Positions 1-64,000 of a stretch of DNA of 64,000 nt are shown here, piece by piece. A program made the position numbers and the translations under genes. How positions within the stretch are numbered: position 1 is the first letter of the stretch; every line of letters starts with the position of its first letter. Source of the DNA: an uncultured delta proteobacterium (GTDB taxonomy: Bacteria; Desulfobacterota; Zymogenia; Zymogenales; Zymogenaceae); contig CAWKCL010000006.1 in NCBI GenBank assembly GCA_963848155.1, positions 485,160 through 549,159 on the forward strand, given 5' to 3'. A model generated the notes under the pieces. It was not told where the DNA came from and made no database searches. It saw only the letters and a list, made by a program, of their open reading frames with translations.

Positions 1-29
1 GCGAGCGGAACCCGCGTTTCAATGCTTCG

Positions 30-2684
30 TCACTCCAGGGTTTGAAAATCAGGGTTATTGGCCGTATCATTGAAAACACAGGGCCGTCCCGTTCGAATGG
101 CCGTTCCGATCGGGCCCCTTCCGGTGGGCGTGTCATCCCAGGTTACCGTGACAGCGTCGAGGTACCCGTCCTCGTATCCCCAGTAGGCGGCGGGAGCGAC
201 CCGCATATGCCCTTCTTCCACGAGGCCGATCCAGACAAAATAGTACCCGCTCACCTCGCACAGGATTTCACACGCCCCGGCCAACAGCGTATCCTTATCG
301 TCGACCCTCACGATGAGCTTGTCTATAGTCCGTATGGACTCCAGCACGTGGTTGAGGTGCGCGATCCGTTCATCGGCGCGCTTGCGCTCCGTAATATCCC
401 TGCCGATACCCCGAACCTGCGCAATCCGTTTTCCCTCCCAGACTACCTGTTCGCGGACTTCGATTATCCGTATACTGCCGCTCTTATCGATGAAGGAGAT
501 TTCGTATGACCCGATATCTTCTCCCTTCTTCTGGGCCTTAAAAATCCCCTTGACTTTTTCCAGCGACTCCGGGGTCAGCAGCTCCATGTAGTTTTTCTGG
601 AGCAGCTCCTCGCGTGTATACCCCGAGACCTCCTCCAGGGCCTTATTGAGATAGATGATCTTCCCGGTACCGTCCGTAATATAAACAATATCGGCGATAG
701 TCTCGACCAGCTCCCGGTAGCGCTGTTCGGAATCCCGCAGCGCCTCCAGGGCCCGCTTCTTCTCCGTTATGTTGCGCCCGATCCCGTGAAACGATACGAT
801 TCGGTCGCCGTCCCAGACCAGCTGTTCCCTGGTTTCGATCGTCTTGATCGCCCCGGTCCTGTCGTAAAGCTCAAGCTCGAAAACCCCGGCGTCCTCCCCG
901 GCCCGCTGGCGTTTGAAGACGCTTGCGGCGGTTTCAATAGATTCGGGGGTAAGGAAGTCGGCGAAAGTTAGTCCCAGCAATTCTTTCCGGGAATACCCGA
1001 TAAACTGCTCGGCGGCTGCGTTGAGAAATACCAACTTACCGTCCTCGTTTGTGACGTAGATGATATCCGCGATATTCTCCAGCAGCTCGCGGTAACGCTG
1101 CTCGCTCTCCCTGATTGCCCGTTCGGTCTCCTTCCTCTTGCTGATGTCCGTCACGATAACCTGGACGGCCGGTTTGCCCCCGTAGGTAACGGGCGCCGCG
1201 ATAACGTCTACGGGAACGGGGGTACCGTCAAGCCTGACGTATACGTTTTCATTGGGATACAGCCCCTGTTCTCCGGCCATCATGCGCCTGAGACGGTCCA
1301 GGGACCGGTCAACATAGTCAGGATGAATGATCGTACTGACATCCCTGCCGGTTATCTCATCCGGGGATTGCGCCCCGACTATCTGCGCCCCGGCGGTATT
1401 CGTGAAGACGATCTTTCCCTCCGCCTGGACGGCGATGCCGACGGGGGCAAGCTCCAGGAGGTTGCGGTATCGCTCCTCGCTTTCCCGCAGCGCTTCCTGC
1501 GCGGTTTTCCTTTCCGTTATGTCGCGGCCGATCCCGTGTACCTCAACTATCCGGCGTCCTTCCCATACCAATTTCTCCCGGGTTTCCAGCGTCCTGATCT
1601 CACCGTCTTTGTTGTAGAAATCAAGCTCGAAGACCACCACATCTTCCCCGGCAAGCTGCCTTTTAAAAACAGCGGCAGCGGTCTCAAAGGACGACGGGAC
1701 AAGAAACTCAACAAAGCTGCGGCCAATAGATTCTTCCCGCGTATATCCGAAGAAACGCTCGGCCGCCCCGTTCAGAAACAGGACGTTGCCGCGGTCGTCC
1801 ACGACATAGACGATATCCCCGATGTTTTCTATCAACTCCCGGTATTTCCGTTCCGACTCCCTGATCGCCCGCTCGGCCTCCCTGCGCTCGGTGATATCCC
1901 GGCCGACGCCGAGAAATCCCTCGGGGCGTCCGTCCGCGTCACGGATGAGCGTCATGGTGATTTCCGACCAGAAGGTAGAGCCGTCCTTGCGGTAGAATTC
2001 AAGCTCCAGTGTCACGGATATCGGGAGCCCTGCGTCCGCCAGCCGTTCCGGGGTCAGATTTTCTGCGATCACTTCCGAAATGATTTTTAGGGATTCGGGG
2101 GTCATGTGCTTATCGAGGGGCATGTCAGAGAGATCTTGGAGGGTATATCCGCGGGTTGCCACTACCGACGGGCTGATATAGGTCGTGCGTAAATCCATGT
2201 CCATGATCCAGACGGTATCGCTCATATTCTCGGTGATGATCCGGTAGCGCTCCTGGTTTTCCCTGAGCGAGGCCTCGATCCGCTCCTTTTCCTGCCGGAC
2301 ACGCCTTACCTCCAGTGCGGCGGAGACGGCGGGTCCCAGCCGCCTGATGGAGTCTTTCAGGACATAGTCCGAAGCGCCCGCCTTAATACAGCTGACGGCG
2401 ACGTCCTCGTTTTGCGATCCGGTGAGGATAATCAGGGGGGTGGCGGGGGCGTTTTCGAGGGTGAGTTTCAGCGCCGTCATCCCGTTGAACACGGGCAGGC
2501 TGTAGTCCGAGACGATAATATCCGGGACAAAGGTCTCCAGCGCGTCCAGGAATTCCTCCTGCGTCTCTACAATTTTGAAGTCGCAGGGTTTTATCTCCCC
2601 GCCTATCTCCCGTTTAGCCAGTTCGGCGTCCGCGGCGACGTCTTCGACGATGAGGATTCGGATGGCCTCATCCATGGAGTTCAC
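30..2684 (-). CDS. Signal-transduction sensor: N-terminal receiver (REC), four PAS/PAC modules and a C-terminal GAF domain. The C-terminus runs off the window start.
   Basis: N-terminus has a CheY-like fold (IRILIVEDVAADAEL...DIIVSDYSLPVFNGM). There are four repeated PAS blocks, each followed by the DITERK motif, then GAF-like sequence to the window edge. No stop is seen before coordinate 30. Confidence 0.8.
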   Translation of the reverse strand: MNSMDEAIRILIVEDVAADAELAKREIGGEIKPCDFKIVETQEEFLDALETFVPDIIVSDYSLPVFNGMTALKLTLENAPATPLIILTGSQNEDVAVSCIKAGASDYVLKDSIRRLGPAVSAALEVRRVRQEKERIEASLRENQERYRIITENMSDTVWIMDMDLRTTYISPSVVATRGYTLQDLSDMPLDKHMTPESLKIISEVIAENLTPERLADAGLPISVTLELEFYRKDGSTFWSEITMTLIRDADGRPEGFLGVGRDITERREAERAIRESERKYRELIENIGDIVYVVDDRGNVLFLNGAAERFFGYTREESIGRSFVEFLVPSSFETAAAVFKRQLAGEDVVVFELDFYNKDGEIRTLETREKLVWEGRRIVEVHGIGRDITERKTAQEALRESEERYRNLLELAPVGIAVQAEGKIVFTNTAGAQIVGAQSPDEITGRDVSTIIHPDYVDRSLDRLRRMMAGEQGLYPNENVYVRLDGTPVPVDVIAAPVTYGGKPAVQVIVTDISKRKETERAIRESEQRYRELLENIADIIYVTNEDGKLVFLNAAAEQFIGYSRKELLGLTFADFLTPESIETAASVFKRQRAGEDAGVFELELYDRTGAIKTIETREQLVWDGDRIVSFHGIGRNITEKKRALEALRDSEQRYRELVETIADIVYITDGTGKIIYLNKALEEVSGYTREELLQKNYMELLTPESLEKVKGIFKAQKKGEDIGSYEISFIDKSGSIRIIEVREQVVWEGKRIAQVRGIGRDITERKRADERIAHLNHVLESIRTIDKLIVRVDDKDTLLAGACEILCEVSGYYFVWIGLVEEGHMRVAPAAYWGYEDGYLDAVTVTWDDTPTGRGPIGTAIRTGRPCVFNDTANNPDFQTLE

Positions 2685-2721
2685 CTCCGTATCGGTACAA
2701 AGGAAGAGGGAAAAGCCCGTT

Positions 2722-3165
2722 TCACCGGGGGGGGTGATTGACCAGCAGCCAGTAGAGGCCGAGGTTGCTCATGGCGTTGAAGAACTGTTCGAAATCAACC
2801 GGCTTTACAACGTAGCTGTTAGCCCCAAGTGCGTATGACTCCTCGATATCAGGATCTTCCCGCGAGGAGGTCACAACGATCACCGGAATCTTTTTCGTTC
2901 GCGCATCAGATTTAATCTGGCTGAGCACCTCCAGGCCGCTGACCTTTGGCAGCTTCAGGTCCAAAAGGACGATCTTTGGGGGGGCCGCGTTTTCGCGCCG
3001 TGCGTATTGGCCGCGCGCAAACAGGATATCCAGCGCCTCGGCCCCGTCCTCGGCTACGTATATCCGGTTTGCCAGCCTGTTTTTCTTAAACGCCCGGACG
3101 ATAAGCTCCGCGTCCTGCGGGTTGTCCTCGACGAGCAGGATCTCGATCGCGTCGATGTCTTTCAC
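2722..3165 (-). CDS. Single-domain response regulator (CheY-like receiver)
   Basis: 147 aa; ILLVEDNPQDAEL...VLLDLKLPKVSGLEVLSQIK receiver motifs. Its start overlaps the histidine-kinase stop by 4 nt (ATGA), consistent with an operon. Confidence 0.85.
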   Translation of the reverse strand: MKDIDAIEILLVEDNPQDAELIVRAFKKNRLANRIYVAEDGAEALDILFARGQYARRENAAPPKIVLLDLKLPKVSGLEVLSQIKSDARTKKIPVIVVTSSREDPDIEESYALGANSYVVKPVDFEQFFNAMSNLGLYWLLVNHPPR

Positions 3166-6074
3166 GACTCACCCCCAAGTTTCGTCGGAAGGGAAAAGTA
3201 AAACACCGCGCCCCCATCTACCTTCCCTTCAGCCCATACACGTCCTCCGTGCCGGGCGATTATCCTGTGTACAATAGCGAGGCCCACGCCAGTGCCGGGG
3301 AATTCCTTTTCCCCGTGGAGTCGCTGGAAGACGCCGAAGAGCTTGTCGGAGTATCTATCGTCAAAACCTGCGCCGTTATCCCGGATCGAGTAAATTACCT
3401 GGGCATTCTGCTTACGGCCGGTAATTTCAATGACCGCGAGTTCTTCTTTCGAGGAGAATTTGACTGCGTTGGAGACGAGGTTTGTCCAGACGTGGCGGAG
3501 CAGGGAGGAATCTCCGTTGACCTCCGGAAGGTTGCCCACGGTAAACGAGATACGCGCCCGGTCGTCCTCCGTCGCCAATTCGAAAAATGCGGATTTGGCC
3601 AGAAGCTCCATGTTGATCGGGCCGATATGCAGCTCACTGCGCCCTACGCGGGAAAAGTCCAGCAGGTCATCGATAAGCTTTCCCATGCGCCGGGTATTAT
3701 CCCGTATAACGCCGGCCAGCCGCCTGCCTTCCTCGTCCAGACGATTATCGTATTCCTCCGCGAGCACCCTGGTAAAACCGTCGATGGCCCGCAGGGGGGC
3801 GCGCAGGTCGTGGGAGACCGAATAGCTGAAGGCCTCGAGCTCTTTATTGGCGGCCTGAAGCTGGGCCGTGCGGTCGATCACGCGCTGCTCCAGTTCCTCG
3901 TTGAGTTTCCTGATCTCGGCCTCGTCCCGCTTGCGCTTAGTAATATCCTTGTGCTGGATAACGGCGCTTATTATCCTCCCACCGGGGTCGCGCACGGGGA
4001 AGATCGTTGCATCGAGATATACCGACGCCGCGTCCTTGAGATCGAGGCCCGTGACCCGCGCCGTGTCGTAGGTGAGTTCGAACCTCGCCGTCTCCCCCTT
4101 TTCAAAAACGGCCTCGACCTTCGGCAGGTGTCCCTGCTCTCTAACGATATTATCGTTGAGCACGTTATATTTACCTATCACCTCTTCGGGGGTAATATGC
4201 AGCAGCTCACAGCAGGCCTTATTAATCCGTCTGAGCGTTCCGTTTTCGTCGGAAATCCACATGGGAACCGGGCTCTGGTCGATCATGCTGTCCAAAAATG
4301 TCGCCGATTTCCTGACTTCCTCCTCGGCGGTCCGCCAATCGGTCATGTCGCGGGCCGAGGAGAGCGCCCCGATGACGTTTCCATTTTCGTCTTTGAGGGC
4401 CTTACACCACCAGCCGAGCAGGCGTCGCTCGCCGTCCTTGCGCCGCTGCCAGCTTTCCACGTAAAATATATCCTCGTTGCCGTCAAACAGCGGCTTTACC
4501 GCGGCGTACGTATCCTGTTCGCCTTCAAAATACGACTCAGCCTCCTTACCGATCACATCTTCACCGAAGAAGTCGTAACCTGCCCGGTTAGCCCATGTAT
4601 ACACCTTTTCGGCGTCGACCTCCATGATGATATCCGGGACGGCGTCGAGGATTGCCTCCTGCCGCAGAGAAAGCACTCGCAGCGTTTCTTCGGCCCGCTT
4701 GCGCTCGGTGACGTCGATAAAGGAACCCTCGATACGTACCGGTTTCCCGTGTAGGTCTTTGACGATCCGGGCGTTTATCTCAACATAAATCTCTTCTCCG
4801 CTCTGTTTTTTCGCCGCGGTAAGGTAGTTCCGGATGACGCCCTGCAGTTTCAGTTGTCCAAGGTATGCTTTTCTATCCTCGGGATTCCGCCAGAAATCGG
4901 GAAGTCGCGCGTCAACCAGATTCGCGTCCGGGTCAAAACCGAGGATCCTGCTGAATTCAACATTATGATCGAGCAGTACGCCGTCAAGGGTCGCACTATA
5001 GAATCCTTCGCTCAGATTCATGATCATATTTCGGTACTTCAGTTCACTGGCCCGCAGCGCAGCTTCGGACCGCTTGCGCTCGGTAATGTCAAAGACGATG
5101 CCCAGATAGCGGATGATGTGCCCTTTTGTATCGCGCTCGGGCAACCCGCGGGACATCAACCAGCGTTCCGGCCCTTTGCGCGTATTCACACGCCATTCGG
5201 CGTTCAACTCGGTCCCTTGTTCAGTAGCACTCCTGACCGCGGCCTCGGCGGCCGAGCGGTCATTGGGGTGAATAGACCGCCGCCACAATTCGTATGAAGG
5301 CTCACCGCTGCCGGGCTCCAATCCGTAGAGCGTCCACAGCCCGTCGGACCAGGTGTTCTTGTTGGTTTTCAGGTCCCACTCCCACGCGCCGGCTTTAACC
5401 GCGTCATAGGCCCTCTGAAGGCGCTCTTTGCTCTCGTCGATTTGTCGGATTATCGGGGCCGATACCCGCACGAAAGCGATTGAACTTATAATCGCAAGGA
5501 CAAGCGCAACGATCCCCGCCGTCGTCCCCGCCTTTATGAAGGGGGCCTTGATCTCTGCAAGGTCGATCTTGACCACAACCCCAAGTCCGAGCGCAGGCAT
5601 CGGCTCGTGGGCGGCAAGCACCTCCTCCCCCCGGTAGTCGGTCCCGATCATCGTACCCGACTTCCCCGAGAGTGCCAGGCGCATGGGCTCCGCGAAGGCA
5701 GAATCGGGGCTCAGCGTGTTGGGGCCGGTTTCTTCGTACGATCTCTTAGTCAAGAGAAAGACTATGGTATCGTTCTCACGCCGGGCGACGACGATCTCAC
5801 CGGTTTTCGTATTGGTCAGGTAGTGTGTATGAAGCTCAATAGTATCGTGTAGCTTTGCAGTATCCAGCGTCCCGACGAGGGTATCGGCCGGATGTCCTTC
5901 TGCGAAGAAGACCTCCTCATAGTGGGAAACCATACTGCGGGCGATCTCTGAAAGGCGTTCCTTCTGTTCCTGGATCGAGGCCCGGTAGAGCATGATCAGC
6001 GAGACGGCGCTGACGGCCGCCGTCACGATGACCATAATAATAACGAGGAGTGCGATTCTACCTTTTCCCGTCAT
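3162..6074 (-). CDS. Membrane-bound PAS-domain sensor histidine kinase (HisKA plus HATPase_c)
   Basis: Two transmembrane segments flank a periplasmic region. There are three PAS/PAC repeats, an H-box (SHDLRAPLRAIDGF) and C-terminal ATPase G-boxes (GTGVGLAIV). Confidence 0.85.
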   Translation of the reverse strand: MTGKGRIALLVIIMVIVTAAVSAVSLIMLYRASIQEQKERLSEIARSMVSHYEEVFFAEGHPADTLVGTLDTAKLHDTIELHTHYLTNTKTGEIVVARRENDTIVFLLTKRSYEETGPNTLSPDSAFAEPMRLALSGKSGTMIGTDYRGEEVLAAHEPMPALGLGVVVKIDLAEIKAPFIKAGTTAGIVALVLAIISSIAFVRVSAPIIRQIDESKERLQRAYDAVKAGAWEWDLKTNKNTWSDGLWTLYGLEPGSGEPSYELWRRSIHPNDRSAAEAAVRSATEQGTELNAEWRVNTRKGPERWLMSRGLPERDTKGHIIRYLGIVFDITERKRSEAALRASELKYRNMIMNLSEGFYSATLDGVLLDHNVEFSRILGFDPDANLVDARLPDFWRNPEDRKAYLGQLKLQGVIRNYLTAAKKQSGEEIYVEINARIVKDLHGKPVRIEGSFIDVTERKRAEETLRVLSLRQEAILDAVPDIIMEVDAEKVYTWANRAGYDFFGEDVIGKEAESYFEGEQDTYAAVKPLFDGNEDIFYVESWQRRKDGERRLLGWWCKALKDENGNVIGALSSARDMTDWRTAEEEVRKSATFLDSMIDQSPVPMWISDENGTLRRINKACCELLHITPEEVIGKYNVLNDNIVREQGHLPKVEAVFEKGETARFELTYDTARVTGLDLKDAASVYLDATIFPVRDPGGRIISAVIQHKDITKRKRDEAEIRKLNEELEQRVIDRTAQLQAANKELEAFSYSVSHDLRAPLRAIDGFTRVLAEEYDNRLDEEGRRLAGVIRDNTRRMGKLIDDLLDFSRVGRSELHIGPINMELLAKSAFFELATEDDRARISFTVGNLPEVNGDSSLLRHVWTNLVSNAVKFSSKEELAVIEITGRKQNAQVIYSIRDNGAGFDDRYSDKLFGVFQRLHGEKEFPGTGVGLAIVHRIIARHGGRVWAEGKVDGGAVFYFSLPTKLGGES

Positions 6075-6478
6075 GTTCCGTCGCCAATACTATGAAAACA
6101 GGTATAATCGGATGGGCTTGATCAAAGCGAGATCACGATCAGATGAAAGTGCGTTCAACCCGGCGGCAGAAGCCGGCGTACGATCAACGGTGAGTGAGCC
6201 GCCCCTGACGCGTGTACGAAGGAAACCGCTGAATTCTATCGGAAGGGAATAGATTATGAGAACGGGTCGCGGGTCTGAATGATGCGCTCGGCGGCGACAC
6301 CAATAACGGTGATACGAACGGCGATTCCAACAAGTGCTCAATCACCGGGCTGAACCTCCGCATAAATCATCATAATTATTACATGATTTATCGCAATATG
6401 CAAATCATTTCCGGTTATTGGCGCCCCCATGCCGCGGATTGACAGGCACCGCCGCCTATCGGACCATTACGTGAATCG

Positions 6479-7246
6479 TCATGGATTGCGGCGCCCCTTT
6501 CGTTTCCCGAACTCACTCATCAGGGCCCGGCGTTCCGGGTTCTGGAAGAGCTGTAAAAACGTCTCTTTCTCGACCTGAGACGCGTCACTAAAGGTCATGT
6601 CCATCACCTCAGAGAAGAGGCGCTTAACGGTCTTTACGGCCTCGGGGGGTTTACCTATGATATCGGCGGCGATCTTCTTACTCTCGGCAAGGGTTTTTCG
6701 GGCCGGCACTATTTGAGAGATGATCCCCCACTGGGCAACCTCACGGGCGGGGAAGATTGCCCCCGTGAGCGCCATATAGCGCGCCCGGTTGAGGCCGGCA
6801 TGTCGCCACACCCGCACGATTCCCGGAAGCACCGAAAAGTTAGCCTCCGGCTCTCCAAAAAGCGCCCGGTCGGAGGCAACAAGTATATCGCAGGAAAGGG
6901 CAAGCTCCATACCACCGCCGAGACAATATCCCTCAACCGCCGAGATCGTCACCTGGGACAGGCCGTGCAGCATCTCGAAGACCTTAGCCTCGGCCCGGAC
7001 GAGCCGCAGTCCTTCCTGCTCTTCGACCTCCGCCATATCAATTAAGTCCATCCCGGAGCAGAAGTCGGCGCCGGCCCCGGTCACGATGAGGACCCTGACG
7101 TCCGTGGCGTGGTGGATCATATCCAGCGCCCGAACCAGCTCATCGATGATACCCTTTCCGAGGGCGTTCTTTCGAGCCGGTCGATTGAGCGTCAAAACGG
7201 CGCACAGGCCTTCCCGGGTGAGTGTAATGCACGTAAACTCGTCCAT
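6479..7246 (-). CDS. Enoyl-CoA hydratase/isomerase (crotonase) family protein
   Basis: 255 aa with crotonase-fold motifs (LNRPARKNAL, VTGAGADFCSGMDL, LGGGMELALSCD). Confidence 0.8.
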   Translation of the reverse strand: MDEFTCITLTREGLCAVLTLNRPARKNALGKGIIDELVRALDMIHHATDVRVLIVTGAGADFCSGMDLIDMAEVEEQEGLRLVRAEAKVFEMLHGLSQVTISAVEGYCLGGGMELALSCDILVASDRALFGEPEANFSVLPGIVRVWRHAGLNRARYMALTGAIFPAREVAQWGIISQIVPARKTLAESKKIAADIIGKPPEAVKTVKRLFSEVMDMTFSDASQVEKETFLQLFQNPERRALMSEFGKRKGRRNP

Positions 7247-7369
7247 AGGGCACCTCCCGAATATACGTGAGCCGAATACTGTCTTTTCCGATCCCGTTAT
7301 CCACAGGAGGACCTCACAGCCCGACGCGATAACCGCACAAAGGGTCGGGGGCTCCCCCTCTCGGACTAC

Positions 7370-8014
7370 CTATAACTTGATCACAACGGTATCGGCCAGC
7401 ATGTCATGCCATGCCTGGCGATCCGGGTCCCAGAGGACCCAGAGGAAACCGACAAAAAGCAGCATACCGGACGGGGCGTAGCCGGCGAATCTGACAAGCG
7501 ACCGCGCGAACGAGACGCGCTCCCCGTTGCCTCTGACTACCCTTATTCCGGCAATCATCTTTCCGATGGTTTGCCCGAAGAGGGCAATCATGACTACGAA
7601 ATAGACCGGGGGGACGCAAACGGTCGTAACGATGGCCGCCTTCAGGAGCGGGGTGATGACCTGGAGGAACTCAAAGCCGCGGCTTGTCAGGACCAGGTCA
7701 ACGACTCCGGTGGTCTTGCCGATCAGCACGCCACCCCCAAAGAGGAGCGCCCCGTCCAGCATTACCACGAAGAGAAGATCGACGGCCATTGCCAGGCAGC
7801 GAATACCGAACCCGGCTCGCCTGAAATCGGCGATATTCTTTCTGAGCCGAACGACGCCCTGGCGCGCCGAGACAATAGTATTGTTCTGACGTGTTGGGCC
7901 CTTTTGGGGTTGCCTCCGTGACGTCACGCCTGACGGCCTCTTCAGGAGGGCATCACATGAGCGGCAGGAGCGGGCCCCGGAACGATTATTGTATCCGCAC
8001 TCCGGGCATTTCAT
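7370..8014 (-). CDS. RDD-family membrane protein with an N-terminal zinc ribbon
   Basis: N-terminus has CPECGYNN...CRSCD (CxxC...CxxC). A multi-TM core with an RDD-like region follows. Confidence 0.6.
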   Translation of the reverse strand: MKCPECGYNNRSGARSCRSCDALLKRPSGVTSRRQPQKGPTRQNNTIVSARQGVVRLRKNIADFRRAGFGIRCLAMAVDLLFVVMLDGALLFGGGVLIGKTTGVVDLVLTSRGFEFLQVITPLLKAAIVTTVCVPPVYFVVMIALFGQTIGKMIAGIRVVRGNGERVSFARSLVRFAGYAPSGMLLFVGFLWVLWDPDRQAWHDMLADTVVIKL

Positions 8015-8018
8015 GATC

Positions 8019-8741
8019 TCAGAGGTCCCCCCATTCGTATTGGACGATGGCGGCCGCCACCAGGGGCGCCGTCTCCGCCCTGATGATACGCCGGCCGAGC
8101 CCTACCGATACGAGGCCCGCGTCGGCGGCCGTTTTAGCCTCCCCGGCGGAAAATCCTCCCTCGGGCCCGGTAAAAAGCGCGACCGTCGCCGGCGCAGCCT
8201 GCCGCGACCGTATCACCTCTTTGATATCCGTGGTCTCTTCTTCCCAGACGAACAGCGAGAGATCGGCCCCGGACCGGACGGCGTCCGCAAAGGCGACCGG
8301 CGCCCAGACCAGGAGCGGTCGGTTTCGCCCGGAAAGGCTCGACTCCTCGACGGCGATCTTTTTCATTCGCTCAAGCTTCATATCGCCGATGTCCCTTGGA
8401 ATCGTACGGGAGCTGATGAAGGGGGTTACGGACTCGACGCCGAGGGCCGCGGCGTCCCGGACAAGCCGCTCCATCTTCTTACCCTTCATGAGCCCCGCAA
8501 ACAGGTTGATGGAAAGGACCGGCCGGGGGGAGGAACCGACCTCCTCTACGACGGCAAGCTCCATATCTCCGCCCTTTTTACCGGCGATCTGTGCGCGAAA
8601 TTCATGTCCGGTTTCGTCAATGAGGATCACGCTGTCATTCATCGAAAGCCTGACGACATTTCTGAGGTGGTGCGCCTGGGCCGGCGAAAGCGGCGCAATC
8701 TCCCCTACCGAAAGCTTCCCCTCAACGAAAATTCGGTTCAT
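8019..8741 (-). CDS. rsmE: 16S rRNA (uracil1498-N3)-methyltransferase RsmE family
   Basis: 240 aa. N-terminal PUA-like region (RIFVEG...LSPAQAHHLRNVLRL) and a C-terminal SPOUT region (LFTGPEGGFS). Confidence 0.75.
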   Translation of the reverse strand: MNRIFVEGKLSVGEIAPLSPAQAHHLRNVVRLSMNDSVILIDETGHEFRAQIAGKKGGDMELAVVEEVGSSPRPVLSINLFAGLMKGKKMERLVRDAAALGVESVTPFISSRTIPRDIGDMKLERMKKIAVEESSLSGRNRPLLVWAPVAFADAVRSGADLSLFVWEEETTDIKEVIRSRQAAPATVALFTGPEGGFSAGEAKTAADAGLVSVGLGRRIIRAETAPLVAAAIVQYEWGDL

Positions 8742-8743
8742 CT

Positions 8744-10714
8744 TCAGGTTTCCTTTTCCCCGGTAAGCTCGTATATCCTGACGGTTTCTTCCTTTCCCTT
8801 TACGCGCACGGAGCCCAGGTCTTTGACCACAAACCCCGGTGCCTCGGCAAGGGTAAACTCGCTGATGATGATGGTTGTGCCGAATTCTTTGTTCATTGAC
8901 TCCAGCCGCGATGCGAGATTGACGCTGTCCCCGATAACGGTATAGTCCATCCGGCGCTCCGATCCAATATTACCGACGACGACCTCGCCCGTGTTAATGC
9001 CGATGCCGATCTTCATGGGCGGTATCCCTTCAGACGCGAGATGCTCGTTGACAGCCTCGAGCTGCTGCTGCATTCCGAGGGCGCAGAGGCACGCCTTGCG
9101 GGCATGGTCGGGATCGTCCTTGGGCGCCCCGAAGAACGCCATGATGGCGTCGCCGACGTATTTATCCAGGGTGCCGTCGTTTTGAAAGACCACCTCCACC
9201 ATCGCCTTGAAATAGATGTTCAATCTCCGCACGACTTCTTCCGGGGCCAGCTTCTCGCTCATGCTGGTAAACCCGCGAATATCGGAAAAGAGAATGGAGA
9301 TATCCCTGCGGTCCCCGGTATCCAGTTTCAGGTCGTCAATGTTTTTGCTGATCTCGTCGACCACCTGGGGCGAGACGTACTTCGCGAAGGCCTCCCTGAA
9401 CTTTCGTTTGGCCCGCCCCTCGGTCACGTAGTTAAAGACAAGCGCCGACACGAACGATAGCAGGAGGGCCGACGCCGGCGCCACAAATTCGACCATGATC
9501 CGCCCGAAGACGAACAGGAGGACCACGGCGGCGGTGAACAAGACCAGGAGTGCCAGCGTCGAGCCGATACCGATCCAGGCCGAGCCGAGCCTGACGGAAA
9601 TGAGGGCGACCACCAGGGAAATCGCCAGGATCACCAGTATCGTCCCGTACCGGCCGACGGTTTTGACGTGATCGGCGTTGAGGATATTATCTATTGCCGT
9701 CGCGTTGAGCTCAACCCCCGGATAGACGGGGGAAAAGGGGGTCGCCCTCAAGTCGTACAGCGAGATCGCGGTCGTCCCTACAAGCACGATCTTATCCGCA
9801 AAGGTCTCCGGCGAAATCCTCGGGGCATCACCCCGGCTGATTGCCGCCATCGATTCGATTATGTCGCCGATGGAGTAATAGTCGTAGGTATGATAGGGGC
9901 CGTGCCAGTTGAGGAGCACTCTTCCGTCATCGAGCAGCGGCACCCGAATCGGCCCGGCGGTCAGGGTGTTATCCTTTGAGATAGTGACCTTCTCTTCCTT
10001 CAGGTCAACCCCCAGATAGCGGGCCGCCGAAACGAGCGCGAGCGACGGGTAGTAGTGATCCTGGTACCGGAAGAGGGGGTACGACGCCCGGGAGGGGCCG
10101 TCGGGATCGGCCACGAAGTTAATACACCCGGCGGCCGCCGACGAGGTAAAGAGCCCCAGATAGGCAAGCGTTGCGGAATGGTATTGTTCAAAAGCAACTG
10201 TGCCGTCATTGACGACGCCGACCGAGAAATGCTCGGAAAGATATCCTTTCTTGAGAAGCGTCTCGTAGGTATCGTCATCGGATTGAGGGGATAAAGAGAA
10301 GACCATGGACGTAATTACCCGTCCCGATTCGGAAGCCGCCCGGACAAACTCGGCGTCGGAGGCGGGATTTTCGAGGTCAGGCTCGGCAAAGAGCATATCG
10401 AAGGCGACGATACGCGCGCCGCCGGCGGTCAGATAACCGGTGAGAGCGGCGAAAACTTCCCGCGGCCAGGGCCACGTCCCCAGGTACTCCCGATAGAAAT
10501 TGAGGCTCGCCTCATCGACGGCGATAATGACGATCCTCCCGTCGTGACTCGGATCGGCAAACAACCGAAACCGTACGTCTCCCGTTTTATTTTCGAGAGA
10601 TGTAAAGACGCCCGTAATAAAGAGAAGGCTGACACAGAAGAAGACCGATAATCCGATAATTACGCCGATCAGGAATTTGAAGAAAAGGGGATATCGTTTC
10701 TTGCCGCTCTTCAT
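8744..10714 (-). CDS. CHASE2 sensor-domain adenylate/guanylate cyclase
   Basis: N-terminal TM plus CHASE2-like extracytoplasmic region, then three TM segments and a class III cyclase domain (ILFSDIRGFTSMSE...FFGAP...GINTGEVVVGNIG...IGDSVNLASRLE). Confidence 0.8.
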   Translation of the reverse strand: MKSGKKRYPLFFKFLIGVIIGLSVFFCVSLLFITGVFTSLENKTGDVRFRLFADPSHDGRIVIIAVDEASLNFYREYLGTWPWPREVFAALTGYLTAGGARIVAFDMLFAEPDLENPASDAEFVRAASESGRVITSMVFSLSPQSDDDTYETLLKKGYLSEHFSVGVVNDGTVAFEQYHSATLAYLGLFTSSAAAGCINFVADPDGPSRASYPLFRYQDHYYPSLALVSAARYLGVDLKEEKVTISKDNTLTAGPIRVPLLDDGRVLLNWHGPYHTYDYYSIGDIIESMAAISRGDAPRISPETFADKIVLVGTTAISLYDLRATPFSPVYPGVELNATAIDNILNADHVKTVGRYGTILVILAISLVVALISVRLGSAWIGIGSTLALLVLFTAAVVLLFVFGRIMVEFVAPASALLLSFVSALVFNYVTEGRAKRKFREAFAKYVSPQVVDEISKNIDDLKLDTGDRRDISILFSDIRGFTSMSEKLAPEEVVRRLNIYFKAMVEVVFQNDGTLDKYVGDAIMAFFGAPKDDPDHARKACLCALGMQQQLEAVNEHLASEGIPPMKIGIGINTGEVVVGNIGSERRMDYTVIGDSVNLASRLESMNKEFGTTIIISEFTLAEAPGFVVKDLGSVRVKGKEETVRIYELTGEKET

Positions 10715-10875
10715 AGTATATACATACCAGTAAATACTATGAGAGGCAATAGTTTTTAGGATTCGTCCGGAATCTCGACAGGCTGTATCCCACGTACAAT
10801 TGACAAAGCATGGAGCAGGTGGTATAGTTCCGATTATTTATTTATTGCCGTACTATACGGCCCATCTCACGTACA

Positions 10876-12477
10876 ATGCCTCTCAGAAACACTTCTCTTA
10901 AGCGCGGAACATCGGACCAGCCGGGCGATCCATCGTCTATCGCTCGATATCGCATCATCCTGTTCGTAATCCTCGGTACCTCAATCGGACTGAGGGTAAT
11001 ACGGCTCTTCCGTACGATCGTTGTTTCCCCGGATAGTCCCGGCTATATTCGCGACGCGCTTTCGATCGGCACCGATGGATTGCGCAGCCTGTTCCTTGAC
11101 GGTTTCTACGGAAATTTCTCGATATACCCCATTTTCCTGTATCTCGTTAATCTACTCGTGCAAAACCCCATCCTGTCGGGCCAGCTGGTTTCGCTTTTCT
11201 TCGGCTGTCTCCTTATTGTTCCGATATACTTCCTCGTTACGGAAACCATGGGCCCCCGGGCGGGATTATGTGCCGCATTTCTGGCGGCTATACACCCGTA
11301 CCTGATCAAGTATTCGGCCGATGTCCTGAAAGACTCCATGCTCTTTTTCTTTGCGGTAACGTCGTTTGCCCTTGCCCTGAGAGGTCACGAGAACAGGAGG
11401 TATCTGCTGGCCTTTCTTGCGGGCGTCGCCGCATGGACGACGAGTCTGGTGAGGATTTACGGAATAGTCGTTGTCGTATCGATATCCGTGGCGATCATCA
11501 TTATGGGGCTCGTCGACCGGCGAAAATGGCACGAGACTGCCCGGGAGCTGGTGCTGTTTGCACTTCCCGTGCCGGTTCTGGGGTATCTCCTTTTTCTGTT
11601 GTATGTCGGTCCCGGCAGGGAATATATTACCGAGACCGTGTTATACCTTTCCTGGACGGCCTCGCATAAGTTCTTGATGGTTGGGTCGTATGCGGATATC
11701 CTGATGGCGAATAATCCGGGCATGGACCCATATTACCTGAAGATGATCACCTCCTATCCCTGGCTCTCGGCAGTCCGCACGTTTCTTGACGTCCTGGTTA
11801 CCGCATCCTCCGGTGTTATTACCCTTCTTTTTTTAGTCGGCGTCTATCTCGGCCGCTCGTCCCTGATAAAACGGGGACCCGGCCTGTTTGTGCTGACGTG
11901 CGCGGCGGTACTGGCCTTCATTGACGTCTTTATTGTTATGAACCTCTTTTTCCTTTCCAAGCGCCACGCCATGATACTGGTATTCCTTCTCCTGCCCTGG
12001 TCTGCCCTTGCGCTGGATCGAATCATCGTATGGTGTCAGGAGCGGGCGCACAGAAAATATAAAATGAAACCGGCGTCTTTCGGCTTGCTACTATCGGTCT
12101 TCTTCATAGCCTCGGTAATCCTCACCCTTATCTTTACGTCGTTTCTGGATCCCGAGCTCGATAAGCGCTACTATAAGAGGGCGGCCGGGGAGTATATCAA
12201 GGCTCTGGGGCAACCCAACCCGATACTCGTTATCCCGCCGTCGGACAGGCTTACCGTTTTTTATTCCGGCGGCAGGGAAATAATCTACCATGATCCCGCC
12301 GCGCTCGAAAAAACCATTGCGCGGGAAAAACCGGATTATATCCTGTGGGATACCGATTCGGGGCCGCTGCCGGAGCCGATCATGGCCCTCACGGCGGGCG
12401 GAGTCATCGAGGAGATTCAGACGATACGGGGCAGTGAGGACAATTCTATCGTGATCTATCGGATAAAGGCGGACTGA
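10876..12477 (+). CDS. Polytopic membrane glycosyltransferase, GT39/ArnT/PMT-like
   Basis: 533 aa, about 11 predicted TM helices with an N-terminal loop typical of GT-C family 39 enzymes. The C-terminal soluble domain has no recognisable family. Confidence 0.5.
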   Translation: MPLRNTSLKRGTSDQPGDPSSIARYRIILFVILGTSIGLRVIRLFRTIVVSPDSPGYIRDALSIGTDGLRSLFLDGFYGNFSIYPIFLYLVNLLVQNPILSGQLVSLFFGCLLIVPIYFLVTETMGPRAGLCAAFLAAIHPYLIKYSADVLKDSMLFFFAVTSFALALRGHENRRYLLAFLAGVAAWTTSLVRIYGIVVVVSISVAIIIMGLVDRRKWHETARELVLFALPVPVLGYLLFLLYVGPGREYITETVLYLSWTASHKFLMVGSYADILMANNPGMDPYYLKMITSYPWLSAVRTFLDVLVTASSGVITLLFLVGVYLGRSSLIKRGPGLFVLTCAAVLAFIDVFIVMNLFFLSKRHAMILVFLLLPWSALALDRIIVWCQERAHRKYKMKPASFGLLLSVFFIASVILTLIFTSFLDPELDKRYYKRAAGEYIKALGQPNPILVIPPSDRLTVFYSGGREIIYHDPAALEKTIAREKPDYILWDTDSGPLPEPIMALTAGGVIEEIQTIRGSEDNSIVIYRIKAD

Positions 12478-12526
12478 TACCCGGCCGACCGCCCGAAGCC
12501 TGTCGCGTTACCACCGGGAAACAGCG

Positions 12527-13468
12527 TTACGTGAAGGAATCGACGAGCCGATCGACGTCGAGAACCTCGCCCTTTTTGACGTCCCTGGCAAGGGAAACCG
12601 CGCCGTTTTCGCAAACCGCTACGCAGGCCCCGCATCCGTTACACTTCTCGTAGATAAAATCGATCGGCCTTTCAGCAGGGGAATCGGAAAAGACCAGTGC
12701 TCCATAGGGGCAGACCTTCGCGCAACCCCCACACGCGCGGCATTTCGCGTCGTCCCTTTTGGCCGCGTAGCCCGACGGGGCGACTATTCGTTTATCGTCA
12801 AGCCCGCCGATCTGCGAGATGATTCGGAACGCCTCGGCGCCCTTGCAGCAACAGCTGCAGCACGAGCAGAGGACGCCTCCCCGATAACCGGTGGCGTCCT
12901 TGAACCAGAGGTTGAACGAGACGCCCCGCCGGTACTGCGTCTCGATGAGCAGGGCCGCTTCCTGGGAAGTAACCCGCCTTCCGTGCATTCGGGGCATGTG
13001 GGTCGTCACGAAATCGACGCCGGGCTTCCCGAGAAACATGCAGGTATTGAGGGGCTCGCACGCAGGCAGCCCCCGGCCGATGTTTTCCAACCGGCAGGGA
13101 CAATCGACGAGGGCGATGTGATCCCTGTGGTTGAAGATGAGCCTGTTGGCGATGTCAAAGGGTATTATGCGCCTGCTCTCGTCATCGGGGACCAAAAGCT
13201 CCCGGTCCAGCATGACGAGTTTTCGCGCGTTCTCGACGGTAAGGACCTTTGCGTGGTAGTGGTCAACCAGGTAGGCGATCGCCCCGCGCGTGAGCGAAAG
13301 CGAGGGGAAGCGGCGCGTCAGGAACCGCAGGGCGGTAAGCGCCACGGCGACGTAGCGGTCGTACAGGGTATAGTATATATACCCGTGGGCCATGTTGGCG
13401 GCCCGGAGCATGCCCCGCGCCCCTTCGCCCTGCATCTTCCAGAAGTTCCTCGTCGACTCCTTTATCAT
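12527..13468 (-). CDS. Cysteine-rich Fe-S protein with two C-terminal 4Fe-4S ferredoxin motifs
   Basis: CRACGGCAKVCP and CNGCGACVAVCE motifs, plus an upstream CSCCSCCCKG cysteine cluster. Confidence 0.6.
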   Translation of the reverse strand: MIKESTRNFWKMQGEGARGMLRAANMAHGYIYYTLYDRYVAVALTALRFLTRRFPSLSLTRGAIAYLVDHYHAKVLTVENARKLVMLDRELLVPDDESRRIIPFDIANRLIFNHRDHIALVDCPCRLENIGRGLPACEPLNTCMFLGKPGVDFVTTHMPRMHGRRVTSQEAALLIETQYRRGVSFNLWFKDATGYRGGVLCSCCSCCCKGAEAFRIISQIGGLDDKRIVAPSGYAAKRDDAKCRACGGCAKVCPYGALVFSDSPAERPIDFIYEKCNGCGACVAVCENGAVSLARDVKKGEVLDVDRLVDSFT

Positions 13469-13674
13469 ACGGCCCCCTTTTCGGAAAAGCGATACGCGGA
13501 TGACCCGACGGCCGCGCCCCCGGGGCCCGCGGCTTTATACGGAAAAACGGGGTTTGAGTAATCCCTCATAACCCCGTTTCTCGTTACGCCGATATGAGCG
13601 TGTTTGACCCGTTCCGGGCTGATGGCTAATAGGTGGCCGGGACGACGTTGAAAACCACAGAGGTATAGTACTCG

Positions 13675-14235
13675 TTATCGAAAGTAGATGTCCCACCGCC
13701 ATTGCCCGGTAGGGTCCCCCGACGTATTGAATCCCCAGTGGCTCAGGAACGGAGTCGCGGAGGGAGCGGGCGTCAGGACGGTCGTATACTCGGCCCGGCT
13801 TTCTTCGGGGTATGTCCGGTAGCTGCCCTCACTGCCCTCCCAGAGGTTCCAGTTCTGGGGCGGATACGGGAAAAACTCCTCTTCGCGGTACTGGATGGGT
13901 TTCCCCGTCTTGCTGAGATACTCGAAGTAGATGCCGATATACGTTCCGGGAACGTAAGGAACCGTGGTCGTCTCGGTAATACCGGTGTAATCCCCCGCGC
14001 TATCGAGATTCACGATTCCCGCCTTGAGGTTTGATATATCGCAGCAATTGAGCATTCTAATGGCGGGGCCGGGGCCGGGCGCTCCGGGCGTGGTGCCGGG
14101 GATCACCCCGCCGGGGCCGGAATCCGGGGAACCCGGGGCGACGAGCCCGAGCACCTGCCTTATCTGATCACAGCCGGTTGTCAGGACGGTGATCGATACT
14201 AAAAGCGTCACAATGAGAACAACGTTCCTTTTCAT
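13675..14235 (-). CDS. Hypothetical lipoprotein
   Basis: Signal peptide with a lipobox (LVSITVLTTGC). Gly/Pro-rich linker. No recognisable domain. Confidence 0.5.
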   Translation of the reverse strand: MKRNVVLIVTLLVSITVLTTGCDQIRQVLGLVAPGSPDSGPGGVIPGTTPGAPGPGPAIRMLNCCDISNLKAGIVNLDSAGDYTGITETTTVPYVPGTYIGIYFEYLSKTGKPIQYREEEFFPYPPQNWNLWEGSEGSYRTYPEESRAEYTTVLTPAPSATPFLSHWGFNTSGDPTGQWRWDIYFR

Positions 14236-14357
14236 TCCAAAACCCTTTCGTAGTTCGAGTAAAACTGTATTCTGCCGATATAGTAATAAAATCCGTAATG
14301 TTTGTCAAGTATAACGGCCCCGGCCCACCGCCCGTACGGGATTATCGCGTACCTCCC

Positions 14358-14960
14358 TTACGCGCGTGCGCCGCGGCCTCTCCCTCTATCATCGGCCGCA
14401 CCGCCTCGTAGGCCAGCACGTATCCCCAGCGATTCCTTCTGCCGGTCGGTCCGGTCAAACAGGAGCGCGTCTATGTCTCCCGGAGCCGATATTGCGGGGC
14501 GCGCCCCCGAAAGCCCCCGCCGGAGGACCTCGATCTCGCCTGCATGATAGACCGCCAGGCCCTCCGCGAGCCACGCCGGCATGTCGGCCCCGTAGCGCCT
14601 GACCAGGAAAACGAGGCATACCTCGTGGCGGATCGTCGTGTCCAGCACGCCGCGGGCCGCGAGTACCGACGACGGGCTGCATGTAGATCGCCCCGTCTAT
14701 CGTCGCCGCGGCCGACCACACGGCAAGCCCCGTCTCTGCGGTGAAATCGCCCGTCTCGGCAAAGATCACCACGTCTATCGGCCGCGTATCGATTGTCCCC
14801 AGCGCCTGTTCCATCGTCCCGTAGGCCGCCTCGAAGACCGCGGCCGCGCCGCGGATTCGTGCCGCGGACGTTTTTTCGCCGAACCTGATCGCGAAGTGCC
14901 TGGTCTCGATCAGGGAAAAATCGAGCGCGGGCGCCTGCGGCGCCGCTGCAAGAATTGCGA
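14358..14960 (-). CDS. Hypothetical secreted protein, frameshifted in this assembly
   Basis: Signal-peptide-like N-terminus (IRIAALLAILAAAPQAPA...). The protein continues in a second frame (...TTIRHEVCLVFLVRRYGADMPAWLAEGLAVYHAG...). The frameshift is near 14650–14690. Confidence 0.4.
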
Positions 14961-14984
14961 GAAGTGCTGCGATCCGGATTCCCC

Positions 14985-15989
14985 TCACGGGTTCGCCCCT
15001 TCCTCGAAATAGGCCCGGAATACCTCGCGGGCCACCGGCGCCGCGTCCTCCCCGCCCATTCCCCGGTAGAGGAAAACGACAACGGCGATCTCGGGCGCCT
15101 CGGCGGGGGCAAATCCGAGAAACCAGCCGTGCGTCTCCCACGGTACCCCCAGGAGCGTCCCCGTGCCGGTCTTGCCCATGACCTCATGGCCTTCCACCGC
15201 CGCCATGGTCGCGGTGCCGTAGCGGACCGCATCGCGCATTCCCTTGACGATGACGGGGGCGGCCCGCGATGCGTCTATCCTGCGCGCGAGCCGCGGGCTG
15301 AATGACGCGATCTCGCCGGCCGAACCGGTCACCGCCGGGACCCACACGCTGCCGCCGTTTACCAGGGCGGAGAGGTACGTGATCACCTGCAGGGGAGTGG
15401 CCGTAACGGCGTCGGTGTTTCCGATGAGGTAGTCGCGGCCGGGTCCGCCGGGCGGCGAAACCCTCCCCGCTGCCTCGCCGGGGAGGTTGACCCCGGTCTT
15501 CTTTCCAAAGCCGAGCTCCACGAGGCCGCGGTAGGTAGTATCGGCCGATACCGTGTCGCCCAGGGAAAGAAAATAGAGGTTGCAGGAATAGGCGATCCCG
15601 TGGACGAGGTCGAGATCCCCGTGGCCCGGCGGATACCAGCACGGGTATTCGATCCCCGAAAAGCGGGCGCTCCCCGTGCAGACGAACCTTTTCCCGGGGG
15701 AAAGGGTTCCCTCCTCTATCGCCTTCCAGGCGGTCACCAGCTTAACGAGGGACCCCGGGGGGAATGCCCACCCGGCCGCCGTTTCTTCCCCCGTCATTGC
15801 CCTGATCCTGCCCGTCCCCACGTCCATGACCACCACGGCCCCGGGTCGTCCGTCCATGGCGTCGATTGCGGCCTCCCTGAGGCGGGAGTCTTTTTCAAGC
15901 GTCGCCTCCGGTGACGGGGAGCAGGAGACCACCGCGATAAAAAGGGCGGCGGCCCCCCAGGGGCCGAGCCGCCGATGAAGAAATCTCAT
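14985..15989 (-). CDS. Penicillin-binding protein, transpeptidase domain only
   Basis: SxxK (SLVK), SxN (SCN) and KTG (KTGTG) motifs in canonical order. Signal peptide present. No glycosyltransferase domain. Confidence 0.75.
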   Translation of the reverse strand: MRFLHRRLGPWGAAALFIAVVSCSPSPEATLEKDSRLREAAIDAMDGRPGAVVVMDVGTGRIRAMTGEETAAGWAFPPGSLVKLVTAWKAIEEGTLSPGKRFVCTGSARFSGIEYPCWYPPGHGDLDLVHGIAYSCNLYFLSLGDTVSADTTYRGLVELGFGKKTGVNLPGEAAGRVSPPGGPGRDYLIGNTDAVTATPLQVITYLSALVNGGSVWVPAVTGSAGEIASFSPRLARRIDASRAAPVIVKGMRDAVRYGTATMAAVEGHEVMGKTGTGTLLGVPWETHGWFLGFAPAEAPEIAVVVFLYRGMGGEDAAPVAREVFRAYFEEGANP

Positions 15990-16003
15990 CTATCCCCCAT
16001 CGC

Positions 16004-19000
16004 TCACTTCGTATCGGTAATGACGATGGTCGCGCTCTCCGTGCGTCCCGACCGGTCGGGGAAGTACATCAGGTATGCCTCGGCGGGCATCACGCCGTAG
16101 GTGCCGGGGTTTTGCGCCCTCAGGATGTATTTAAAGACCTTCGTCCCTTTACCGAAGTATTCCATCGAGAGGGCAATCCGCTCGTCGCGGTACTCCTTGC
16201 CCGCGTACCACCAGTAGGCGTCGCCCGTGTAGAGATCGTCGCCGGAGATAACGTAGTTCGCATCGTCCGTGACGGCCTCGCACCCGGCCGGGAAGTAATC
16301 TTCCAGCAGGAAGTATTTCACCGTCCTTGTCGTTGGTGACGGTCAGCTCCACGAGGATCTCGTCCCCGCTCGTGACGGGGCCGGCCAGCGGCACCTTGGC
16401 GTAAATCAGCTCGCCCTTCTTCGCCACCCGCTTGAGGAGGTAATATTTTCGTTTCACCTCGAATCCGTCGTTCTTGGGATCGATGCGGTCGGCCGCGGTG
16501 TAGTAGGTAAAGGCCGACGAATAGTAGAGGCTGCCCGGCCCGTCCTTCTTGATCTCGATCGTGTTCGTCCCGGTCTTCAGGTCGGCCTCCTTGATGGTGA
16601 TCGACCCCGCTTCCGAGATCATCGTGTCCTTGGTGATCTTGCTCTTCTTGATCTCCTTGCCGTTGAGGGTAACGGTCAGGGTGTAGTTCGGCGAGGTCTC
16701 TCCCGTCCGGGTAAGGTAATCGGTCAGTGCGTAGATGATCTTCCCGGTGACCTTGGTTGACCGCCAGTAGCTGCCCGTTCGGTTGACGATGAGCCAGCGG
16801 ATCGTCTTGGGGATCAAGCGGGTTGTCTATGTCGCGCTTGGCCATGACCCGGAGCATGTAGGCGGTCGTCTCGAGCGGATCGGCCTCCCAATCCCACCAG
16901 TAGAATTGCTCGCCGGTGTATCCCCAGTGGACCATTCCGTTGGACTCGATCTTTTCCTTCATCAGCTCATCGTAGAGGACCTTCGCCTTGCCCTCGACAC
17001 CCTTGTTCTCGTAGGCCAAAAGCAGCATCGCCTTGGAAATCGAGGTGAGCTTGGCCCGTTTCTCAAACATTTCGTCGAGCCAGGTCAGCTTGAGCTTATC
17101 GGTGTGCGAGAGGACGTACAGGGCATAGACCCTGACCGAGTCCTCCTTTATCGAGGGAAGCTGGGTGATGAGCGAGGCCGTCCCGCGCTTGATTACCCCC
17201 TCGTCGACCGTGATGGGGATACCCGCCTCCGGCAGCATCCGTTTTGCCTCCAGGAGGCCGTACAGGACGTAGGCCGTCATATAGGGGTCGGTCTCGTCGA
17301 ACTCATACCACCCCCAGCCGTTGTCGTCGTGCTGGCGTTTATACAGCACCATGAGCCCGCTGTTGATGTAGTCGGGGAGGTCCTTCTCGATGCTCTTTTC
17401 GCTCAGATCAAGCTTCTTCAAGTACCGAACCGACCATGATTGATGGCAAGAACCTTGCCATTACCTGCTCGTTTCAGCCATATGGGTAGCCGACCAGAAA
17501 TGGTATGGCGGCAAGCATCGTATTGGCGAGCGTGGGGCTCGTCGTCAGTACAAGCTCGGCGGCGTTCTTTATCGTGGAGGCCGGCTTATCCACCTTAACG
17601 GTGATCGTGCCCGATTCCTTGATGATCTCGCCCACCTCGCTCCTCGTTTCCCTGACGCCCATCGGCAGCACGGGTATCGTCAGCTCCATCCCGTCGGAGA
17701 CCTCGTTGGTCATCGCCTTGGCCGTGAGGGTCGCGTCCCCGACGAGATCGGCCCTGACGTGCCAGTCAATCCGTTTTTCGCCGTTTTTCGGGACGATTGC
17801 GTCGACCGGTTTGCCGGATATGAGCGTGAGCCCCTTGGCCTCGAAGGTGAAGCGCACGTTCTTGTCGGTGGAGAGATAATTATGGGCGATCGTGGAGATC
17901 ACCAGGTCGTCTCCCTGGCGGAAGAACCGGGGCGACTCTATCCTGACCAGCAGGTCCTTCCTGCTGATGACGGTGTAGGTCACCTGGCCCATCAATCGCC
18001 GCCGGTCACCCCCCGCACCGTCGCCCGCCAGCGCGTCAGGTTATCCGGAAAATTCACGCTGATCGTGGCCGTGCCGTTCCTGTCGGTGGTGATGGTGGGT
18101 GACCAGTACATCGTATCCTTGAAATCCTTTCGGATCACCGGCTCCACGAGGCTGTCTCCCTTGAAGTCGGCAAGCTTCGTCTCACTTTTCGGGGAGCGCC
18201 GCCAAGAGCCCCTTGCGGTGGGAATACCCGTAGAAGCGGAAGTAGAGCGACGAGGAGGTATCCACCGAATGGTAGCGGAGGCTATAGAAATACTTCTGTA
18301 TCTCGTCGACCAGCTCCGGCGAGATGGCGTAGATCGCGTCGTCCACGATGCCCAGCGAGACCTCCGCGGTCACGGGCTTGCCCTTGTCGTCGGTCGTCTT
18401 GATGGTGAAGGTCCCCTTTTCCTGGGGCTCGTATACCGCCTTGTTGGAGGTAACCTCGATGGTGACGAATTTTTCGGTCGGCGGGATGATGATGTTCTTA
18501 TTCTCGGTGTAGAGCTCATCGTTAAAGATCGCCGAGACCGAGATGTAGATGTTCGGCGCGTACTGCTCCTTTATGGGCAGATCGATCATCGTCGAGCCGC
18601 CGGCGATCTTTACGACCCTGCTGTCGTAGATCGCCTCCCCCTCGGTGGTGACCAGGAGATAGGTATCGGTCACCGGGGCGGCTATCAGGATATGGGCCGT
18701 ATCGCCGACGGCATAGGTCTCCTTGTCGGGGACGATCGAAACACCGCCCCCCGATTCCCCCCCGTAGGCGTATCCTCGGTGATCGAGTAGGAGCTGTCCC
18801 TGGCGGGGTGCTGTTTCCCGCCTTATCGAAGACCGTGGCCACAAAGTTGATATCACCCACGCCCCTCACGGGATATTCGATAACGGCGTCGCCCGCGGCG
18901 TTGGTGGTCCCGGTAAGGGTCATCGAGGAGGGGGCGGCATTGGTCCTTCCAGCCGGTCACCGTAGCGATTAGCGTCACCGGCACGCCGGCGATCCCGTTG

Positions 19001-20661
19001 TTGTCGAAGTCGGAGACGTTTACGGTTACGCGCGCCGTGTCGCCGGGGGCGTATATCCACCGGTCCGGGCCGCACCGTAAGCGAATAAGAGGAGCGCACG
19101 ACCTTGACCACCGAGCTTGTCGTAACCACCCGGCGGGAGAGGTCGGTCACCGAGGCCTCGATCGTAAACGTATAGTCGTTATCGGGCGATTCGAGGTATA
19201 GTGACGGTATCCACCGTCAGCTTAAGCTTTCCCTGGTCATCCAGGATCGCGTGCCGCTGTCCACCATTACCTTCTCATGGGCATAGTAATAGTCGGAATC
19301 CATGAAGTACCAGCCCCAGTCATATCCCCACCACCAGGGGCGCTCATATACCGACCGGTAAATCGGTATAGTCGACCTTCGCCTCCGAGACGGGGCTGCC
19401 GAAATAGTAACCCGCGTCGATATCGGCGCGGATCGTCTCGCCCCGGATATAGACGTCCTTATCCGTCTTGACCTTGACCTCGTACTCCGGCTTCTTGTAT
19501 TCCTCGACCTTAAAGCTGGCTGTAGTAATTCTGGCCGTTCAGGCTCACGACGATCTGATACTCCCCGAGCGAGGGCTCGGCGCCGAGAACGAAGCTGCCG
19601 GCAAGGCTCCCATATTCGGTCAGGGGGAACTCGCTCCTCAAGACCTCGTTGCCCTTGGCGTCGTTGACGATGACCAGGTAGTCGTCGCCCCTGCCGGGCA
19701 CCTTGAGCCCCGAATCGGTCGATTCCCTCAGGATCGAGCGGAAAAAGACCGTGTCTCCGGGACGGTAGACGGGCCGGTCGGTGTAGGTATATACCTTGTC
19801 GTTGGCCTCGTCCCACCAGTAGGCGTAGGGGTCGGCGAGCGTGAAGTTCTTGCCGTCCTCGGCGAAGACGTAGACCGTGTCGGAATCGCCCGTCTTCACC
19901 TTGGAGTAGTACGTCCCTTCCGAATCGGTCTTGCCCTTGAACAGGAGTTTTTTCTCCTGGTCGTAGACCGAAACCTTGACGCCCCGCATCGGCTTTCCGG
20001 TCACCCGGTCGGCCACGTAGATGAGGCTGTCGGAAGACGAGCTCTTGACGATAAACGACATCGGGGTGACCACCACCATCGTGTAGGCCACCTCGTCCTG
20101 GTAGACCGCCTCGACCAGGTAACAGCCGACATCGGGGATATTCAGGTTAACCGTGTGATATTGCCACTGGCCGGAGCGTGAAATAACGAGGTTTTCCTGC
20201 CAGCGGTTCAGGAAGTTGAAGCGCTTCAGGATCGGGAAGAGCTCGTAGCTTTCCGGGGCCGGGGCTTCCGGCTCCGAGGCGTGGGGCAGGCCCAGGGCGG
20301 ACACCATGTCGTTGCGGATGTTATCGGTGAGCTTACCCCGGTAATCGTCCCTCAACAGCCGCCCGGCCTTGCGCTTGACCGCGCCTACCATCTCCGAGGG
20401 GGAGGATACGCCGCGCTTGGTGACAACCTCCGGGGAGTGCACGTCCTCAAGCCCCAGGAAGTAGGACTTCGGGTCATCGACCCGGTAGAGCCGGATATCC
20501 AGCGTCGGGATATCCATCGCCGATACCGTGACGGAGACCGGCTCGCCCGGCGCGAAGATCTTATCGGTAGAAAGCTCAAACGAGCCGGCAAAGGCCAGGG
20601 CCGGCAGCGCGCACAGTAATGCGAGAGAAAGGATAAGGGACTTTTTCATGGTTTCCCTCAA
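16004..20661 (-). CDS. Secreted alpha-2-macroglobulin family protein (MG domains, thioester region, C-terminal receptor-binding-like domain). It is split by several single-base indels and has an in-frame TGA at the thioester cysteine position.
   Basis: ORF fragments 19510..20661, 18182..18856, 17474..17995, 16318..17421 and 16004..16321 read colinearly as a roughly 1550-aa alpha-2-macroglobulin. It has a signal peptide. ...LVGYPYG-[TGA][14 protein letters not shown] aligns with eukaryotic PYG-C-GEQNMVLFAPNIYV. Confidence 0.8.
17443..17461 (-). promoter_or_regulatory. Candidate bacterial SECIS-like hairpin downstream of the in-frame TGA at 17474..17476
   Basis: mRNA reads UGA–AACGAGCAGGUA–AUGGCAAG-GUU-CUUGCCAU. 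Twelve-nt spacer, perfect 8-bp stem, 3-nt loop beginning with G. The apical loop lies about 23 nt after the UGA, which is bSECIS-like geometry. Confidence 0.45.
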
Positions 20662-20680
20662 CGTAGTATGCCGTTGCTAA

Positions 20681-21737
20681 TCAATCCAGTATCTTGAGCC
20701 GGTAATATCCAAGAAAATGATCGTTTTCCTTCACCGGCCGCCACCGCTCGTCCGGGTGCTCCTTGAGCGTGGCCAGCCTCACCTTGCGCACCTGCCCCCG
20801 GTCGTTTGTCCTCGGGCCGGTATGGTAGACCAGCCAGTCCTCGTTCTCGTCGTCGTCGGCCTCTCTCCCCCACTCGCCCAGGTAGATCATCGTATGGGAC
20901 GGCATCCGCGGGTTATCCGGGTTGAAGAAGAACAGGAGATCTCCCGGAAGCACGTCACGCTCGGTGCGTCCCAGAAAGACGACATTATACTGGAGCAGCG
21001 CCTCGGCCGTGCCCGCCGCAGAAAAGTTGAGGCCGATATCGTCGGGCGTAAAGGCGCCCGGCGCCGTGCGGAAGACCGCCGTTCCCAGGAGCGGCACGCC
21101 GGGATACGCGTACCTCTTCACGTCCGGGTTGGCCGGCGAGACCAGCGTGGCGTATGACGCGAAAAACGCGTCGTCGTGCGGCTTGAGGGCCTCGATATAG
21201 GCAAACCGCACCAGGCCCGCGCAATCCCGGTTGAGCTCGTCCCAGCGCCGGTTTTCCTCGAACACCTGCGATTCTGCCACCGCGCAAAACCAGCGCCTGA
21301 AGTTGAGCCGGTCGGTATCCCCGAAGAGCTCGGTCGACGTCCGGGAAACCGTCCTTATCCCGATCCCGGTAGTCTCCGACGACGTCGATCGTCGCCCGTC
21401 CGGGGTCAAGCCCCGGGGCCTCGGCCGTAACGTAAAGGGTGCCGGTCTCGAACGTCGAAATAAGTCGCGCCGCCGCCGCCCCGTTGTGAAGCAGGATCGG
21501 CCCGCCCTCCGTCATGGTAACCGCGGGACCGGAAAGGGTAACCGTTACCGGCCCGTCGTACCCGCGGGCGGGGTTTCCCGCCTCCGTTACCGCGTTGATG
21601 GCGAGCTCCACGGTATCTTCCCTGTTCGCCGAAAGCCTGTCCTTTGAAGGAGCGACGGTTATATCGGTCGCCCGGCCGCACGAGACGGCCGTTACGGCCG
21701 ATACGATCAACAGGAGCGGCCCGGCCCAGCTATTCAT
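20681..21737 (-). CDS. DUF1175-family (YfaT-like) secreted protein. Frameshifted near 21300–21360 in this assembly.
   Basis: Lipoprotein-type N-terminus ([20 protein letters not shown]). The C-terminal 200 aa (...[17 protein letters not shown]...HTMIYLGEW...) is in a second frame. Confidence 0.55.
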
Positions 21738-23496
21738 CGATGTCTTTTGCCGTGAGCGTAACGGTGCCTTCGATAGCGTCGCCCGAAAAGTTAATGCCCC
21801 CGGAACATGAGACAAACGCATGCCGCGTCAGTTCCAGAAGCGGCAGCAGCCGCTTTTCCGAATCCTGATAGAGAAAATAGGTATAGTTTGCCGAGAGATT
21901 GACCAGGTAATCCTCCAGGAGCGAGACCGCGTTGTTCCCGTCAACATAGCCGTAGAGGTCGTAATTGTCGGCGGGGATCTTCTTTTGGGCCTCGATAAAG
22001 GCCGCCGATTTAGTGAGGAAGTCCCGGTCAAAGAGGCTGCCCGCCTCCTTCATCGACGAGAGTGCGGCGTTGTCGATGAGCCGCTGCGACCGCCGAGAAA
22101 TCCCAGAAGAGAAAAAGCTTCCCGCCCCAGAACCCGAATCCCGGGTTTGCCTTGACGGAAACGTCATATTCGGAGCCGTTCCAATTGATGCTCTTTTCAC
22201 GGAAACCGCCCATGTACGACAGCGTGGCGTTGTCCAGGGTGATGACCTGGGGGCCGGCATCAAAAAACGAATAGGCGAAGAACTTGGAGAGGTTTTCCGC
22301 GAGCGCGGCCTCGCCGCCCGGTTTCACGCCCACGGAAGCTATCACCTTCAGGTGCGGCTTTTGGGCCTCCCAGCCGAGCCCGACGAGCGCCGCCGTCGCC
22401 CCCCTGCCGAGGTTGTTGATGATGCCTCCCTCGAGGTCGAATCCCCCCTTCTCTTTCCACGTCTTGAGCACGGAGATATAGGCGATCCGCTCAGCCACGT
22501 CCCCGAACCAGCTCTTTGAAAAGTGTGTGTAGACGATACCCGGGTCAAAGGCCCGAAAGGCGATCAGGCCCGCCGTTTCCCCCGGGATCTGCCCGAGGTC
22601 GATCGGCGGCGTATCGGCAAGCGTCCCGAGCGCCATAAGGTCGGTCAGCGTCCTCCGCCGTACCGTACGGGGCCAGCATCGAGGCGTCGATCCCCGTCTC
22701 GGTAAACGTTAAAGCCGCCGCTACCGCGTCCGTACCTTTCAACAGCCGCGCCATCCGCGCCCGGAGCCCCTTCTTTGTCGGGATCGGGATTCATGACGGA
22801 GGTCGAGTAGTAGAGGACGTGGTACTGGCCGGGCAAACGTGAGAACAGACCCGTGAACCGGGGGTTATTCGTGATCGCGGCGGTACCGCTACCCGATACC
22901 ATCTCCCACTGGCTCTTGAACAGCTCTGCCGAATCGGAAAAGACCGTGTATTGTTTTGTCGATTTGTAATATATATGCTTGCCGCCGGCCGTGACCACCC
23001 AGACCGAATAGGTCCCCCAGTCCTCCTTGGCGACGCCGCCCGAAAAGATCGAGGCGGCGCCGATGACCAGGCGCTTGAAAAATCCCGTCTCGATTATCCC
23101 CGCCGAGGCCGTACCGGAAGGCAGTCTCGTGGTAAAAAAGACCGCCCGCTTGCCGACCATCCATAACACCCGGCGCGGCGTTGGACGGATACCCGTCGAT
23201 TTTTCAAGATCGCCCAGTTTCGTGAGGAGCGGCGCGGAGAGATCACTCTTGAACGGACCGTCGAAAACGGAAAGGCCGCGCACCTCGTCATAGTAGTCGC
23301 TCCTGAGAAACGGCGAGAGCCCCTGTTTCAGGTCGCGCAGATAGATAAGGGACTCGACGTTTTCGGGGACGAGCCCGAGAAGCTCGTCGGGGGCTTCCGC
23401 CCGGGCGTCCCCGAGGTTCATTACGAGCGTAATGCCCATCGCGACCGCGACCGCTACGCCCAGGGCGATTGCCGAAATCCGGATTCTTTGTCGCAT
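21730..23496 (-). CDS. DUF2138-family (YfaA-like) secreted protein, split into three fragments by indels
   Basis: Signal peptide (MRQRIRISAIALGVAVAVAMG). Fragments 22645..23496, 22028..22636 and 21730..22263 are colinear. Confidence 0.5.
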
Positions 23497-23524
23497 GACG
23501 TGCTCCCTATTGTCCCCGGCCTTT

Positions 23525-24117
23525 TTAGCGGGGTTGCATGAGCATATAGAGACGGGGGTCCACCCCCGCCCGCAGGATCGTGTTGAAATACCTCAACACG
23601 ACGATATGGAGCACCCGCTCCCTCATCGTGTCCGGTACCGCGTCCATCAGGATCGGCAGGTCCCGGTAGAAATCAGCGAGCGATTCCCCGGCGGCCTTCA
23701 CGAGAGCAGGGTCGGCCGTCTCGGAAGGCACCGAGGCCGAGAGGGTCGTATACTCGTCCCACTCGGCGTCGAGGATAACGTCCAGCGCGTCCCCCCGTGT
23801 CATGTCCGGACCGCCCGCGGTATCCGCCTCCCCGGGCTCGTAGTAATCGGTCTCCGCCGAGTAGTCTGATACGATGCGGGGCACCGTGAATCGCTGCCGC
23901 GCGTCCAGGATGAGCTTCCATTCGCCGCGCGGTACGTCGGAGTCCCGCTCTCCGGTTTCGGGCATTGACTTTTCGACCGTTTCAACCGCCGTGATCACGT
24001 CGGCGAAAACGCCGCCCTTCACGGGCGCTCCCTCTCCCTCGGGCGGCGCTGCATGGCACCCCCAGAGCATCGCGGCAGCCGATACAGCAGGACAAACGAG
24101 AGACGCCGGACGCCGCT
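23525..24117 (-). CDS. Hypothetical acidic protein, possibly a lipoprotein
   Basis: 181-aa ORF plus an upstream in-frame extension with an LWGC lipobox-like motif. No known domain. The start is uncertain. Confidence 0.35.
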
Positions 24118-25010
24118 CATGCGTGCATCCCCCCGCGTCCTCCCGGCGCGCCGGGGCCGAGGACGGACAATATCTCGCTCAACGCCCGGTCCGAACGATA
24201 GGTATTTGTCTTGATATCCCATCCCTTCTCCTTCAAACCGATTAATAACTGGGTGACATCGGGCAAGAACGGCCGCGCCCTATCCAGGGCCTCCGGGTCG
24301 TCAAAAAGCGCCTCGGGCGTGCGATCCAGGACGATTTTACCCCGCTCAAGGATGATGATCCGATCGGCCACCCGGATGATCTCTTCCATGTCGTGCGAGA
24401 TGATGAAAACGGTCTTCCCCCGGGCGTTGAGCTCCTTGATATGCCTGAGCGTTTCGGTGCGGGAACGGGAGTCCAGCCCCTGGGTCGGCTCGTCGAAAAC
24501 CAGGATATCCGGGTCCATGGAGATAATCGATGCGATGGCGACCTTGCGCTGCTCGCCCCCCGACAGGGTAAACGGCGAGCGGTCGGCCAATCGGTCGAGG
24601 TCAAGGTTTACCAGGCGCGCGGCCTCGTAAACACGGCCACGGATTTCTTCTTCGGAAAGTCCACCCCGGTTCACGAGGCCGAACGATATCTCGGCCATGA
24701 CCGTCTCTTCAAAGAGCTGGTGCTCCGGGTACTGGAAGACCAGCCCCACCCGATCCCGGAGCCGCGCGGTCTTCTTTGTCGAGGGCTTGACCTCGATGTC
24801 GCCGACGCGGACGCTGCCCTTGGTCGGGATCAATAGCCCGTTGAGGGAAAGGGCCAGCGTCGTCTTTCCCGAGCCGGTCCGGCCGATAAGGGCGATGAAC
24901 TCGCCCTGATCGACGGCAAGGTCAATCCCCGACAGCGCGGCCTTTTGAAGGGGCGTCCCGGGGAAAAACACGTGGTGCAGGCCCTTGATTTCGATGAGCA
25001 TAGTCTTCAC
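24117..25010 (-). CDS. ABC transporter ATP-binding protein, ECF/CbiO type
   Basis: Walker A (GRTGSGKTT), signature (LSGGEQRKVA) and Walker B (ILVFDEPT). The 297-aa length is typical of EcfA. Confidence 0.8.
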   Translation of the reverse strand: MKTMLIEIKGLHHVFFPGTPLQKAALSGIDLAVDQGEFIALIGRTGSGKTTLALSLNGLLIPTKGSVRVGDIEVKPSTKKTARLRDRVGLVFQYPEHQLFEETVMAEISFGLVNRGGLSEEEIRGRVYEAARLVNLDLDRLADRSPFTLSGGEQRKVAIASIISMDPDILVFDEPTQGLDSRSRTETLRHIKELNARGKTVFIISHDMEEIIRVADRIIILERGKIVLDRTPEALFDDPEALDRARPFLPDVTQLLIGLKEKGWDIKTNTYRSDRALSEILSVLGPGAPGGRGGMHA

Positions 25011-25011
25011 G

Positions 25012-25281
25012 CTATGGCTTTTTAAAGACGTGATCCCCCGGTCGGACCTTGTCGGCGATCTTTATCCCCACCAGCGCCCCTGACTTGACGTCCGTCACCT
25101 CGGCGTTATCGATCTGCATCGAGGCCACCACCTCGGTAAAATCGGTCGTGGCTCCCTTGAAATGGAGCTCATCGCCGACCTTGATGGGGCCGGTTACCTT
25201 TATCGCCGCAACGGACGGCTTGGCAAAAAACTTGATGACCTCTCCAACCATTACCTCTTCGGACATCACACTCCTCCTCAC
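25012..25281 (-). CDS. Small beta-barrel protein resembling EF-Tu/SelB domain II
   Basis: 89 aa. (GEVIKFFAKPSVAAIKVTGPIKVGDELHF...ALVGIKIADKVRPGDHV) resembles translation-factor domain-II barrels. It sits immediately downstream of selA. Confidence 0.4.
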   Translation of the reverse strand: MRRSVMSEEVMVGEVIKFFAKPSVAAIKVTGPIKVGDELHFKGATTDFTEVVASMQIDNAEVTDVKSGALVGIKIADKVRPGDHVFKKP

Positions 25282-26741
25282 ACGCTGTCTTTTTCGGGTC
25301 TGTTGCTATGCCGGGATCCCGTCTCTCCCCGCAGCGCGGCCGCCGTCCCCCGGATCAGGTCCGGTATCTGGCGGTCGGTGATTGTGCGGGGGTCCAGGAT
25401 CAGTCGTTCATGGGTAATCCGGGCCACGATAGGGACCGGTTGGCGGCGCAGGCGCTCCTCGAGCTTGACGGGGCTTTCGGCCAGCGGGATGATCGTGATC
25501 ACCCGGCCGGGCAGCTCGGAAGTCGGGAAGGCCCCGCCGCCGACCCCGGAAACGTCGTCCGCGGTGGTGACGTGGTGGTTCGGGTGGGGCTCCCGGTTGA
25601 GCTGCCGGACGATTCTCAGGGCGCGCCGCTTTGTCTCGTCGTAGGACATCGTGATCATCCTGACGACGGGGATCTTCTGCCGGGCCTCGTTCGGGTCGCG
25701 GTAGAGCATGAGGGTCGATTCGACGGCGGCCAGCGTCATCTTATCGACGCGCATGGCCCGGTACAGGGGGTTTTTCGCGACCCGCTCGACGTAATCGGCC
25801 GCCCCGATGACGAAGCCGGCCTGCCCCCCGCCCAGCAGCTTATCCCCGGAAAAGGTGATAATATCCACGCCCGACGAGACCACCTCCGGGACGGTCGGCT
25901 CGTGGGGGAGCCCCCAGGGGGTCAGGTCGATAATCGAGCCGCTGCCGAGGTCCTCCATGACCGGCACGTCGTACCGCCTTCCGAGGGCGACAAGCTCGGC
26001 TGCGGCGACCTCCTCGGTAAACCCGACGATCCGGTAGTTCGATGTATGGACCTTCAACAGCAGCCCCGTCTGGGAGCCGATGGCGCGTTCGTAGTCGGAA
26101 AGCCTCGTCCGGTTGGTCGCCCCCACCTCGCGCAGGCGGGCGCCGCTCTTTTCCATCACGTCGGGAATCCTGAACGCGCCGCCGATCTCCACAAGCTCGC
26201 CCCGGGAGACGATGACCTCCCGCCCCTCGGCCAGCGTATTGAGCGCCAAAAGGACCGCCGCGGCGTTGTTGTTGACGACCACGGACGCCGGGGCGCCGGT
26301 GATTTCGGTTATCAGCGCGGAGAGGTGGTCCCGGCGCGACCCCCGCCGTCCTTCGTCGAGGTCAAATTCGAGGTTGGAATAGCCCGAGGAGATTGCCGCG
26401 ACATGATCGAGCGCCTCGTTAGCCAGCGGCGCCCGTCCGAGGTTGGTATGCAGGATGATCCCGGTGGCGTTGATAACCGGCACGAGCCGCGGCGTGATCG
26501 ACATCAGCAGCCACTCCTCGATCAGGGAAAGGAGGGCCGGCTCGGCCATCACGTCGGACGCGGGGTGTTCCTTGAGCTGCCCGCGGGCGTCGGACACCGC
26601 CTCCCGGACGGCCTGTTTGACCACCATCGCGGGAAAGCGCTCCGAAAGCTCCCTGACGTGCGGATGAGCGAGCAATTTATCCACCGCGGGAAGTTTGGAG
26701 AGAGGTGATTGGGGGGCCGGTTTTTCGGTCTTTTTCGGCAT
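25278..26741 (-). CDS. selA: L-seryl-tRNA(Sec) selenium transferase (selenocysteine synthase)
   Basis: 487 aa with SelA signatures (VINATGIILHTNLGRAPL) and the PLP-lysine motif (ITFSGDKLLGGGQAGFVIG). Confidence 0.9.
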   Translation of the reverse strand: MPKKTEKPAPQSPLSKLPAVDKLLAHPHVRELSERFPAMVVKQAVREAVSDARGQLKEHPASDVMAEPALLSLIEEWLLMSITPRLVPVINATGIILHTNLGRAPLANEALDHVAAISSGYSNLEFDLDEGRRGSRRDHLSALITEITGAPASVVVNNNAAAVLLALNTLAEGREVIVSRGELVEIGGAFRIPDVMEKSGARLREVGATNRTRLSDYERAIGSQTGLLLKVHTSNYRIVGFTEEVAAAELVALGRRYDVPVMEDLGSGSIIDLTPWGLPHEPTVPEVVSSGVDIITFSGDKLLGGGQAGFVIGAADYVERVAKNPLYRAMRVDKMTLAAVESTLMLYRDPNEARQKIPVVRMITMSYDETKRRALRIVRQLNREPHPNHHVTTADDVSGVGGGAFPTSELPGRVITIIPLAESPVKLEERLRRQPVPIVARITHERLILDPRTITDRQIPDLIRGTAAALRGETGSRHSNRPEKDSV

Positions 26742-26769
26742 GACGCCACTCGGTAATTTGCGTGAAACT

Positions 26770-26800
26770 CTATCATATTTTTACGGATTTCTCAAGCAAA
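26770..26800 (-). promoter_or_regulatory. Sigma70-like promoter upstream of selA
   Basis: On the minus strand: TTGCTT, a 16-nt spacer, then TATGAT, about 30–60 nt upstream of the selA start. Confidence 0.4.
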
Positions 26801-26845
26801 ATGAGCGGCCGTATCCACCGGCCCGATTTCGGACGGGCGGCCGGA

Positions 26846-26898
26846 CAAAAAAAGGGGGCTCGGTCCCGCGCCGTTTGGCGCACCGGACCGGAGCCCCC
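26846..26898 (-). terminator. Rho-independent terminator of the secreted repeat-protein gene
   Basis: On the minus strand: GGGGGCUCCGGUCC...GGACCGAGCCCCC hairpin followed by U8. Confidence 0.6.
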
Positions 26899-26922
26899 AC
26901 GATGGGCATCTGAACGGGCTGC

Positions 26923-27630
26923 CTACCTTACCGTGAAGGTGACGGACGTCAGCTCCGTGCCGTTGTCATCGGTGCTGTGCATGCGAAAGTCGTACGATCC
27001 GGGAGTCGTCGGAGCGCTGAAATAGAGCGTGCCCGAGGTCCTTCCCTGGAGATATTGATAGGACAGGTCGTACTGATCGTTGGTCGCCTCGCTGCCGTGG
27101 GCCACCCACGAGGGGATGATCCCGATCCAGGCGTTGGAGGAAAGCCCCGCCGGCGCGCTAAAGGTTACGGCGATCGACCCTCCGGGAGAAACGCTGTACG
27201 TGTTAAGACTCAGCGACGCCGGGGAGGGTGCCGCGCCGCCCGACACGGTAAAGGAAACGTAGGTCAGCTCAGCTCCGCTGTTATCCGAGCTGTTCATCCG
27301 CAGGTCGTAGTTGCCCGGAGTAGTGGGTGCGGTAAATACGAGGGTTCCGTAGGTCTTACCCTCCAGGTACTTGTAGGAGATATCGTTCTGGTCGTTGGTC
27401 ACTTCACTGCCGTGCGGGACCGACGAGGGGATGACGCCCACCCAGGCATTGTTGGGAAGGCCGGGAGGTGCATTAAACGTTGCAGTGATCGACTCCCCGG
27501 GGGCATATCCCCGCTTCGGGATCGTCAGCGACGCGCCCCCGGTCTGGGCGAAGACGGTCACGGAAACCAGGCATATCGCCGCCGCTATGAAGGCGGCTAA
27601 GAAGATCGGATTTTTTCTCTTGAATGTCAT
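26923..27630 (-). CDS. Secreted protein with two tandem domains of about 100 aa (internal duplication)
   Basis: Signal peptide. Repeat 1 (ITATFNAPPGLPNNAWVGVIPSSVPHGSEVTNDQNDISYKYLEGKTYGTLVFTAPTTPGNYDLRMNSSDNSGAELTYVSFTV). Repeat 2 (IAVTFSAPAGLSSNAWIGIIPSWVAHGSEATNDQYDLSYQYLQGRTSGTLYFSAPTTPGSYDFRMHSTDDNGTELTSVTFTV). Confidence 0.65.
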   Translation of the reverse strand: MTFKRKNPIFLAAFIAAAICLVSVTVFAQTGGASLTIPKRGYAPGESITATFNAPPGLPNNAWVGVIPSSVPHGSEVTNDQNDISYKYLEGKTYGTLVFTAPTTPGNYDLRMNSSDNSGAELTYVSFTVSGGAAPSPASLSLNTYSVSPGGSIAVTFSAPAGLSSNAWIGIIPSWVAHGSEATNDQYDLSYQYLQGRTSGTLYFSAPTTPGSYDFRMHSTDDNGTELTSVTFTVR

Positions 27631-27653
27631 GTTGTTCTCCTTTTGGATTTACG

Positions 27654-28660
27654 TTAAAGATTCTCTATCTCGACGGCCAGGCTTCTCTCCGGCCGGGCGC
27701 TGACGCTGCCGACGACCTGGGCGGCAACGTAGGCCGCGATCCTTCCCGCCCGCTCGAAGTCTATGCCGCGCGCGATGGAAAAGAGGATGCCGGCCGCGTA
27801 GGCGTCTCCCGCCCCGTTGCTGTTGACGACCGCTACCGGGTAGATCGGCACCCTGATGACCCGTCCGTCTGCCTCGATGAGGCTTCCCCGGTCGCCGAGC
27901 TTGACCACGGCCACCTCGCACATGGCATATATCGCGGCCAGCGCCTGCTCCTCGTCATCCAGCCCGGTAAAGGCCCGCGCCTCCATCTCGTTGACGAAGA
28001 TGATATCGGCCCGTTCTCTCACCAGGTCCCTGATCGGCTCGAGGTTCCTGCCGATGAGCGCGGGGTCGGCAAGGTCGATGGAAACCTTCCCCCCGAGTTA
28101 CGCGCGACCTCCATTGCGTGAACGCACGTCTCCTTGAGCTCCGGGTCTTCCAGCTGATATCCCTCAATGTGCAGGATTCGGCTCTGCCTGATATCCTCGT
28201 CGAAGACGTCGTCCTTTCGGAAGTGGAGCGCCGCTCCCAGGTGGGTCGCGAATGTCCGCTCCGAATCCGGGGTGATGAAGGTGATCGCGTGTCCGGTTAT
28301 ACCCGATTGGTGCCTGCTCAGCCGCGACCGGACGCCGGAGTCCACGGTGCTCTGTTCGTATACCGTCCCGTGGTAGTCGTCGCCGATCTTGCCCAGGAAG
28401 ACGGCGCTGCCCCCGAGTGCGCTGACGCAGGCCAGCGTATTGGCCGACGAGCCGCCCGGCGCGGTCTTGACCCGGTAGCCCTTCTCGATCATGCCGAGGA
28501 TGCGCCTGCTCTGCTCTTCGTCGATGAGATGCATCTGGCCCTTTTGCATGTCGATTTCGGCAAGCAGGCCGTCGTCCACCTCGACGATAAAATCGAGCAG
28601 CGGGCTGCCGATCCCGCAGACGTCATAGCGTTTCGGTACAGCGTCGGTTTTTGATATCAT
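27654..28660 (-). CDS. PfkB-family carbohydrate/nucleoside kinase (adenosine-kinase-like), with a 1-nt homopolymer indel near 28090
   Basis: N-terminus (DVCGIGSPLLDF) and C-terminus (NGAGDAYAAGILF). The two halves lie in different frames. Restoring one A in the 'ggggggaa' run rejoins them. Confidence 0.75.
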
Positions 28661-28703
28661 CTCAGGTAACCACCTTTCATTCTGTGAATACGGTCACGTC
28701 CTG

Positions 28704-30329
28704 CTATCGGCCCAGCAGCAGCCGTCCGACGGCCGCGCGCAGGTTGTCCCGTTGGTCGTGGGTCGTATCCAGGCCGAGGGCATCGGCCTGTTCGCGGCCG
28801 GTCAACGGCTGGCAGACGAGCTTCTGCTTGAGATACACCTCAAGGGTCGCGTCCGATACGCTCTTTTCCTTCATCCGCTGCCGAATCCTCTTTTTCACGA
28901 CCTCGTCGGGGGCGGTCACCGCGACGATAATAAAGCGCGACCCCGTCTCTTCGGCGATCTCGCGGGCGCGTTGTCTGTCGCGTTCCGCGAGGAAGCAGGC
29001 GTCCAGGATCACCGACCGGTTATCCGCCAGCAGCCGCCCGGCCCGGTCGAACATGGTTTCGTAGGTCTTTTCTGTCATGCGCCGCGAGTAGATCCCTTCC
29101 CCGAACCGGCCGTAGCGGTGTTCCTCTCGATCGACCCCCGCGATCTCCTTTCTCACCTCGTCGGACCGGATAATCTCAAACCCCATCTCGCGGGCGAGGT
29201 CGTCGGCGATCCCGCTTTTCCCGGTCCCTGCCAGCCCGAAGGTGACCACGAGAAAAGGGCGCGTCTCCCTGACCGCATAGTGGTGGGCCAGGTGGAAGTA
29301 GGCGCGGGCGCTTGCGGCCGCCCGCTCTTTCTCCTCGCTGTCTATCTCGGCCTCCCCCAGCTCAAAGCTGATGACCTTGCCCCGCGAAAAGGCATGGTAG
29401 CAGGCGTAAAAATCGACGAGGCCGGCAAGGCCCGTATCGCCCGACCGGGCGACGTACGCGTCGATAAAGGCCCGCGAGAGCGCGGGATACCCGAAAAAAT
29501 CGAGGTCCATGGAAAGAAACGCGATATCCTGCGCAACGTCGCCCATCCTGAACCGCTCGTTGAACTCGATGCAGTCATAGATATAGACGGCCTGCCGGGG
29601 TGACGCAGATGTTTCGGGAATGGAGGTCGCCGTGCCCCTCCCGTATGAACCCGCCCCGTACCCGCTCTTCGAAGAGATCGGCCTTCGTCTTGAAGGTATG
29701 CTCCGTAAACTCCTTGACGCCTTCGAAGAGCTCGGGAGATATCGTTTTCCCGACGTAGGGCCGTGTCTGGTTGAAGTTCTCGTCGCAATTGAGCCCGATG
29801 ACCGGCGTAGCCCCGTACCGGTCGATCCGCGGTCCGGCCAGCGCGCCGCGATAGAAAGGGACGAGGACGTCGGCGATCCGGCCCACGTCGCCGGCCGAAA
29901 CCAGCGCCGCGGGAAAGCAGGCCGTCCATCATACGAATCTTCCGGGAGCCGTTTCATCCTGACGGCGTATTCGACGACCGGGCCCGTACCCTCGATCACG
30001 GCCCCCGTGCCGTCGTCGGTAACCGGCACGACCCCGAGGTAGATATCGGGGCAGAGCCTCTTGTTGAGCCTGACTTCCTCCTCGCAGTAGTATTTACGCT
30101 TCTCCAGGTCGGAAAAGTCCAGGAATCCGAAGCTGACCGGCTTCTTGATCTTGAATACGAGGTCATCGGCGATAAAGACAACCGAGATATGGGTCTGCAC
30201 GACGCGCACCGCCTTGGGGCCGTGGGGATAGGCGCGCCGATTGCTCAGCGCCTCGATAATTCTGGCCAGGGGCATGCGCCGCTCCAAACCGAGTGAAATC
30301 CAAAGGGGAAAGCCTGCCGGTTCCCCCAT
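28704..30329 (-). CDS. Bifunctional aminoglycoside-phosphotransferase-like / P-loop kinase (ATP-binding) protein
   Basis: APH motif GHGDLHSRNICV lies in an alternate frame (29575..29886). A Walker A motif (TFGLAGTGKSGI) is in the C-terminal half. Two compensating indels bracket 29580–29890. Confidence 0.6.
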   Translation of the reverse strand: MGEPAGFPLWISLGLERRMPLARIIEALSNRRAYPHGPKAVRVVQTHISVVFIADDLVFKIKKPVSFGFLDFSDLEKRKYYCEEEVRLNKRLCPDIYLGVVPVTDDGTGAVIEGTGPVVEYAVRMKRLPEDSYDGRPAFPRRWFRPATWAGSPTSSSLSIAARWPDRGSTGTGLRRSSGSIATRTSTRHGPTSGKRYLPSSSKASRSLRSIPSRRRPISSKSGYGAGSYGRGTATSIPETSASPRQAVYIYDCIEFNERFRMGDVAQDIAFLSMDLDFFGYPALSRAFIDAYVARSGDTGLAGLVDFYACYHAFSRGKVISFELGEAEIDSEEKERAAASARAYFHLAHHYAVRETRPFLVVTFGLAGTGKSGIADDLAREMGFEIIRSDEVRKEIAGVDREEHRYGRFGEGIYSRRMTEKTYETMFDRAGRLLADNRSVILDACFLAERDRQRAREIAEETGSRFIIVAVTAPDEVVKKRIRQRMKEKSVSDATLEVYLKQKLVCQPLTGREQADALGLDTTHDQRDNLRAAVGRLLLGR

Positions 30330-30380
30330 AAAAACGAACGGCTATGTTCGGGAAGAAAAGCGGCCCGGAGGCGGGTCACA

Positions 30381-31560
30381 TTACGAAAAGATATCGTCGA
30401 AGAACCGTTTTTTCATCTTGATCTTGAGCAGGCCGAAGATGTCCCGTTGTACGTCCCGAATGCTCTTTCCCGCCTCCATCATCACCTCCTGCTTTCGCCA
30501 TTCGTCGAGCCGAAACGGATGGTCGGAAAGGCCCTGGAGGTCAAAGCCCTCCTCCTTTGCCTTTTGTACGAACCGCTCGGGGAGTTTATCCGGGATCGGC
30601 AGGTCGTTCATGACCGCCCAGACCATCGTCCAGAGCCGGGCGGTATTGAAATGGTTGTAACCGCCGCCGCCCAGCGCGATCCACCGTTTTGCATGCTTGC
30701 CGCATCGTGGTAATGGCGTGGAGGTACCCCTGGGAGGTCAGGTTGAGGTTTGCCAGGGGATCGGTGAGCATCATATCGCACCCGACCTGCGATACGAGCA
30801 CGTCGGGGGAGAATTTCTCTATGATCGGGATAAAGATATCGTCAAACGCCCAGGTAAACGTGCGGTCGTCGGTCCCGTAGCGCAGCGGGACGTTGATCGA
30901 ATAGCCCTTCCCCTTGTCCCGGCCGAGCTCCTCGGTGAAGCCGGTCCCGGGGAAGAGCGATTTTCCGCTTTCATGAAACGAGAGCGTCAGAACCCGGTCG
31001 GTGTCGTAAAAGGCGGCCTGGACGCCGTCTCCGTGGTGGGCGTCGATGTCCACGTACATCACCTTGAGCCGTTTTGAGAGCAGGTAGTTAATCGCGATGA
31101 CGATGTCGTTGACGAAGCAAAAACCCGCCGCCTTGTCACGCATGGAGTGGTGCATCCCGCCGGCCATGTTGAACGCGGCCCACGCCGTCCCCTCGGCCAC
31201 GGCCCGGGCGGCCGCAAGGGAGTTGCCCAGCACCGCCAGGGAAAAGTCGAATATCCCGGGGAAGACCGGGTTATCGCCGGGGCCGATGTTATATTTTTCC
31301 AGCTCCGGAAGGTAGTTTCCGTCGTTGGCCGTCTTGAGCGCCGCTACGTAGTCCGGGTCGTGGTACGAGAGGACGTCCTGTTCGGTTGCGGGAGGCGGGG
31401 AACTATAGAGCGCGTTTGCCAGCTGATCCATCCCGTATTCATGGATCAGCTCCATCGCGTAGGTTACCCGCTCCCACCTCAGCGGGTGGCCCGGCCCGTA
31501 GTTGAACGCCTCAAATCCCACGGGGACGATGAGAAGGGTCTTTTTTGATCGTCCGAAAAT
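30381..31560 (-). CDS. Histone deacetylase / acetoin utilization (AcuC/AphA) family protein, with an indel near 30660
   Basis: Conserved HDAC motifs (DIDAHHGDGVQ, SFHESG). The C-terminus (RWIALGGGGYN...WTMVWAVMNDL) is in the shifted frame 30381..30626. The true start is uncertain. Confidence 0.7.
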
Positions 31561-31592
31561 GGCGGTTCCCCCTGTCTGCCGTTGACTGTCTG

Positions 31593-32878
31593 TTATCCTA
31601 AGGGCCCGGCGCCGAACGTCATTGCCGCAAAGGTGACGGTGGAGCGCTCCTCGTCCATCACCGTGCTGTCGTACGAGATAAGCCTGCCCTTTGCGCCGTC
31701 GATGACCGAGAGCATCGTATAGATCGCCGGAAAGCCGCACACCCTGCGCCGGTCGTCATCGGCGGCGATGTGTTCGAGAAAGGCCTTCGGGTCGCCGGCC
31801 GCAATGATCTCGATCATACGGCGGTCCTGTTCGTTTACCCGCTCGATCTCTTGTTCGGTCGGGGGCTCTTCATCCCCGTATTTGATCCCCACGTGCGCGA
31901 AATCGACCGAGGCCAGCACCACCGCCCGGCCCCGGTAGGCCGCCAGGGCCGCCTTGAGCGCCCCGATGAACTCGCTCCGCCACGTCCCTGACGCGCCGAA
32001 AAGCGGTCGTGGGTGAAGATCGTATGGGGAAAGGAGGTCAAAATCGGCGCGATGGCAAAGGGCGCGTCCCCGAAGACGTATTTCAAAAAGATCGTCTGGA
32101 ATTCGATGGTATGCTCGGTCCGGTGGAGCATCTCGCCTGAAAAGAGCCGGTCGCCGAAGCGCCGCGAGAGGTCGTCCATGAACGCGCGGTCGGTGGCGAC
32201 CGGTCCCAGCGGGGTCTCGAAGTCCTTTTTCGTGCCGGCAAAGAGGTCTTCGATACCCGCGTGCCCCACGCCGAGGATCACGTAGAGATCCGCCGGCCCC
32301 GCGGCCCTGATCGCCTCGTAGACGCGCGCGAAGCTGGCGCCCCCGGCGTTGATGCTGATGTGCGGGGCGATGGCGGCGACAAGCGCACCGTTTGACACGG
32401 CGCTCGCCGCGTCGGCGGGGCCCGCCGCGGTGAAATAGGACGAAAGCTCCGCCCTGAGCTCGTCCGGCTCGGCCCGGTAGCCCGCCCCCGCGTGGGCAGG
32501 CCGGCGGACGGGCGATCCGAAGAAGTCCTCGTCGACGCGGCGCTTCTGTTTCAGGAACGATTCGCTGACCAGGTAGTGGCTTGATTCCAGCTCGTCGGCG
32601 ACCTTCTTGATGTCTCCCGCGTCAACCTTGCTGCCGGAGCGGCTCAGTATCTCTTCCTGGATCTGCCGGTAGGTCTTGGTGCCGTCGAAAAACTGGATGA
32701 TGCCCACCACCTCCCGGGGTATAAAGAGGATCTTGTCCGTATAGAGAAACGGGTCCCGGAGCACGAGCCCCTGCCTCCCCCCGATGCTGGTGGGGACAAA
32801 CTCGACGTTGCGCAGTTTCGGATAATCGGAGTCGGACAAAATAGAAATTCCTCCCGGCCCTCCCCGGTCGTGCCTCAT
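31593..32878 (-). CDS. MEMO1-family protein (AmmeMemoRadiSam system protein B-like), with an indel near 31930
   Basis: Memo-like motifs (LYVILGVGHAG, HISINAGGASF). The C-terminal 109 aa are in a second frame (31593..31922). Confidence 0.6.
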
Positions 32879-33133
32879 TTCAGGATCGCACCGGTAAAAC
32901 CGTTGCGTATTACCCTATATAATTAGGTATCACACAACCGGCGGCTGGTCAAGGCCAAAAGCCAAACCGCGGATGAGGGCTCTACGTGTCCCTTTCGTAT
33001 ATCGTTCATTTCTTGCCTTTGTGCCTTTATAGTGAGACGTTTACCCGTCCGGCCCGCCGATCAAATCAGTTGAAAGACGGTCAACCCTCTGGTATGATTT
33101 ATACTACCTCTTTATCCATGTATCGGGTATATC

Positions 33134-34726
33134 ATGAAAATCAGCTTTATCGGCGGTGCGCGCACCGTCACCGGCTCTTCGTTCCTTATTTCCACCGGCT
33201 CTGCCAACGTCCTGGTGGACTGCGGGATGTTTCAGGGCAGGCGGGAGCTCGTCGCCCGTAACTACCTCGAGACGATCTACGACCCGCGAGATATCGACGC
33301 GGTCGTCCTGACCCACGCCCATATCGACCACACCGGGCTGATCCCGAAGCTCGTCAGGGACGGTTTTTCGGGCCGCATCCACGCCACCCGCGCCACGACC
33401 GACCTCTGCGGCCTGATGCTGGCAGACAGCGCCCACATCCAGGAGATGGAATCGCGCTGGAAGACGAGCAAGAACCGGCGCCGCGGCATCGGCGATACCC
33501 CTCCCCTTTACACCGTCAGGGACGCCGAGCGCGCCATGACGCATTTCGAGCCGGTCGCCTACGACAAGAAGGTCTCACCCGTACCGGGAATCGAGGTGGT
33601 CTTTCGGGACGCGGGCCACATCCTGGGCTCCGGCATGCTGGAGATATGGGCGGATACCGGGGGCAAGAAGACCAAGCTCGTCTTCTCGGGCGACGTGGGC
33701 ACCAGCGACCAGCCCATCATCCGGGACCCCTCGGTGATCACCGAGGCCGATTTCCTGTTTATCGAATCCACCTACGGCAACCGCCTGCACAAGACCATCG
33801 AGGAGAGCAAGGAGGAGTTCACCGAGGCGCTGCTGGCAACGATCGGCCGGGGCGGCAAGGTTATCATCCCGTCGTTTGCGGTGGGCAGGACCCAGGAGAT
33901 CATCTACTACCTGGCCGAGCTGTCCCGCGCGGGTAAGCTCCCGAACGTACCGATCATCGTCGACAGCCCCATGGCCACCTCGGCGACGCAGATTATCAAG
34001 AACAACCCCGACTGCTTCGACCAGGACATCAACGACCTGATGGCCGAGGGGAAGCGCCCGCTGGACATCCCGGCGCTGAAATTCACCCGCTCTACCGAGG
34101 AATCGATGGCGGTCAACACGCTCAAGGGCAGCGCCGTTATCATCTCCTCGTCCGGGATGTGCGACGGCGGCAGGATCAAGCACCACCTGCGCCACAACCT
34201 CTGGCGGCCCGAGACCACGGTGATCTTCGTGGGCTTCCAGGCCGAAGGCACGCTGGGCCGGCGCATCGTCAACGGGGACGACATGGTCAGGATATTCGGG
34301 GAGGAGATCCAGGTAAACGCGAAGATCTACACCATCAACGGCCTGTCCGCCCACGCGGACCGGGACGGCCTTCTGGACTGGGCCTCGCACTTTCGGGGGG
34401 CCGACCCCATGACCTTCGTGATACACGGGGAGGAGCGGGCGGCGTTCGACTTTGCCCGCACGCTCACGGGCGAGCTTTCGCTCAAGACCTACGTGCCCGA
34501 CTGGGGAGAGACGGTACAGCTCCTTCCCGGAAAGGAGTTCCGGTCGCTCTCGGTCACGGAGGCGGGCGAAAAGATCGAGATATTCTCCGGGAAGTTCAAG
34601 AAGGACCTTGCCTATATCAAGGAGAGGATCGACACGATCGAGAAGAAGGGCATCGCGGGCAGGAAGAAGGTCTCCGACCGGCTGGGGGTGATCAAGAGCC
34701 TGTTGAGCGAGATCGAGGAAGAATAG
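33134..34726 (+). CDS. MBL-fold metallo-hydrolase with beta-CASP domain (RNase J / CPSF-like RNA-processing nuclease)
   Basis: HxHxDH motif (LTHAHIDHTG) and beta-CASP motifs across 530 aa. Confidence 0.8.
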   Translation: MKISFIGGARTVTGSSFLISTGSANVLVDCGMFQGRRELVARNYLETIYDPRDIDAVVLTHAHIDHTGLIPKLVRDGFSGRIHATRATTDLCGLMLADSAHIQEMESRWKTSKNRRRGIGDTPPLYTVRDAERAMTHFEPVAYDKKVSPVPGIEVVFRDAGHILGSGMLEIWADTGGKKTKLVFSGDVGTSDQPIIRDPSVITEADFLFIESTYGNRLHKTIEESKEEFTEALLATIGRGGKVIIPSFAVGRTQEIIYYLAELSRAGKLPNVPIIVDSPMATSATQIIKNNPDCFDQDINDLMAEGKRPLDIPALKFTRSTEESMAVNTLKGSAVIISSSGMCDGGRIKHHLRHNLWRPETTVIFVGFQAEGTLGRRIVNGDDMVRIFGEEIQVNAKIYTINGLSAHADRDGLLDWASHFRGADPMTFVIHGEERAAFDFARTLTGELSLKTYVPDWGETVQLLPGKEFRSLSVTEAGEKIEIFSGKFKKDLAYIKERIDTIEKKGIAGRKKVSDRLGVIKSLLSEIEEE

Positions 34727-34802
34727 CCGCCTCCGTTTCTTAGAGAAGGAACCCGGCTTTTATCTATGGGGCGGCAACCGCACCGCCCGCGTACGCATCA
34801 GA

Positions 34803-34828
34803 GCGGGCACGATGTATCGTGCCCCTAC
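34803..34828 (-). repeat. Palindromic hairpin repeat, GTAGGGG-CACGAT-AC-ATCGTG-CCC type
   Basis: Perfect 20-bp palindrome GGGCACGATGTATCGTGCCC plus a flanking CTAC. Confidence 0.7.
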
Positions 34829-35559
34829 TGCCCGCAACCCGTTACCCGTTTGTACCCGTAGGGACACCACATGTGGTGTCCGCAAAACGGCGAGTGCTCG
34901 GCAAGAAGGTGATTACGAAACAACCGCCCCCTTTTGATTCGTGGGATAGTCCTACCGGAAAATGTAATTTCTCGATAGTATTGGCTGCTGCCATAACGGT
35001 AATGCTATTGCTCATCGCGTCTAATACCCCGGCCGCCCTCCCCGCCCAGCCCGCCCAGCACATGAGGACTGCAAGCAGGGACCCGTTCAATAATCTCGTC
35101 GCGGCATTCAAGGGCCCGAAGGATCTCGAGGCCTACGTCCTCGATAATTTCAGATATCAGGAGGACAGGCAGGACAGGCTCAAGAGCATCCGCAGGTTTA
35201 TGTATGACCGGGGCGGCGACTGCGAAGACTATTCGCTGTTTATCGGCAGCGCGCTGGAAAAGATGGGGTATACGGTCGATGTATTGGAGATGCACTTCCG
35301 GCGCGGGGGTGAGATATTCGACCACAGGGTCGTGCTGTTTCACGACGAGACGACGGGAAAGGAATACTACATGCAGGGCTATCCCGACGGGTTTTCCGAC
35401 GGGAGGATCAGCCGCCCCTACGACAGCAAGGCCGACCTGATCCGGGCGCTGGAAACGATGTGGCGCGCCGACCCCGGCACCTTTTCCTACGGCCTCAACT
35501 CGACGCAGCTCTTGATAATTACGTACGGGAATACTCCTGACCTGGGGTATTTACCGTGA
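34819..35559 (+). CDS. Transglutaminase-like / papain-fold cysteine protease superfamily protein. The true start is probably internal.
   Basis: Cys (GGDCEDYS) and His (HRVVLFHDE) catalytic-type motifs. The first roughly 20 codons of the ORF translate the palindromic repeat elements at 34855–34883, so the real start is likely near 35002. Confidence 0.5.
   Translation: MPLLPATRYPFVPVGTPHVVSAKRRVLGKKVITKQPPPFDSWDSPTGKCNFSIVLAAAITVMLLLIASNTPAALPAQPAQHMRTASRDPFNNLVAAFKGPKDLEAYVLDNFRYQEDRQDRLKSIRRFMYDRGGDCEDYSLFIGSALEKMGYTVDVLEMHFRRGGEIFDHRVVLFHDETTGKEYYMQGYPDGFSDGRISRPYDSKADLIRALETMWRADPGTFSYGLNSTQLLIITYGNTPDLGYLP
34855..34883 (+). repeat. Palindromic hairpin repeat, CCCGTAGGG-ACACCA-CATG-TGGTGT-CC type
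   Basis: Perfect palindrome GGACACCACATGTGGTGTCC preceded by the conserved CCGTTACCCGTTTGTACCCGTA flank. Confidence 0.7.
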
Positions 35560-35711
35560 CGGGGGGCAGTAGTTTGTAACTCATTTCAGAAACTGGCGTT
35601 AGCCGCTCCGGACACTCTTTCCAAATTACACCAACCCCCCATTGACGTATCGGATCACCGCCATTACATTATTTAATATGCTCGATTTTAATCCATTGAG
35701 GGGGTACCGTT

Positions 35712-36824
35712 ATGAATACTCCAGGTAAAATGACTCTGTATCTATTCGGTATCACTGCGTTCGTTGCCGCGCTGGCGGTTCTGGCCGCCTGCCCGACGGC
35801 CGGCTCCGAAAAGCCCGCGCCCGCGGTGGCGGATGCCCCGTTCGAGACGGTCGCGACTGAACTCACGGTCCCCTGGGAGATCGCCTTTCTGCCCGGCGGC
35901 GCCGGTGGAACCGATGGAAATATCCTCGTTACCGAGCGGCCGGGCACGCTCGTGCGCCTCGGCGCGGCCGGGCGCGCGATAACCGTCCCCGGCGTAGAGA
36001 CTTCCGGCGAGTCCGGCCTGATGGGACTTGCCCTGCACCCCGCTTTCGCCGAGAACCGCTGGCTTTACCTTGCCTACACGACCGGGTCGGATAACCGCGT
36101 TGTGCGATACACGTACGACCTCGAGGCAAACGCGCTGACCGAGCCCACGGTCATCATCGCCGGGATTCCCGCGGCCCGGTTCCACGACGGCGGAAGGATC
36201 GCGTTCGGCCCGGACGGGTATCTCTACGTCACCACGGGAGACGCTGGAGACCCCGGCTCCGCGCAGGATCCGGCCTCGCTCGCCGGTAAGATCCTCAGGC
36301 TCACCGACGGGGGCGCCGTTCCCGGCGACAACCCCTTCGGCAACGCCGTCTATTCCTACGGGCACCGCAACCCGCAGGGGCTGGCCTGGGACGACCGGGG
36401 CAGGCTCTGGTCTACCGAGCACGGCAGGTCCGTCCCGCTTTCGGGCTACGACGAGCTGAACCTCATCGAAAAGGGGGGAAACTACGGCTGGCCCGATATA
36501 CAGGGGGACGAGACGAAGCCCGGCATGGTCGACCCGGTGGTACACTCCGGCCCGGCGGCGACCTGGGCGCCCGCGGGAGCGGTCTACTTCGACGGGGGTA
36601 TCCTCTTTACCGGGCTGAAGGGTGAGACGCTCTACCGGTACGACACCGGCACCCGCACGCTTGCCACGTATTTCGCGGGCCGCTTCGGCAGGATGAGGGC
36701 TATCGCCGTTCACGACGGGTGGCTTTACCTCTCGACGAGCAACCGGGACGGCAGGGGCACCGTACATGCGGGTGACGACCGGATCGTAAGGATACGCCTC
36801 GATGCGCTGAAAGAGCTCTTTTAG
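35712..36824 (+). CDS. PQQ-dependent soluble glucose/sorbosone dehydrogenase family lipoprotein
   Basis: Lipobox (AVLAAC). GSDH beta-propeller motifs (GLMGLALHP, YGHRNPQGLAWD). Confidence 0.8.
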   Translation: MNTPGKMTLYLFGITAFVAALAVLAACPTAGSEKPAPAVADAPFETVATELTVPWEIAFLPGGAGGTDGNILVTERPGTLVRLGAAGRAITVPGVETSGESGLMGLALHPAFAENRWLYLAYTTGSDNRVVRYTYDLEANALTEPTVIIAGIPAARFHDGGRIAFGPDGYLYVTTGDAGDPGSAQDPASLAGKILRLTDGGAVPGDNPFGNAVYSYGHRNPQGLAWDDRGRLWSTEHGRSVPLSGYDELNLIEKGGNYGWPDIQGDETKPGMVDPVVHSGPAATWAPAGAVYFDGGILFTGLKGETLYRYDTGTRTLATYFAGRFGRMRAIAVHDGWLYLSTSNRDGRGTVHAGDDRIVRIRLDALKELF

Positions 36825-36847
36825 TCGTCCCGGCCTCTCCCGAGTAT

Positions 36848-36874
36848 AACGCGCGGATAAAAAGAGGCCGCCTG
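36848..36874 (-). terminator. Rho-independent terminator after the 36916..37353 gene
   Basis: On the minus strand: AGGCCGCC-CGCA-GGCGGCCU hairpin followed by CUUUUU. Confidence 0.5.
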
Positions 36875-36915
36875 CGGGCGGCCTTGTCCGCGGAGCGCTG
36901 CAGACGGGAGCGTGC

Positions 36916-37353
36916 CTATTTCTTCGTCTGCTCCCCGGCGTAGGTGCGGACGTTTGCCACCGCCATCAGGAGCGCAATCAGGGTCGCCATAGCCCCCGGG
37001 GCGATAAAAAAGTAGGCCCAGCTCACGCCGGCAACGAGCGCAAAGGTCGCCAGCAGCGCCCAGCCTATCGGCAGGAAGGGGGCCGCGAGCTTTCCCGTGA
37101 ACCCGCCCATGAACCAGGCTAAAAATGCGGAAAAGAGAAGAAATATTGAGAAGAGGAGGCCTAACCCGAGATACATCCCTCCCCAGGTGACGCTCGATCC
37201 CATGACCGTAAACCCGGCCGAGTCCATCAGCGACCGTACGGTATCGACTCCCGGCCCATAGCTTGCGCGGCTCAGCAGGCCGAACGTGTGAAGGGCGCAA
37301 AAGACGACCAGGAGATACGAGCAGATACGGTAAAGGGAAAAGTGTCTCGCCAT
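36916..37353 (-). CDS. Small polytopic membrane protein of unknown function
   Basis: 145 aa from MARHFSLYR, with four hydrophobic helices. Confidence 0.45.
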   Translation of the reverse strand: MARHFSLYRICSYLLVVFCALHTFGLLSRASYGPGVDTVRSLMDSAGFTVMGSSVTWGGMYLGLGLLFSIFLLFSAFLAWFMGGFTGKLAAPFLPIGWALLATFALVAGVSWAYFFIAPGAMATLIALLMAVANVRTYAGEQTKK

Positions 37354-37379
37354 GCCGCTACCCCTGTTTGATTGGCTGG

Positions 37380-37991
37380 TTACAAAAACTCGGGCAGCAC
37401 GCCGCACAGCGCCTCGATCGCGCGCCTGCGGTGGCTGATCTGGTTTTTCTCGGGATCGCTCATCTCGGCGTAGGTCTTGCCGAGGGGGGGATAATAAAAG
37501 ACCGGGTCGTACCCGAATCCGCCGCCGCCCCGGGGCGCCTCGGCGATAACGCCCCGGCACTCTCCCCGCACTATCCGCTCCCGCCCGTCCGGGGTGACCA
37601 GCGCGATCACCGCCACGAACCGTGCTGCCCGCCGTTCGGGGGGGACGCCGGCAAGCAAATCTAGCAGCTTTTCGTTGTTGGCCGCGTCCGTGGACGACGG
37701 CCCCGCAAACCGGGCCGACAGCACCCCCGGCGCGCCTCCCAGCGCCTCCACCTCGATGCCCGAGTCGTCCGCCGCGGAAACCAACCCCGTAAAGGCCGCC
37801 GCCGCCCGCGCCTTGATCAGGGCGTTTTCCTCGAAGGTGCTGCCCGTCTCCTCAACGTCGGGGTAATCGGCCGCGTCGGCAAGAGACCTGATGCTCACCC
37901 TGCCGGTCAGCCCCAGCTCGTCCATGATCTGCCGAAATTCCGCGAGCTTACCCCGGTTCTTGGTGGCGATCACGATCTCAGGTCTTGTCAC
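37380..37991 (-). CDS. rdgB: Non-canonical purine NTP pyrophosphatase (RdgB/HAM1)
   Basis: [14 protein letters not shown]...FGYDPVF motifs. 203 aa. Confidence 0.85.
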
Positions 37992-38802
37992 TGATCTCCC
38001 CGAGGAGCTCTTTCTGCTTTTCTATGAGCCGGGCGATCCCGTCCCGGGCAAGCCCCATCATCGTGTCGAGCGTATTCTGATCAAAGGGGTGGTTTTCGGC
38101 CGTGCCCTGCACCTCCACGAAGAGTCCGGAGCCCGTTATGACGAAGTTCATGTCGACCTCCGCCGCCGAATCCTCCTTGTAGTCCAGGTCGAGCAGGGTC
38201 TTTCCGTCCACGACGCCCGCGCTGACCGCCGCGATGTAGTCCCTGATCGGCACGCGGGATATCTGGCCGGTCTTTTTCATCTTCATGAGGCATTCGGCCA
38301 GGGCCACAAAACCCCCGGTGATGGACGCGGTGCGCGTCCCTCCGTCGGCGCAGATCACGTCGCAGTCTATCCAGATCGTGCGCTCGCCCAGCGCCCTGAG
38401 GTCGACGACGGCCCTGAGCGCCCTGCCGATGAGCCGCTGTATCTCCAGCGTCCTGCCGCCGGCCCTCCCCTGCGTGACCTCGCGGGTCATCCTGGTCTCG
38501 GTGGAGCGTGGCAGCATCCCGTACTCCGCGGTAACCCACCCGCCGCCGGTTCCCTTGAGGAAGCCGGGGACCCGGTCCTCCACGGAGGCCGTGGCGATGA
38601 CCCTCGTCATCCCCATCTCGATGAGCACACTGCCCTCGGCATAAGGGATATAGTTCTTGGTCATCGTAACCGGACGGATGGCGTTGAACTGCCGTCCGTT
38701 CCGCCGGAGCCAATCGACCGGCCTGTTGTTTCTCGTTGTTTTCACGCACGCTCCCCGATAGAGGTGAGGGTAGATGATACCGATTCGCCCGGTATCTGTC
38801 AA
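37978..38802 (-). CDS. rph: Ribonuclease PH
   Basis: [33 protein letters not shown]...TRMTRE motifs. The exact start is uncertain because the N-terminal part of the ORF is probably untranslated. Confidence 0.85.
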
Positions 38803-39278
38803 GGTCTAACGAGGCGTCCAACGGACATACCGTGAATCGCGAATCGGCGCGGGCGGCACGAAAATCCGGGCAGTGCCCGGGCCTATCGGCTCGGACGCGC
38901 TGGCGTGCATCGGAATCGGGGGAAGAACGTGACGTATGATGAATATTTTGCGGGGGGAATCCATATGTAAAAATATTTTACACCTCTGAAAGATGCCGTT
39001 ATTATTCGAAATATCGGCAGCGATACATACTGCGTTCGCTCTTTTGTATAACTATTTGGCACTTTTAGTCAGTTTTGGCCTCCCCGATGAGGGGAATGCA
39101 CCTGCCGGCCCGTAACTCATTGTATTTGCTTCATTTGTTCACGCAAAAAGAATGCCGCGCAACCCGCAGATAGGCACGCTTATTGCTATAAACACTATGC
39201 GGACGGAGCCGGTACCCCCGTCCGAACGGGCGTCCTCACACAATTTATACGTATCCTTGAAGGGGAAAGGAGACAACC

Positions 39279-39974
39279 ATGATAAGTAAACGTCTTATGG
39301 TGTTCGACAACGATTCTCAATTCGTCAGCTCCCTCATTTCCGCGCTGGGCAAGGCCTATGAGGTGGCATGGACCAAGGAGGCCGTCGGTGCGCTTGATAC
39401 GATCCGCTCCTGTAAGGCCGACGTGGCACTCGTCAATTTCGCGGTGGGTGCCGAGGAATCCTTCTCGGTCATCCGGGAATCAAAGAAATGGGGTGTTCCC
39501 TCTATCGTCGTGACGCATCTGTCCACCGAGGAGATGGCAATCGAGGCCCTCAACGCCGGCGCCGCATACTACCTCAAGAAGCCGGTTCACCTCGAGGACC
39601 TGACCGCCGCAATCGCGCGGGTCACGGGAAATCCCAATACCGAAATGGACCCCATCGACCGGGTGCGGTTCTTCCTTCTGGAGAACTACATGAAGGATAT
39701 CTCGGTCAATGACCTCTCCGACTCGGTTGGCATCCGCAGGCAGAAGATATTCTACCACTTCAAAAAGCGCTACGGAAAGGGTATCAAGTCCTACCTGCGG
39801 GACATCAGGATGCAAAAGGCCCAGGAGCTCCTCGAGACATCGAACCTGGCCATATACCGGATCGCCAAGGCCGTCGGGTACAACCACTTCGGGTATTTCT
39901 GCAGGGAATTCAAGCGGGTCTACCACTTCACGCCCAAGGAAATCAGAAGGGCGCATCACCGGCTGGCCAGCTGA
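39279..39974 (+). CDS. AraC-family transcriptional regulator with an N-terminal receiver-like domain
   Basis: The N-terminal 120 aa are CheY-like. The C-terminus has an AraC HTH (IYRIAKAVGYNHFGYFCREFKRVYHFTPKE). A 480-bp AT-rich leader lies upstream. Confidence 0.7.
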   Translation: MISKRLMVFDNDSQFVSSLISALGKAYEVAWTKEAVGALDTIRSCKADVALVNFAVGAEESFSVIRESKKWGVPSIVVTHLSTEEMAIEALNAGAAYYLKKPVHLEDLTAAIARVTGNPNTEMDPIDRVRFFLLENYMKDISVNDLSDSVGIRRQKIFYHFKKRYGKGIKSYLRDIRMQKAQELLETSNLAIYRIAKAVGYNHFGYFCREFKRVYHFTPKEIRRAHHRLAS

Positions 39975-41147
39975 CGCCCCGCCGGGCCTTCCCGGAAAAC
40001 TAAAACGGCCGCCGGTATATTTTAGCCGGTGGCCGTTGGGCGGCACGATACGGTGGGGAAAGTAAAGCGCCTCTCGGCGGAAAACGGGCCCCGGTACGGG
40101 GAGCCGCCGGGGCAAGAGAAGGCGACAGACGGCCTCACATCCCCCTTTTTTCCACTCATCCAGCCTGCAGCAGCCAACCAGGTGGCCCGGTTCTACCTCC
40201 ACCATCGGCGGAATATATTCGCAGCAGCCCTTGTCGGAGATGGAGCAGCGGGTGTGAAAGCGGCACCCGGGCGGCGGGGCGATAGCCGAGGGGATCTCGC
40301 CCCGCGCAATGGCGTGGCGCCGGCGCAGCGTGGGGTTCGGAACCGGGACCGCCGCAAGCAGCGCCCTGGTGTAGGGGTGCATCGGGTTATGGAAGACCTG
40401 GTCCACCGTCCCGATCTCGACGATAACGCCCAGGTACATCACCGCGATTCGGCTGCAGATATATTTGGCCGTGGCCAGGTCGTGCGTGACGAACAGGTAC
40501 GTCAGCTTCAGCTCTTCCTTCAGCTTGATCATCATCTCCAGGATGAGCGCCCGGACCGACACGTCGGCCATGGCGATCGGCTCATCGGCCACAACCAGCT
40601 TGGGCGAAAGGACCAGCGCCCTCGCCAGGACGACCCGCTGCTTTTGTCCTCCGGACAAAAGGTGCGGGTACCGGTTATAGATGTCTTTCACGGGCGTAAG
40701 CGCCACCCGCTGCATGACCTCCTTGACCCGCTCTTCCTGTTGTTTCTTCGTCCCGATTGACTGGATGACCAGCGAATACCCGATATTTTCCCCCACGGTC
40801 ATGCGGGGGTTGAGCGACGCGTGGGGGTCCTGGAAAACCATCTGCATATTCGGGCGGAACCGCCGCAGCGTCTCGCCCGTCATCTGGGTGATATCTTTTC
40901 CCTCGAACCTGATCTCGCCTTCCGTCGGGTCAACGAGCCGCATAATGAGCCGTCCCGTCGTTGTCTTTCCGCACCCGCTCTCGCCCGCTAGGCCCATGAC
41001 CTCGCCCTTCTCGATATCAAAGGATACGTCGTCCACGGCCCTGACGTAGCGCTTCTTGGGCGTAAACAGGCCCTCGATAAGTCCCCCATGGGTCGGGAAA
41101 TATTTCTTAAGATTCTTAACGCTCACGAGCGTCTCGCGTTCAGGCAT
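39480..41147 (-). CDS. Oligopeptide/dipeptide ABC transporter ATP-binding protein (OppF/DppF-like). The homologous domain ends near 40150 and the ORF reads through beyond it.
   Basis: Walker A (GESGCGKTT), signature (LSGGQKQRV) and a C-terminal oligopeptide-ABC Cys/His tail (PPGCRFHTRC...GCC). The downstream 220 or so codons have no homology and overlap the convergent AraC-like gene. Confidence 0.7.
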   Translation of the reverse strand: MPERETLVSVKNLKKYFPTHGGLIEGLFTPKKRYVRAVDDVSFDIEKGEVMGLAGESGCGKTTTGRLIMRLVDPTEGEIRFEGKDITQMTGETLRRFRPNMQMVFQDPHASLNPRMTVGENIGYSLVIQSIGTKKQQEERVKEVMQRVALTPVKDIYNRYPHLLSGGQKQRVVLARALVLSPKLVVADEPIAMADVSVRALILEMMIKLKEELKLTYLFVTHDLATAKYICSRIAVMYLGVIVEIGTVDQVFHNPMHPYTRALLAAVPVPNPTLRRRHAIARGEIPSAIAPPPGCRFHTRCSISDKGCCEYIPPMVEVEPGHLVGCCRLDEWKKGGCEAVCRLLLPRRLPVPGPVFRREALYFPHRIVPPNGHRLKYTGGRFSFPGRPGGASAGQPVMRPSDFLGREVVDPLEFPAEIPEVVVPDGLGDPVYGQVRCLEELLGLLHPDVPQVGLDTLSVALFEVVEYLLPADANRVGEVIDRDILHVVLQKEEPHPVDGVHFGIGISRDPRDCGGQVLEVNRLLEVVCGAGVEGLDCHLLGGQMRHDDRGNTPFL

Positions 41148-42115
41148 TATTTTCCCCCCCCATAGAGGAAACATTCCACCCTCCGTCCGCCGGTGGTAAT
41201 ATCGTTGGGTAATTTCCTGTCGCAGATCTTCATCCTGCTGGGGCAGCGGGGGTGGAACGGACAGCCCGGCGGGAGATCCGTCAGGTCGGGCGGTGAGCCG
41301 GGCATCGTGTAGAGGTGCATCTGGTCCACCTCTATGTTCGGGATCGACGAGAGGAGGCCCCTCGTGTAGGGGTGCAGCGGGTTGCCGAACAGGTCCATCA
41401 CGTCGGCCTCCTCGACGAGCCTGCCGGCGTACATGACCGCCACGCGGTCCGCCAGCTGCGCCACGATCCCCATGTTGTGGGTGATGAGGAGAATCGTCAG
41501 GTTATATTCCTTCTGAAGGCTCTTGAGCAGGTCGAGGAAGTGGGCCTCGACGATCACGTCCAGCGAGTTGGTCGGCTCGTCGGCGATTATCAGCCGCGGG
41601 TTGAGGATGAGGGCAAGCCCGATCATGATCCGCTGCCGCATCCCGCCCGACAGCTCGTGGGGGAACTCGTTGAGGCGCGAAGGGGAGATGCCGAGGTGCT
41701 CCACCAGCGAATTGACCCGGGCCATGGCGGCCTTTTTGCTCACGCCGTTTTCGTGGGCGCGGATCGTCTCGAGGAAATGCCGGTCGAGCCGTATCAGGGG
41801 GTTGAGCGAGGTCATCGGGTCCTGGAAGACCATGGACACCTTCGGCCCGCGGACCTTCCTCATCTCGGATTCGTTTTTGTCTATCAGGTTTTCTCCGTCA
41901 AGGACGATATCCCCCGATACGATCTGTCCCGGCGGACGCATGAGCTTGAGGATGGCCAGGCCCAGCGTTGATTTCCCGCAGCCGCTTTCCCCCACCAGCC
42001 CCACGACGCCGCCCCGCGGAAGGGAAAGATCGACGCTGTCTACGGCCCTGACGATGCCCGTCGAGGTCGGGTAATGGATTGAGAGCCCCTTGATAGTCAG
42101 GATGGCGTCGTCCAC
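41147..42115 (-). CDS. Oligopeptide/dipeptide ABC transporter ATP-binding protein (OppD/DppD-like)
   Basis: Walker A (GESGCGKST), signature (LSGGMRQR) and a C-terminal PPGCPFHPRCP motif. Confidence 0.85.
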   Translation of the reverse strand: MDDAILTIKGLSIHYPTSTGIVRAVDSVDLSLPRGGVVGLVGESGCGKSTLGLAILKLMRPPGQIVSGDIVLDGENLIDKNESEMRKVRGPKVSMVFQDPMTSLNPLIRLDRHFLETIRAHENGVSKKAAMARVNSLVEHLGISPSRLNEFPHELSGGMRQRIMIGLALILNPRLIIADEPTNSLDVIVEAHFLDLLKSLQKEYNLTILLITHNMGIVAQLADRVAVMYAGRLVEEADVMDLFGNPLHPYTRGLLSSIPNIEVDQMHLYTMPGSPPDLTDLPPGCPFHPRCPSRMKICDRKLPNDITTGGRRVECFLYGGGK

Positions 42116-42991
42116 TCATTTCTCCTTGAGGCGGGGGTTGAGGATCTCGTTGAGCCCCTCGCCGATCATCGTAAATGAGAGGGCAACCAGGGTAATCATA
42201 AGGCCGGGGAACGTAACGATCCACCACATGCCGCTGGGCACGAATACCTTCCCCTTTGACAGGTCGATCCCCCAGTCCGGGAGGTCCGGGGGAAGGCCTA
42301 AACCCAGGTATGACAGGCCCGCCTCGGTAAGGATGGCGTCGGCCACGTTGAGCGAAAAGATGACCACAACCGAGGCGATCACGTTGGGAAAGACGTATTT
42401 TCTCATAATGGTGATAGGTTTTGCCCCGATGGACCGGGCGGCCTCCACGTAGAGCTCCTGCTTGACGGAAAGCACCTGGCCGCGAACGATACGAAAATAG
42501 GTCGGGACGTAGATCACCGCGATGGCGATTGAGATGTTCATGACCCCGGGGCCGAGCATTGCCGCCATGGCGATGGCCAGTATCAGCCCCGGAAAGGAGT
42601 ATATCGAGTCCATGATCAGTGAAAGGGTGCGGTCCAGCTTTCCGCCGTAATAGCCGGAAAGCAGGCCGATAGGGATCCCGAAGAAGGCGGAGAATATCGA
42701 TGCCGCGATCGAGATAAGGAGCACCGTCCGGGAGCCGAAGAGGATACGTGAAAAGACGTCGAACCCGAGGTTGTTAGTCCCCATGATGAATTCAAAGCTC
42801 GGCGGCGAGAACCGCTCACCGGCTTCCTCCAGCGGACCGTACGGGGCAATCAGGGGCGCGAACACCGAGGAAAGCACGATAATGGTCAGGATTATGGCGC
42901 CGGCCACGACGATGTACCATTCGGCCTTATGTTCCCTGGCCATTTCGATGAAATAGCGGATGGGGCGTGATAAAAATCCGTACCGCATCAT
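42116..42991 (-). CDS. Peptide ABC transporter permease (OppC/DppC-like)
   Basis: Six TM segments and the EAA-like motif region. Start at MMRYG is coupled to the upstream permease stop. Confidence 0.8.
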   Translation of the reverse strand: MMRYGFLSRPIRYFIEMAREHKAEWYIVVAGAIILTIIVLSSVFAPLIAPYGPLEEAGERFSPPSFEFIMGTNNLGFDVFSRILFGSRTVLLISIAASIFSAFFGIPIGLLSGYYGGKLDRTLSLIMDSIYSFPGLILAIAMAAMLGPGVMNISIAIAVIYVPTYFRIVRGQVLSVKQELYVEAARSIGAKPITIMRKYVFPNVIASVVVIFSLNVADAILTEAGLSYLGLGLPPDLPDWGIDLSKGKVFVPSGMWWIVTFPGLMITLVALSFTMIGEGLNEILNPRLKEK

Positions 42992-44034
42992 CAGTACCTC
43001 ACCCGCGGATCGATAATCGCGTACAGGATATCGACCAGGAGCGATATTCCCATCACCAGCATCGCAATGAAAATGATCGTCCCCTGGAGGGCCGGGAAAT
43101 CGCGATAATTGACCGACTCGACCAGGAAGCTGCCCATCCCCGGCCACGAGAAGGTGGTCTCGGTCAGGACCGCCCCGGACATGAGGTACGCGAATTCGAG
43201 GCCCATCATGGTCAGGATGGGCACGAAGGCGTTCTTGAGGGCGTGTTTATAGACGACCCTCCGTTTGGGGATGCCCCGGGCATTGGCCGCCAGGACGTAG
43301 TCCTGCTTGAGGACATCGAGCATATTGGCCCGGGTGAGCCTGATAAAGATCCCGCAGAGGATAAGGCCCAGCGCGGTGGCCGGCAGCGCCAGGTGCCACA
43401 GCGCGCTTACCACCTGTTCGAAATTGAGGGTGATGATCCCGTCCAGGACGTAGAGCCCGGTAACGACGTTCGGCGATATCCGGGCGCCGATCCTGCCGGC
43501 GATCGGAAACCAGCTGGGAAACCAGCCGATCCCGACGCCCAGGAACATCTGGAGCATCAGTCCCAGCCAGAAGACCGGGATGGAATAGGTCGTGATCCCG
43601 AAGAGCCTGATCGCATAGTCGGCGGCGCTTTTCCGCTTGTGGGCCGCAAATGCCCCCGTGGCGACCCCCAGGCCCACCGCGAACAGGAGCGCAAAGATGG
43701 TCAGCTCAAGGGTCGCGGGAAAATACTGGGCTATCTTCTTGGTTACCGGCACCTTATACCAGAGCGACATTCCGAAATCGCCGTGGAGCAGCGCCGACAT
43801 ATAGTCAACGAACTGGTTGTTCGTGGAAAAGTCGATAATAGGTTTATCCAGCCCGAGCTGGTGGCGGATCTCGTCCATCGTCTCCTTGGGAGCGTGCGCC
43901 CCCAGCATCGACTTGACGGGATCGCCGGGCATAACCCTGATGATGAAAAAGACCAGGGTCAGCAGGATGAGGACCATCGGGATCGTCAGAAGGATGCGCG
44001 TCAGTATATAAGATAAGAGAGCTCTCATTGGCAA
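42991..44034 (-). CDS. Peptide ABC transporter permease (OppB/DppB-like)
   Basis: 347 aa. Typical N-terminus (YILTRILLTIPMVLIL...FFIIRVMPGDP). Confidence 0.85.
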   Translation of the reverse strand: MPMRALLSYILTRILLTIPMVLILLTLVFFIIRVMPGDPVKSMLGAHAPKETMDEIRHQLGLDKPIIDFSTNNQFVDYMSALLHGDFGMSLWYKVPVTKKIAQYFPATLELTIFALLFAVGLGVATGAFAAHKRKSAADYAIRLFGITTYSIPVFWLGLMLQMFLGVGIGWFPSWFPIAGRIGARISPNVVTGLYVLDGIITLNFEQVVSALWHLALPATALGLILCGIFIRLTRANMLDVLKQDYVLAANARGIPKRRVVYKHALKNAFVPILTMMGLEFAYLMSGAVLTETTFSWPGMGSFLVESVNYRDFPALQGTIIFIAMLVMGISLLVDILYAIIDPRVRY

Positions 44035-44101
44035 ACCGCCCGGATGAAAAAAAGGAGGGGGAAGGCGTTCGGCCTTCCCCCCCTGTAGATCATGCTGTCA
44101 G

Positions 44102-45667
44102 TTATTTGCGGTAGACCACGTCGTAGTTGAAGATCATGGTCGCGCCAATGTTGATGCCCTCGATGTAGGGCTGGGTCACGAGCGTGAGCTTGCCCTGGAA
44201 AAGCGGGCAGGTCGGGACTTCTGTTGCCCAGTAGTCCTGGACTTCTTCGTAGATCTTGGTCCGGTCTTTCAGATCCGGCGTAACCTGGGCCTTCAGGAGC
44301 AGCTCGTCCATCTTGGGATCGGCATAGAAGATCCCCATGCTGTCGGAAGCGGTCGACAGGGCGAAGACCGAGGTGTAATCATCCGGGTCGATGTAGTCGG
44401 GATACCAGCCGAGGAGGAAGGCGCTCATGTTGCCTTTGTCGAAGTTCTCGTTGTAGGTGCCCCATTCGGCGCTCTTGATCTCGACCTTCATGACGCCGGT
44501 GGCTTCCAGGGCCTGCTTGAGGAGCAGGGCCACGTCGGCCTCGGTATCGCCGTAGTGGCTCGGCGAATACCACAGCTCGAAGGTGAACGGCTTGGTCTCG
44601 TCATAGCCCAGCCCCTTGAGGAGCTCTTTGGCCTTTTCGATGTTGGCGTCCCCGTACACATCCTTGAAGGAATCCTTGTGGCTCCACATCCCGATCGGGA
44701 CCATGGAGTAGAGGGGTTCAACCGTGCCGAGGAAGATCTTGTCGACGATAGAGGCGCGGTCAACGGCCGCCGCAACCGCCGCCCTCAGGATTTTCTCCTT
44801 GAAGGGGTCGCCGTTGCAGACAAAGCAGAGATACCTGATCTGGGCGCCGGATGCCTCGACGACCTTCAGGTTCGGGTTGGCTTTCAGGTCTTTGATGTCT
44901 GAAGGATTCAGGGCCTTCCACGCGATGTCGATCTCGCCCTTTTCAACGGCGAGGCGAAGCGTCGTGGCGTCCTTGTAGAACTTGATGATGATCTTGTCGT
45001 TGAGCGCTGCGTCGCCGTAGTAGTTCGGGTTCTTCACGAGAACCAGCTCCACGTCACGCACGAACTTCTCAACCATGTAGGCGCCCGCGCAGTTAAACGC
45101 GGTAGGATCGGCGATGGTCTTATCGGCAGGATAGATCTTCGGATCCACCGGCATGTACGGCGGGGTCGCGACCAGTGACGGGAAGTACGCGATCGAATCC
45201 TTGAGGACGAACTTGACGGTCAGCGGGTCGATCACTTCGACATGATCGACGAAGTCATCCACCAGCCACGACGGGTCGGACTTGGTAAGCATAACCCGGT
45301 CGATCTGGTACTTGACCGTTTCGGCCGTCAGAGGGGTGCCGTCGGAGAACTTGAGGCCCTCTCTGAGCTTGAAGGTCCACTCCTTGTTGTCCTCAGATGC
45401 GACGGGCATCTCGGCGGCCAGTCCCGGGACCAGCTCGGTCGTGCCGGGCTTGTAGGCCAGGAGCGTCTGGTAGATGTTCTGGAAGATCTCCCAGGTGTAG
45501 AAGTCGTAGGCCTCTGCCGGATCAAGCTTCGTGATCTTTTCGGTAGTGCCGATGACGATCTCACCGCCGGCGGTCTCCACGGGTTTCTTCCCACAGCCGG
45601 CGGCCCAGACGAGCCCTACGGCCAGCACGAGGATCAACCCCGCATAGAGTAATTTCCTTGATTTCAT
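44102..45667 (-). CDS. ABC transporter substrate-binding lipoprotein, family 5 (OppA/DppA-like)
   Basis: Lipobox (VWAAGC). Family 5 solute-binding-protein fold motifs. Start at MKSRKLLYAG. Confidence 0.8.
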   Translation of the reverse strand: MKSRKLLYAGLILVLAVGLVWAAGCGKKPVETAGGEIVIGTTEKITKLDPAEAYDFYTWEIFQNIYQTLLAYKPGTTELVPGLAAEMPVASEDNKEWTFKLREGLKFSDGTPLTAETVKYQIDRVMLTKSDPSWLVDDFVDHVEVIDPLTVKFVLKDSIAYFPSLVATPPYMPVDPKIYPADKTIADPTAFNCAGAYMVEKFVRDVELVLVKNPNYYGDAALNDKIIIKFYKDATTLRLAVEKGEIDIAWKALNPSDIKDLKANPNLKVVEASGAQIRYLCFVCNGDPFKEKILRAAVAAAVDRASIVDKIFLGTVEPLYSMVPIGMWSHKDSFKDVYGDANIEKAKELLKGLGYDETKPFTFELWYSPSHYGDTEADVALLLKQALEATGVMKVEIKSAEWGTYNENFDKGNMSAFLLGWYPDYIDPDDYTSVFALSTASDSMGIFYADPKMDELLLKAQVTPDLKDRTKIYEEVQDYWATEVPTCPLFQGKLTLVTQPYIEGINIGATMIFNYDVVYRK

Positions 45668-46086
45668 AAATCCTCCATAACTAAGGTAGTTTCTATGGTA
45701 AACACACAGAGAAAACGACAGTCGGGCGTGGTGGGTAAGCATAGCGAACGGTATGTAAGCGGTTCCTTCCCTTCGCATCTTTTACGGAGCACTTCCCTCA
45801 GGAAATAGTACAAGGTACTATACTATATAGCGTTACAATCATGATTTGTCAAATGTTTTATTACTGTTGGCCATATTTATTTAACAATCTCGGGAAAATA
45901 ACGAAAATACTTGACAAAAAAGGGGCAGATGATACGGTATTTACCCGGTAGCCCGGCGTACGCCGGATAGAGCCGCCCCGACTTGCCGGCAGATATGGAG
46001 CAAAGGAACGATGCCTGCACGGCGCCCGCTCACCCGAACCGATGCGTAACTGATCGGCAGACTAATGGCTCATTGATGGCCAATTC

Positions 46087-47547
46087 ATGGCCAATTACAT
46101 GGAGATTGACGTGACACCGACACCGCCCCCCTCCGACCCCCTCTGGAAATCCGTTTTCCTGCCGCAAACCGTCGCCCTCGTGGGAAAAACGGGCCCCGCA
46201 AAGGGCGGGTCCATGTTCCTCGACGCGCTGGTCAACCAGGGCTATTCCGGGAAGGTATATGTCATTTCCACGAACGGCGGCCCTGTCGGGGATTACGAAC
46301 CGTGCGATTCGATCGAGGCGCTGCCGGCCGGCATCGACTACGCAATCCTCTGCGTTCCGTCCCGCGAGGTGCCGGAGGCCGTGCGGCGCCTCGCGCAAAG
46401 GGGGGTCAAGGCCGCCCACGTCTTTTCCTCCGGCTTCGGCGACCTGGAAAACGACAAGGGCAGGCAGCTTGAGGCGGAGCTGAGGCGCGCGGCGCGGGAA
46501 ACGGGCGTCCGCGTGATCGGCCCCAACTGCCTGGGCGTCTATTCCCCCGCGGTGGGTATCGCCTTTCCCCCCGGCATCTTCCCCAAGGGGGTGGGCACCG
46601 TCGGGGTGGTCTCCCAGAGCGGCGGCACGACCCAGGCGCTCATCTGGTGCGGGGCGCACTATGCCTACCGGGTCAACAAGGCCGTGAGCCTGGGCAATAC
46701 CGTCGATCTCTCGGTCGAGGATTTCCTGGAATATATGATTGCCGATACCGCCGTGGAGGTTATCGCCGTCTACCTCGAGGGGTCGGCGGACACGGGCCGG
46801 TTCACGGAGCTGGTCAAACGCGGCTCGGCGGTAAAGCCTATCGTCGTCCTCAAGGTCGGGATGAGCGAGGCGGGGGCCAAGGCGGCCTCGTCGCATACCG
46901 GCATCATGGCCGGAAGCGCACGGCTATGGGACGCGGCCCTTCGCCAGGCGGGGGCTGTCCGCGTCTCGACCTTCGAGGAGCTGGTCGGGACGGTCTCCGC
47001 CTTCACCAAGCGGCGCGGCACCGTGGGCCGGCGCGTCGCGCTGGTCAACCGGGGCGGGGGCGAGGGGGTCGTCGCGGCGGACGTCCTGCCGGGCATGGGG
47101 CTTGCCGTCCCCCCCTTCGCGAAAGAGACGCAGGAGGCCCTTGCCTCCATCATACCCTCGGAGGGCACCGGCTTCATCAACCCCGTCGATTTTTCTCTGG
47201 TGGGGGGGCTGCCCGGCGTCTTCGAGAAGATGTTCGGGATCATAGACGACGACCCCGAGACCGATATTATCATATATCAGCACCAGATCGAGTTCGCCCA
47301 CCTCTTCAAGGAGGGCTATAACCAGTACCTCCTGGACGCGATGGTCAACGTCGCCGCGGGCCTAAAAAAGATGTTCATGGTGGTGATGCCGCTCTACTAT
47401 TCCGGCGACGAGTGGCTGAGGTCCTTTGTCTACCTCAACGAGCGGGGGATCTCAACCCACCCGTCGATCGAGGCGGCAGGCGCCGCGGCGCGCAACCTCG
47501 CGGCCTACGGGGAGCACAACAGGCCGGCGGGTAAGAAAAGGCGGTAA
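46087..47547 (+). CDS. ADP-forming acyl-CoA synthetase-like protein (CoA-binding domain plus succinyl-CoA-synthetase-like flavodoxin domain)
   Basis: CoA-binding Rossmann motif (VALVGKTGPAKGGSMF). NDP-forming acetyl-CoA synthetase alpha-like middle region. Confidence 0.65.
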   Translation: MANYMEIDVTPTPPPSDPLWKSVFLPQTVALVGKTGPAKGGSMFLDALVNQGYSGKVYVISTNGGPVGDYEPCDSIEALPAGIDYAILCVPSREVPEAVRRLAQRGVKAAHVFSSGFGDLENDKGRQLEAELRRAARETGVRVIGPNCLGVYSPAVGIAFPPGIFPKGVGTVGVVSQSGGTTQALIWCGAHYAYRVNKAVSLGNTVDLSVEDFLEYMIADTAVEVIAVYLEGSADTGRFTELVKRGSAVKPIVVLKVGMSEAGAKAASSHTGIMAGSARLWDAALRQAGAVRVSTFEELVGTVSAFTKRRGTVGRRVALVNRGGGEGVVAADVLPGMGLAVPPFAKETQEALASIIPSEGTGFINPVDFSLVGGLPGVFEKMFGIIDDDPETDIIIYQHQIEFAHLFKEGYNQYLLDAMVNVAAGLKKMFMVVMPLYYSGDEWLRSFVYLNERGISTHPSIEAAGAAARNLAAYGEHNRPAGKKRR

Positions 47548-47550
47548 TTT

Positions 47551-48030
47551 ATGAAGAAATCAATCCTCTCCGGCATGAGCTTCGGGTTGACCTCGGGCAT
47601 CATCACCACCCTCGGCCTGATGATGGGGCTTAGCTCAAGCACCCACTCGAAGCTCGTCGTCATCGGCGGCGTATTGACCATCGCGATAGCCGACGCCTTT
47701 TCCGACGCGCTGGGCGTTCACATCTCCGAGGAATCCGAGGACATGCACACCGAGGCCGAGATCTGGACCTCGACGATCTCGACGCTCGCCTCCAAGTTCC
47801 TGTTTGCCTCCACGTTTCTCGTCCCGGTGTTCCTGCTGGACCTCTCGTGGGCGATCGTCGTCAGCATTGCCTGGGGGGGTATCGCGCTGGGGTTCCTGAG
47901 CTTCGTCATCGCCCGGATGCAGGGCAAAAAGCCCGCCGTGGTCATCGCCGAGCACCTGACGATCGCGGCGCTGGTCATCGTCACGACGCACTTCGTGGGG
48001 GCCTGGATCGGGAGGATGTTCGGGGGGTAA
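47551..48030 (+). CDS. Small membrane protein, VIT1/CCC1-like fragment
   Basis: 159 aa with four TM helices. GxxSGxxxxLG-type N-terminal motif. Confidence 0.3.
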   Translation: MKKSILSGMSFGLTSGIITTLGLMMGLSSSTHSKLVVIGGVLTIAIADAFSDALGVHISEESEDMHTEAEIWTSTISTLASKFLFASTFLVPVFLLDLSWAIVVSIAWGGIALGFLSFVIARMQGKKPAVVIAEHLTIAALVIVTTHFVGAWIGRMFGG

Positions 48031-48887
48031 GTCTTCGCGGTTTCTTACAGCACGATCTCCCCGTGCCGCGCGCTGAATGGCACTGGAGGTTGACGGCAAG
48101 CGGCAGGCTCGCGATGTGGCAGGGGGCGATTTCGACATGGACCGCCAGCGCCGTGACCCGCCCCCCCAGGCCCATCGGCCCGATGCCAAGGTCGTTGATC
48201 TCGGTAAGCATCCGCGCCTCGAGCTGGGCGATCCGCGGCTCCGGGTTAGGCTCTCCGACCGGCCTGAGAAGCGCCCGGCGCGCCATGATCGGCGCGGTGT
48301 CAAACGTCCCCCCCAGCCCCACGCCGATAATCAGCGGCGGGCAGGCGCGGGCGCCTGCCTCGTCCACGACGGACGCGACCCGCGCAACGACGGCCTCTTC
48401 CCTGGTTGACGGGGGAAGCATCAGCAGCCGGGAGGCGTTCTCCGCCCCGCCCCCCTTGGCAAGAAACGTTATAGTCAGCTTATCTCCGGGGACATGCCGG
48501 ATATGGATGACGGCCGGCGCGTTGTCGTCCGTGTTCACGCGGGTCAGGGGGTCTGCCATGGACGTCCTGAACAGGCCGTCCCGGTAGCCCCGCCGCATTC
48601 CCTCGGTTATCGCCGATTCGAGGTCTCCCCCCCCGACGAGGGCCTCGGCCCCGATATCGGCAAAGAATATCGCCGTACCGGTATCCTGGCACAGCGGCAT
48701 CCGTTCGCGCACCGCGGTCTTGCGGTTTTCGAGGATTTCCTCTATCACGAGCCTGCCCGCCTCGGACTCTTCGCGCCCGAGCGCCCCCTCGAGCGCGGCC
48801 GTCACGTCGGCCGGCAGCTCATATTTGCCTTGACGACCAGCTGCCTGACCCGTTCGGCAATGAGGGACGCGGGAATTTGCCTCACCC
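47981..48887 (-). CDS. Fe-S hydro-lyase, class I fumarate hydratase/tartrate dehydratase alpha-type subunit, with a 1-nt A-run indel at the N-terminus
   Basis: (PLCQDTGTAIFFADIG...GGGAENASRL...IGVGLGGTFD) motifs. The N-terminus (VRQIPASLIAERVRQLVVKA) is in the adjacent frame. The C-terminal end point is uncertain. Confidence 0.65.
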
Positions 48888-49826
48888 GATCTCCCCCCTG
48901 ATCTCGTCGATCTCTTTTGCGACCGCGGCGGCGGATTCGGCGAGCATCCGCTTTTCGTCGGCGGAAAGCCCGATCTCGATGATCTGCTCGACGCCCTTTC
49001 CCGTTATCTTCACCGGGACCCCCAGGCATATCCCCGAAAAGCCGTATTCCCCCTCGAGGTATGCCGACGCCCCGGTCACCCGCCCCCGGTCAAGCAGGTA
49101 GCTTTCGGCCATCATCACGGCGGACGCCGCCGGCGATACGTAGGCGCTGCCCGTGCCGAGGAGCTTGACGATCTCGCCCCCGGCGTGCCGCGTCCTCGTT
49201 ACCAGCTCCTCGATTGTCTCGGCGGAGAGAAGCTCCGTGACCGGGATGCCGGCGACCGACGCACACCGGACCAGCGGCACCATCGTATCGCCGTGGCCGC
49301 CCAGCACCATCGCGGAAACGTCGTTTACCGATACGCCCAGGGCGTCTGCGATAAAGGCCGAAAACCGCGCGGCGTCCAGCGCGCCGGCCATCCCCACCAC
49401 GCGCGCGCGGGCAAACCCCGTCACCTCTTTTGTCACCCAGGTCATGGTATCCAGCGGGTTGGTCACGACGATGACGAAGGCCTCCGGCGCGTGTGACCGG
49501 ATTTTCTCGGCTGTCCCCTTCACGATCCCCGTGTTTACTTTTGCGAGGTCGGCCCGGCTCATCCCGGGCTTGCGGGCCAGCCCCGCCGTCACGATCACGA
49601 CGTCGGCCCCGGCAAGCGCCCCCATGTCGTTCGTCCCGCGGACCCGCGCGTCAAATCCCGCCACCGGCGCCGCCTCCATGATGTCCAGCGCCTTGCCCTC
49701 GGGCATACCGGGGACGATGTCGATCAGCGTGATGTCCCCGAGATTTTTCTGAGCGGCAAACAGCGCGCAGGAGCTGCCCACGTTTCCCGCCCCGATGATA
49801 GCGATCTTTCTTTCTCTGCGGCATTA
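48882..49826 (-). CDS. mdh: Malate dehydrogenase (LDH-like NAD-dependent)
   Basis: (GAGNVGSSCA, VVIVTAGLARKPGMSRADL, NPLDTMT, LGGHGDTMVP) motifs. An A-run indel at codons 5–7 disturbs the ATG frame. Confidence 0.85.
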
Positions 49827-49850
49827 TCCGTTATCCGAAAATAGTATGTA

Positions 49851-51092
49851 TCATTCCATCGATGCGATCATCGACTTCGCAAAGCCCGAGCAGGAGACCT
49901 CCACGGCACCGTCCATCTGGCGCGCCAGGTCGTAGGTGACGGTCTTTTTTGCCACCGTCGCCTCAAGCGAGTCGTAGATCATCTCGGCCGCCTCTTTCCA
50001 CCCCATGTGCTCCAGCATCAGCGAGGCCGAGAGTATCAGCGAGCCGGGGTTGACCTTGTCCTGGCCGGCGTACTTGGGCGCCGTGCCGTGGGTCGCCTCG
50101 AACAGCGCCGCGTGGTCCCCGATGTTGGCCCCCGGCGCCATCCCCAGCCCGCCGATCTGCGCGGCAAGCGCGTCCGAGAGGTAGTCCCCGTTGAGGTTGG
50201 GCGTGGCGATGACCGAATACTCCTCGGGCCTGAGCAGCACCTGCTGGAACATCGCATCGGCGATACGGTCCTTGATGACGACCCGGCCCTTTGTGCCCTT
50301 GGCGTCCGGGCCGTTAAGCTCGGATTCGGTAACGGTCAGGTCCGAAAACTCCTGACGGGCCACCTCGTAGCCCCAGTCACGGAACGCCCCCTCGGTGAAC
50401 TTCATGATGTTGCCCTTGTGCACGAGCGTCACCGAGTCCCGCCCGTTGTCCACGGCGTACCTGACGGCGCGGCGCACCAGCCTTTTGGTCCCGGTCTCGC
50501 TCATCGGCTTGATGCCGATGCCCGAATCGGGGGCAATCGCGACGCCGAACTGGTCCTTGAGGATCGCGATCAGCCGCCCGGCCTCGTCGCTGTCCCGTTT
50601 CCACTCGATGCCCGCGTAGACGTCCTCCATGTTTTCGCGAAAGATCACCATGTCCACCCGCTCGGGGTGCTTGACGGGCGAGGGGACGCCCGGGATGTAG
50701 CGCACCGGCCGCACGCAGGCGTAGAGGTCCAGGAGCTGCCTCAGCGCCACGTTGATGCTCCGCATGCCCCCGCCCACCGGCGTGGTCAGCGGCCCCTTGA
50801 TCGCCACCACGTATTTCCTGATGGCGTCAACGGTCTCGTCCGGCAGCCAGGAGCCGGTCTTCTTGTAGGCGGCCTCTCCCGCGGCGACCTCAAACCAGCG
50901 GATCTCGCGCCTCCCGCCGTAGGCCCGCTTCACGGCCTCGGCCACCACCATCTCGGTGGCGTGCCAGATATCGGGGCCGGTGCCGTCGCCCCGGATAAAG
51001 GGGATGATGGGGTCGTCGGGGACGGAGAGCCCCCGGTCGGGGTTGACGGTTATGGTGGAGCCGTCGGGGGGGGTAAAATAAATGGGTGTCAT
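49851..51092 (-). CDS. icd: Isocitrate dehydrogenase (NADP-dependent, dimeric type)
   Basis: ([14 protein letters not shown]...[22 protein letters not shown]...[10 protein letters not shown]) motifs. It is fused in the ORF track to the upstream gene through frameshift read-through. Confidence 0.85.
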
Positions 51093-51187
51093 GCGCCATG
51101 AGTAATCGTATCCTTCCTGTAGTAAAACGAATAGCCGACGGTCGGCCGGGGTTCCGTGCGCCGACGTCACGCCCGCGCCGCTATAGG

Positions 51188-51695
51188 CTATACCGCGATC
51201 CTGCCGTGCCGCTTGATGTGGTCGACCAGCCCCCCGTCTTCGAGTATCTTCTGCATGACGTCCGGCAGGGCCGGGAAGGTAAGCTCGATGCCCTGCGTCA
51301 CGTTCCTGACGACGCCCTGCGCGAGGTCCACCTCGAGCCGGTCGCCCTCTTTGTATACGGGTCGTGTCCACGATGATCGCCGGCAGCCCCACGTTGATCG
51401 CGTTTCTGAAGAATATCCGCGCAAACGACTGCGCCAGCACCGCGCCGACCCCTGCCATCCTGATGATACGCGGGGCGTGCTCGCGCGAGGAGCCCAGGCC
51501 GAAGTTCTTGCCCGCGACCACGAAATCGCCCGGGGAGAGCTTCCCCGCGAAATCGGTCCGCGCGTCTTCCAGGACGTGCTTGGCAAGCTCCGGGAGGTTT
51601 GACCGCAGGTGAAAATACCTCCCGGGGGCGATGTGGTCGGTGGAGATATCGTCCCCGAAGATAAACGCCTTTCCTGTTAGAATCGCCTCTGTCAT
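51188..51695 (-). CDS. LeuD-like / aconitase swivel-domain small subunit, with an indel near 51360
   Basis: N-terminus ([19 protein letters not shown]...[17 protein letters not shown]) and C-terminus ([22 protein letters not shown]) lie in two frames. Confidence 0.65.
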
Positions 51696-51701
51696 GGTGC
51701 C

Positions 51702-52569
51702 CTACTCCTCTTTCTCCTCTTTCATGTCTGGCGGCGCTTTCTTCCCCTTCTTTATGCTGAGGTCCACGACGGCCTTGATAACCCTGCTCCGTTTCGCCCC
51801 GCCCATGAGCGTCTTGAGGTCTTCGTAGAGCGTCGGGTCGTTCACCAGCGCGCCGAGGGTTCCCTCCCCGCTGTCGATCTTTTTCAGGATGCTGTCGAGC
51901 CGCTCCGCCGAGTTGTCGAGGCTTTCCATCGTGTTTTCGCCGCCTTCGGTATCCCCGTAGACAAGGGAATGCAGCGTTCCGTCCCCCTCCTTGATCTCGG
52001 TGACGATCATATCGGCGTTGTCGAGAATCCGCGCCACGTCTTCGCCCGAATCTTGTTCCTTGAGGGGGGTCAAGGAATACGTTGAGGGAATCGGTAATCT
52101 CCTCGATATCGTTGACGATCTTATCGGCCTTTTCCAGGTACGAGAAGAGCTCGGCCGACTCGATGGCGGTGATGGAATCCCCGTCGGCCAGCACCGGTTT
52201 GTCGGGGCTCCCGATGGTTATCGCGATATACTTATCGCCCAGCACGCCCATCGTGCGGATGCTCGCGGTGCTGTCGGTATGTATCCGCTCCATGACGCTC
52301 GTGTTGATCATCATCTCCACGCCCACCAGCTTCTTGTCCCGCTCGGTCAGAAACCATATCTGGGATACCGTGCCCACCTCAACGCCGGCCAGCCTCACGG
52401 GAGAGCCGGCGATCAACCCGCCGACGTCCTTGAAATTGGTATAGAGGGTATACTGCTTCCTGAAGAGCTGGCTCTTGCTCCCGATGGCAAACACGGCGAC
52501 AAAAGCAAGGATAAGCCCGATGAAAATAAAAAGCCCTACCCTGATTTCCTGAGACGTCTTCCTGGCCAT
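51702..52569 (-). CDS. mlaD: MlaD/MCE-family periplasmic component, with an indel near 52060
   Basis: N-terminal TM plus MCE domain (YTLYTNFKDVGGLIAGSPVRLAGVEVGTV). The C-terminus is in frame 51702..52073. Confidence 0.7.
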
Positions 52570-52733
52570 AATCTGCCCCTCGTGTTACTTTCTCGTGTAT
52601 GGAGAGGCCGCCGCCCGGTGCGTTACGTGTCCGCAACCGGGCTCATGCGCCTCTCGGGTATGCCGCGCCGATCGTGCCGCCGGCGCGTCTTTCGTTCGTT
52701 ACAGCTCCCCGCCCCGTTACAGCTCCCCGCCCC

Positions 52734-53474
52734 TTACAGCTCCCCGATATTGCCCTCGATAAACCCCCTCACGACCGGGTCTTTGGAGCGCTCGATTTCC
52801 TTCGGCGTCCCCACCGCCTCGATCTTGCCCTTGAAGAGCATGGCGAGCCGGTCCGATACGGCAAACGCCGATTTCATATCGTGGGTCACGACGACCGAGG
52901 TGACCTTGAGGATCTGCCTCAGCTCGTTGATGAGGTGATTGATGCGGTTAGAGTTGGTCGGGTCCAGGCCCGTCGTCGGCTCGTCATAGAGGATAACCTC
53001 CGGGTCGTAGGCGATCGCCCTGGCCAGCGCCACCCGCTTTTTCATCCCGCCGGAGAGGTCGGAGGGCATCATCTCCTCGATTCCCGGCAGCCCCACCATC
53101 TCGAGGCACTGCGCCACCTTTTTGCCGATCGCCTTCTCGCTCATCCCCTTGTGCATCACCAGGCCGTATCCGACGTTATCGCCGACCGAGATGGAGTCAA
53201 ACAGCGCGCCCCCCTGGAACAGCATGCCGATACGCTTGCGGACCGAGACGAGGTCGTTCTCGGAGAGGGGGACGATGTCGATCCCGCCTATCGTGATCGA
53301 CCCCTTGTCCGGCTTCATCAGGCCGACCAGGAGTTTGAGGAGGACGCTCTTGCCCGAGCCGCTGCCGCCGATAATGGTGATCGTCTCTCCCTTTTCGATT
53401 GAGAGGTCGAGCCCGGTATATACCGCCTTCTCGTCGAACGACTTCCTGATCCCGGTAAATTCGATGAACGACAT
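52734..53474 (-). CDS. mlaF: ABC transporter ATP-binding protein (MlaF-like)
   Basis: Walker A (GGSGSGKS), signature (LSGGMKKRVALAR) and Walker B (ILYDEPTTGLD). Confidence 0.8.
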   Translation of the reverse strand: MSFIEFTGIRKSFDEKAVYTGLDLSIEKGETITIIGGSGSGKSVLLKLLVGLMKPDKGSITIGGIDIVPLSENDLVSVRKRIGMLFQGGALFDSISVGDNVGYGLVMHKGMSEKAIGKKVAQCLEMVGLPGIEEMMPSDLSGGMKKRVALARAIAYDPEVILYDEPTTGLDPTNSNRINHLINELRQILKVTSVVVTHDMKSAFAVSDRLAMLFKGKIEAVGTPKEIERSKDPVVRGFIEGNIGEL

Positions 53475-53480
53475 AGTATA

Positions 53481-54266
53481 TTACGCCTGAAACAGCAGGA
53501 TAAAGAGCTTTGTTAAGAAGAAATCGGCCACGAGGATCGAGAGCGATATCGTAACCACCGACTCCGTCGTGGCGCGCCCCACGCCCACGGTGCCCCCGAC
53601 GGTGGTGAACCCCCGGTAGCACCCGACCAGCCCGATAATGACGCCGAAGAAGACCGACTTGCCCACGCCCCCGGCAAAGTCGCTGACTTCGAGGATCGCG
53701 TAGGCCTGGTTCATGTAGAAGGTCGCGTTTACGCCGAGCTCCGTCATGGTGATGATCATCCCCGCGAGGATCCCCACCACGATGGAATAGACCGTCAGGA
53801 CCGGCAGCACGATCGCGCACGCCAGGATCTTCGGGAGCACCAGCTCCCTGATGGGGTCGGCGCCGAGCGCCCTGACGGCGTCTATCTGCTCGGTGACGTT
53901 CATGGAGCCCACTTCGGCCGTGATGCCGGCCCCGACCCTGCCGCCGACCAACAGCCCCGTCAGCACCGGCCCCAGCTCGCGCACCAGCGAGACCGCCAGC
54001 ACGTTTGCGGCAAACGACTGGGCGCCGAACCGCTGCAGCGAAAACGAAAGCTGGAGCGCCATCACCAGCCCCGTGAAGAGCGCGGTGAAGGTGGCGATCA
54101 GGGTCGACTTTATGCCGATATATTCGATCTGCTCGACGACGCTCGAGAACTTGAACGGCGTCGTAACGAGGACCGCCGCCGCGCGCATCAGCATCCGGGT
54201 GGAGCCGTCAAAATAGACCACGGCCTTTATGAATCGGCGTCCCAACAGCTCCAGGAATTCTTTCAT
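53481..54266 (-). CDS. mlaE: ABC transporter permease (MlaE-like)
   Basis: Start at MKEFLELLG. Five TM helices typical of MlaE. Confidence 0.75.
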   Translation of the reverse strand: MKEFLELLGRRFIKAVVYFDGSTRMLMRAAAVLVTTPFKFSSVVEQIEYIGIKSTLIATFTALFTGLVMALQLSFSLQRFGAQSFAANVLAVSLVRELGPVLTGLLVGGRVGAGITAEVGSMNVTEQIDAVRALGADPIRELVLPKILACAIVLPVLTVYSIVVGILAGMIITMTELGVNATFYMNQAYAILEVSDFAGGVGKSVFFGVIIGLVGCYRGFTTVGGTVGVGRATTESVVTISLSILVADFFLTKLFILLFQA

Positions 54267-54790
54267 TGGCCCGTCTCCCGCTGGAACCTGAACGTCTCGA
54301 CCATTTTCTGGAACGCCGGCCGCCCCGTTTCGAAATAGGCGGGCGGGCACCACATCAAAATGTCGTAGACCGCCCCGTCGTGACGCGCCACGTAGGCCGA
54401 GACGATCAGCTCGGTATCATCCGTGACCCCGGTGACGGTAATAAATTTCGCGGGCGCCCCGCCGAGCGTCGCGTCCTCAAAGGCCCGGTACTCCTTTTTC
54501 GTGAGAAAGAACAGGAGGTCCCGCGCCAGGTAGTCGAGGACCTTATCCTGGTCGGCCATGTCCCGGTAGGGATCGGGGCTTACCGCGACCGCGAACGACA
54601 CGCCCGTATCGGGATCGGTAAGCGCCGCCAGCGCGTCTTTCGGGGCGATCCGCTCGTAGGGCGGGCCCGGCAGGCCGACGGAAAAGCCGTAGTCGTCGGA
54701 GACAAAGGCGCCGTCCGAAACCCGGCCGTGGACGCAGCCGGCGGCAAGGAGAAACAGGAACCCGAGGAGAACAGCCCGGCGCCGCGTCAT
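54263..54790 (-). CDS. Hypothetical lipoprotein
   Basis: Start at MTRRRAVLLGFLFLLAAGC (lipobox). No known domain. Confidence 0.45.
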   Translation of the reverse strand: MTRRRAVLLGFLFLLAAGCVHGRVSDGAFVSDDYGFSVGLPGPPYERIAPKDALAALTDPDTGVSFAVAVSPDPYRDMADQDKVLDYLARDLLFFLTKKEYRAFEDATLGGAPAKFITVTGVTDDTELIVSAYVARHDGAVYDILMWCPPAYFETGRPAFQKMVETFRFQRETGQ

Positions 54791-55710
54791 CGCGTCACCA
54801 CGTCTTTTCGGGAAAAAAGGAGAAACGCGATCCCCGCGCCGAGCGGCGCCAGGATCAGTACGATCATATAGCCGTACTGCTGGGCCGTAAACGATTGCCC
54901 CTGGTTGACCGTGGCCACCCACCCGGCCACCATCACCGCGCTGAAGGTAAGGGCGACGACCGCGACGACCAGCTTGATGATCCCGGCCGGCGTGTGGTGC
55001 CGGCTGACCGCGGCAAACAGCGCGTCGTCTCTCCCGCCCCTGAAGGGGGAATCCTTGAGGGCGACAAAGAGCCGCTTTTTGTACACGATAAAGAGCCAGA
55101 CCATGATCGGGACGATCAGGACGCCCAGGAACGTCTCGGAAAAGAGGACGAAGTCGTACGCGCCGTGAAACAGGATCGCGATCAACAGCCCGGCGCCGAC
55201 GAAGTATTTCTTATCTTCCTTGTACACCTTTTTCATGCCCAGGTAATACCCGATGATCGCCCCGCACATCGCGTGCAGCGGCACGGAAAGGAACGCGCGG
55301 AAGAGCCCGGTGGCCGCCCCGAATTGAAATACGTAAAAGACGTTCTCGATGGTCGCAAAGCCGAGGGCCGCCGCCACGGAATAGACGATGCCGTCCATGA
55401 CCTCGTTGAACGAGGCCGACCGGTAGGCCTTGACGCGGACCGCGAGGAACTTGGCGACCTCCTCGACCGGCGCGACGACGAAGAACGAGCCGATGAAGGC
55501 CCCGAGCATGTTGCCGGTCATGGGCATGCCCGTCCCCCATTCGAACAGGTACTCGATGATGCCGGCCGGGACGGCCACCGCCACGCCGAGGAAAAAGGTG
55601 GCCACGATGAGCCCCTTGGGTTCGCGCTCGTATTTATCCTTGTGGTAGACGTACCACAGGATAAAGAAACCGGGGGCGACGGCCAGCAGGAGGAGCGCAA
55701 CGACTTCCAT
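54787..55710 (-). CDS. PrsW-family intramembrane metalloprotease
   Basis: Seven TM helices. Conserved EE...K and FxxxHAxxD-like motifs (VAPVEEVAKFLAV, HAMCGAIIGYY). Confidence 0.6.
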   Translation of the reverse strand: MEVVALLLLAVAPGFFILWYVYHKDKYEREPKGLIVATFFLGVAVAVPAGIIEYLFEWGTGMPMTGNMLGAFIGSFFVVAPVEEVAKFLAVRVKAYRSASFNEVMDGIVYSVAAALGFATIENVFYVFQFGAATGLFRAFLSVPLHAMCGAIIGYYLGMKKVYKEDKKYFVGAGLLIAILFHGAYDFVLFSETFLGVLIVPIMVWLFIVYKKRLFVALKDSPFRGGRDDALFAAVSRHHTPAGIIKLVVAVVALTFSAVMVAGWVATVNQGQSFTAQQYGYMIVLILAPLGAGIAFLLFSRKDVVTR

Positions 55711-55908
55711 GATAATCCCGCATATTGTAAAGTACGTTATTATAGCAGGAAACGTCGCGTTTTACATCAATAACTTTATTTCGCCGAAATTCGTCGGCTG
55801 CTCCGCCGCCGCTCCGCGGCCCGCTCAGCCTTCCCCTTGACATCGGCGGCCTATGATGATAGTAAGATGATAGTAAGAGAAGTCATCGTATATATCGGGA
55901 GAAAATCT

Positions 55909-56433
55909 ATGAAGCGGACGCTCGGGATTCTGATAGCGGTTATGTTCGTGTGCGGGGCGGCCGGGGTGCTCCCGGCGGCGGCCGGGGAGGCCGTTACCCC
56001 CGCCGAGGTTATCGCCAAGGTAAAAGAGGCGGCGGCCTTCCTCTCCGGGACGGGCGAGGCGGGGCTGGCGCAGTTCAACGACCCGAAGGGCCCCTGGTCG
56101 TGGAAGGATACCTACGTCTTCGTGTTTGACTGCAGCAAGGGCACCATCATCGGCCACCCCAGCAAGGAGCTGGTCGGCACGGACCTGACCACGCGGGCCG
56201 ATAAGAACGGTTTCAAGTTCAACGTCGCCCTCTGCGGGGAGTCCCAAAAACCCTCGGGCGGCTGGGTAGAGTATTGGAGGCCGACCGACGCCGTCGATGC
56301 GTCCGGCGCCGCGGAATACCGCCGCAAGATATCCTATATTCTCAAGGTCCCCGGCCAGCCGATGGAAGTGGGCGCCGGCATCTATGAGCCGACGCTGACC
56401 ATCGACGAGCTTAACAAGATGCTTGCCAAATAA
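55909..56433 (+). CDS. Secreted single-Cache (sCache_2) domain protein
   Basis: Signal peptide. (WSWKDTYVFVFDCSKGTIIGHP...GGWVEYWRP) matches the sCache_2 core. Confidence 0.6.
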   Translation: MKRTLGILIAVMFVCGAAGVLPAAAGEAVTPAEVIAKVKEAAAFLSGTGEAGLAQFNDPKGPWSWKDTYVFVFDCSKGTIIGHPSKELVGTDLTTRADKNGFKFNVALCGESQKPSGGWVEYWRPTDAVDASGAAEYRRKISYILKVPGQPMEVGAGIYEPTLTIDELNKMLAK

Positions 56434-56480
56434 AGGCGGCCGCGTTTCCCGACGGGGCGGCGCGGGCCGATGGTCCAATG

Positions 56481-56509
56481 TACATACATACATCCGCAAC
56501 CGGCGGATG
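56481..56509 (+). terminator. Rho-independent terminator after the first sCache_2 gene
   Basis: CATCCGC-AACCG-GCGGATG hairpin followed by TCTCTTTT. Confidence 0.45.
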
Positions 56510-56543
56510 TCTCTTTTAACCTCATTATCATGTGGAGTAAGAC

Positions 56544-57075
56544 ATGAAAAAAGTTTCACTGTTCGTTTTACTGGCGGCCCTGGCGTCTCTCGTGGCGCTC
56601 ACGGCGGTCCCCGCGTTTGCCGCGGAAACCGTCACGCCCGACGAGATCGTGGCCAAGTGCAAGGAGGCCTCCGCCTACCTGCTGCGAAAAGGGAGACGCG
56701 GCGGTTGCCGAATTCAGCGACCCGAACAACACCCGCTGGGTCTGGAAGGATACCTACGTGTTCGTCTATGACTGCGCGGTGGGCGAGTGCGTCGGCAACA
56801 TCACGCCGGGCATGGTCGGAAAGAAGATCGAGGACATCGCAACCATAGACACCGAGGGCAAGACGGTCGGCCTCCACCTCTGCGAGATCGCGAACGACGC
56901 AAGCAAGCCGAACGGCTGGTGGATCCAGTTCGACTGGAGAAACCCGAAGACCGGCGAGACCAAGCCGAAGCTCAGCTACATCTACCGGGCGCCGGGCGCC
57001 AAGTATACCGTCGGCGCGGGCATCTACAGCCCCGAGGGGATCACGGCCGACGACCTCAACAAGAAGCTGAAATAG
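56544..57075 (+). CDS. Secreted sCache_2 domain protein, a paralogue of 55909..56433, with a 1-nt indel near 56690
   Basis: Signal peptide. (WVWKDTYVFVYDCAVGECVGNI...GWWIQFDWRNP). Frames 56544 and 56617 join at an 'aaaa' run. Confidence 0.6.
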
Positions 57076-57130
57076 GGCGAGGTAGCGCCGTCCGATAGCG
57101 ACGGCACCGAAAAGGTTCAAACAACAAAGG

Positions 57131-57170
57131 GCGCTCCCGGAATGGGAAGCGCCCTTTTGTTTACGTCACG
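57131..57170 (+). terminator. Rho-independent terminator after the second sCache_2 gene
   Basis: GGGCGCTCCC-GGAATG-GGAAGCGCCC hairpin followed by TTTTGTTT. Confidence 0.55.
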
Positions 57171-57179
57171 GAGGAAAAC

Positions 57180-57311
57180 GGACACCACATGTGGTGTCCC
57201 TACGGGTGTTAAGACGTATCGTGTTAGAATTTGTAGGGGCACGACATGTCGTGCCCTCCGTTCCTTCCCCGTTACGTATTTGAACCCGTAGGGGCGGCAT
57301 ACATGCCGCCC
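57180..57311. repeat. Cluster of three palindromic hairpin repeats of the same family (one minus-oriented, two plus-oriented)
   Basis: Palindromes at 57180–57206 (GGACACCACATGTGGTGTCC-CTACGGG), 57233–57256 (GTAGGGGCACGACATGTCGTGCCC) and 57285–57311 (CCCGTAGGGGCGGCATACATGCCGCCC). Confidence 0.7.
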
Positions 57312-57542
57312 GTATTTTCCATAGTCCGTAAAAAGTTATTTACCATCTCGGAAGGGTTAATCCCTCTCTTTCAATTCGCTTTCTTATTACGTCGTCGGAA
57401 ACACCAAATGGTTTCCTTAGAGTTGGTGTGATTCGGTTTAGTACAACGTCGGGATTGTCCCGAGCCATAGAAACAGGACTCTCATTCCCAGCGATTCTCT
57501 CATACGCTTTTCGTAATTCCTTGGCTAAAGCTTCACGAGGTA

Positions 57543-57978
57543 CTAGTAATCTCCAGCGAATTCGTTTGCTTGATATTCGAAATCCAAATGATCCTCATCG
57601 GGAAAATTCCCGATAAATTCCTTATACTCTTCAACTGAACTGAAAACAAATCTCTCATAACTATTTCGATGGAGTACAAGATGGCCGACTTCATGAGCAA
57701 AGGAAAATCGAAGGGCACCTGCATAGCGATCGAACTCATCCATGTATATATCACAATCTACAACAATCCCAGATAGGTCTGCTTTTAAGATACGCACGTA
57801 TCTGTTTACCAATACCATGCTCAGGAATGATATCAAGGCCTAGTCTATTGATAACGCTCTCCATGTTAATTGGCAGACTACTCTCGGGCCAATACCGCTT
57901 TCTGAAATCCTCGGCCTTTTGCCGAAATGTTTTCTTTTCTAATCTAAACTCGCACTTATAGATTGAATCGTCGATCAT
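57543..57978 (-). CDS. ImmA/IrrE-family metallopeptidase (COG2856), with an indel near 57830
   Basis: HEXXH motif (FAHEVGHLVLH) in the 57543..57836 frame. The N-terminus is in the 57751..57978 frame. Low-GC region. Confidence 0.65.
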
Positions 57979-58034
57979 CTACTTGCTCGTTTTCAGATTC
58001 TTAATGAGTTCTTCTAGTTCCTCAGTTGTCGGTT

Positions 58035-58349
58035 TTACGCTTCCAATAGTCCTGAAAAAAATTGGTAAAGCCTGCAATACTTCCTTATCAGACATAATGT
58101 AATCTGGAATGCTTTCCTCCATCTACATTCGCCAGATCGTGCAAAGTATCCCAATCTGGCGATCCTTGTTTGATACCCAAAATGCCTGCGATCTTTTTCA
58201 ACTTCAGTTTGATCTTTCGGCGGAGCAATAAGTTGCCGTTCTACTTTACTCCAGTTACTTGCGTCCTCGTCCAGTTGGCGGCAAAACTCTCGTAAACTTA
58301 GTTCTGTTTCTAGTCTTTTTCTTTTTATAAATTCCCCAAACATTAGCAC
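58035..58349 (-). CDS. XRE-family helix-turn-helix transcriptional regulator, cognate partner of ImmA
   Basis: HTH (FGEFIKRKRLETELSLREFCRQLDEDASNWSKVERQ). The C-terminal part is probably frameshifted. Low-GC region. Confidence 0.6.
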   Translation of the reverse strand: MLMFGEFIKRKRLETELSLREFCRQLDEDASNWSKVERQLIAPPKDQTEVEKDRRHFGYQTRIARLGYFARSGECRWRKAFQITLCLIRKYCRLYQFFSGLLEA

Positions 58350-58519
58350 CTCCTCCTTGTGGTAGGATACTCCTTATGTGGTATATCTTATACCATGTGG
58401 TAATAATAGTACCACAAATAGCTGTTGTCAATGAAAAAGTGCAACCCCGATTCGTACATATCCTGAGAAAAGGGCGCAAATCTCCGTTTGACCCTTATTC
58501 ACCGAGGGAAACGTTTCAA

Positions 58520-58712
58520 TTTTCCGTTTAACGGCCTCGCAATGACGGGGGCGTTTCCGGTGATAGTCGGGGATTGCCACGTCGGGTGCGCCTCCTCGCA
58601 ATGACGGCGAGAGTGGGGTGTAAACGCAAGACGGGCGCGAATCACGGTGACAGTCAGGGGATTGCTTCGTCGCTTCGCTCCTCGCAATGACGGCGAAGTG
58701 AGGTAACGCAAA
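58520..58712 (+). repeat. Cluster of three mosaic repeats containing CTC(CTC)GCAATGACGG and GGTGACAGTCAGGGGATTGCTTCGTCGC modules
   Basis: Core motif at 58537, 58596 and 58681 (spacings of 59 and 85 nt). Confidence 0.65.
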
Positions 58713-58714
58713 AC

Positions 58715-58741
58715 GGGCGGCATATATGCCGCCCCTACGGG
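58715..58741 (-). repeat. Palindromic hairpin repeat, GGGCGGCATATATGCCGCCC-CTACGGG
   Basis: Same family as the other hairpin repeats. The stem halves covary. Confidence 0.7.
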
Positions 58742-58819
58742 TTCTAATCGGTTCTCTGGTTGAATGGCACGGATCTATTCCCGGCCAACGTCCTCCGCCC
58801 GAGCTTCCTACCCCGACCC

Positions 58820-59333
58820 CTACACGGCCTTCTTGGCCTCCTCGTCCGACTTTCCCATCAGGAAATAGACGGCCACCGCCGCCAGCACCGCGTACAAGGG
58901 GAGCTTGGGCATCAGGTAGTGGTTCCGGTAGAGGTAGATCCCCGTGAAGAAGAGGACGTTGTAGAGGCAGAAGACGAAGACGTCTATCGAGACCAGTATC
59001 AGGAGCCTCTTTTTCGCCTTCGGCTTGAAGTTCCAGTAGGCCGAGGAAAGCCAGACGAACAGCGGCGCGGAGGCGAGGTAGTAGAGCGCGAACACGACCG
59101 AGAGCGTGATATCCAAGCCCCGTCGGGTCGCGCGGTATGCCGGAGAGAGCCAGGGTGCCGGTAAAGCTGCCCAGGGCGACCGAGAGGTGGGAAAAGAAAT
59201 TGATCGTGAGGTTAAAGAACGCCGCCACCATGCCGAAAAACCCCACGTACCAGAACCCGAAGGGGACCTCGTCGGTGAGCCGGTAGGGCGGGAAGAGGAC
59301 CTCCATGAATTTTTTCCCGTGCGCCATGATCAA
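58820..59333 (-). CDS. Small membrane protein of unknown function, with an indel near 59120
   Basis: Two frames (58428..59333 N-terminal part and 58820..59116) read as one four-TM protein of about 170 aa. Confidence 0.4.
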
Positions 59334-60177
59334 CTCCTATCGCTCTTTTTGGGAGAATTCTTCCCCGCGCCCTTCGCGGGGACCCCCCGGCCGGCCGCCG
59401 GGAGACATCCGCGGGACTGATCCGGTTTTTCTCCCTGATCCTGAAGTAAAGGACAATCCCGACCGCCATCATCGCCGCGCCGATGAGCTGGGACGTGCTG
59501 ACGGTGCCCCACAGCCAGAACCCCCGCGGGTCGCCCCGGAAGATCTCGACGATGGCGCGCGCCGCGCCGTAGAGAAAGAGGTACGAGAGGATCTGCTCGC
59601 CCCGGAACGTAACCCTGTTTCTCCTGAAAAAGAGGAGCGCGAAGATCATGAAATTGAAGAGCATCTCGTAGAGCTGGGTGGGGTGCAGCGCAACCCCGAG
59701 GGGCGCTATCTCGGACTCGGTAAACGTGACCCCCCACGGCAGGGCCGTGGGCATGCCGTAGCAGCAGCCCGCCATGAAGCAGCCGACCCGCCCGATGGCC
59801 TGGCCCAGCGCCACGTAGGGGATGGCGATATCCGCCCAGAGCCAGCCGTCCAGCTTCTTTACGCGGAAGAATATGAACACCGCCGCCAGCGCCCCCAGAA
59901 AGGCCCCGTACCAGACCAGCCCCCCCTCCCAGAGCATGAATATCTTCACGGGATACTTCCCGAAATAGGAGAGGTTCAGCAGGACGTAGACGAGGCGCGA
60001 CCCCACGATGGACGACAGCAGCACCCAGAAGGCGAGGTCGATCCCCGTATCGACCGAGAGCGACCGCCGCTTCAGGTCAAAGAGGAACAGCGCGAAGCCC
60101 GTGAGAAACCCGATCGAGAGCATCATGCCGTAGGTATAGAGGGTGACCCCGTCGAATGAATAAAGGATTGGATGCAT
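59212..60177 (-). CDS. lgt: Prolipoprotein diacylglyceryl transferase. The C-terminal roughly 40 codons are probably read-through.
   Basis: Starts (MHPILYSFDGVTLYTYGMMLSIGF) and carries the Lgt signature (GRVGCFMAGCCYG). Confidence 0.8.
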   Translation of the reverse strand: MHPILYSFDGVTLYTYGMMLSIGFLTGFALFLFDLKRRSLSVDTGIDLAFWVLLSSIVGSRLVYVLLNLSYFGKYPVKIFMLWEGGLVWYGAFLGALAAVFIFFRVKKLDGWLWADIAIPYVALGQAIGRVGCFMAGCCYGMPTALPWGVTFTESEIAPLGVALHPTQLYEMLFNFMIFALLFFRRNRVTFRGEQILSYLFLYGAARAIVEIFRGDPRGFWLWGTVSTSQLIGAAMMAVGIVLYFRIREKNRISPADVSRRPAGGSPRRARGRILPKRAIGVDHGAREKIHGGPLPALPAHRRGPLRVLVRGVFRHGGGVL

Positions 60178-60694
60178 CAGGCGTTCTTCCCCTCCCGCAG
60201 TTTTTCGAGCCTCGGCTCGACGATCAGGAGCTGCCACGCCAGCAGCACGATGCCCACGCTGATGGCCGAATCGGCGATGTTGAATATCGGCCAGGAGAGG
60301 TTATAGATGTGCATGTGCAGGAAGTCCCGCACCTCGCCGAACATGACCCGGTCGATCAGGTTTCCGATGGCCCCGGCGAAGACCAGCGAGAGCGAGAGCA
60401 GGTAGGCCACCCGCTCCTTTTCGGCCTTCACGAAGAGAAAGAAGATCATGCCCATGGCCACCAGCGACACGCCCACCAGAAACGGGAGGCGCCGCCGTCC
60501 GGCAGGCGCGCCATCAGCCCGAAGGCCGCCCCGGTGTTCCTGATGTAGCGGATGTCGAAGAAGTTCGGGACGATCGTGATGAACTCGTTGAGGAACATGT
60601 GCCGCTCGACGATAAGCTTGGTCCACTGGTCGGACGCCACGATAACGAGGTTCACCACCCCGAACAGGAGGTATTTTGCCAATGCGCTCTTCAT
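60177..60694 (-). CDS. lspA: Lipoprotein signal peptidase II, with an indel near 60480
   Basis: N-terminus in frame 60446..60694 (VASDQWTKLIV...IRNTGAAFG). C-terminus in frame 60177.. (GAIGNLIDRV...FNIADSAISVG). Confidence 0.8.
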
Positions 60695-60705
60695 CCGGTT
60701 TGCTC

Positions 60706-63538
60706 CTACGGGCCTTCGGCCCTCAGCCCTTTCAGCCTTTCAAATTTCGCCGCGCACGACCCGCAGACCTCGGGATGGGCGGCGTCCGCGCCGATATCCT
60801 CGGTATAGTTCCAGCAGCGGGGGCACTTGGCGCCCGCCGCCTTGGCCACGGCCACGGAAAGCCCCGGGACCGTCTCGCTTGCCGTCGCCCCCGCGGGCGC
60901 GGTATCGGTAAGCACGACCCTGGAGACGATAAAGATGTCGGACAGCTGGTCGGCGTATTTCGCCAGCAGGTCTTTCTCCTTGCCCTTCGCCGCGAGCGTC
61001 ACCACGGCGTCCAGCGAATGCCCGATGACCTTGCCCCGCCGCGCCTCCTCCAGCGTCTTCTGCACCTGCTCCCTGACCTCGATGAGCTTGTCCCACGCGG
61101 CCTCGAGCGCCGTCGTCCAACAGCGAATCGTCGACCGGCGGGAACGCCGCCAGATGCACGCTTTTTTCTTTGCCGTCTCCCGGCAGCATCTCCCAGATCT
61201 CCTCGGCGGTAAACGAGAGGATCGGCGCCATGAGCCGGGTCATGCCGGAGAGGATGATGAACATCGCGCTCTGGGCCGCCCGGCGCTTGGCCGACCCCGC
61301 GGGCTCGGTGTAGAGCCGGTCCTTGAGGATATCGAGGTAGAAGGCCGAGAGCGTCACCGTGCAGAAGTTGTGGATGCTGTGGTAGATGACGTGAAACTCG
61401 AAGGCCGTGTAGGCCTCGACGATCCGTTGGCGAGCTTCGTGAACTTGATGAGAATAAAACGGTCGATCTCGGGCATGTCGGCCGGCGCGACGAGGTCCTT
61501 TTTCGGGTCGAAATCATAGAGGTTGCCCAGGATGAACCGCGCCGTGTTCCTGATGCGCCGGTAGGCCTCGGACTGCCGCTGGAGGATCTCCTGGGATATG
61601 CGGATGTCGTCCCGGTAGTCCTCGGCGCTCACCCAGAGGCGCAGCACCTCGGCCCCGAATTTGTCGATGACCTCCTCGGGGGCGATGAAGTTGCCGAGGG
61701 ATTTGCTCATCTTCTTGCCCTCGCCGTCCACGAGGAACCCGTGCGTGAGGACCTCTTTGTAGGGCGCGTGCCCCCGCGTCCCGACGGAGGCCAGCAGCGA
61801 CGAGTGGAACCACCCGCGGTGCTGGTCGCTGCCCTCGAGGTACATGTCGGGAAGGGGCTTCAGGCCCGGGCGCTTTTCGCAGACCGCGGCGTAGCTCACG
61901 CCCGAGTCAAACCAGACGTCCAGGATGTCTTCTTCCTTGGTGAACTCGGTCCCCTTGCAGGCGGGGCAGGTCAGCCCCGGCGCGGCGAGCTCCTTCACGG
62001 AGCGGTCAAACCAGGCGTCGGCGCCTTCCTTTTGCGACGAATTCGGCGACGCGCTCCAGGCTCTTCGCGTCGATGATCTCTTTTCCGCACGCGGCGCAGT
62101 AGAAGAACGTTATCGGCACGCCCCACGAGCGCTGGCGGCTGATGCACCAGTCGGGCCGGTTCTCGATCATCCCGGAGATGCGCTCCCGCCCCCACTTGGG
62201 TATCCAGCGCACCCGGTCGATCTCGGCCATCGCGTTCTTCCGAAGGCCGTTTGTCTCCATCGAGATGAACCACTGCGGCGTGGAGCGGAAGACGATCGGG
62301 TTCTTGCAGCGCCAGCAGCTCGGGTACTGGTGGGAATAGTCGCTCTTGAGGAGCAGCATCCCCAGCTCGTCGAGCTTCTTGATCACCTCGGTGTTGGTGT
62401 CGAAAACGAATTTCCCCGCGAAAAACTCCACGTCCTCGGTGAACTTGCCGTGGTCGTCCACCGGGGCGTAGATCTCCAGCCCGTACTTCAGGCCGGACTC
62501 GTAGTCCTCCTGGCCGTGGCCGGGCGCGGTATGGACGATGCCGGTGCCGGCCTCCAGCGTCACGTAATCTGCCAGTATCCCGACGGAGGGCCGGTCGTAG
62601 ATCGGGTGCTTCGCCTTCTTGCCCTCTAAGGCCGTGCCGGGAAACGTCGCCAGGACCTTGTAGTCGCCCATCCCGAAGGAATGGAGCACGCGGTCGGCCA
62701 GGTCCTCGGCCAGGATGTAGACCTCGCCGCCCTTCACTTCGGCGGCGACGTAGGTATATTCGGGGGAGAGCGCAACGGCCAGGTTTGCCGGGATCGTCCA
62801 GGGGGTCGTGGTCCAGATGACGACGAAGACCTTCTTCCCCTTCAGCGCGGGAAACTCGGCCGACAGGTCGTCGATCATCGGGAACTTGACGTAGATCGAG
62901 GGGGACACGTGGTCGTGGTATTCCACCTCGGCCTCGGCCAGCGCCGTCACGCAGGTCGAGCACCAGTAGACCGGCTTCTTGCCCCGGTAGACCGCGCCCG
63001 AGAGCGCGAACTTCGCGAGCTCGCGCACGATCGTCGCCTCGTAGTCGTAGGCCATCGTGAGGTAGGGGTCAAACCACTCCCCGAGCACGCCCAGCCGGAT
63101 GAACTCCGCGCGCTGGATGTCGATAAAGCGCTCGGCAAACGCCCGGCACTTGCGCCGGATGTCGGTCTTGCTCATCGTGGCCTTGGCCGCCCCCAGCTCC
63201 TTATCCACCTGGTGCTCGATGGGAAGGCCGTGGCAGTCCCACCCGGGGACGTAGTAGCTGTCGAAGCCCATCTTGAAGCGGGACTTGACGATGATGTCTT
63301 TGAGGATCTTGTTGAGCGCCGTGCCCAGGTGTATGTGGCCGTTGGCGTACGGCGGCCCGTCGTGAAGGATGTATTTCTCGCGGCCCTCGGAGGCCTTCTT
63401 GATCTGGTCGTAGAGGCCCATCTCGGTCCAGCGGGCCAGGAACATCGGCTCCCGCTTGGTGAGGTCGGCCTTCATGGGAAATTCGGTCTTGGGAAGGTTG
63501 AGCGTTTCTTTATAGTCCATCGTCTTCTCCGGGTGCAC
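60706..63538 (-). CDS. ileS: Isoleucyl-tRNA synthetase, split by at least three 1-nt indels
   Basis: HIGH motif ([11 protein letters not shown]) and KMSKS motif (KKMSKSLGN). C-terminal zinc finger (CPRCW...CGSC). Fragments 62006..63538, 61354..61998, 60740..61357 and 60706..61065 are colinear. Confidence 0.85.
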
Positions 63539-63629
63539 GCGTTCTCATATCTCCTTGATTTTTCAAGGGAAATAAATGTTATTAGATACCACGAAAAACG
63601 GAGAAGATGTCAAGGGGAAAAGAGGGCCA

Positions 63630-63880
63630 CTTCGGCTGTCATTGCGAGGAGGCCCGTCGGTGACCGGACGTGGCGTCAAAGGGCATAATGATGTCGCCTC
63701 CGGCGACGATTATCATTGTCATTGCGAGGAGCCGAAGGCGACGAGGCAATCTTCTGACTGTCACCGTATACCAACCGTCATTGCGAGGAGGCCAGGCGAC
63801 GCGCAATCCCTGTCGGAGACATTAAGCTTAATCGCAACGAGGAGATTGCTTCGTTGCTCCCCGCAAGAGAGGGCGTTGTA
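63630..63880 (-). repeat. Inverted copy of the CTCCTCGCAATGAC mosaic repeat cluster
   Basis: GTCATTGCGAGGAG at 63638, 63718 and 63777 (spacings of 80 and 59 nt, mirroring the 58.5-kb cluster). Shares GACTGTCACCG and GATTGCTTCGT modules. Confidence 0.65.
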
Positions 63881-64000
63881 AACGCCCGCCCTTTTAATTC
63901 CTGCCGATAGATTTATCAGAAAAGGCTTGACACTCGTTTAACATGCGTTTATCCTTCTGGCTATCCGGGGTATTTACAGATAGTACAGCCAGAATCTCTC

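Follow-up and report, generated by a model that had tools for sequence, protein, structure and literature searches.

A candidate UGA-encoded selenocysteine at the thioester position of an exported bacterial α2-macroglobulin

A gene on the minus strand of the 64,000-nucleotide stretch of DNA analysed here (the window; contig CAWKCL010000006.1 of an uncultured delta proteobacterium) very probably encodes an exported bacterial α2-macroglobulin (A2M)-type protease trap in which the thioester cysteine is replaced by a UGA-encoded selenocysteine (Sec), giving the motif UxEQ. This assignment, which was made by sequence comparison, agrees with that of a preliminary description of the region, since the TGA is conserved, the hairpin that follows it is kept in the Sec-type genes of the clade but lost in the Cys-type relative L017, the hairpin fits the bacterial SECIS (bSECIS) model, and selA is syntenic.

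The A2M gene spans positions 16004..20649 of the minus strand, as delimited from open reading frame fragments, Pfam matches and intact orthologues. Two of the intact orthologues (L001 and L003) are ~1552 to 1554 aa long and comprise a signal peptide, MG domains, a bait-region domain, TED and bMG10. The N-terminal fragment in the window has a Pfam MG2/bMG3 match, and across the two fragments Pfam recognises MG2, MG3/bMG3, A2M_BRD, A2M, TED_complement and bMG10, which is the architecture of type I A2Ms. A search of NCBIfam with a full-length orthologue gave zero matches. An N-terminal export signal is present in the orthologues, and no lipobox is obvious by eye in their signal peptides.

The minus strand around the TGA (17476..17474) reads GYPYG-UGA-NEQVM. 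From the reading frame and from alignment with orthologues and with human A2M, the proposed Sec codon (17474..17476, minus strand) occupies the thioester-Cys position of CxEQ (here U-N-E-Q), as had originally been noted. In a PDB sequence search it aligned with the thioester Cys of human A2M (PYG-C-GEQNM; E = 3e-11), and E. coli YfhM and Salmonella A2M were also among the matches, all of which were significant but distant (E-values 3e-11 to 3e-05). The motif CxEQ is carried by 129 of the 150 representative A2M clusters listed; in the window gene the Cys of this type I signature is absent and x-E-Q is kept. Since TGA is the normal stop codon of 14 of the 27 Pfam-supported genes in the window, it has not been reassigned genome-wide.

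The same TGA is found in 12 distinct orthologues of 69–98% nucleotide identity, drawn from at least 17 independent assemblies that include both short-read and long-read data and, among them, Illumina contigs with otherwise intact frames. It is therefore not the case that the close orthologues all carry Cys, and the earlier judgement that the TGA is no chance error is borne out. Gene callers split every TGA-type gene, leaving an N-terminal fragment with GYPYG at its end and a C-terminal one that begins at the next Met. Of the 21 sequences examined, 17 have exactly one stop in 1500 nt, and the Cys-type L017 has none. The fraction of invariant sites at the three codon positions is 0.49/0.65/0.09 upstream of the UGA and 0.50/0.70/0.10 downstream of it, and the reading frame downstream of the UGA is under selection. 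Selenoprotein genes are recognised by an in-frame UGA in a conserved open reading frame, with conservation continuing beyond it in the same frame, as is seen here, and by Cys orthologues that align to the UGA. The latter are represented by three Cys-type relatives (P0001, P0003 and L017), which read GYPYG-C-NEQ and lie scattered inside the Sec clade.

The SECIS-like hairpin that had been reported downstream of the UGA is readily identified at 17443..17461 of the minus strand, where folding predicts a perfect 8-bp stem, AUGGCAAG-GUU-CUUGCCAU (5′ arm AUGGCAAG, 17461..17454; GUU loop, 17453..17451; 3′ arm CUUGCCAU, 17450..17443), within the codons for M-A-R-F-L-P. The stem begins 12 nt after the UGA, and the 3-nt loop, of which G is the first and U the second nucleotide, begins after a gap of 20 nt. 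The features of the bSECIS model include an apical loop starting G-U and a spacing of 16–37 nt (PMC13188914, Fig. 2A), and the hairpin agrees with this model on all four counts. Its folding energy is -9.1 kcal/mol alone and -10.3 kcal/mol in a 41-nt context (z = -2.3), and hairpin energies in the set of folds range from -9.1 to -12.8 kcal/mol.

The hairpin is embedded in a 35-nt block, TGAAACGAGCAGGTAATGGCAAGGTTCTTGCCATC (17442..17476, minus strand), that every Sec-type orthologue in the clade shares unchanged. This block begins at the T of the TGA and is invariant in 12 of 12 orthologues, whereas the second-longest invariant run is 7 nt, making it the extreme outlier of the gene for invariance across 12 diverged orthologues. 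All nine of the degenerate codons in the block are fixed to one codon, compared with 17 of 183 elsewhere; even at synonymous sites the hairpin does not differ by a single nucleotide. The DNA comparison for the Cys type is that of L017, one of the three Cys-type relatives, in which the Cys codon is TGT. Although L017 shares 82–85% nucleotide identity with its nearest Sec-type relatives, the 35-nt block has 9 substitutions and the hairpin is gone (-2.4 kcal/mol; z = +0.86). We conclude that a constraint at the RNA level begins at the UGA and is lost on reversion to Cys.

The bare presence of a hairpin is weak evidence, since SECIS-like stems are only moderately rare when synonymous codons are resampled. 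With the peptide sequence kept fixed, the probability of a SECIS-like stem of at least 8 bp is ~0.05 for the window hairpin; for stem length, three lineages gave P values of 0.05 to 0.10 and lineages L027 and L028 no significant result, and the minimum free energy did not differ significantly from that of resampled sequences (P = 0.09–0.66). The case accordingly rests on the frozen synonymous sites and on their decay in the Cys form. There is no covariation within the clade, because the hairpin never varies there, and covariation across the five lineages, scored in the fixed pairing register of the window, was not significant (61 of 500 shuffles reached the observed score); the hairpins of L023 and L028 are in registers other than that of the window. 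No Rfam family matched at the gathering threshold across the whole window, and the hairpin core, when sought elsewhere in the window, was found at the UGA site alone.

In four more divergent A2M lineages (39–53% identity) the thioester codon is likewise TGA, with [VM]EQ after it, and in two of these (L027 and L028) a hairpin fitting the model is missing. These lineages bear on whether the TGA is a true stop in a naturally split gene, which would yield an MG/bait protein and a separate TED/MG10 protein starting from an AUG five codons later and, without a thioester, acting as a type-II-like non-covalent trap. All gene callers annotate the gene in this way, but five lineages would then have the break precisely at the catalytic codon. 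The AUG 12 nt after the TGA is conserved, but the Met that it encodes is a conserved residue of the family (human GCGEQNM) rather than a new start, and x-E-Q-[VIT] is preserved in frame by the four codons that separate this AUG from the TGA. Even in lineages at 39–53% identity the E and Q after the UGA persist, with a synonymous difference (CAG/CAA) in the Gln codon. Thioester-less bacterial A2Ms such as MagD do trap proteases non-covalently (PMC5764988); in the present clade, the nested Cys-type relatives are continuous open reading frames. Moreover, it is the TGA, and not a ribosome-binding site, that marks the start of the frozen block, and a change of TGA to TGT is accompanied by decay of the block. 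A split gene is therefore quite improbable.

The preliminary description had placed selA ~8 kb away. The gene (L-seryl-tRNA(Sec) selenium transferase; 25278..26741, minus strand; Pfam SelA, 3.1e-153, and Se-cys_synth_N) is intact and lies on the same strand as the UGA, 7.8 kb upstream, and it is also located upstream of the A2M gene in L002/L018, L003/4, L016, L017, L019 and L020. No selB or selD was present among the ~50 window open reading frames scanned with Pfam, ARAGORN detected no tRNA, tRNA-Sec included, in the window or in 12 related loci, and none of the three was found in the window or in ~250 kb of related loci. Standard read-through, with the UGA read as Trp, Cys or Arg by a near-cognate tRNA and the hairpin acting as a generic stimulator, would be in line with the lack of selB and tRNA-Sec in the window and related loci, and hairpins downstream of stop codons can stimulate it. 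We nevertheless regard this as quite improbable, since the loop has a SECIS-specific G-U start and a spacing within 16–37 nt, G24-U25-U26 is common to all five Sec-type lineages while the Cys-type L017 has C24, and selA is conserved next to the operon. In addition, Sec/Cys interchange at a nucleophilic Cys is a classical selenoprotein signature, and TGT/TGC, one mutation away from TGA, is used by some relatives.

A third possibility is that the 35-nt block serves some other RNA or DNA role, as a regulatory hairpin, an sRNA site or a protein-binding site, and that the stop is merely tolerated. Invariance alone does not identify function and the cross-lineage covariation is not significant, but the first nucleotide of the block is the T of the TGA, the block vanishes with the TGA in L017, and a stop at the catalytic codon with purifying selection on both sides would need a recoding explanation anyway; such a role is very improbable.

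Relative to the intact Illumina contig L006, the window copy of the A2M gene is interrupted by single-base indels, of which at least 8 lie within 3 kb. These had been attributed to homopolymers; single-base events they are, but the comparison with L006 indicates that homopolymers account for them only partly. One of them, a 1-nt insertion (an extra T) at position 17420 on the minus strand (GTACT-GAAG in L006, GTACTTGAAG in the window), creates a false VLEEA* ending, and the tail previously read there is an artefact, since the intact orthologues L016 and L006 read on. Another gene of the window, for a class I aminoacyl-tRNA synthetase of the isoleucyl/valyl type, is likewise divided among three open reading frames, and the indels are therefore assembly noise and not selective decay. 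The window copy has many broken frames, but the idea that the TGA is a sequencing error or that this copy is a pseudogene is effectively refuted by the identical TGA in at least 17 independent assemblies (otherwise intact Illumina contigs included), by the frameshifted synthetase in the same window and by the existence of intact orthologues.

If the UGA is recoded as Sec during translation, SelB·GTP·Sec-tRNA(Sec) would be predicted to bind the hairpin that starts 12 nt downstream of it, in a SelB-dependent insertion, and the outcome would be one polypeptide of ~1550 residues instead of two fragments. After export and folding, the selenol would attack the side chain of the Gln three residues downstream to give a buried γ-glutamyl selenoester, which we infer because the xEQ motif is retained. 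Cutting of the bait region by a protease would then expose the selenoester, which would acylate a nucleophile of the protease as in thioester A2Ms, and since selenium provides a better leaving group, faster transfer, and hence a kinetic advantage, might be expected. On balance we lean towards a genetically encoded Sec-Gln γ-glutamyl selenoester that acts as a more reactive covalent warhead and that arose or was retained in at least five A2M lineages, with several reversions to Cys. The selenoester might be too labile to persist, and it is a possibility that selenium supply decides between the full trap and the N-terminal fragment alone.

Type I bacterial A2Ms (E. coli ECAM/YfhM and Salmonella Sa-A2M) have the same MG array, bait-region domain, TED and C-terminal MG10 as the present protein, share the N-terminal export signal and carry x-E-Q in the same place, but have a Cys codon where the window gene has UGA (Sec). 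Since the protein would work in a type-I-like manner only if Sec is inserted, we class the gene as a type I variant and not as a plain member. The a2m-pbpC pairing of type I systems (PMC5764988) is echoed by the adjoining gene directly downstream, which encodes a 334-aa transpeptidase-domain protein (14985..15989, minus strand; Pfam Transpeptidase, 9.6e-44) and is found in the same position in L001 to L005. This protein is the likely counterpart of the penicillin-binding protein (PBP) partner of type I bacterial A2Ms, but whereas that partner is the bifunctional PBP1c, the protein here is transpeptidase-only, and is not a canonical PBP1c because no glycosyltransferase domain was seen. In further contrast to type I systems there is a MagC-like gene upstream and no lipobox obvious by eye.

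The MagC-like gene (20681..21821, minus strand) lies directly upstream of the A2M gene and is frameshifted in the window, where Pfam Glyco_hydro2_C5 matches 20985..21821; its orthologues in L003 and L002 carry PF06672 MagC. In the six-gene magABCDEF operon, too, a MagC-family gene (PF06672) stands immediately before the macroglobulin gene. The product of the latter, the type II A2M MagD of Pseudomonas aeruginosa, is without CXEQ and traps non-covalently (PMC5764988). It has no Cys at the thioester position, as is also the case in the database annotation of the present proteins. In MagD, CXEQ is lost entirely, whereas here xEQ is kept with recoding at the Cys position, and CNEQ is found in nested relatives; only the MagC-like neighbour of the mag operon was recognised, and the gene does not fall within type II. 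Elsewhere in the neighbourhood, a Fer4 gene with an in-frame small open reading frame in L003, which has a homologue in the window at 12527..13468, was considered as a second selenoprotein candidate and rejected, since it ends TAG/TAA.

Known bacterial selenoproteins (such as FdhA, SelD, GrdA/B and peroxiredoxin) have an in-frame UGA with a stem-loop of the bSECIS consensus, Cys orthologues, a selA gene and database entries that end at the UGA, all of which are shared by the A2M gene. Their families overwhelmingly use redox or metal-ligand sites, whereas here Sec would take the place of a Cys that carries an acyl group and maintains an ester bond within the protein. Eukaryotic thioester proteins (human A2M, complement C3/C4, insect TEP1 and CD109) have a TED homologous to that of the present protein and a motif of the GCxEQ type (PDB E-values 3e-11 to 2e-05), but all use Cys at the position of the UGA, and no Sec form of them was found in the literature searched. 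No A2M or thioester protein is among the 119 prokaryotic selenoprotein families of a catalogue from 2026, and NCBIfam holds nothing resembling a Sec-type A2M. The Sec-type A2Ms apparently constitute an undescribed selenoprotein family.

To our knowledge, the Sec of almost all known selenoproteins serves redox or metal-centre chemistry, and Sec/Cys pairs are used as a predictor of redox-active cysteines. Sec at the A2M thioester position would break this pattern; it would be the first Sec with an acyl-transfer job, and the protein selenoester would be a new post-translational bond. With a nucleotide identity of 82–85%, the orthologues of the Sec and Cys types would provide a natural experiment in selenium versus sulphur for acyl transfer, where possible gains of selenium include faster aminolysis and a better leaving group. 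Selenoester ligation has so far been a tool of synthetic chemistry, and a natural protein selenoester would be of relevance to protein engineering. Genes for Sec-type A2Ms are systematically mis-annotated as two open reading frames, and N-terminal fragments ending PYG could reveal more of them.

An in-frame TGA codon was confirmed on the minus strand at 17476..17474, within the α2-macroglobulin (A2M) gene (16004..20649, minus strand). As the preliminary description had proposed, it occupies the thioester cysteine position: in a PDB sequence search with X at the TGA, this position was matched with the thioester Cys of human α2-macroglobulin (…llqMPYGCGEQNMVLFAPNIYV) at E = 3e-11, and E. coli YfhM, Salmonella A2M, TEP1 and CD109 were further matches. 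The perfect 8-bp hairpin reported 12 nt past the TGA, AUGGCAAG-GUU-CUUGCCAU, was located at 17461..17443 (-), with a fold energy of -9.1 kcal/mol alone and -10.3 kcal/mol within its 41-nt context (dinucleotide-shuffle z = -2.3). The window also contains the selA gene noted previously, which is intact at 25278..26741 (-) (Pfam SelA match 3e-153). These and the comparative results that follow support the original interpretation, and we conclude that the UGA very probably encodes selenocysteine (Sec) in a functional A2M.

A sequencing error at the TGA is ruled out by the presence of the same codon in 12 distinct orthologues (69–98% pairwise nucleotide identity), found in at least 17 assemblies from NCBI, ENA and JGI that include both short-read and long-read data. 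Close orthologues checked at this codon have TGA in related loci L001 to L014, L016 and L018 to L021; records of relatives bear the names Candidatus Zymogenaceae or Zymogenus, and the nearest genome record, L016, is the long-read MAG 'uncultured delta proteobacterium MFD04716.bin.1.84' (91–94% nucleotide identity). When the stitched region was used as query in a protein search, every close relative was split at the TGA point, with N-terminal fragments (P0014 to P0016, 97–99% identity) ending …FLVGYPYG and C-terminal fragments (71–100% identity) starting at the next Met after the TGA. TGA is not reassigned across the genome, being in common use as an ordinary gene terminator: of the window genes with Pfam support it ends 14 of 27, and of the genes called in L001 and L003 it ends 9 of 29.

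The window copy of the A2M gene is fragmented into many ORFs, which might be read as gene decay. Relative to L006, an Illumina metagenome contig of 95% identity with intact frames, 8 single-base indels are found in 3 kb of the gene; the errors had been described as homopolymer indels, and single-base indels they are, but only some lie in homopolymers. The protein tail given as '…VLEEA*' is the product of one of these, a 1-nt insertion at ~17420, and intact orthologues continue past that point. A class I aminoacyl-tRNA synthetase gene (60740..63538) is likewise split, into three ORFs, so the A2M breaks look like noise introduced in assembly and not like gene decay. Across the orthologues, the TGA is the sole in-frame stop over 1500 nt in 17/21 sequences examined, and L017, a relative with Cys at the site, has no stops. 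Invariance per codon position is 0.49/0.65/0.09 upstream of the TGA versus 0.50/0.70/0.10 downstream, indicating that both halves are under purifying selection in one frame. Elsewhere, indels within 16004..23500 also break the MagC-like gene and a 581-aa gene upstream of the A2M gene, and no such breaks occur in the long ORFs at 30..2684 and 3162..6074, so that errors are unevenly spread. A 614-aa single ORF at 49851..51695 (-), which overlaps the ORF at 51298..52569, has Aconitase_C (LeuD-like) and Iso_dh (LeuB-like) domains and may be either a real fusion or the result of a stop lost through an indel.

The hairpin is conserved as part of a 35-nt block, from the T of the TGA to a C just past the hairpin (17476..17442), that is invariant in 12/12 Sec-type orthologues; the second-longest invariant run among them, over 1320 columns scored, is 7 nt. 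At each of the nine degenerate codons that follow the TGA (N, E, Q, V, A, R, F, L, P) the 12 sequences agree on one codon, whereas elsewhere in the alignment this holds for just 17 of the 183 degenerate codons whose amino acid is invariant. Codons flanking the block vary freely, with, for example, four codons used for the Ser at +11. Constraint at the RNA level thus begins exactly at the TGA.

According to a 2026 review (PMC13188914, Fig. 2A), the consensus bacterial SECIS has an upper stem of 4–16 bp, an apical loop of 3–9 nt with G within the first two positions and mostly G or U next, a UGA-to-loop spacing of 16–37 nt and an MFE no higher than -7.5 kcal/mol. The window hairpin agrees on 4/4 points (8 bp, GUU loop, 20 nt, -9.1 kcal/mol). 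A model-compatible stem of at least 8 bp nevertheless turns up in ~5% of synonymous resamplings of the encoded peptide, and the MFE test against such resampling was not significant. The hairpin is therefore only modestly unlikely given the peptide, and the case for its function rests on the frozen block and its decay in L017.

L017 (Ca. Zymogenaceae bacterium Zod_maxbin.0311) provides a natural control, as it has TGT at the site (L017:10517) and shares 82–85% nucleotide identity with the Sec-type relatives closest to it. Its 35-nt block carries nine substitutions, including GCA(Ala)→TCG(Ser), AGG→CGC, TTG→CTG and CCA→CCG, and the hairpin is absent (-2.4 kcal/mol, z = +0.86). Two more Cys-type proteins, P0001 and P0003, read GYPYG-C-NEQV[LM]SRFLPS, and neighbour joining places the three Cys forms at three separate points within the Sec clade. 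Since the block is identical in every Sec form, the simplest history would be a single Sec ancestor followed by at least three reversions to Cys. Sec forms of the window clade have Ala (GCA) at codon +6 from the UGA (17456..17458, -), where the three clade Cys forms and three of the more distant Cys-type homologues examined have Ser (MSRFLP or MSSFLP). Because GCA completes the SECIS stem, the Ser/Ala replacement seems to have been driven by the structure of the RNA.

TGA-type A2Ms were also found in further lineages. Among the best 150 representative clusters from an exhaustive HMMER search with an N-terminal fragment, 129 have CxEQ and five stop exactly at …[YF]P[YF]G (P0031, from the window clade, P0032, P0034, P0135 and P0136; 39–70% identity). 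The DNA of the last four (39–53% identity) carries TGA at the thioester codon (L023:9337; L024:9244, equivalent to L025 and L026; L027:9271; L028:1754), after which the frame continues with [VM]-E-Q-x-M-x-x-F-[LV]-P, with a separately called ORF for the thioester domain (TED) and bMG10. Hairpins of AUGGGCA-AGUUUC-UGCCCAU (-9.9 kcal/mol) and GGCAGG-GUU-CCUGCC (-8.8 kcal/mol) are present in L023 and in the three assemblies L024, L025 and L026, respectively, the latter with one compensatory A-U→G-C change relative to the window. L028 has a longer hairpin (-11.5 kcal/mol) with a CUUCC loop, and L027 a 4-bp stem only (-4.2 kcal/mol); both are outside the bacterial SECIS model, and these two are the weaker candidates. 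G-U-U at nt 24–26 from the UGA is common to 5/5 Sec lineages, with C at nt 24 in Cys-type L017. Covariation across lineages on a fixed register was not significant, the observed score being reached in 61/500 shuffles.

Intact A2M orthologues are ~1552 residues long and begin with a signal peptide in which no clear lipobox was seen by eye, followed by MG2, MG3, bMG3, the bait-region domain (A2M_BRD), A2M, TED_complement and bMG10. Known type I proteins pair A2M with PBP1c and have the thioester, whereas the type II mag operon goes without it (PMC5764988). The layout here is a hybrid of the two: a gene for a 334-aa transpeptidase directly downstream (14985..15989, minus strand) echoes the a2m-pbpC pairing, although this PBP-like partner is transpeptidase-only, and the MagC-like gene directly upstream (20681..21821, minus strand) is a hallmark shared with the mag operon. 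Retention of x-E-Q and the interchange with Cys would place the protein functionally with type I.

SelB-mediated insertion of Sec at the UGA would yield a single polypeptide, in which the selenol would react with the Gln three residues further along to give a γ-glutamyl selenoester, to be exposed to protease nucleophiles by bait cleavage. Compared with thiols, selenols have greater acidity and leave more readily, and selenoesters donate acyl groups faster. Quicker covalent capture would be the expected gain and lability the expected cost, one that may be tolerable in the anoxic habitats of these lineages. We consider it slightly favoured that the selenoester actually forms.

A full-text search for selenocysteine or selenoprotein with macroglobulin, thioester or selenoester returned nothing relevant, and the table in the 2026 review, which covers 119 families and subfamilies of prokaryotic selenoproteins, lists no A2M or thioester protein and uses neither word (PMC13188914). 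Zero NCBIfam release 20 models match the full-length orthologue, one NCBI member is annotated merely as 'hypothetical protein', and all close relatives found are fragments ending or starting at the TGA. Within the literature and databases searched, the selenoprotein family is undescribed, and Sec-A2M would be a new variant of the thioester-protein mechanism.

No selB, selD or tRNA-Sec gene was found within the window or the related loci examined. The A2M gene has selA 5 to 8 kb upstream of it in L002/L018, L003/4, L016, L017, L019 and L020, but not in L001; the selA copy in Cys-type L017 is intact. The selA stop codon and an 89-aa ORF (25012..25281, -) overlap by 4 nt, an arrangement suggestive of translational coupling. 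The ORF is conserved after selA in L003 (86 aa), and its L002 version gives a weak Pfam GTP_EFTU_D2 match, as a small EF-Tu domain-2-like protein adjoining selA.
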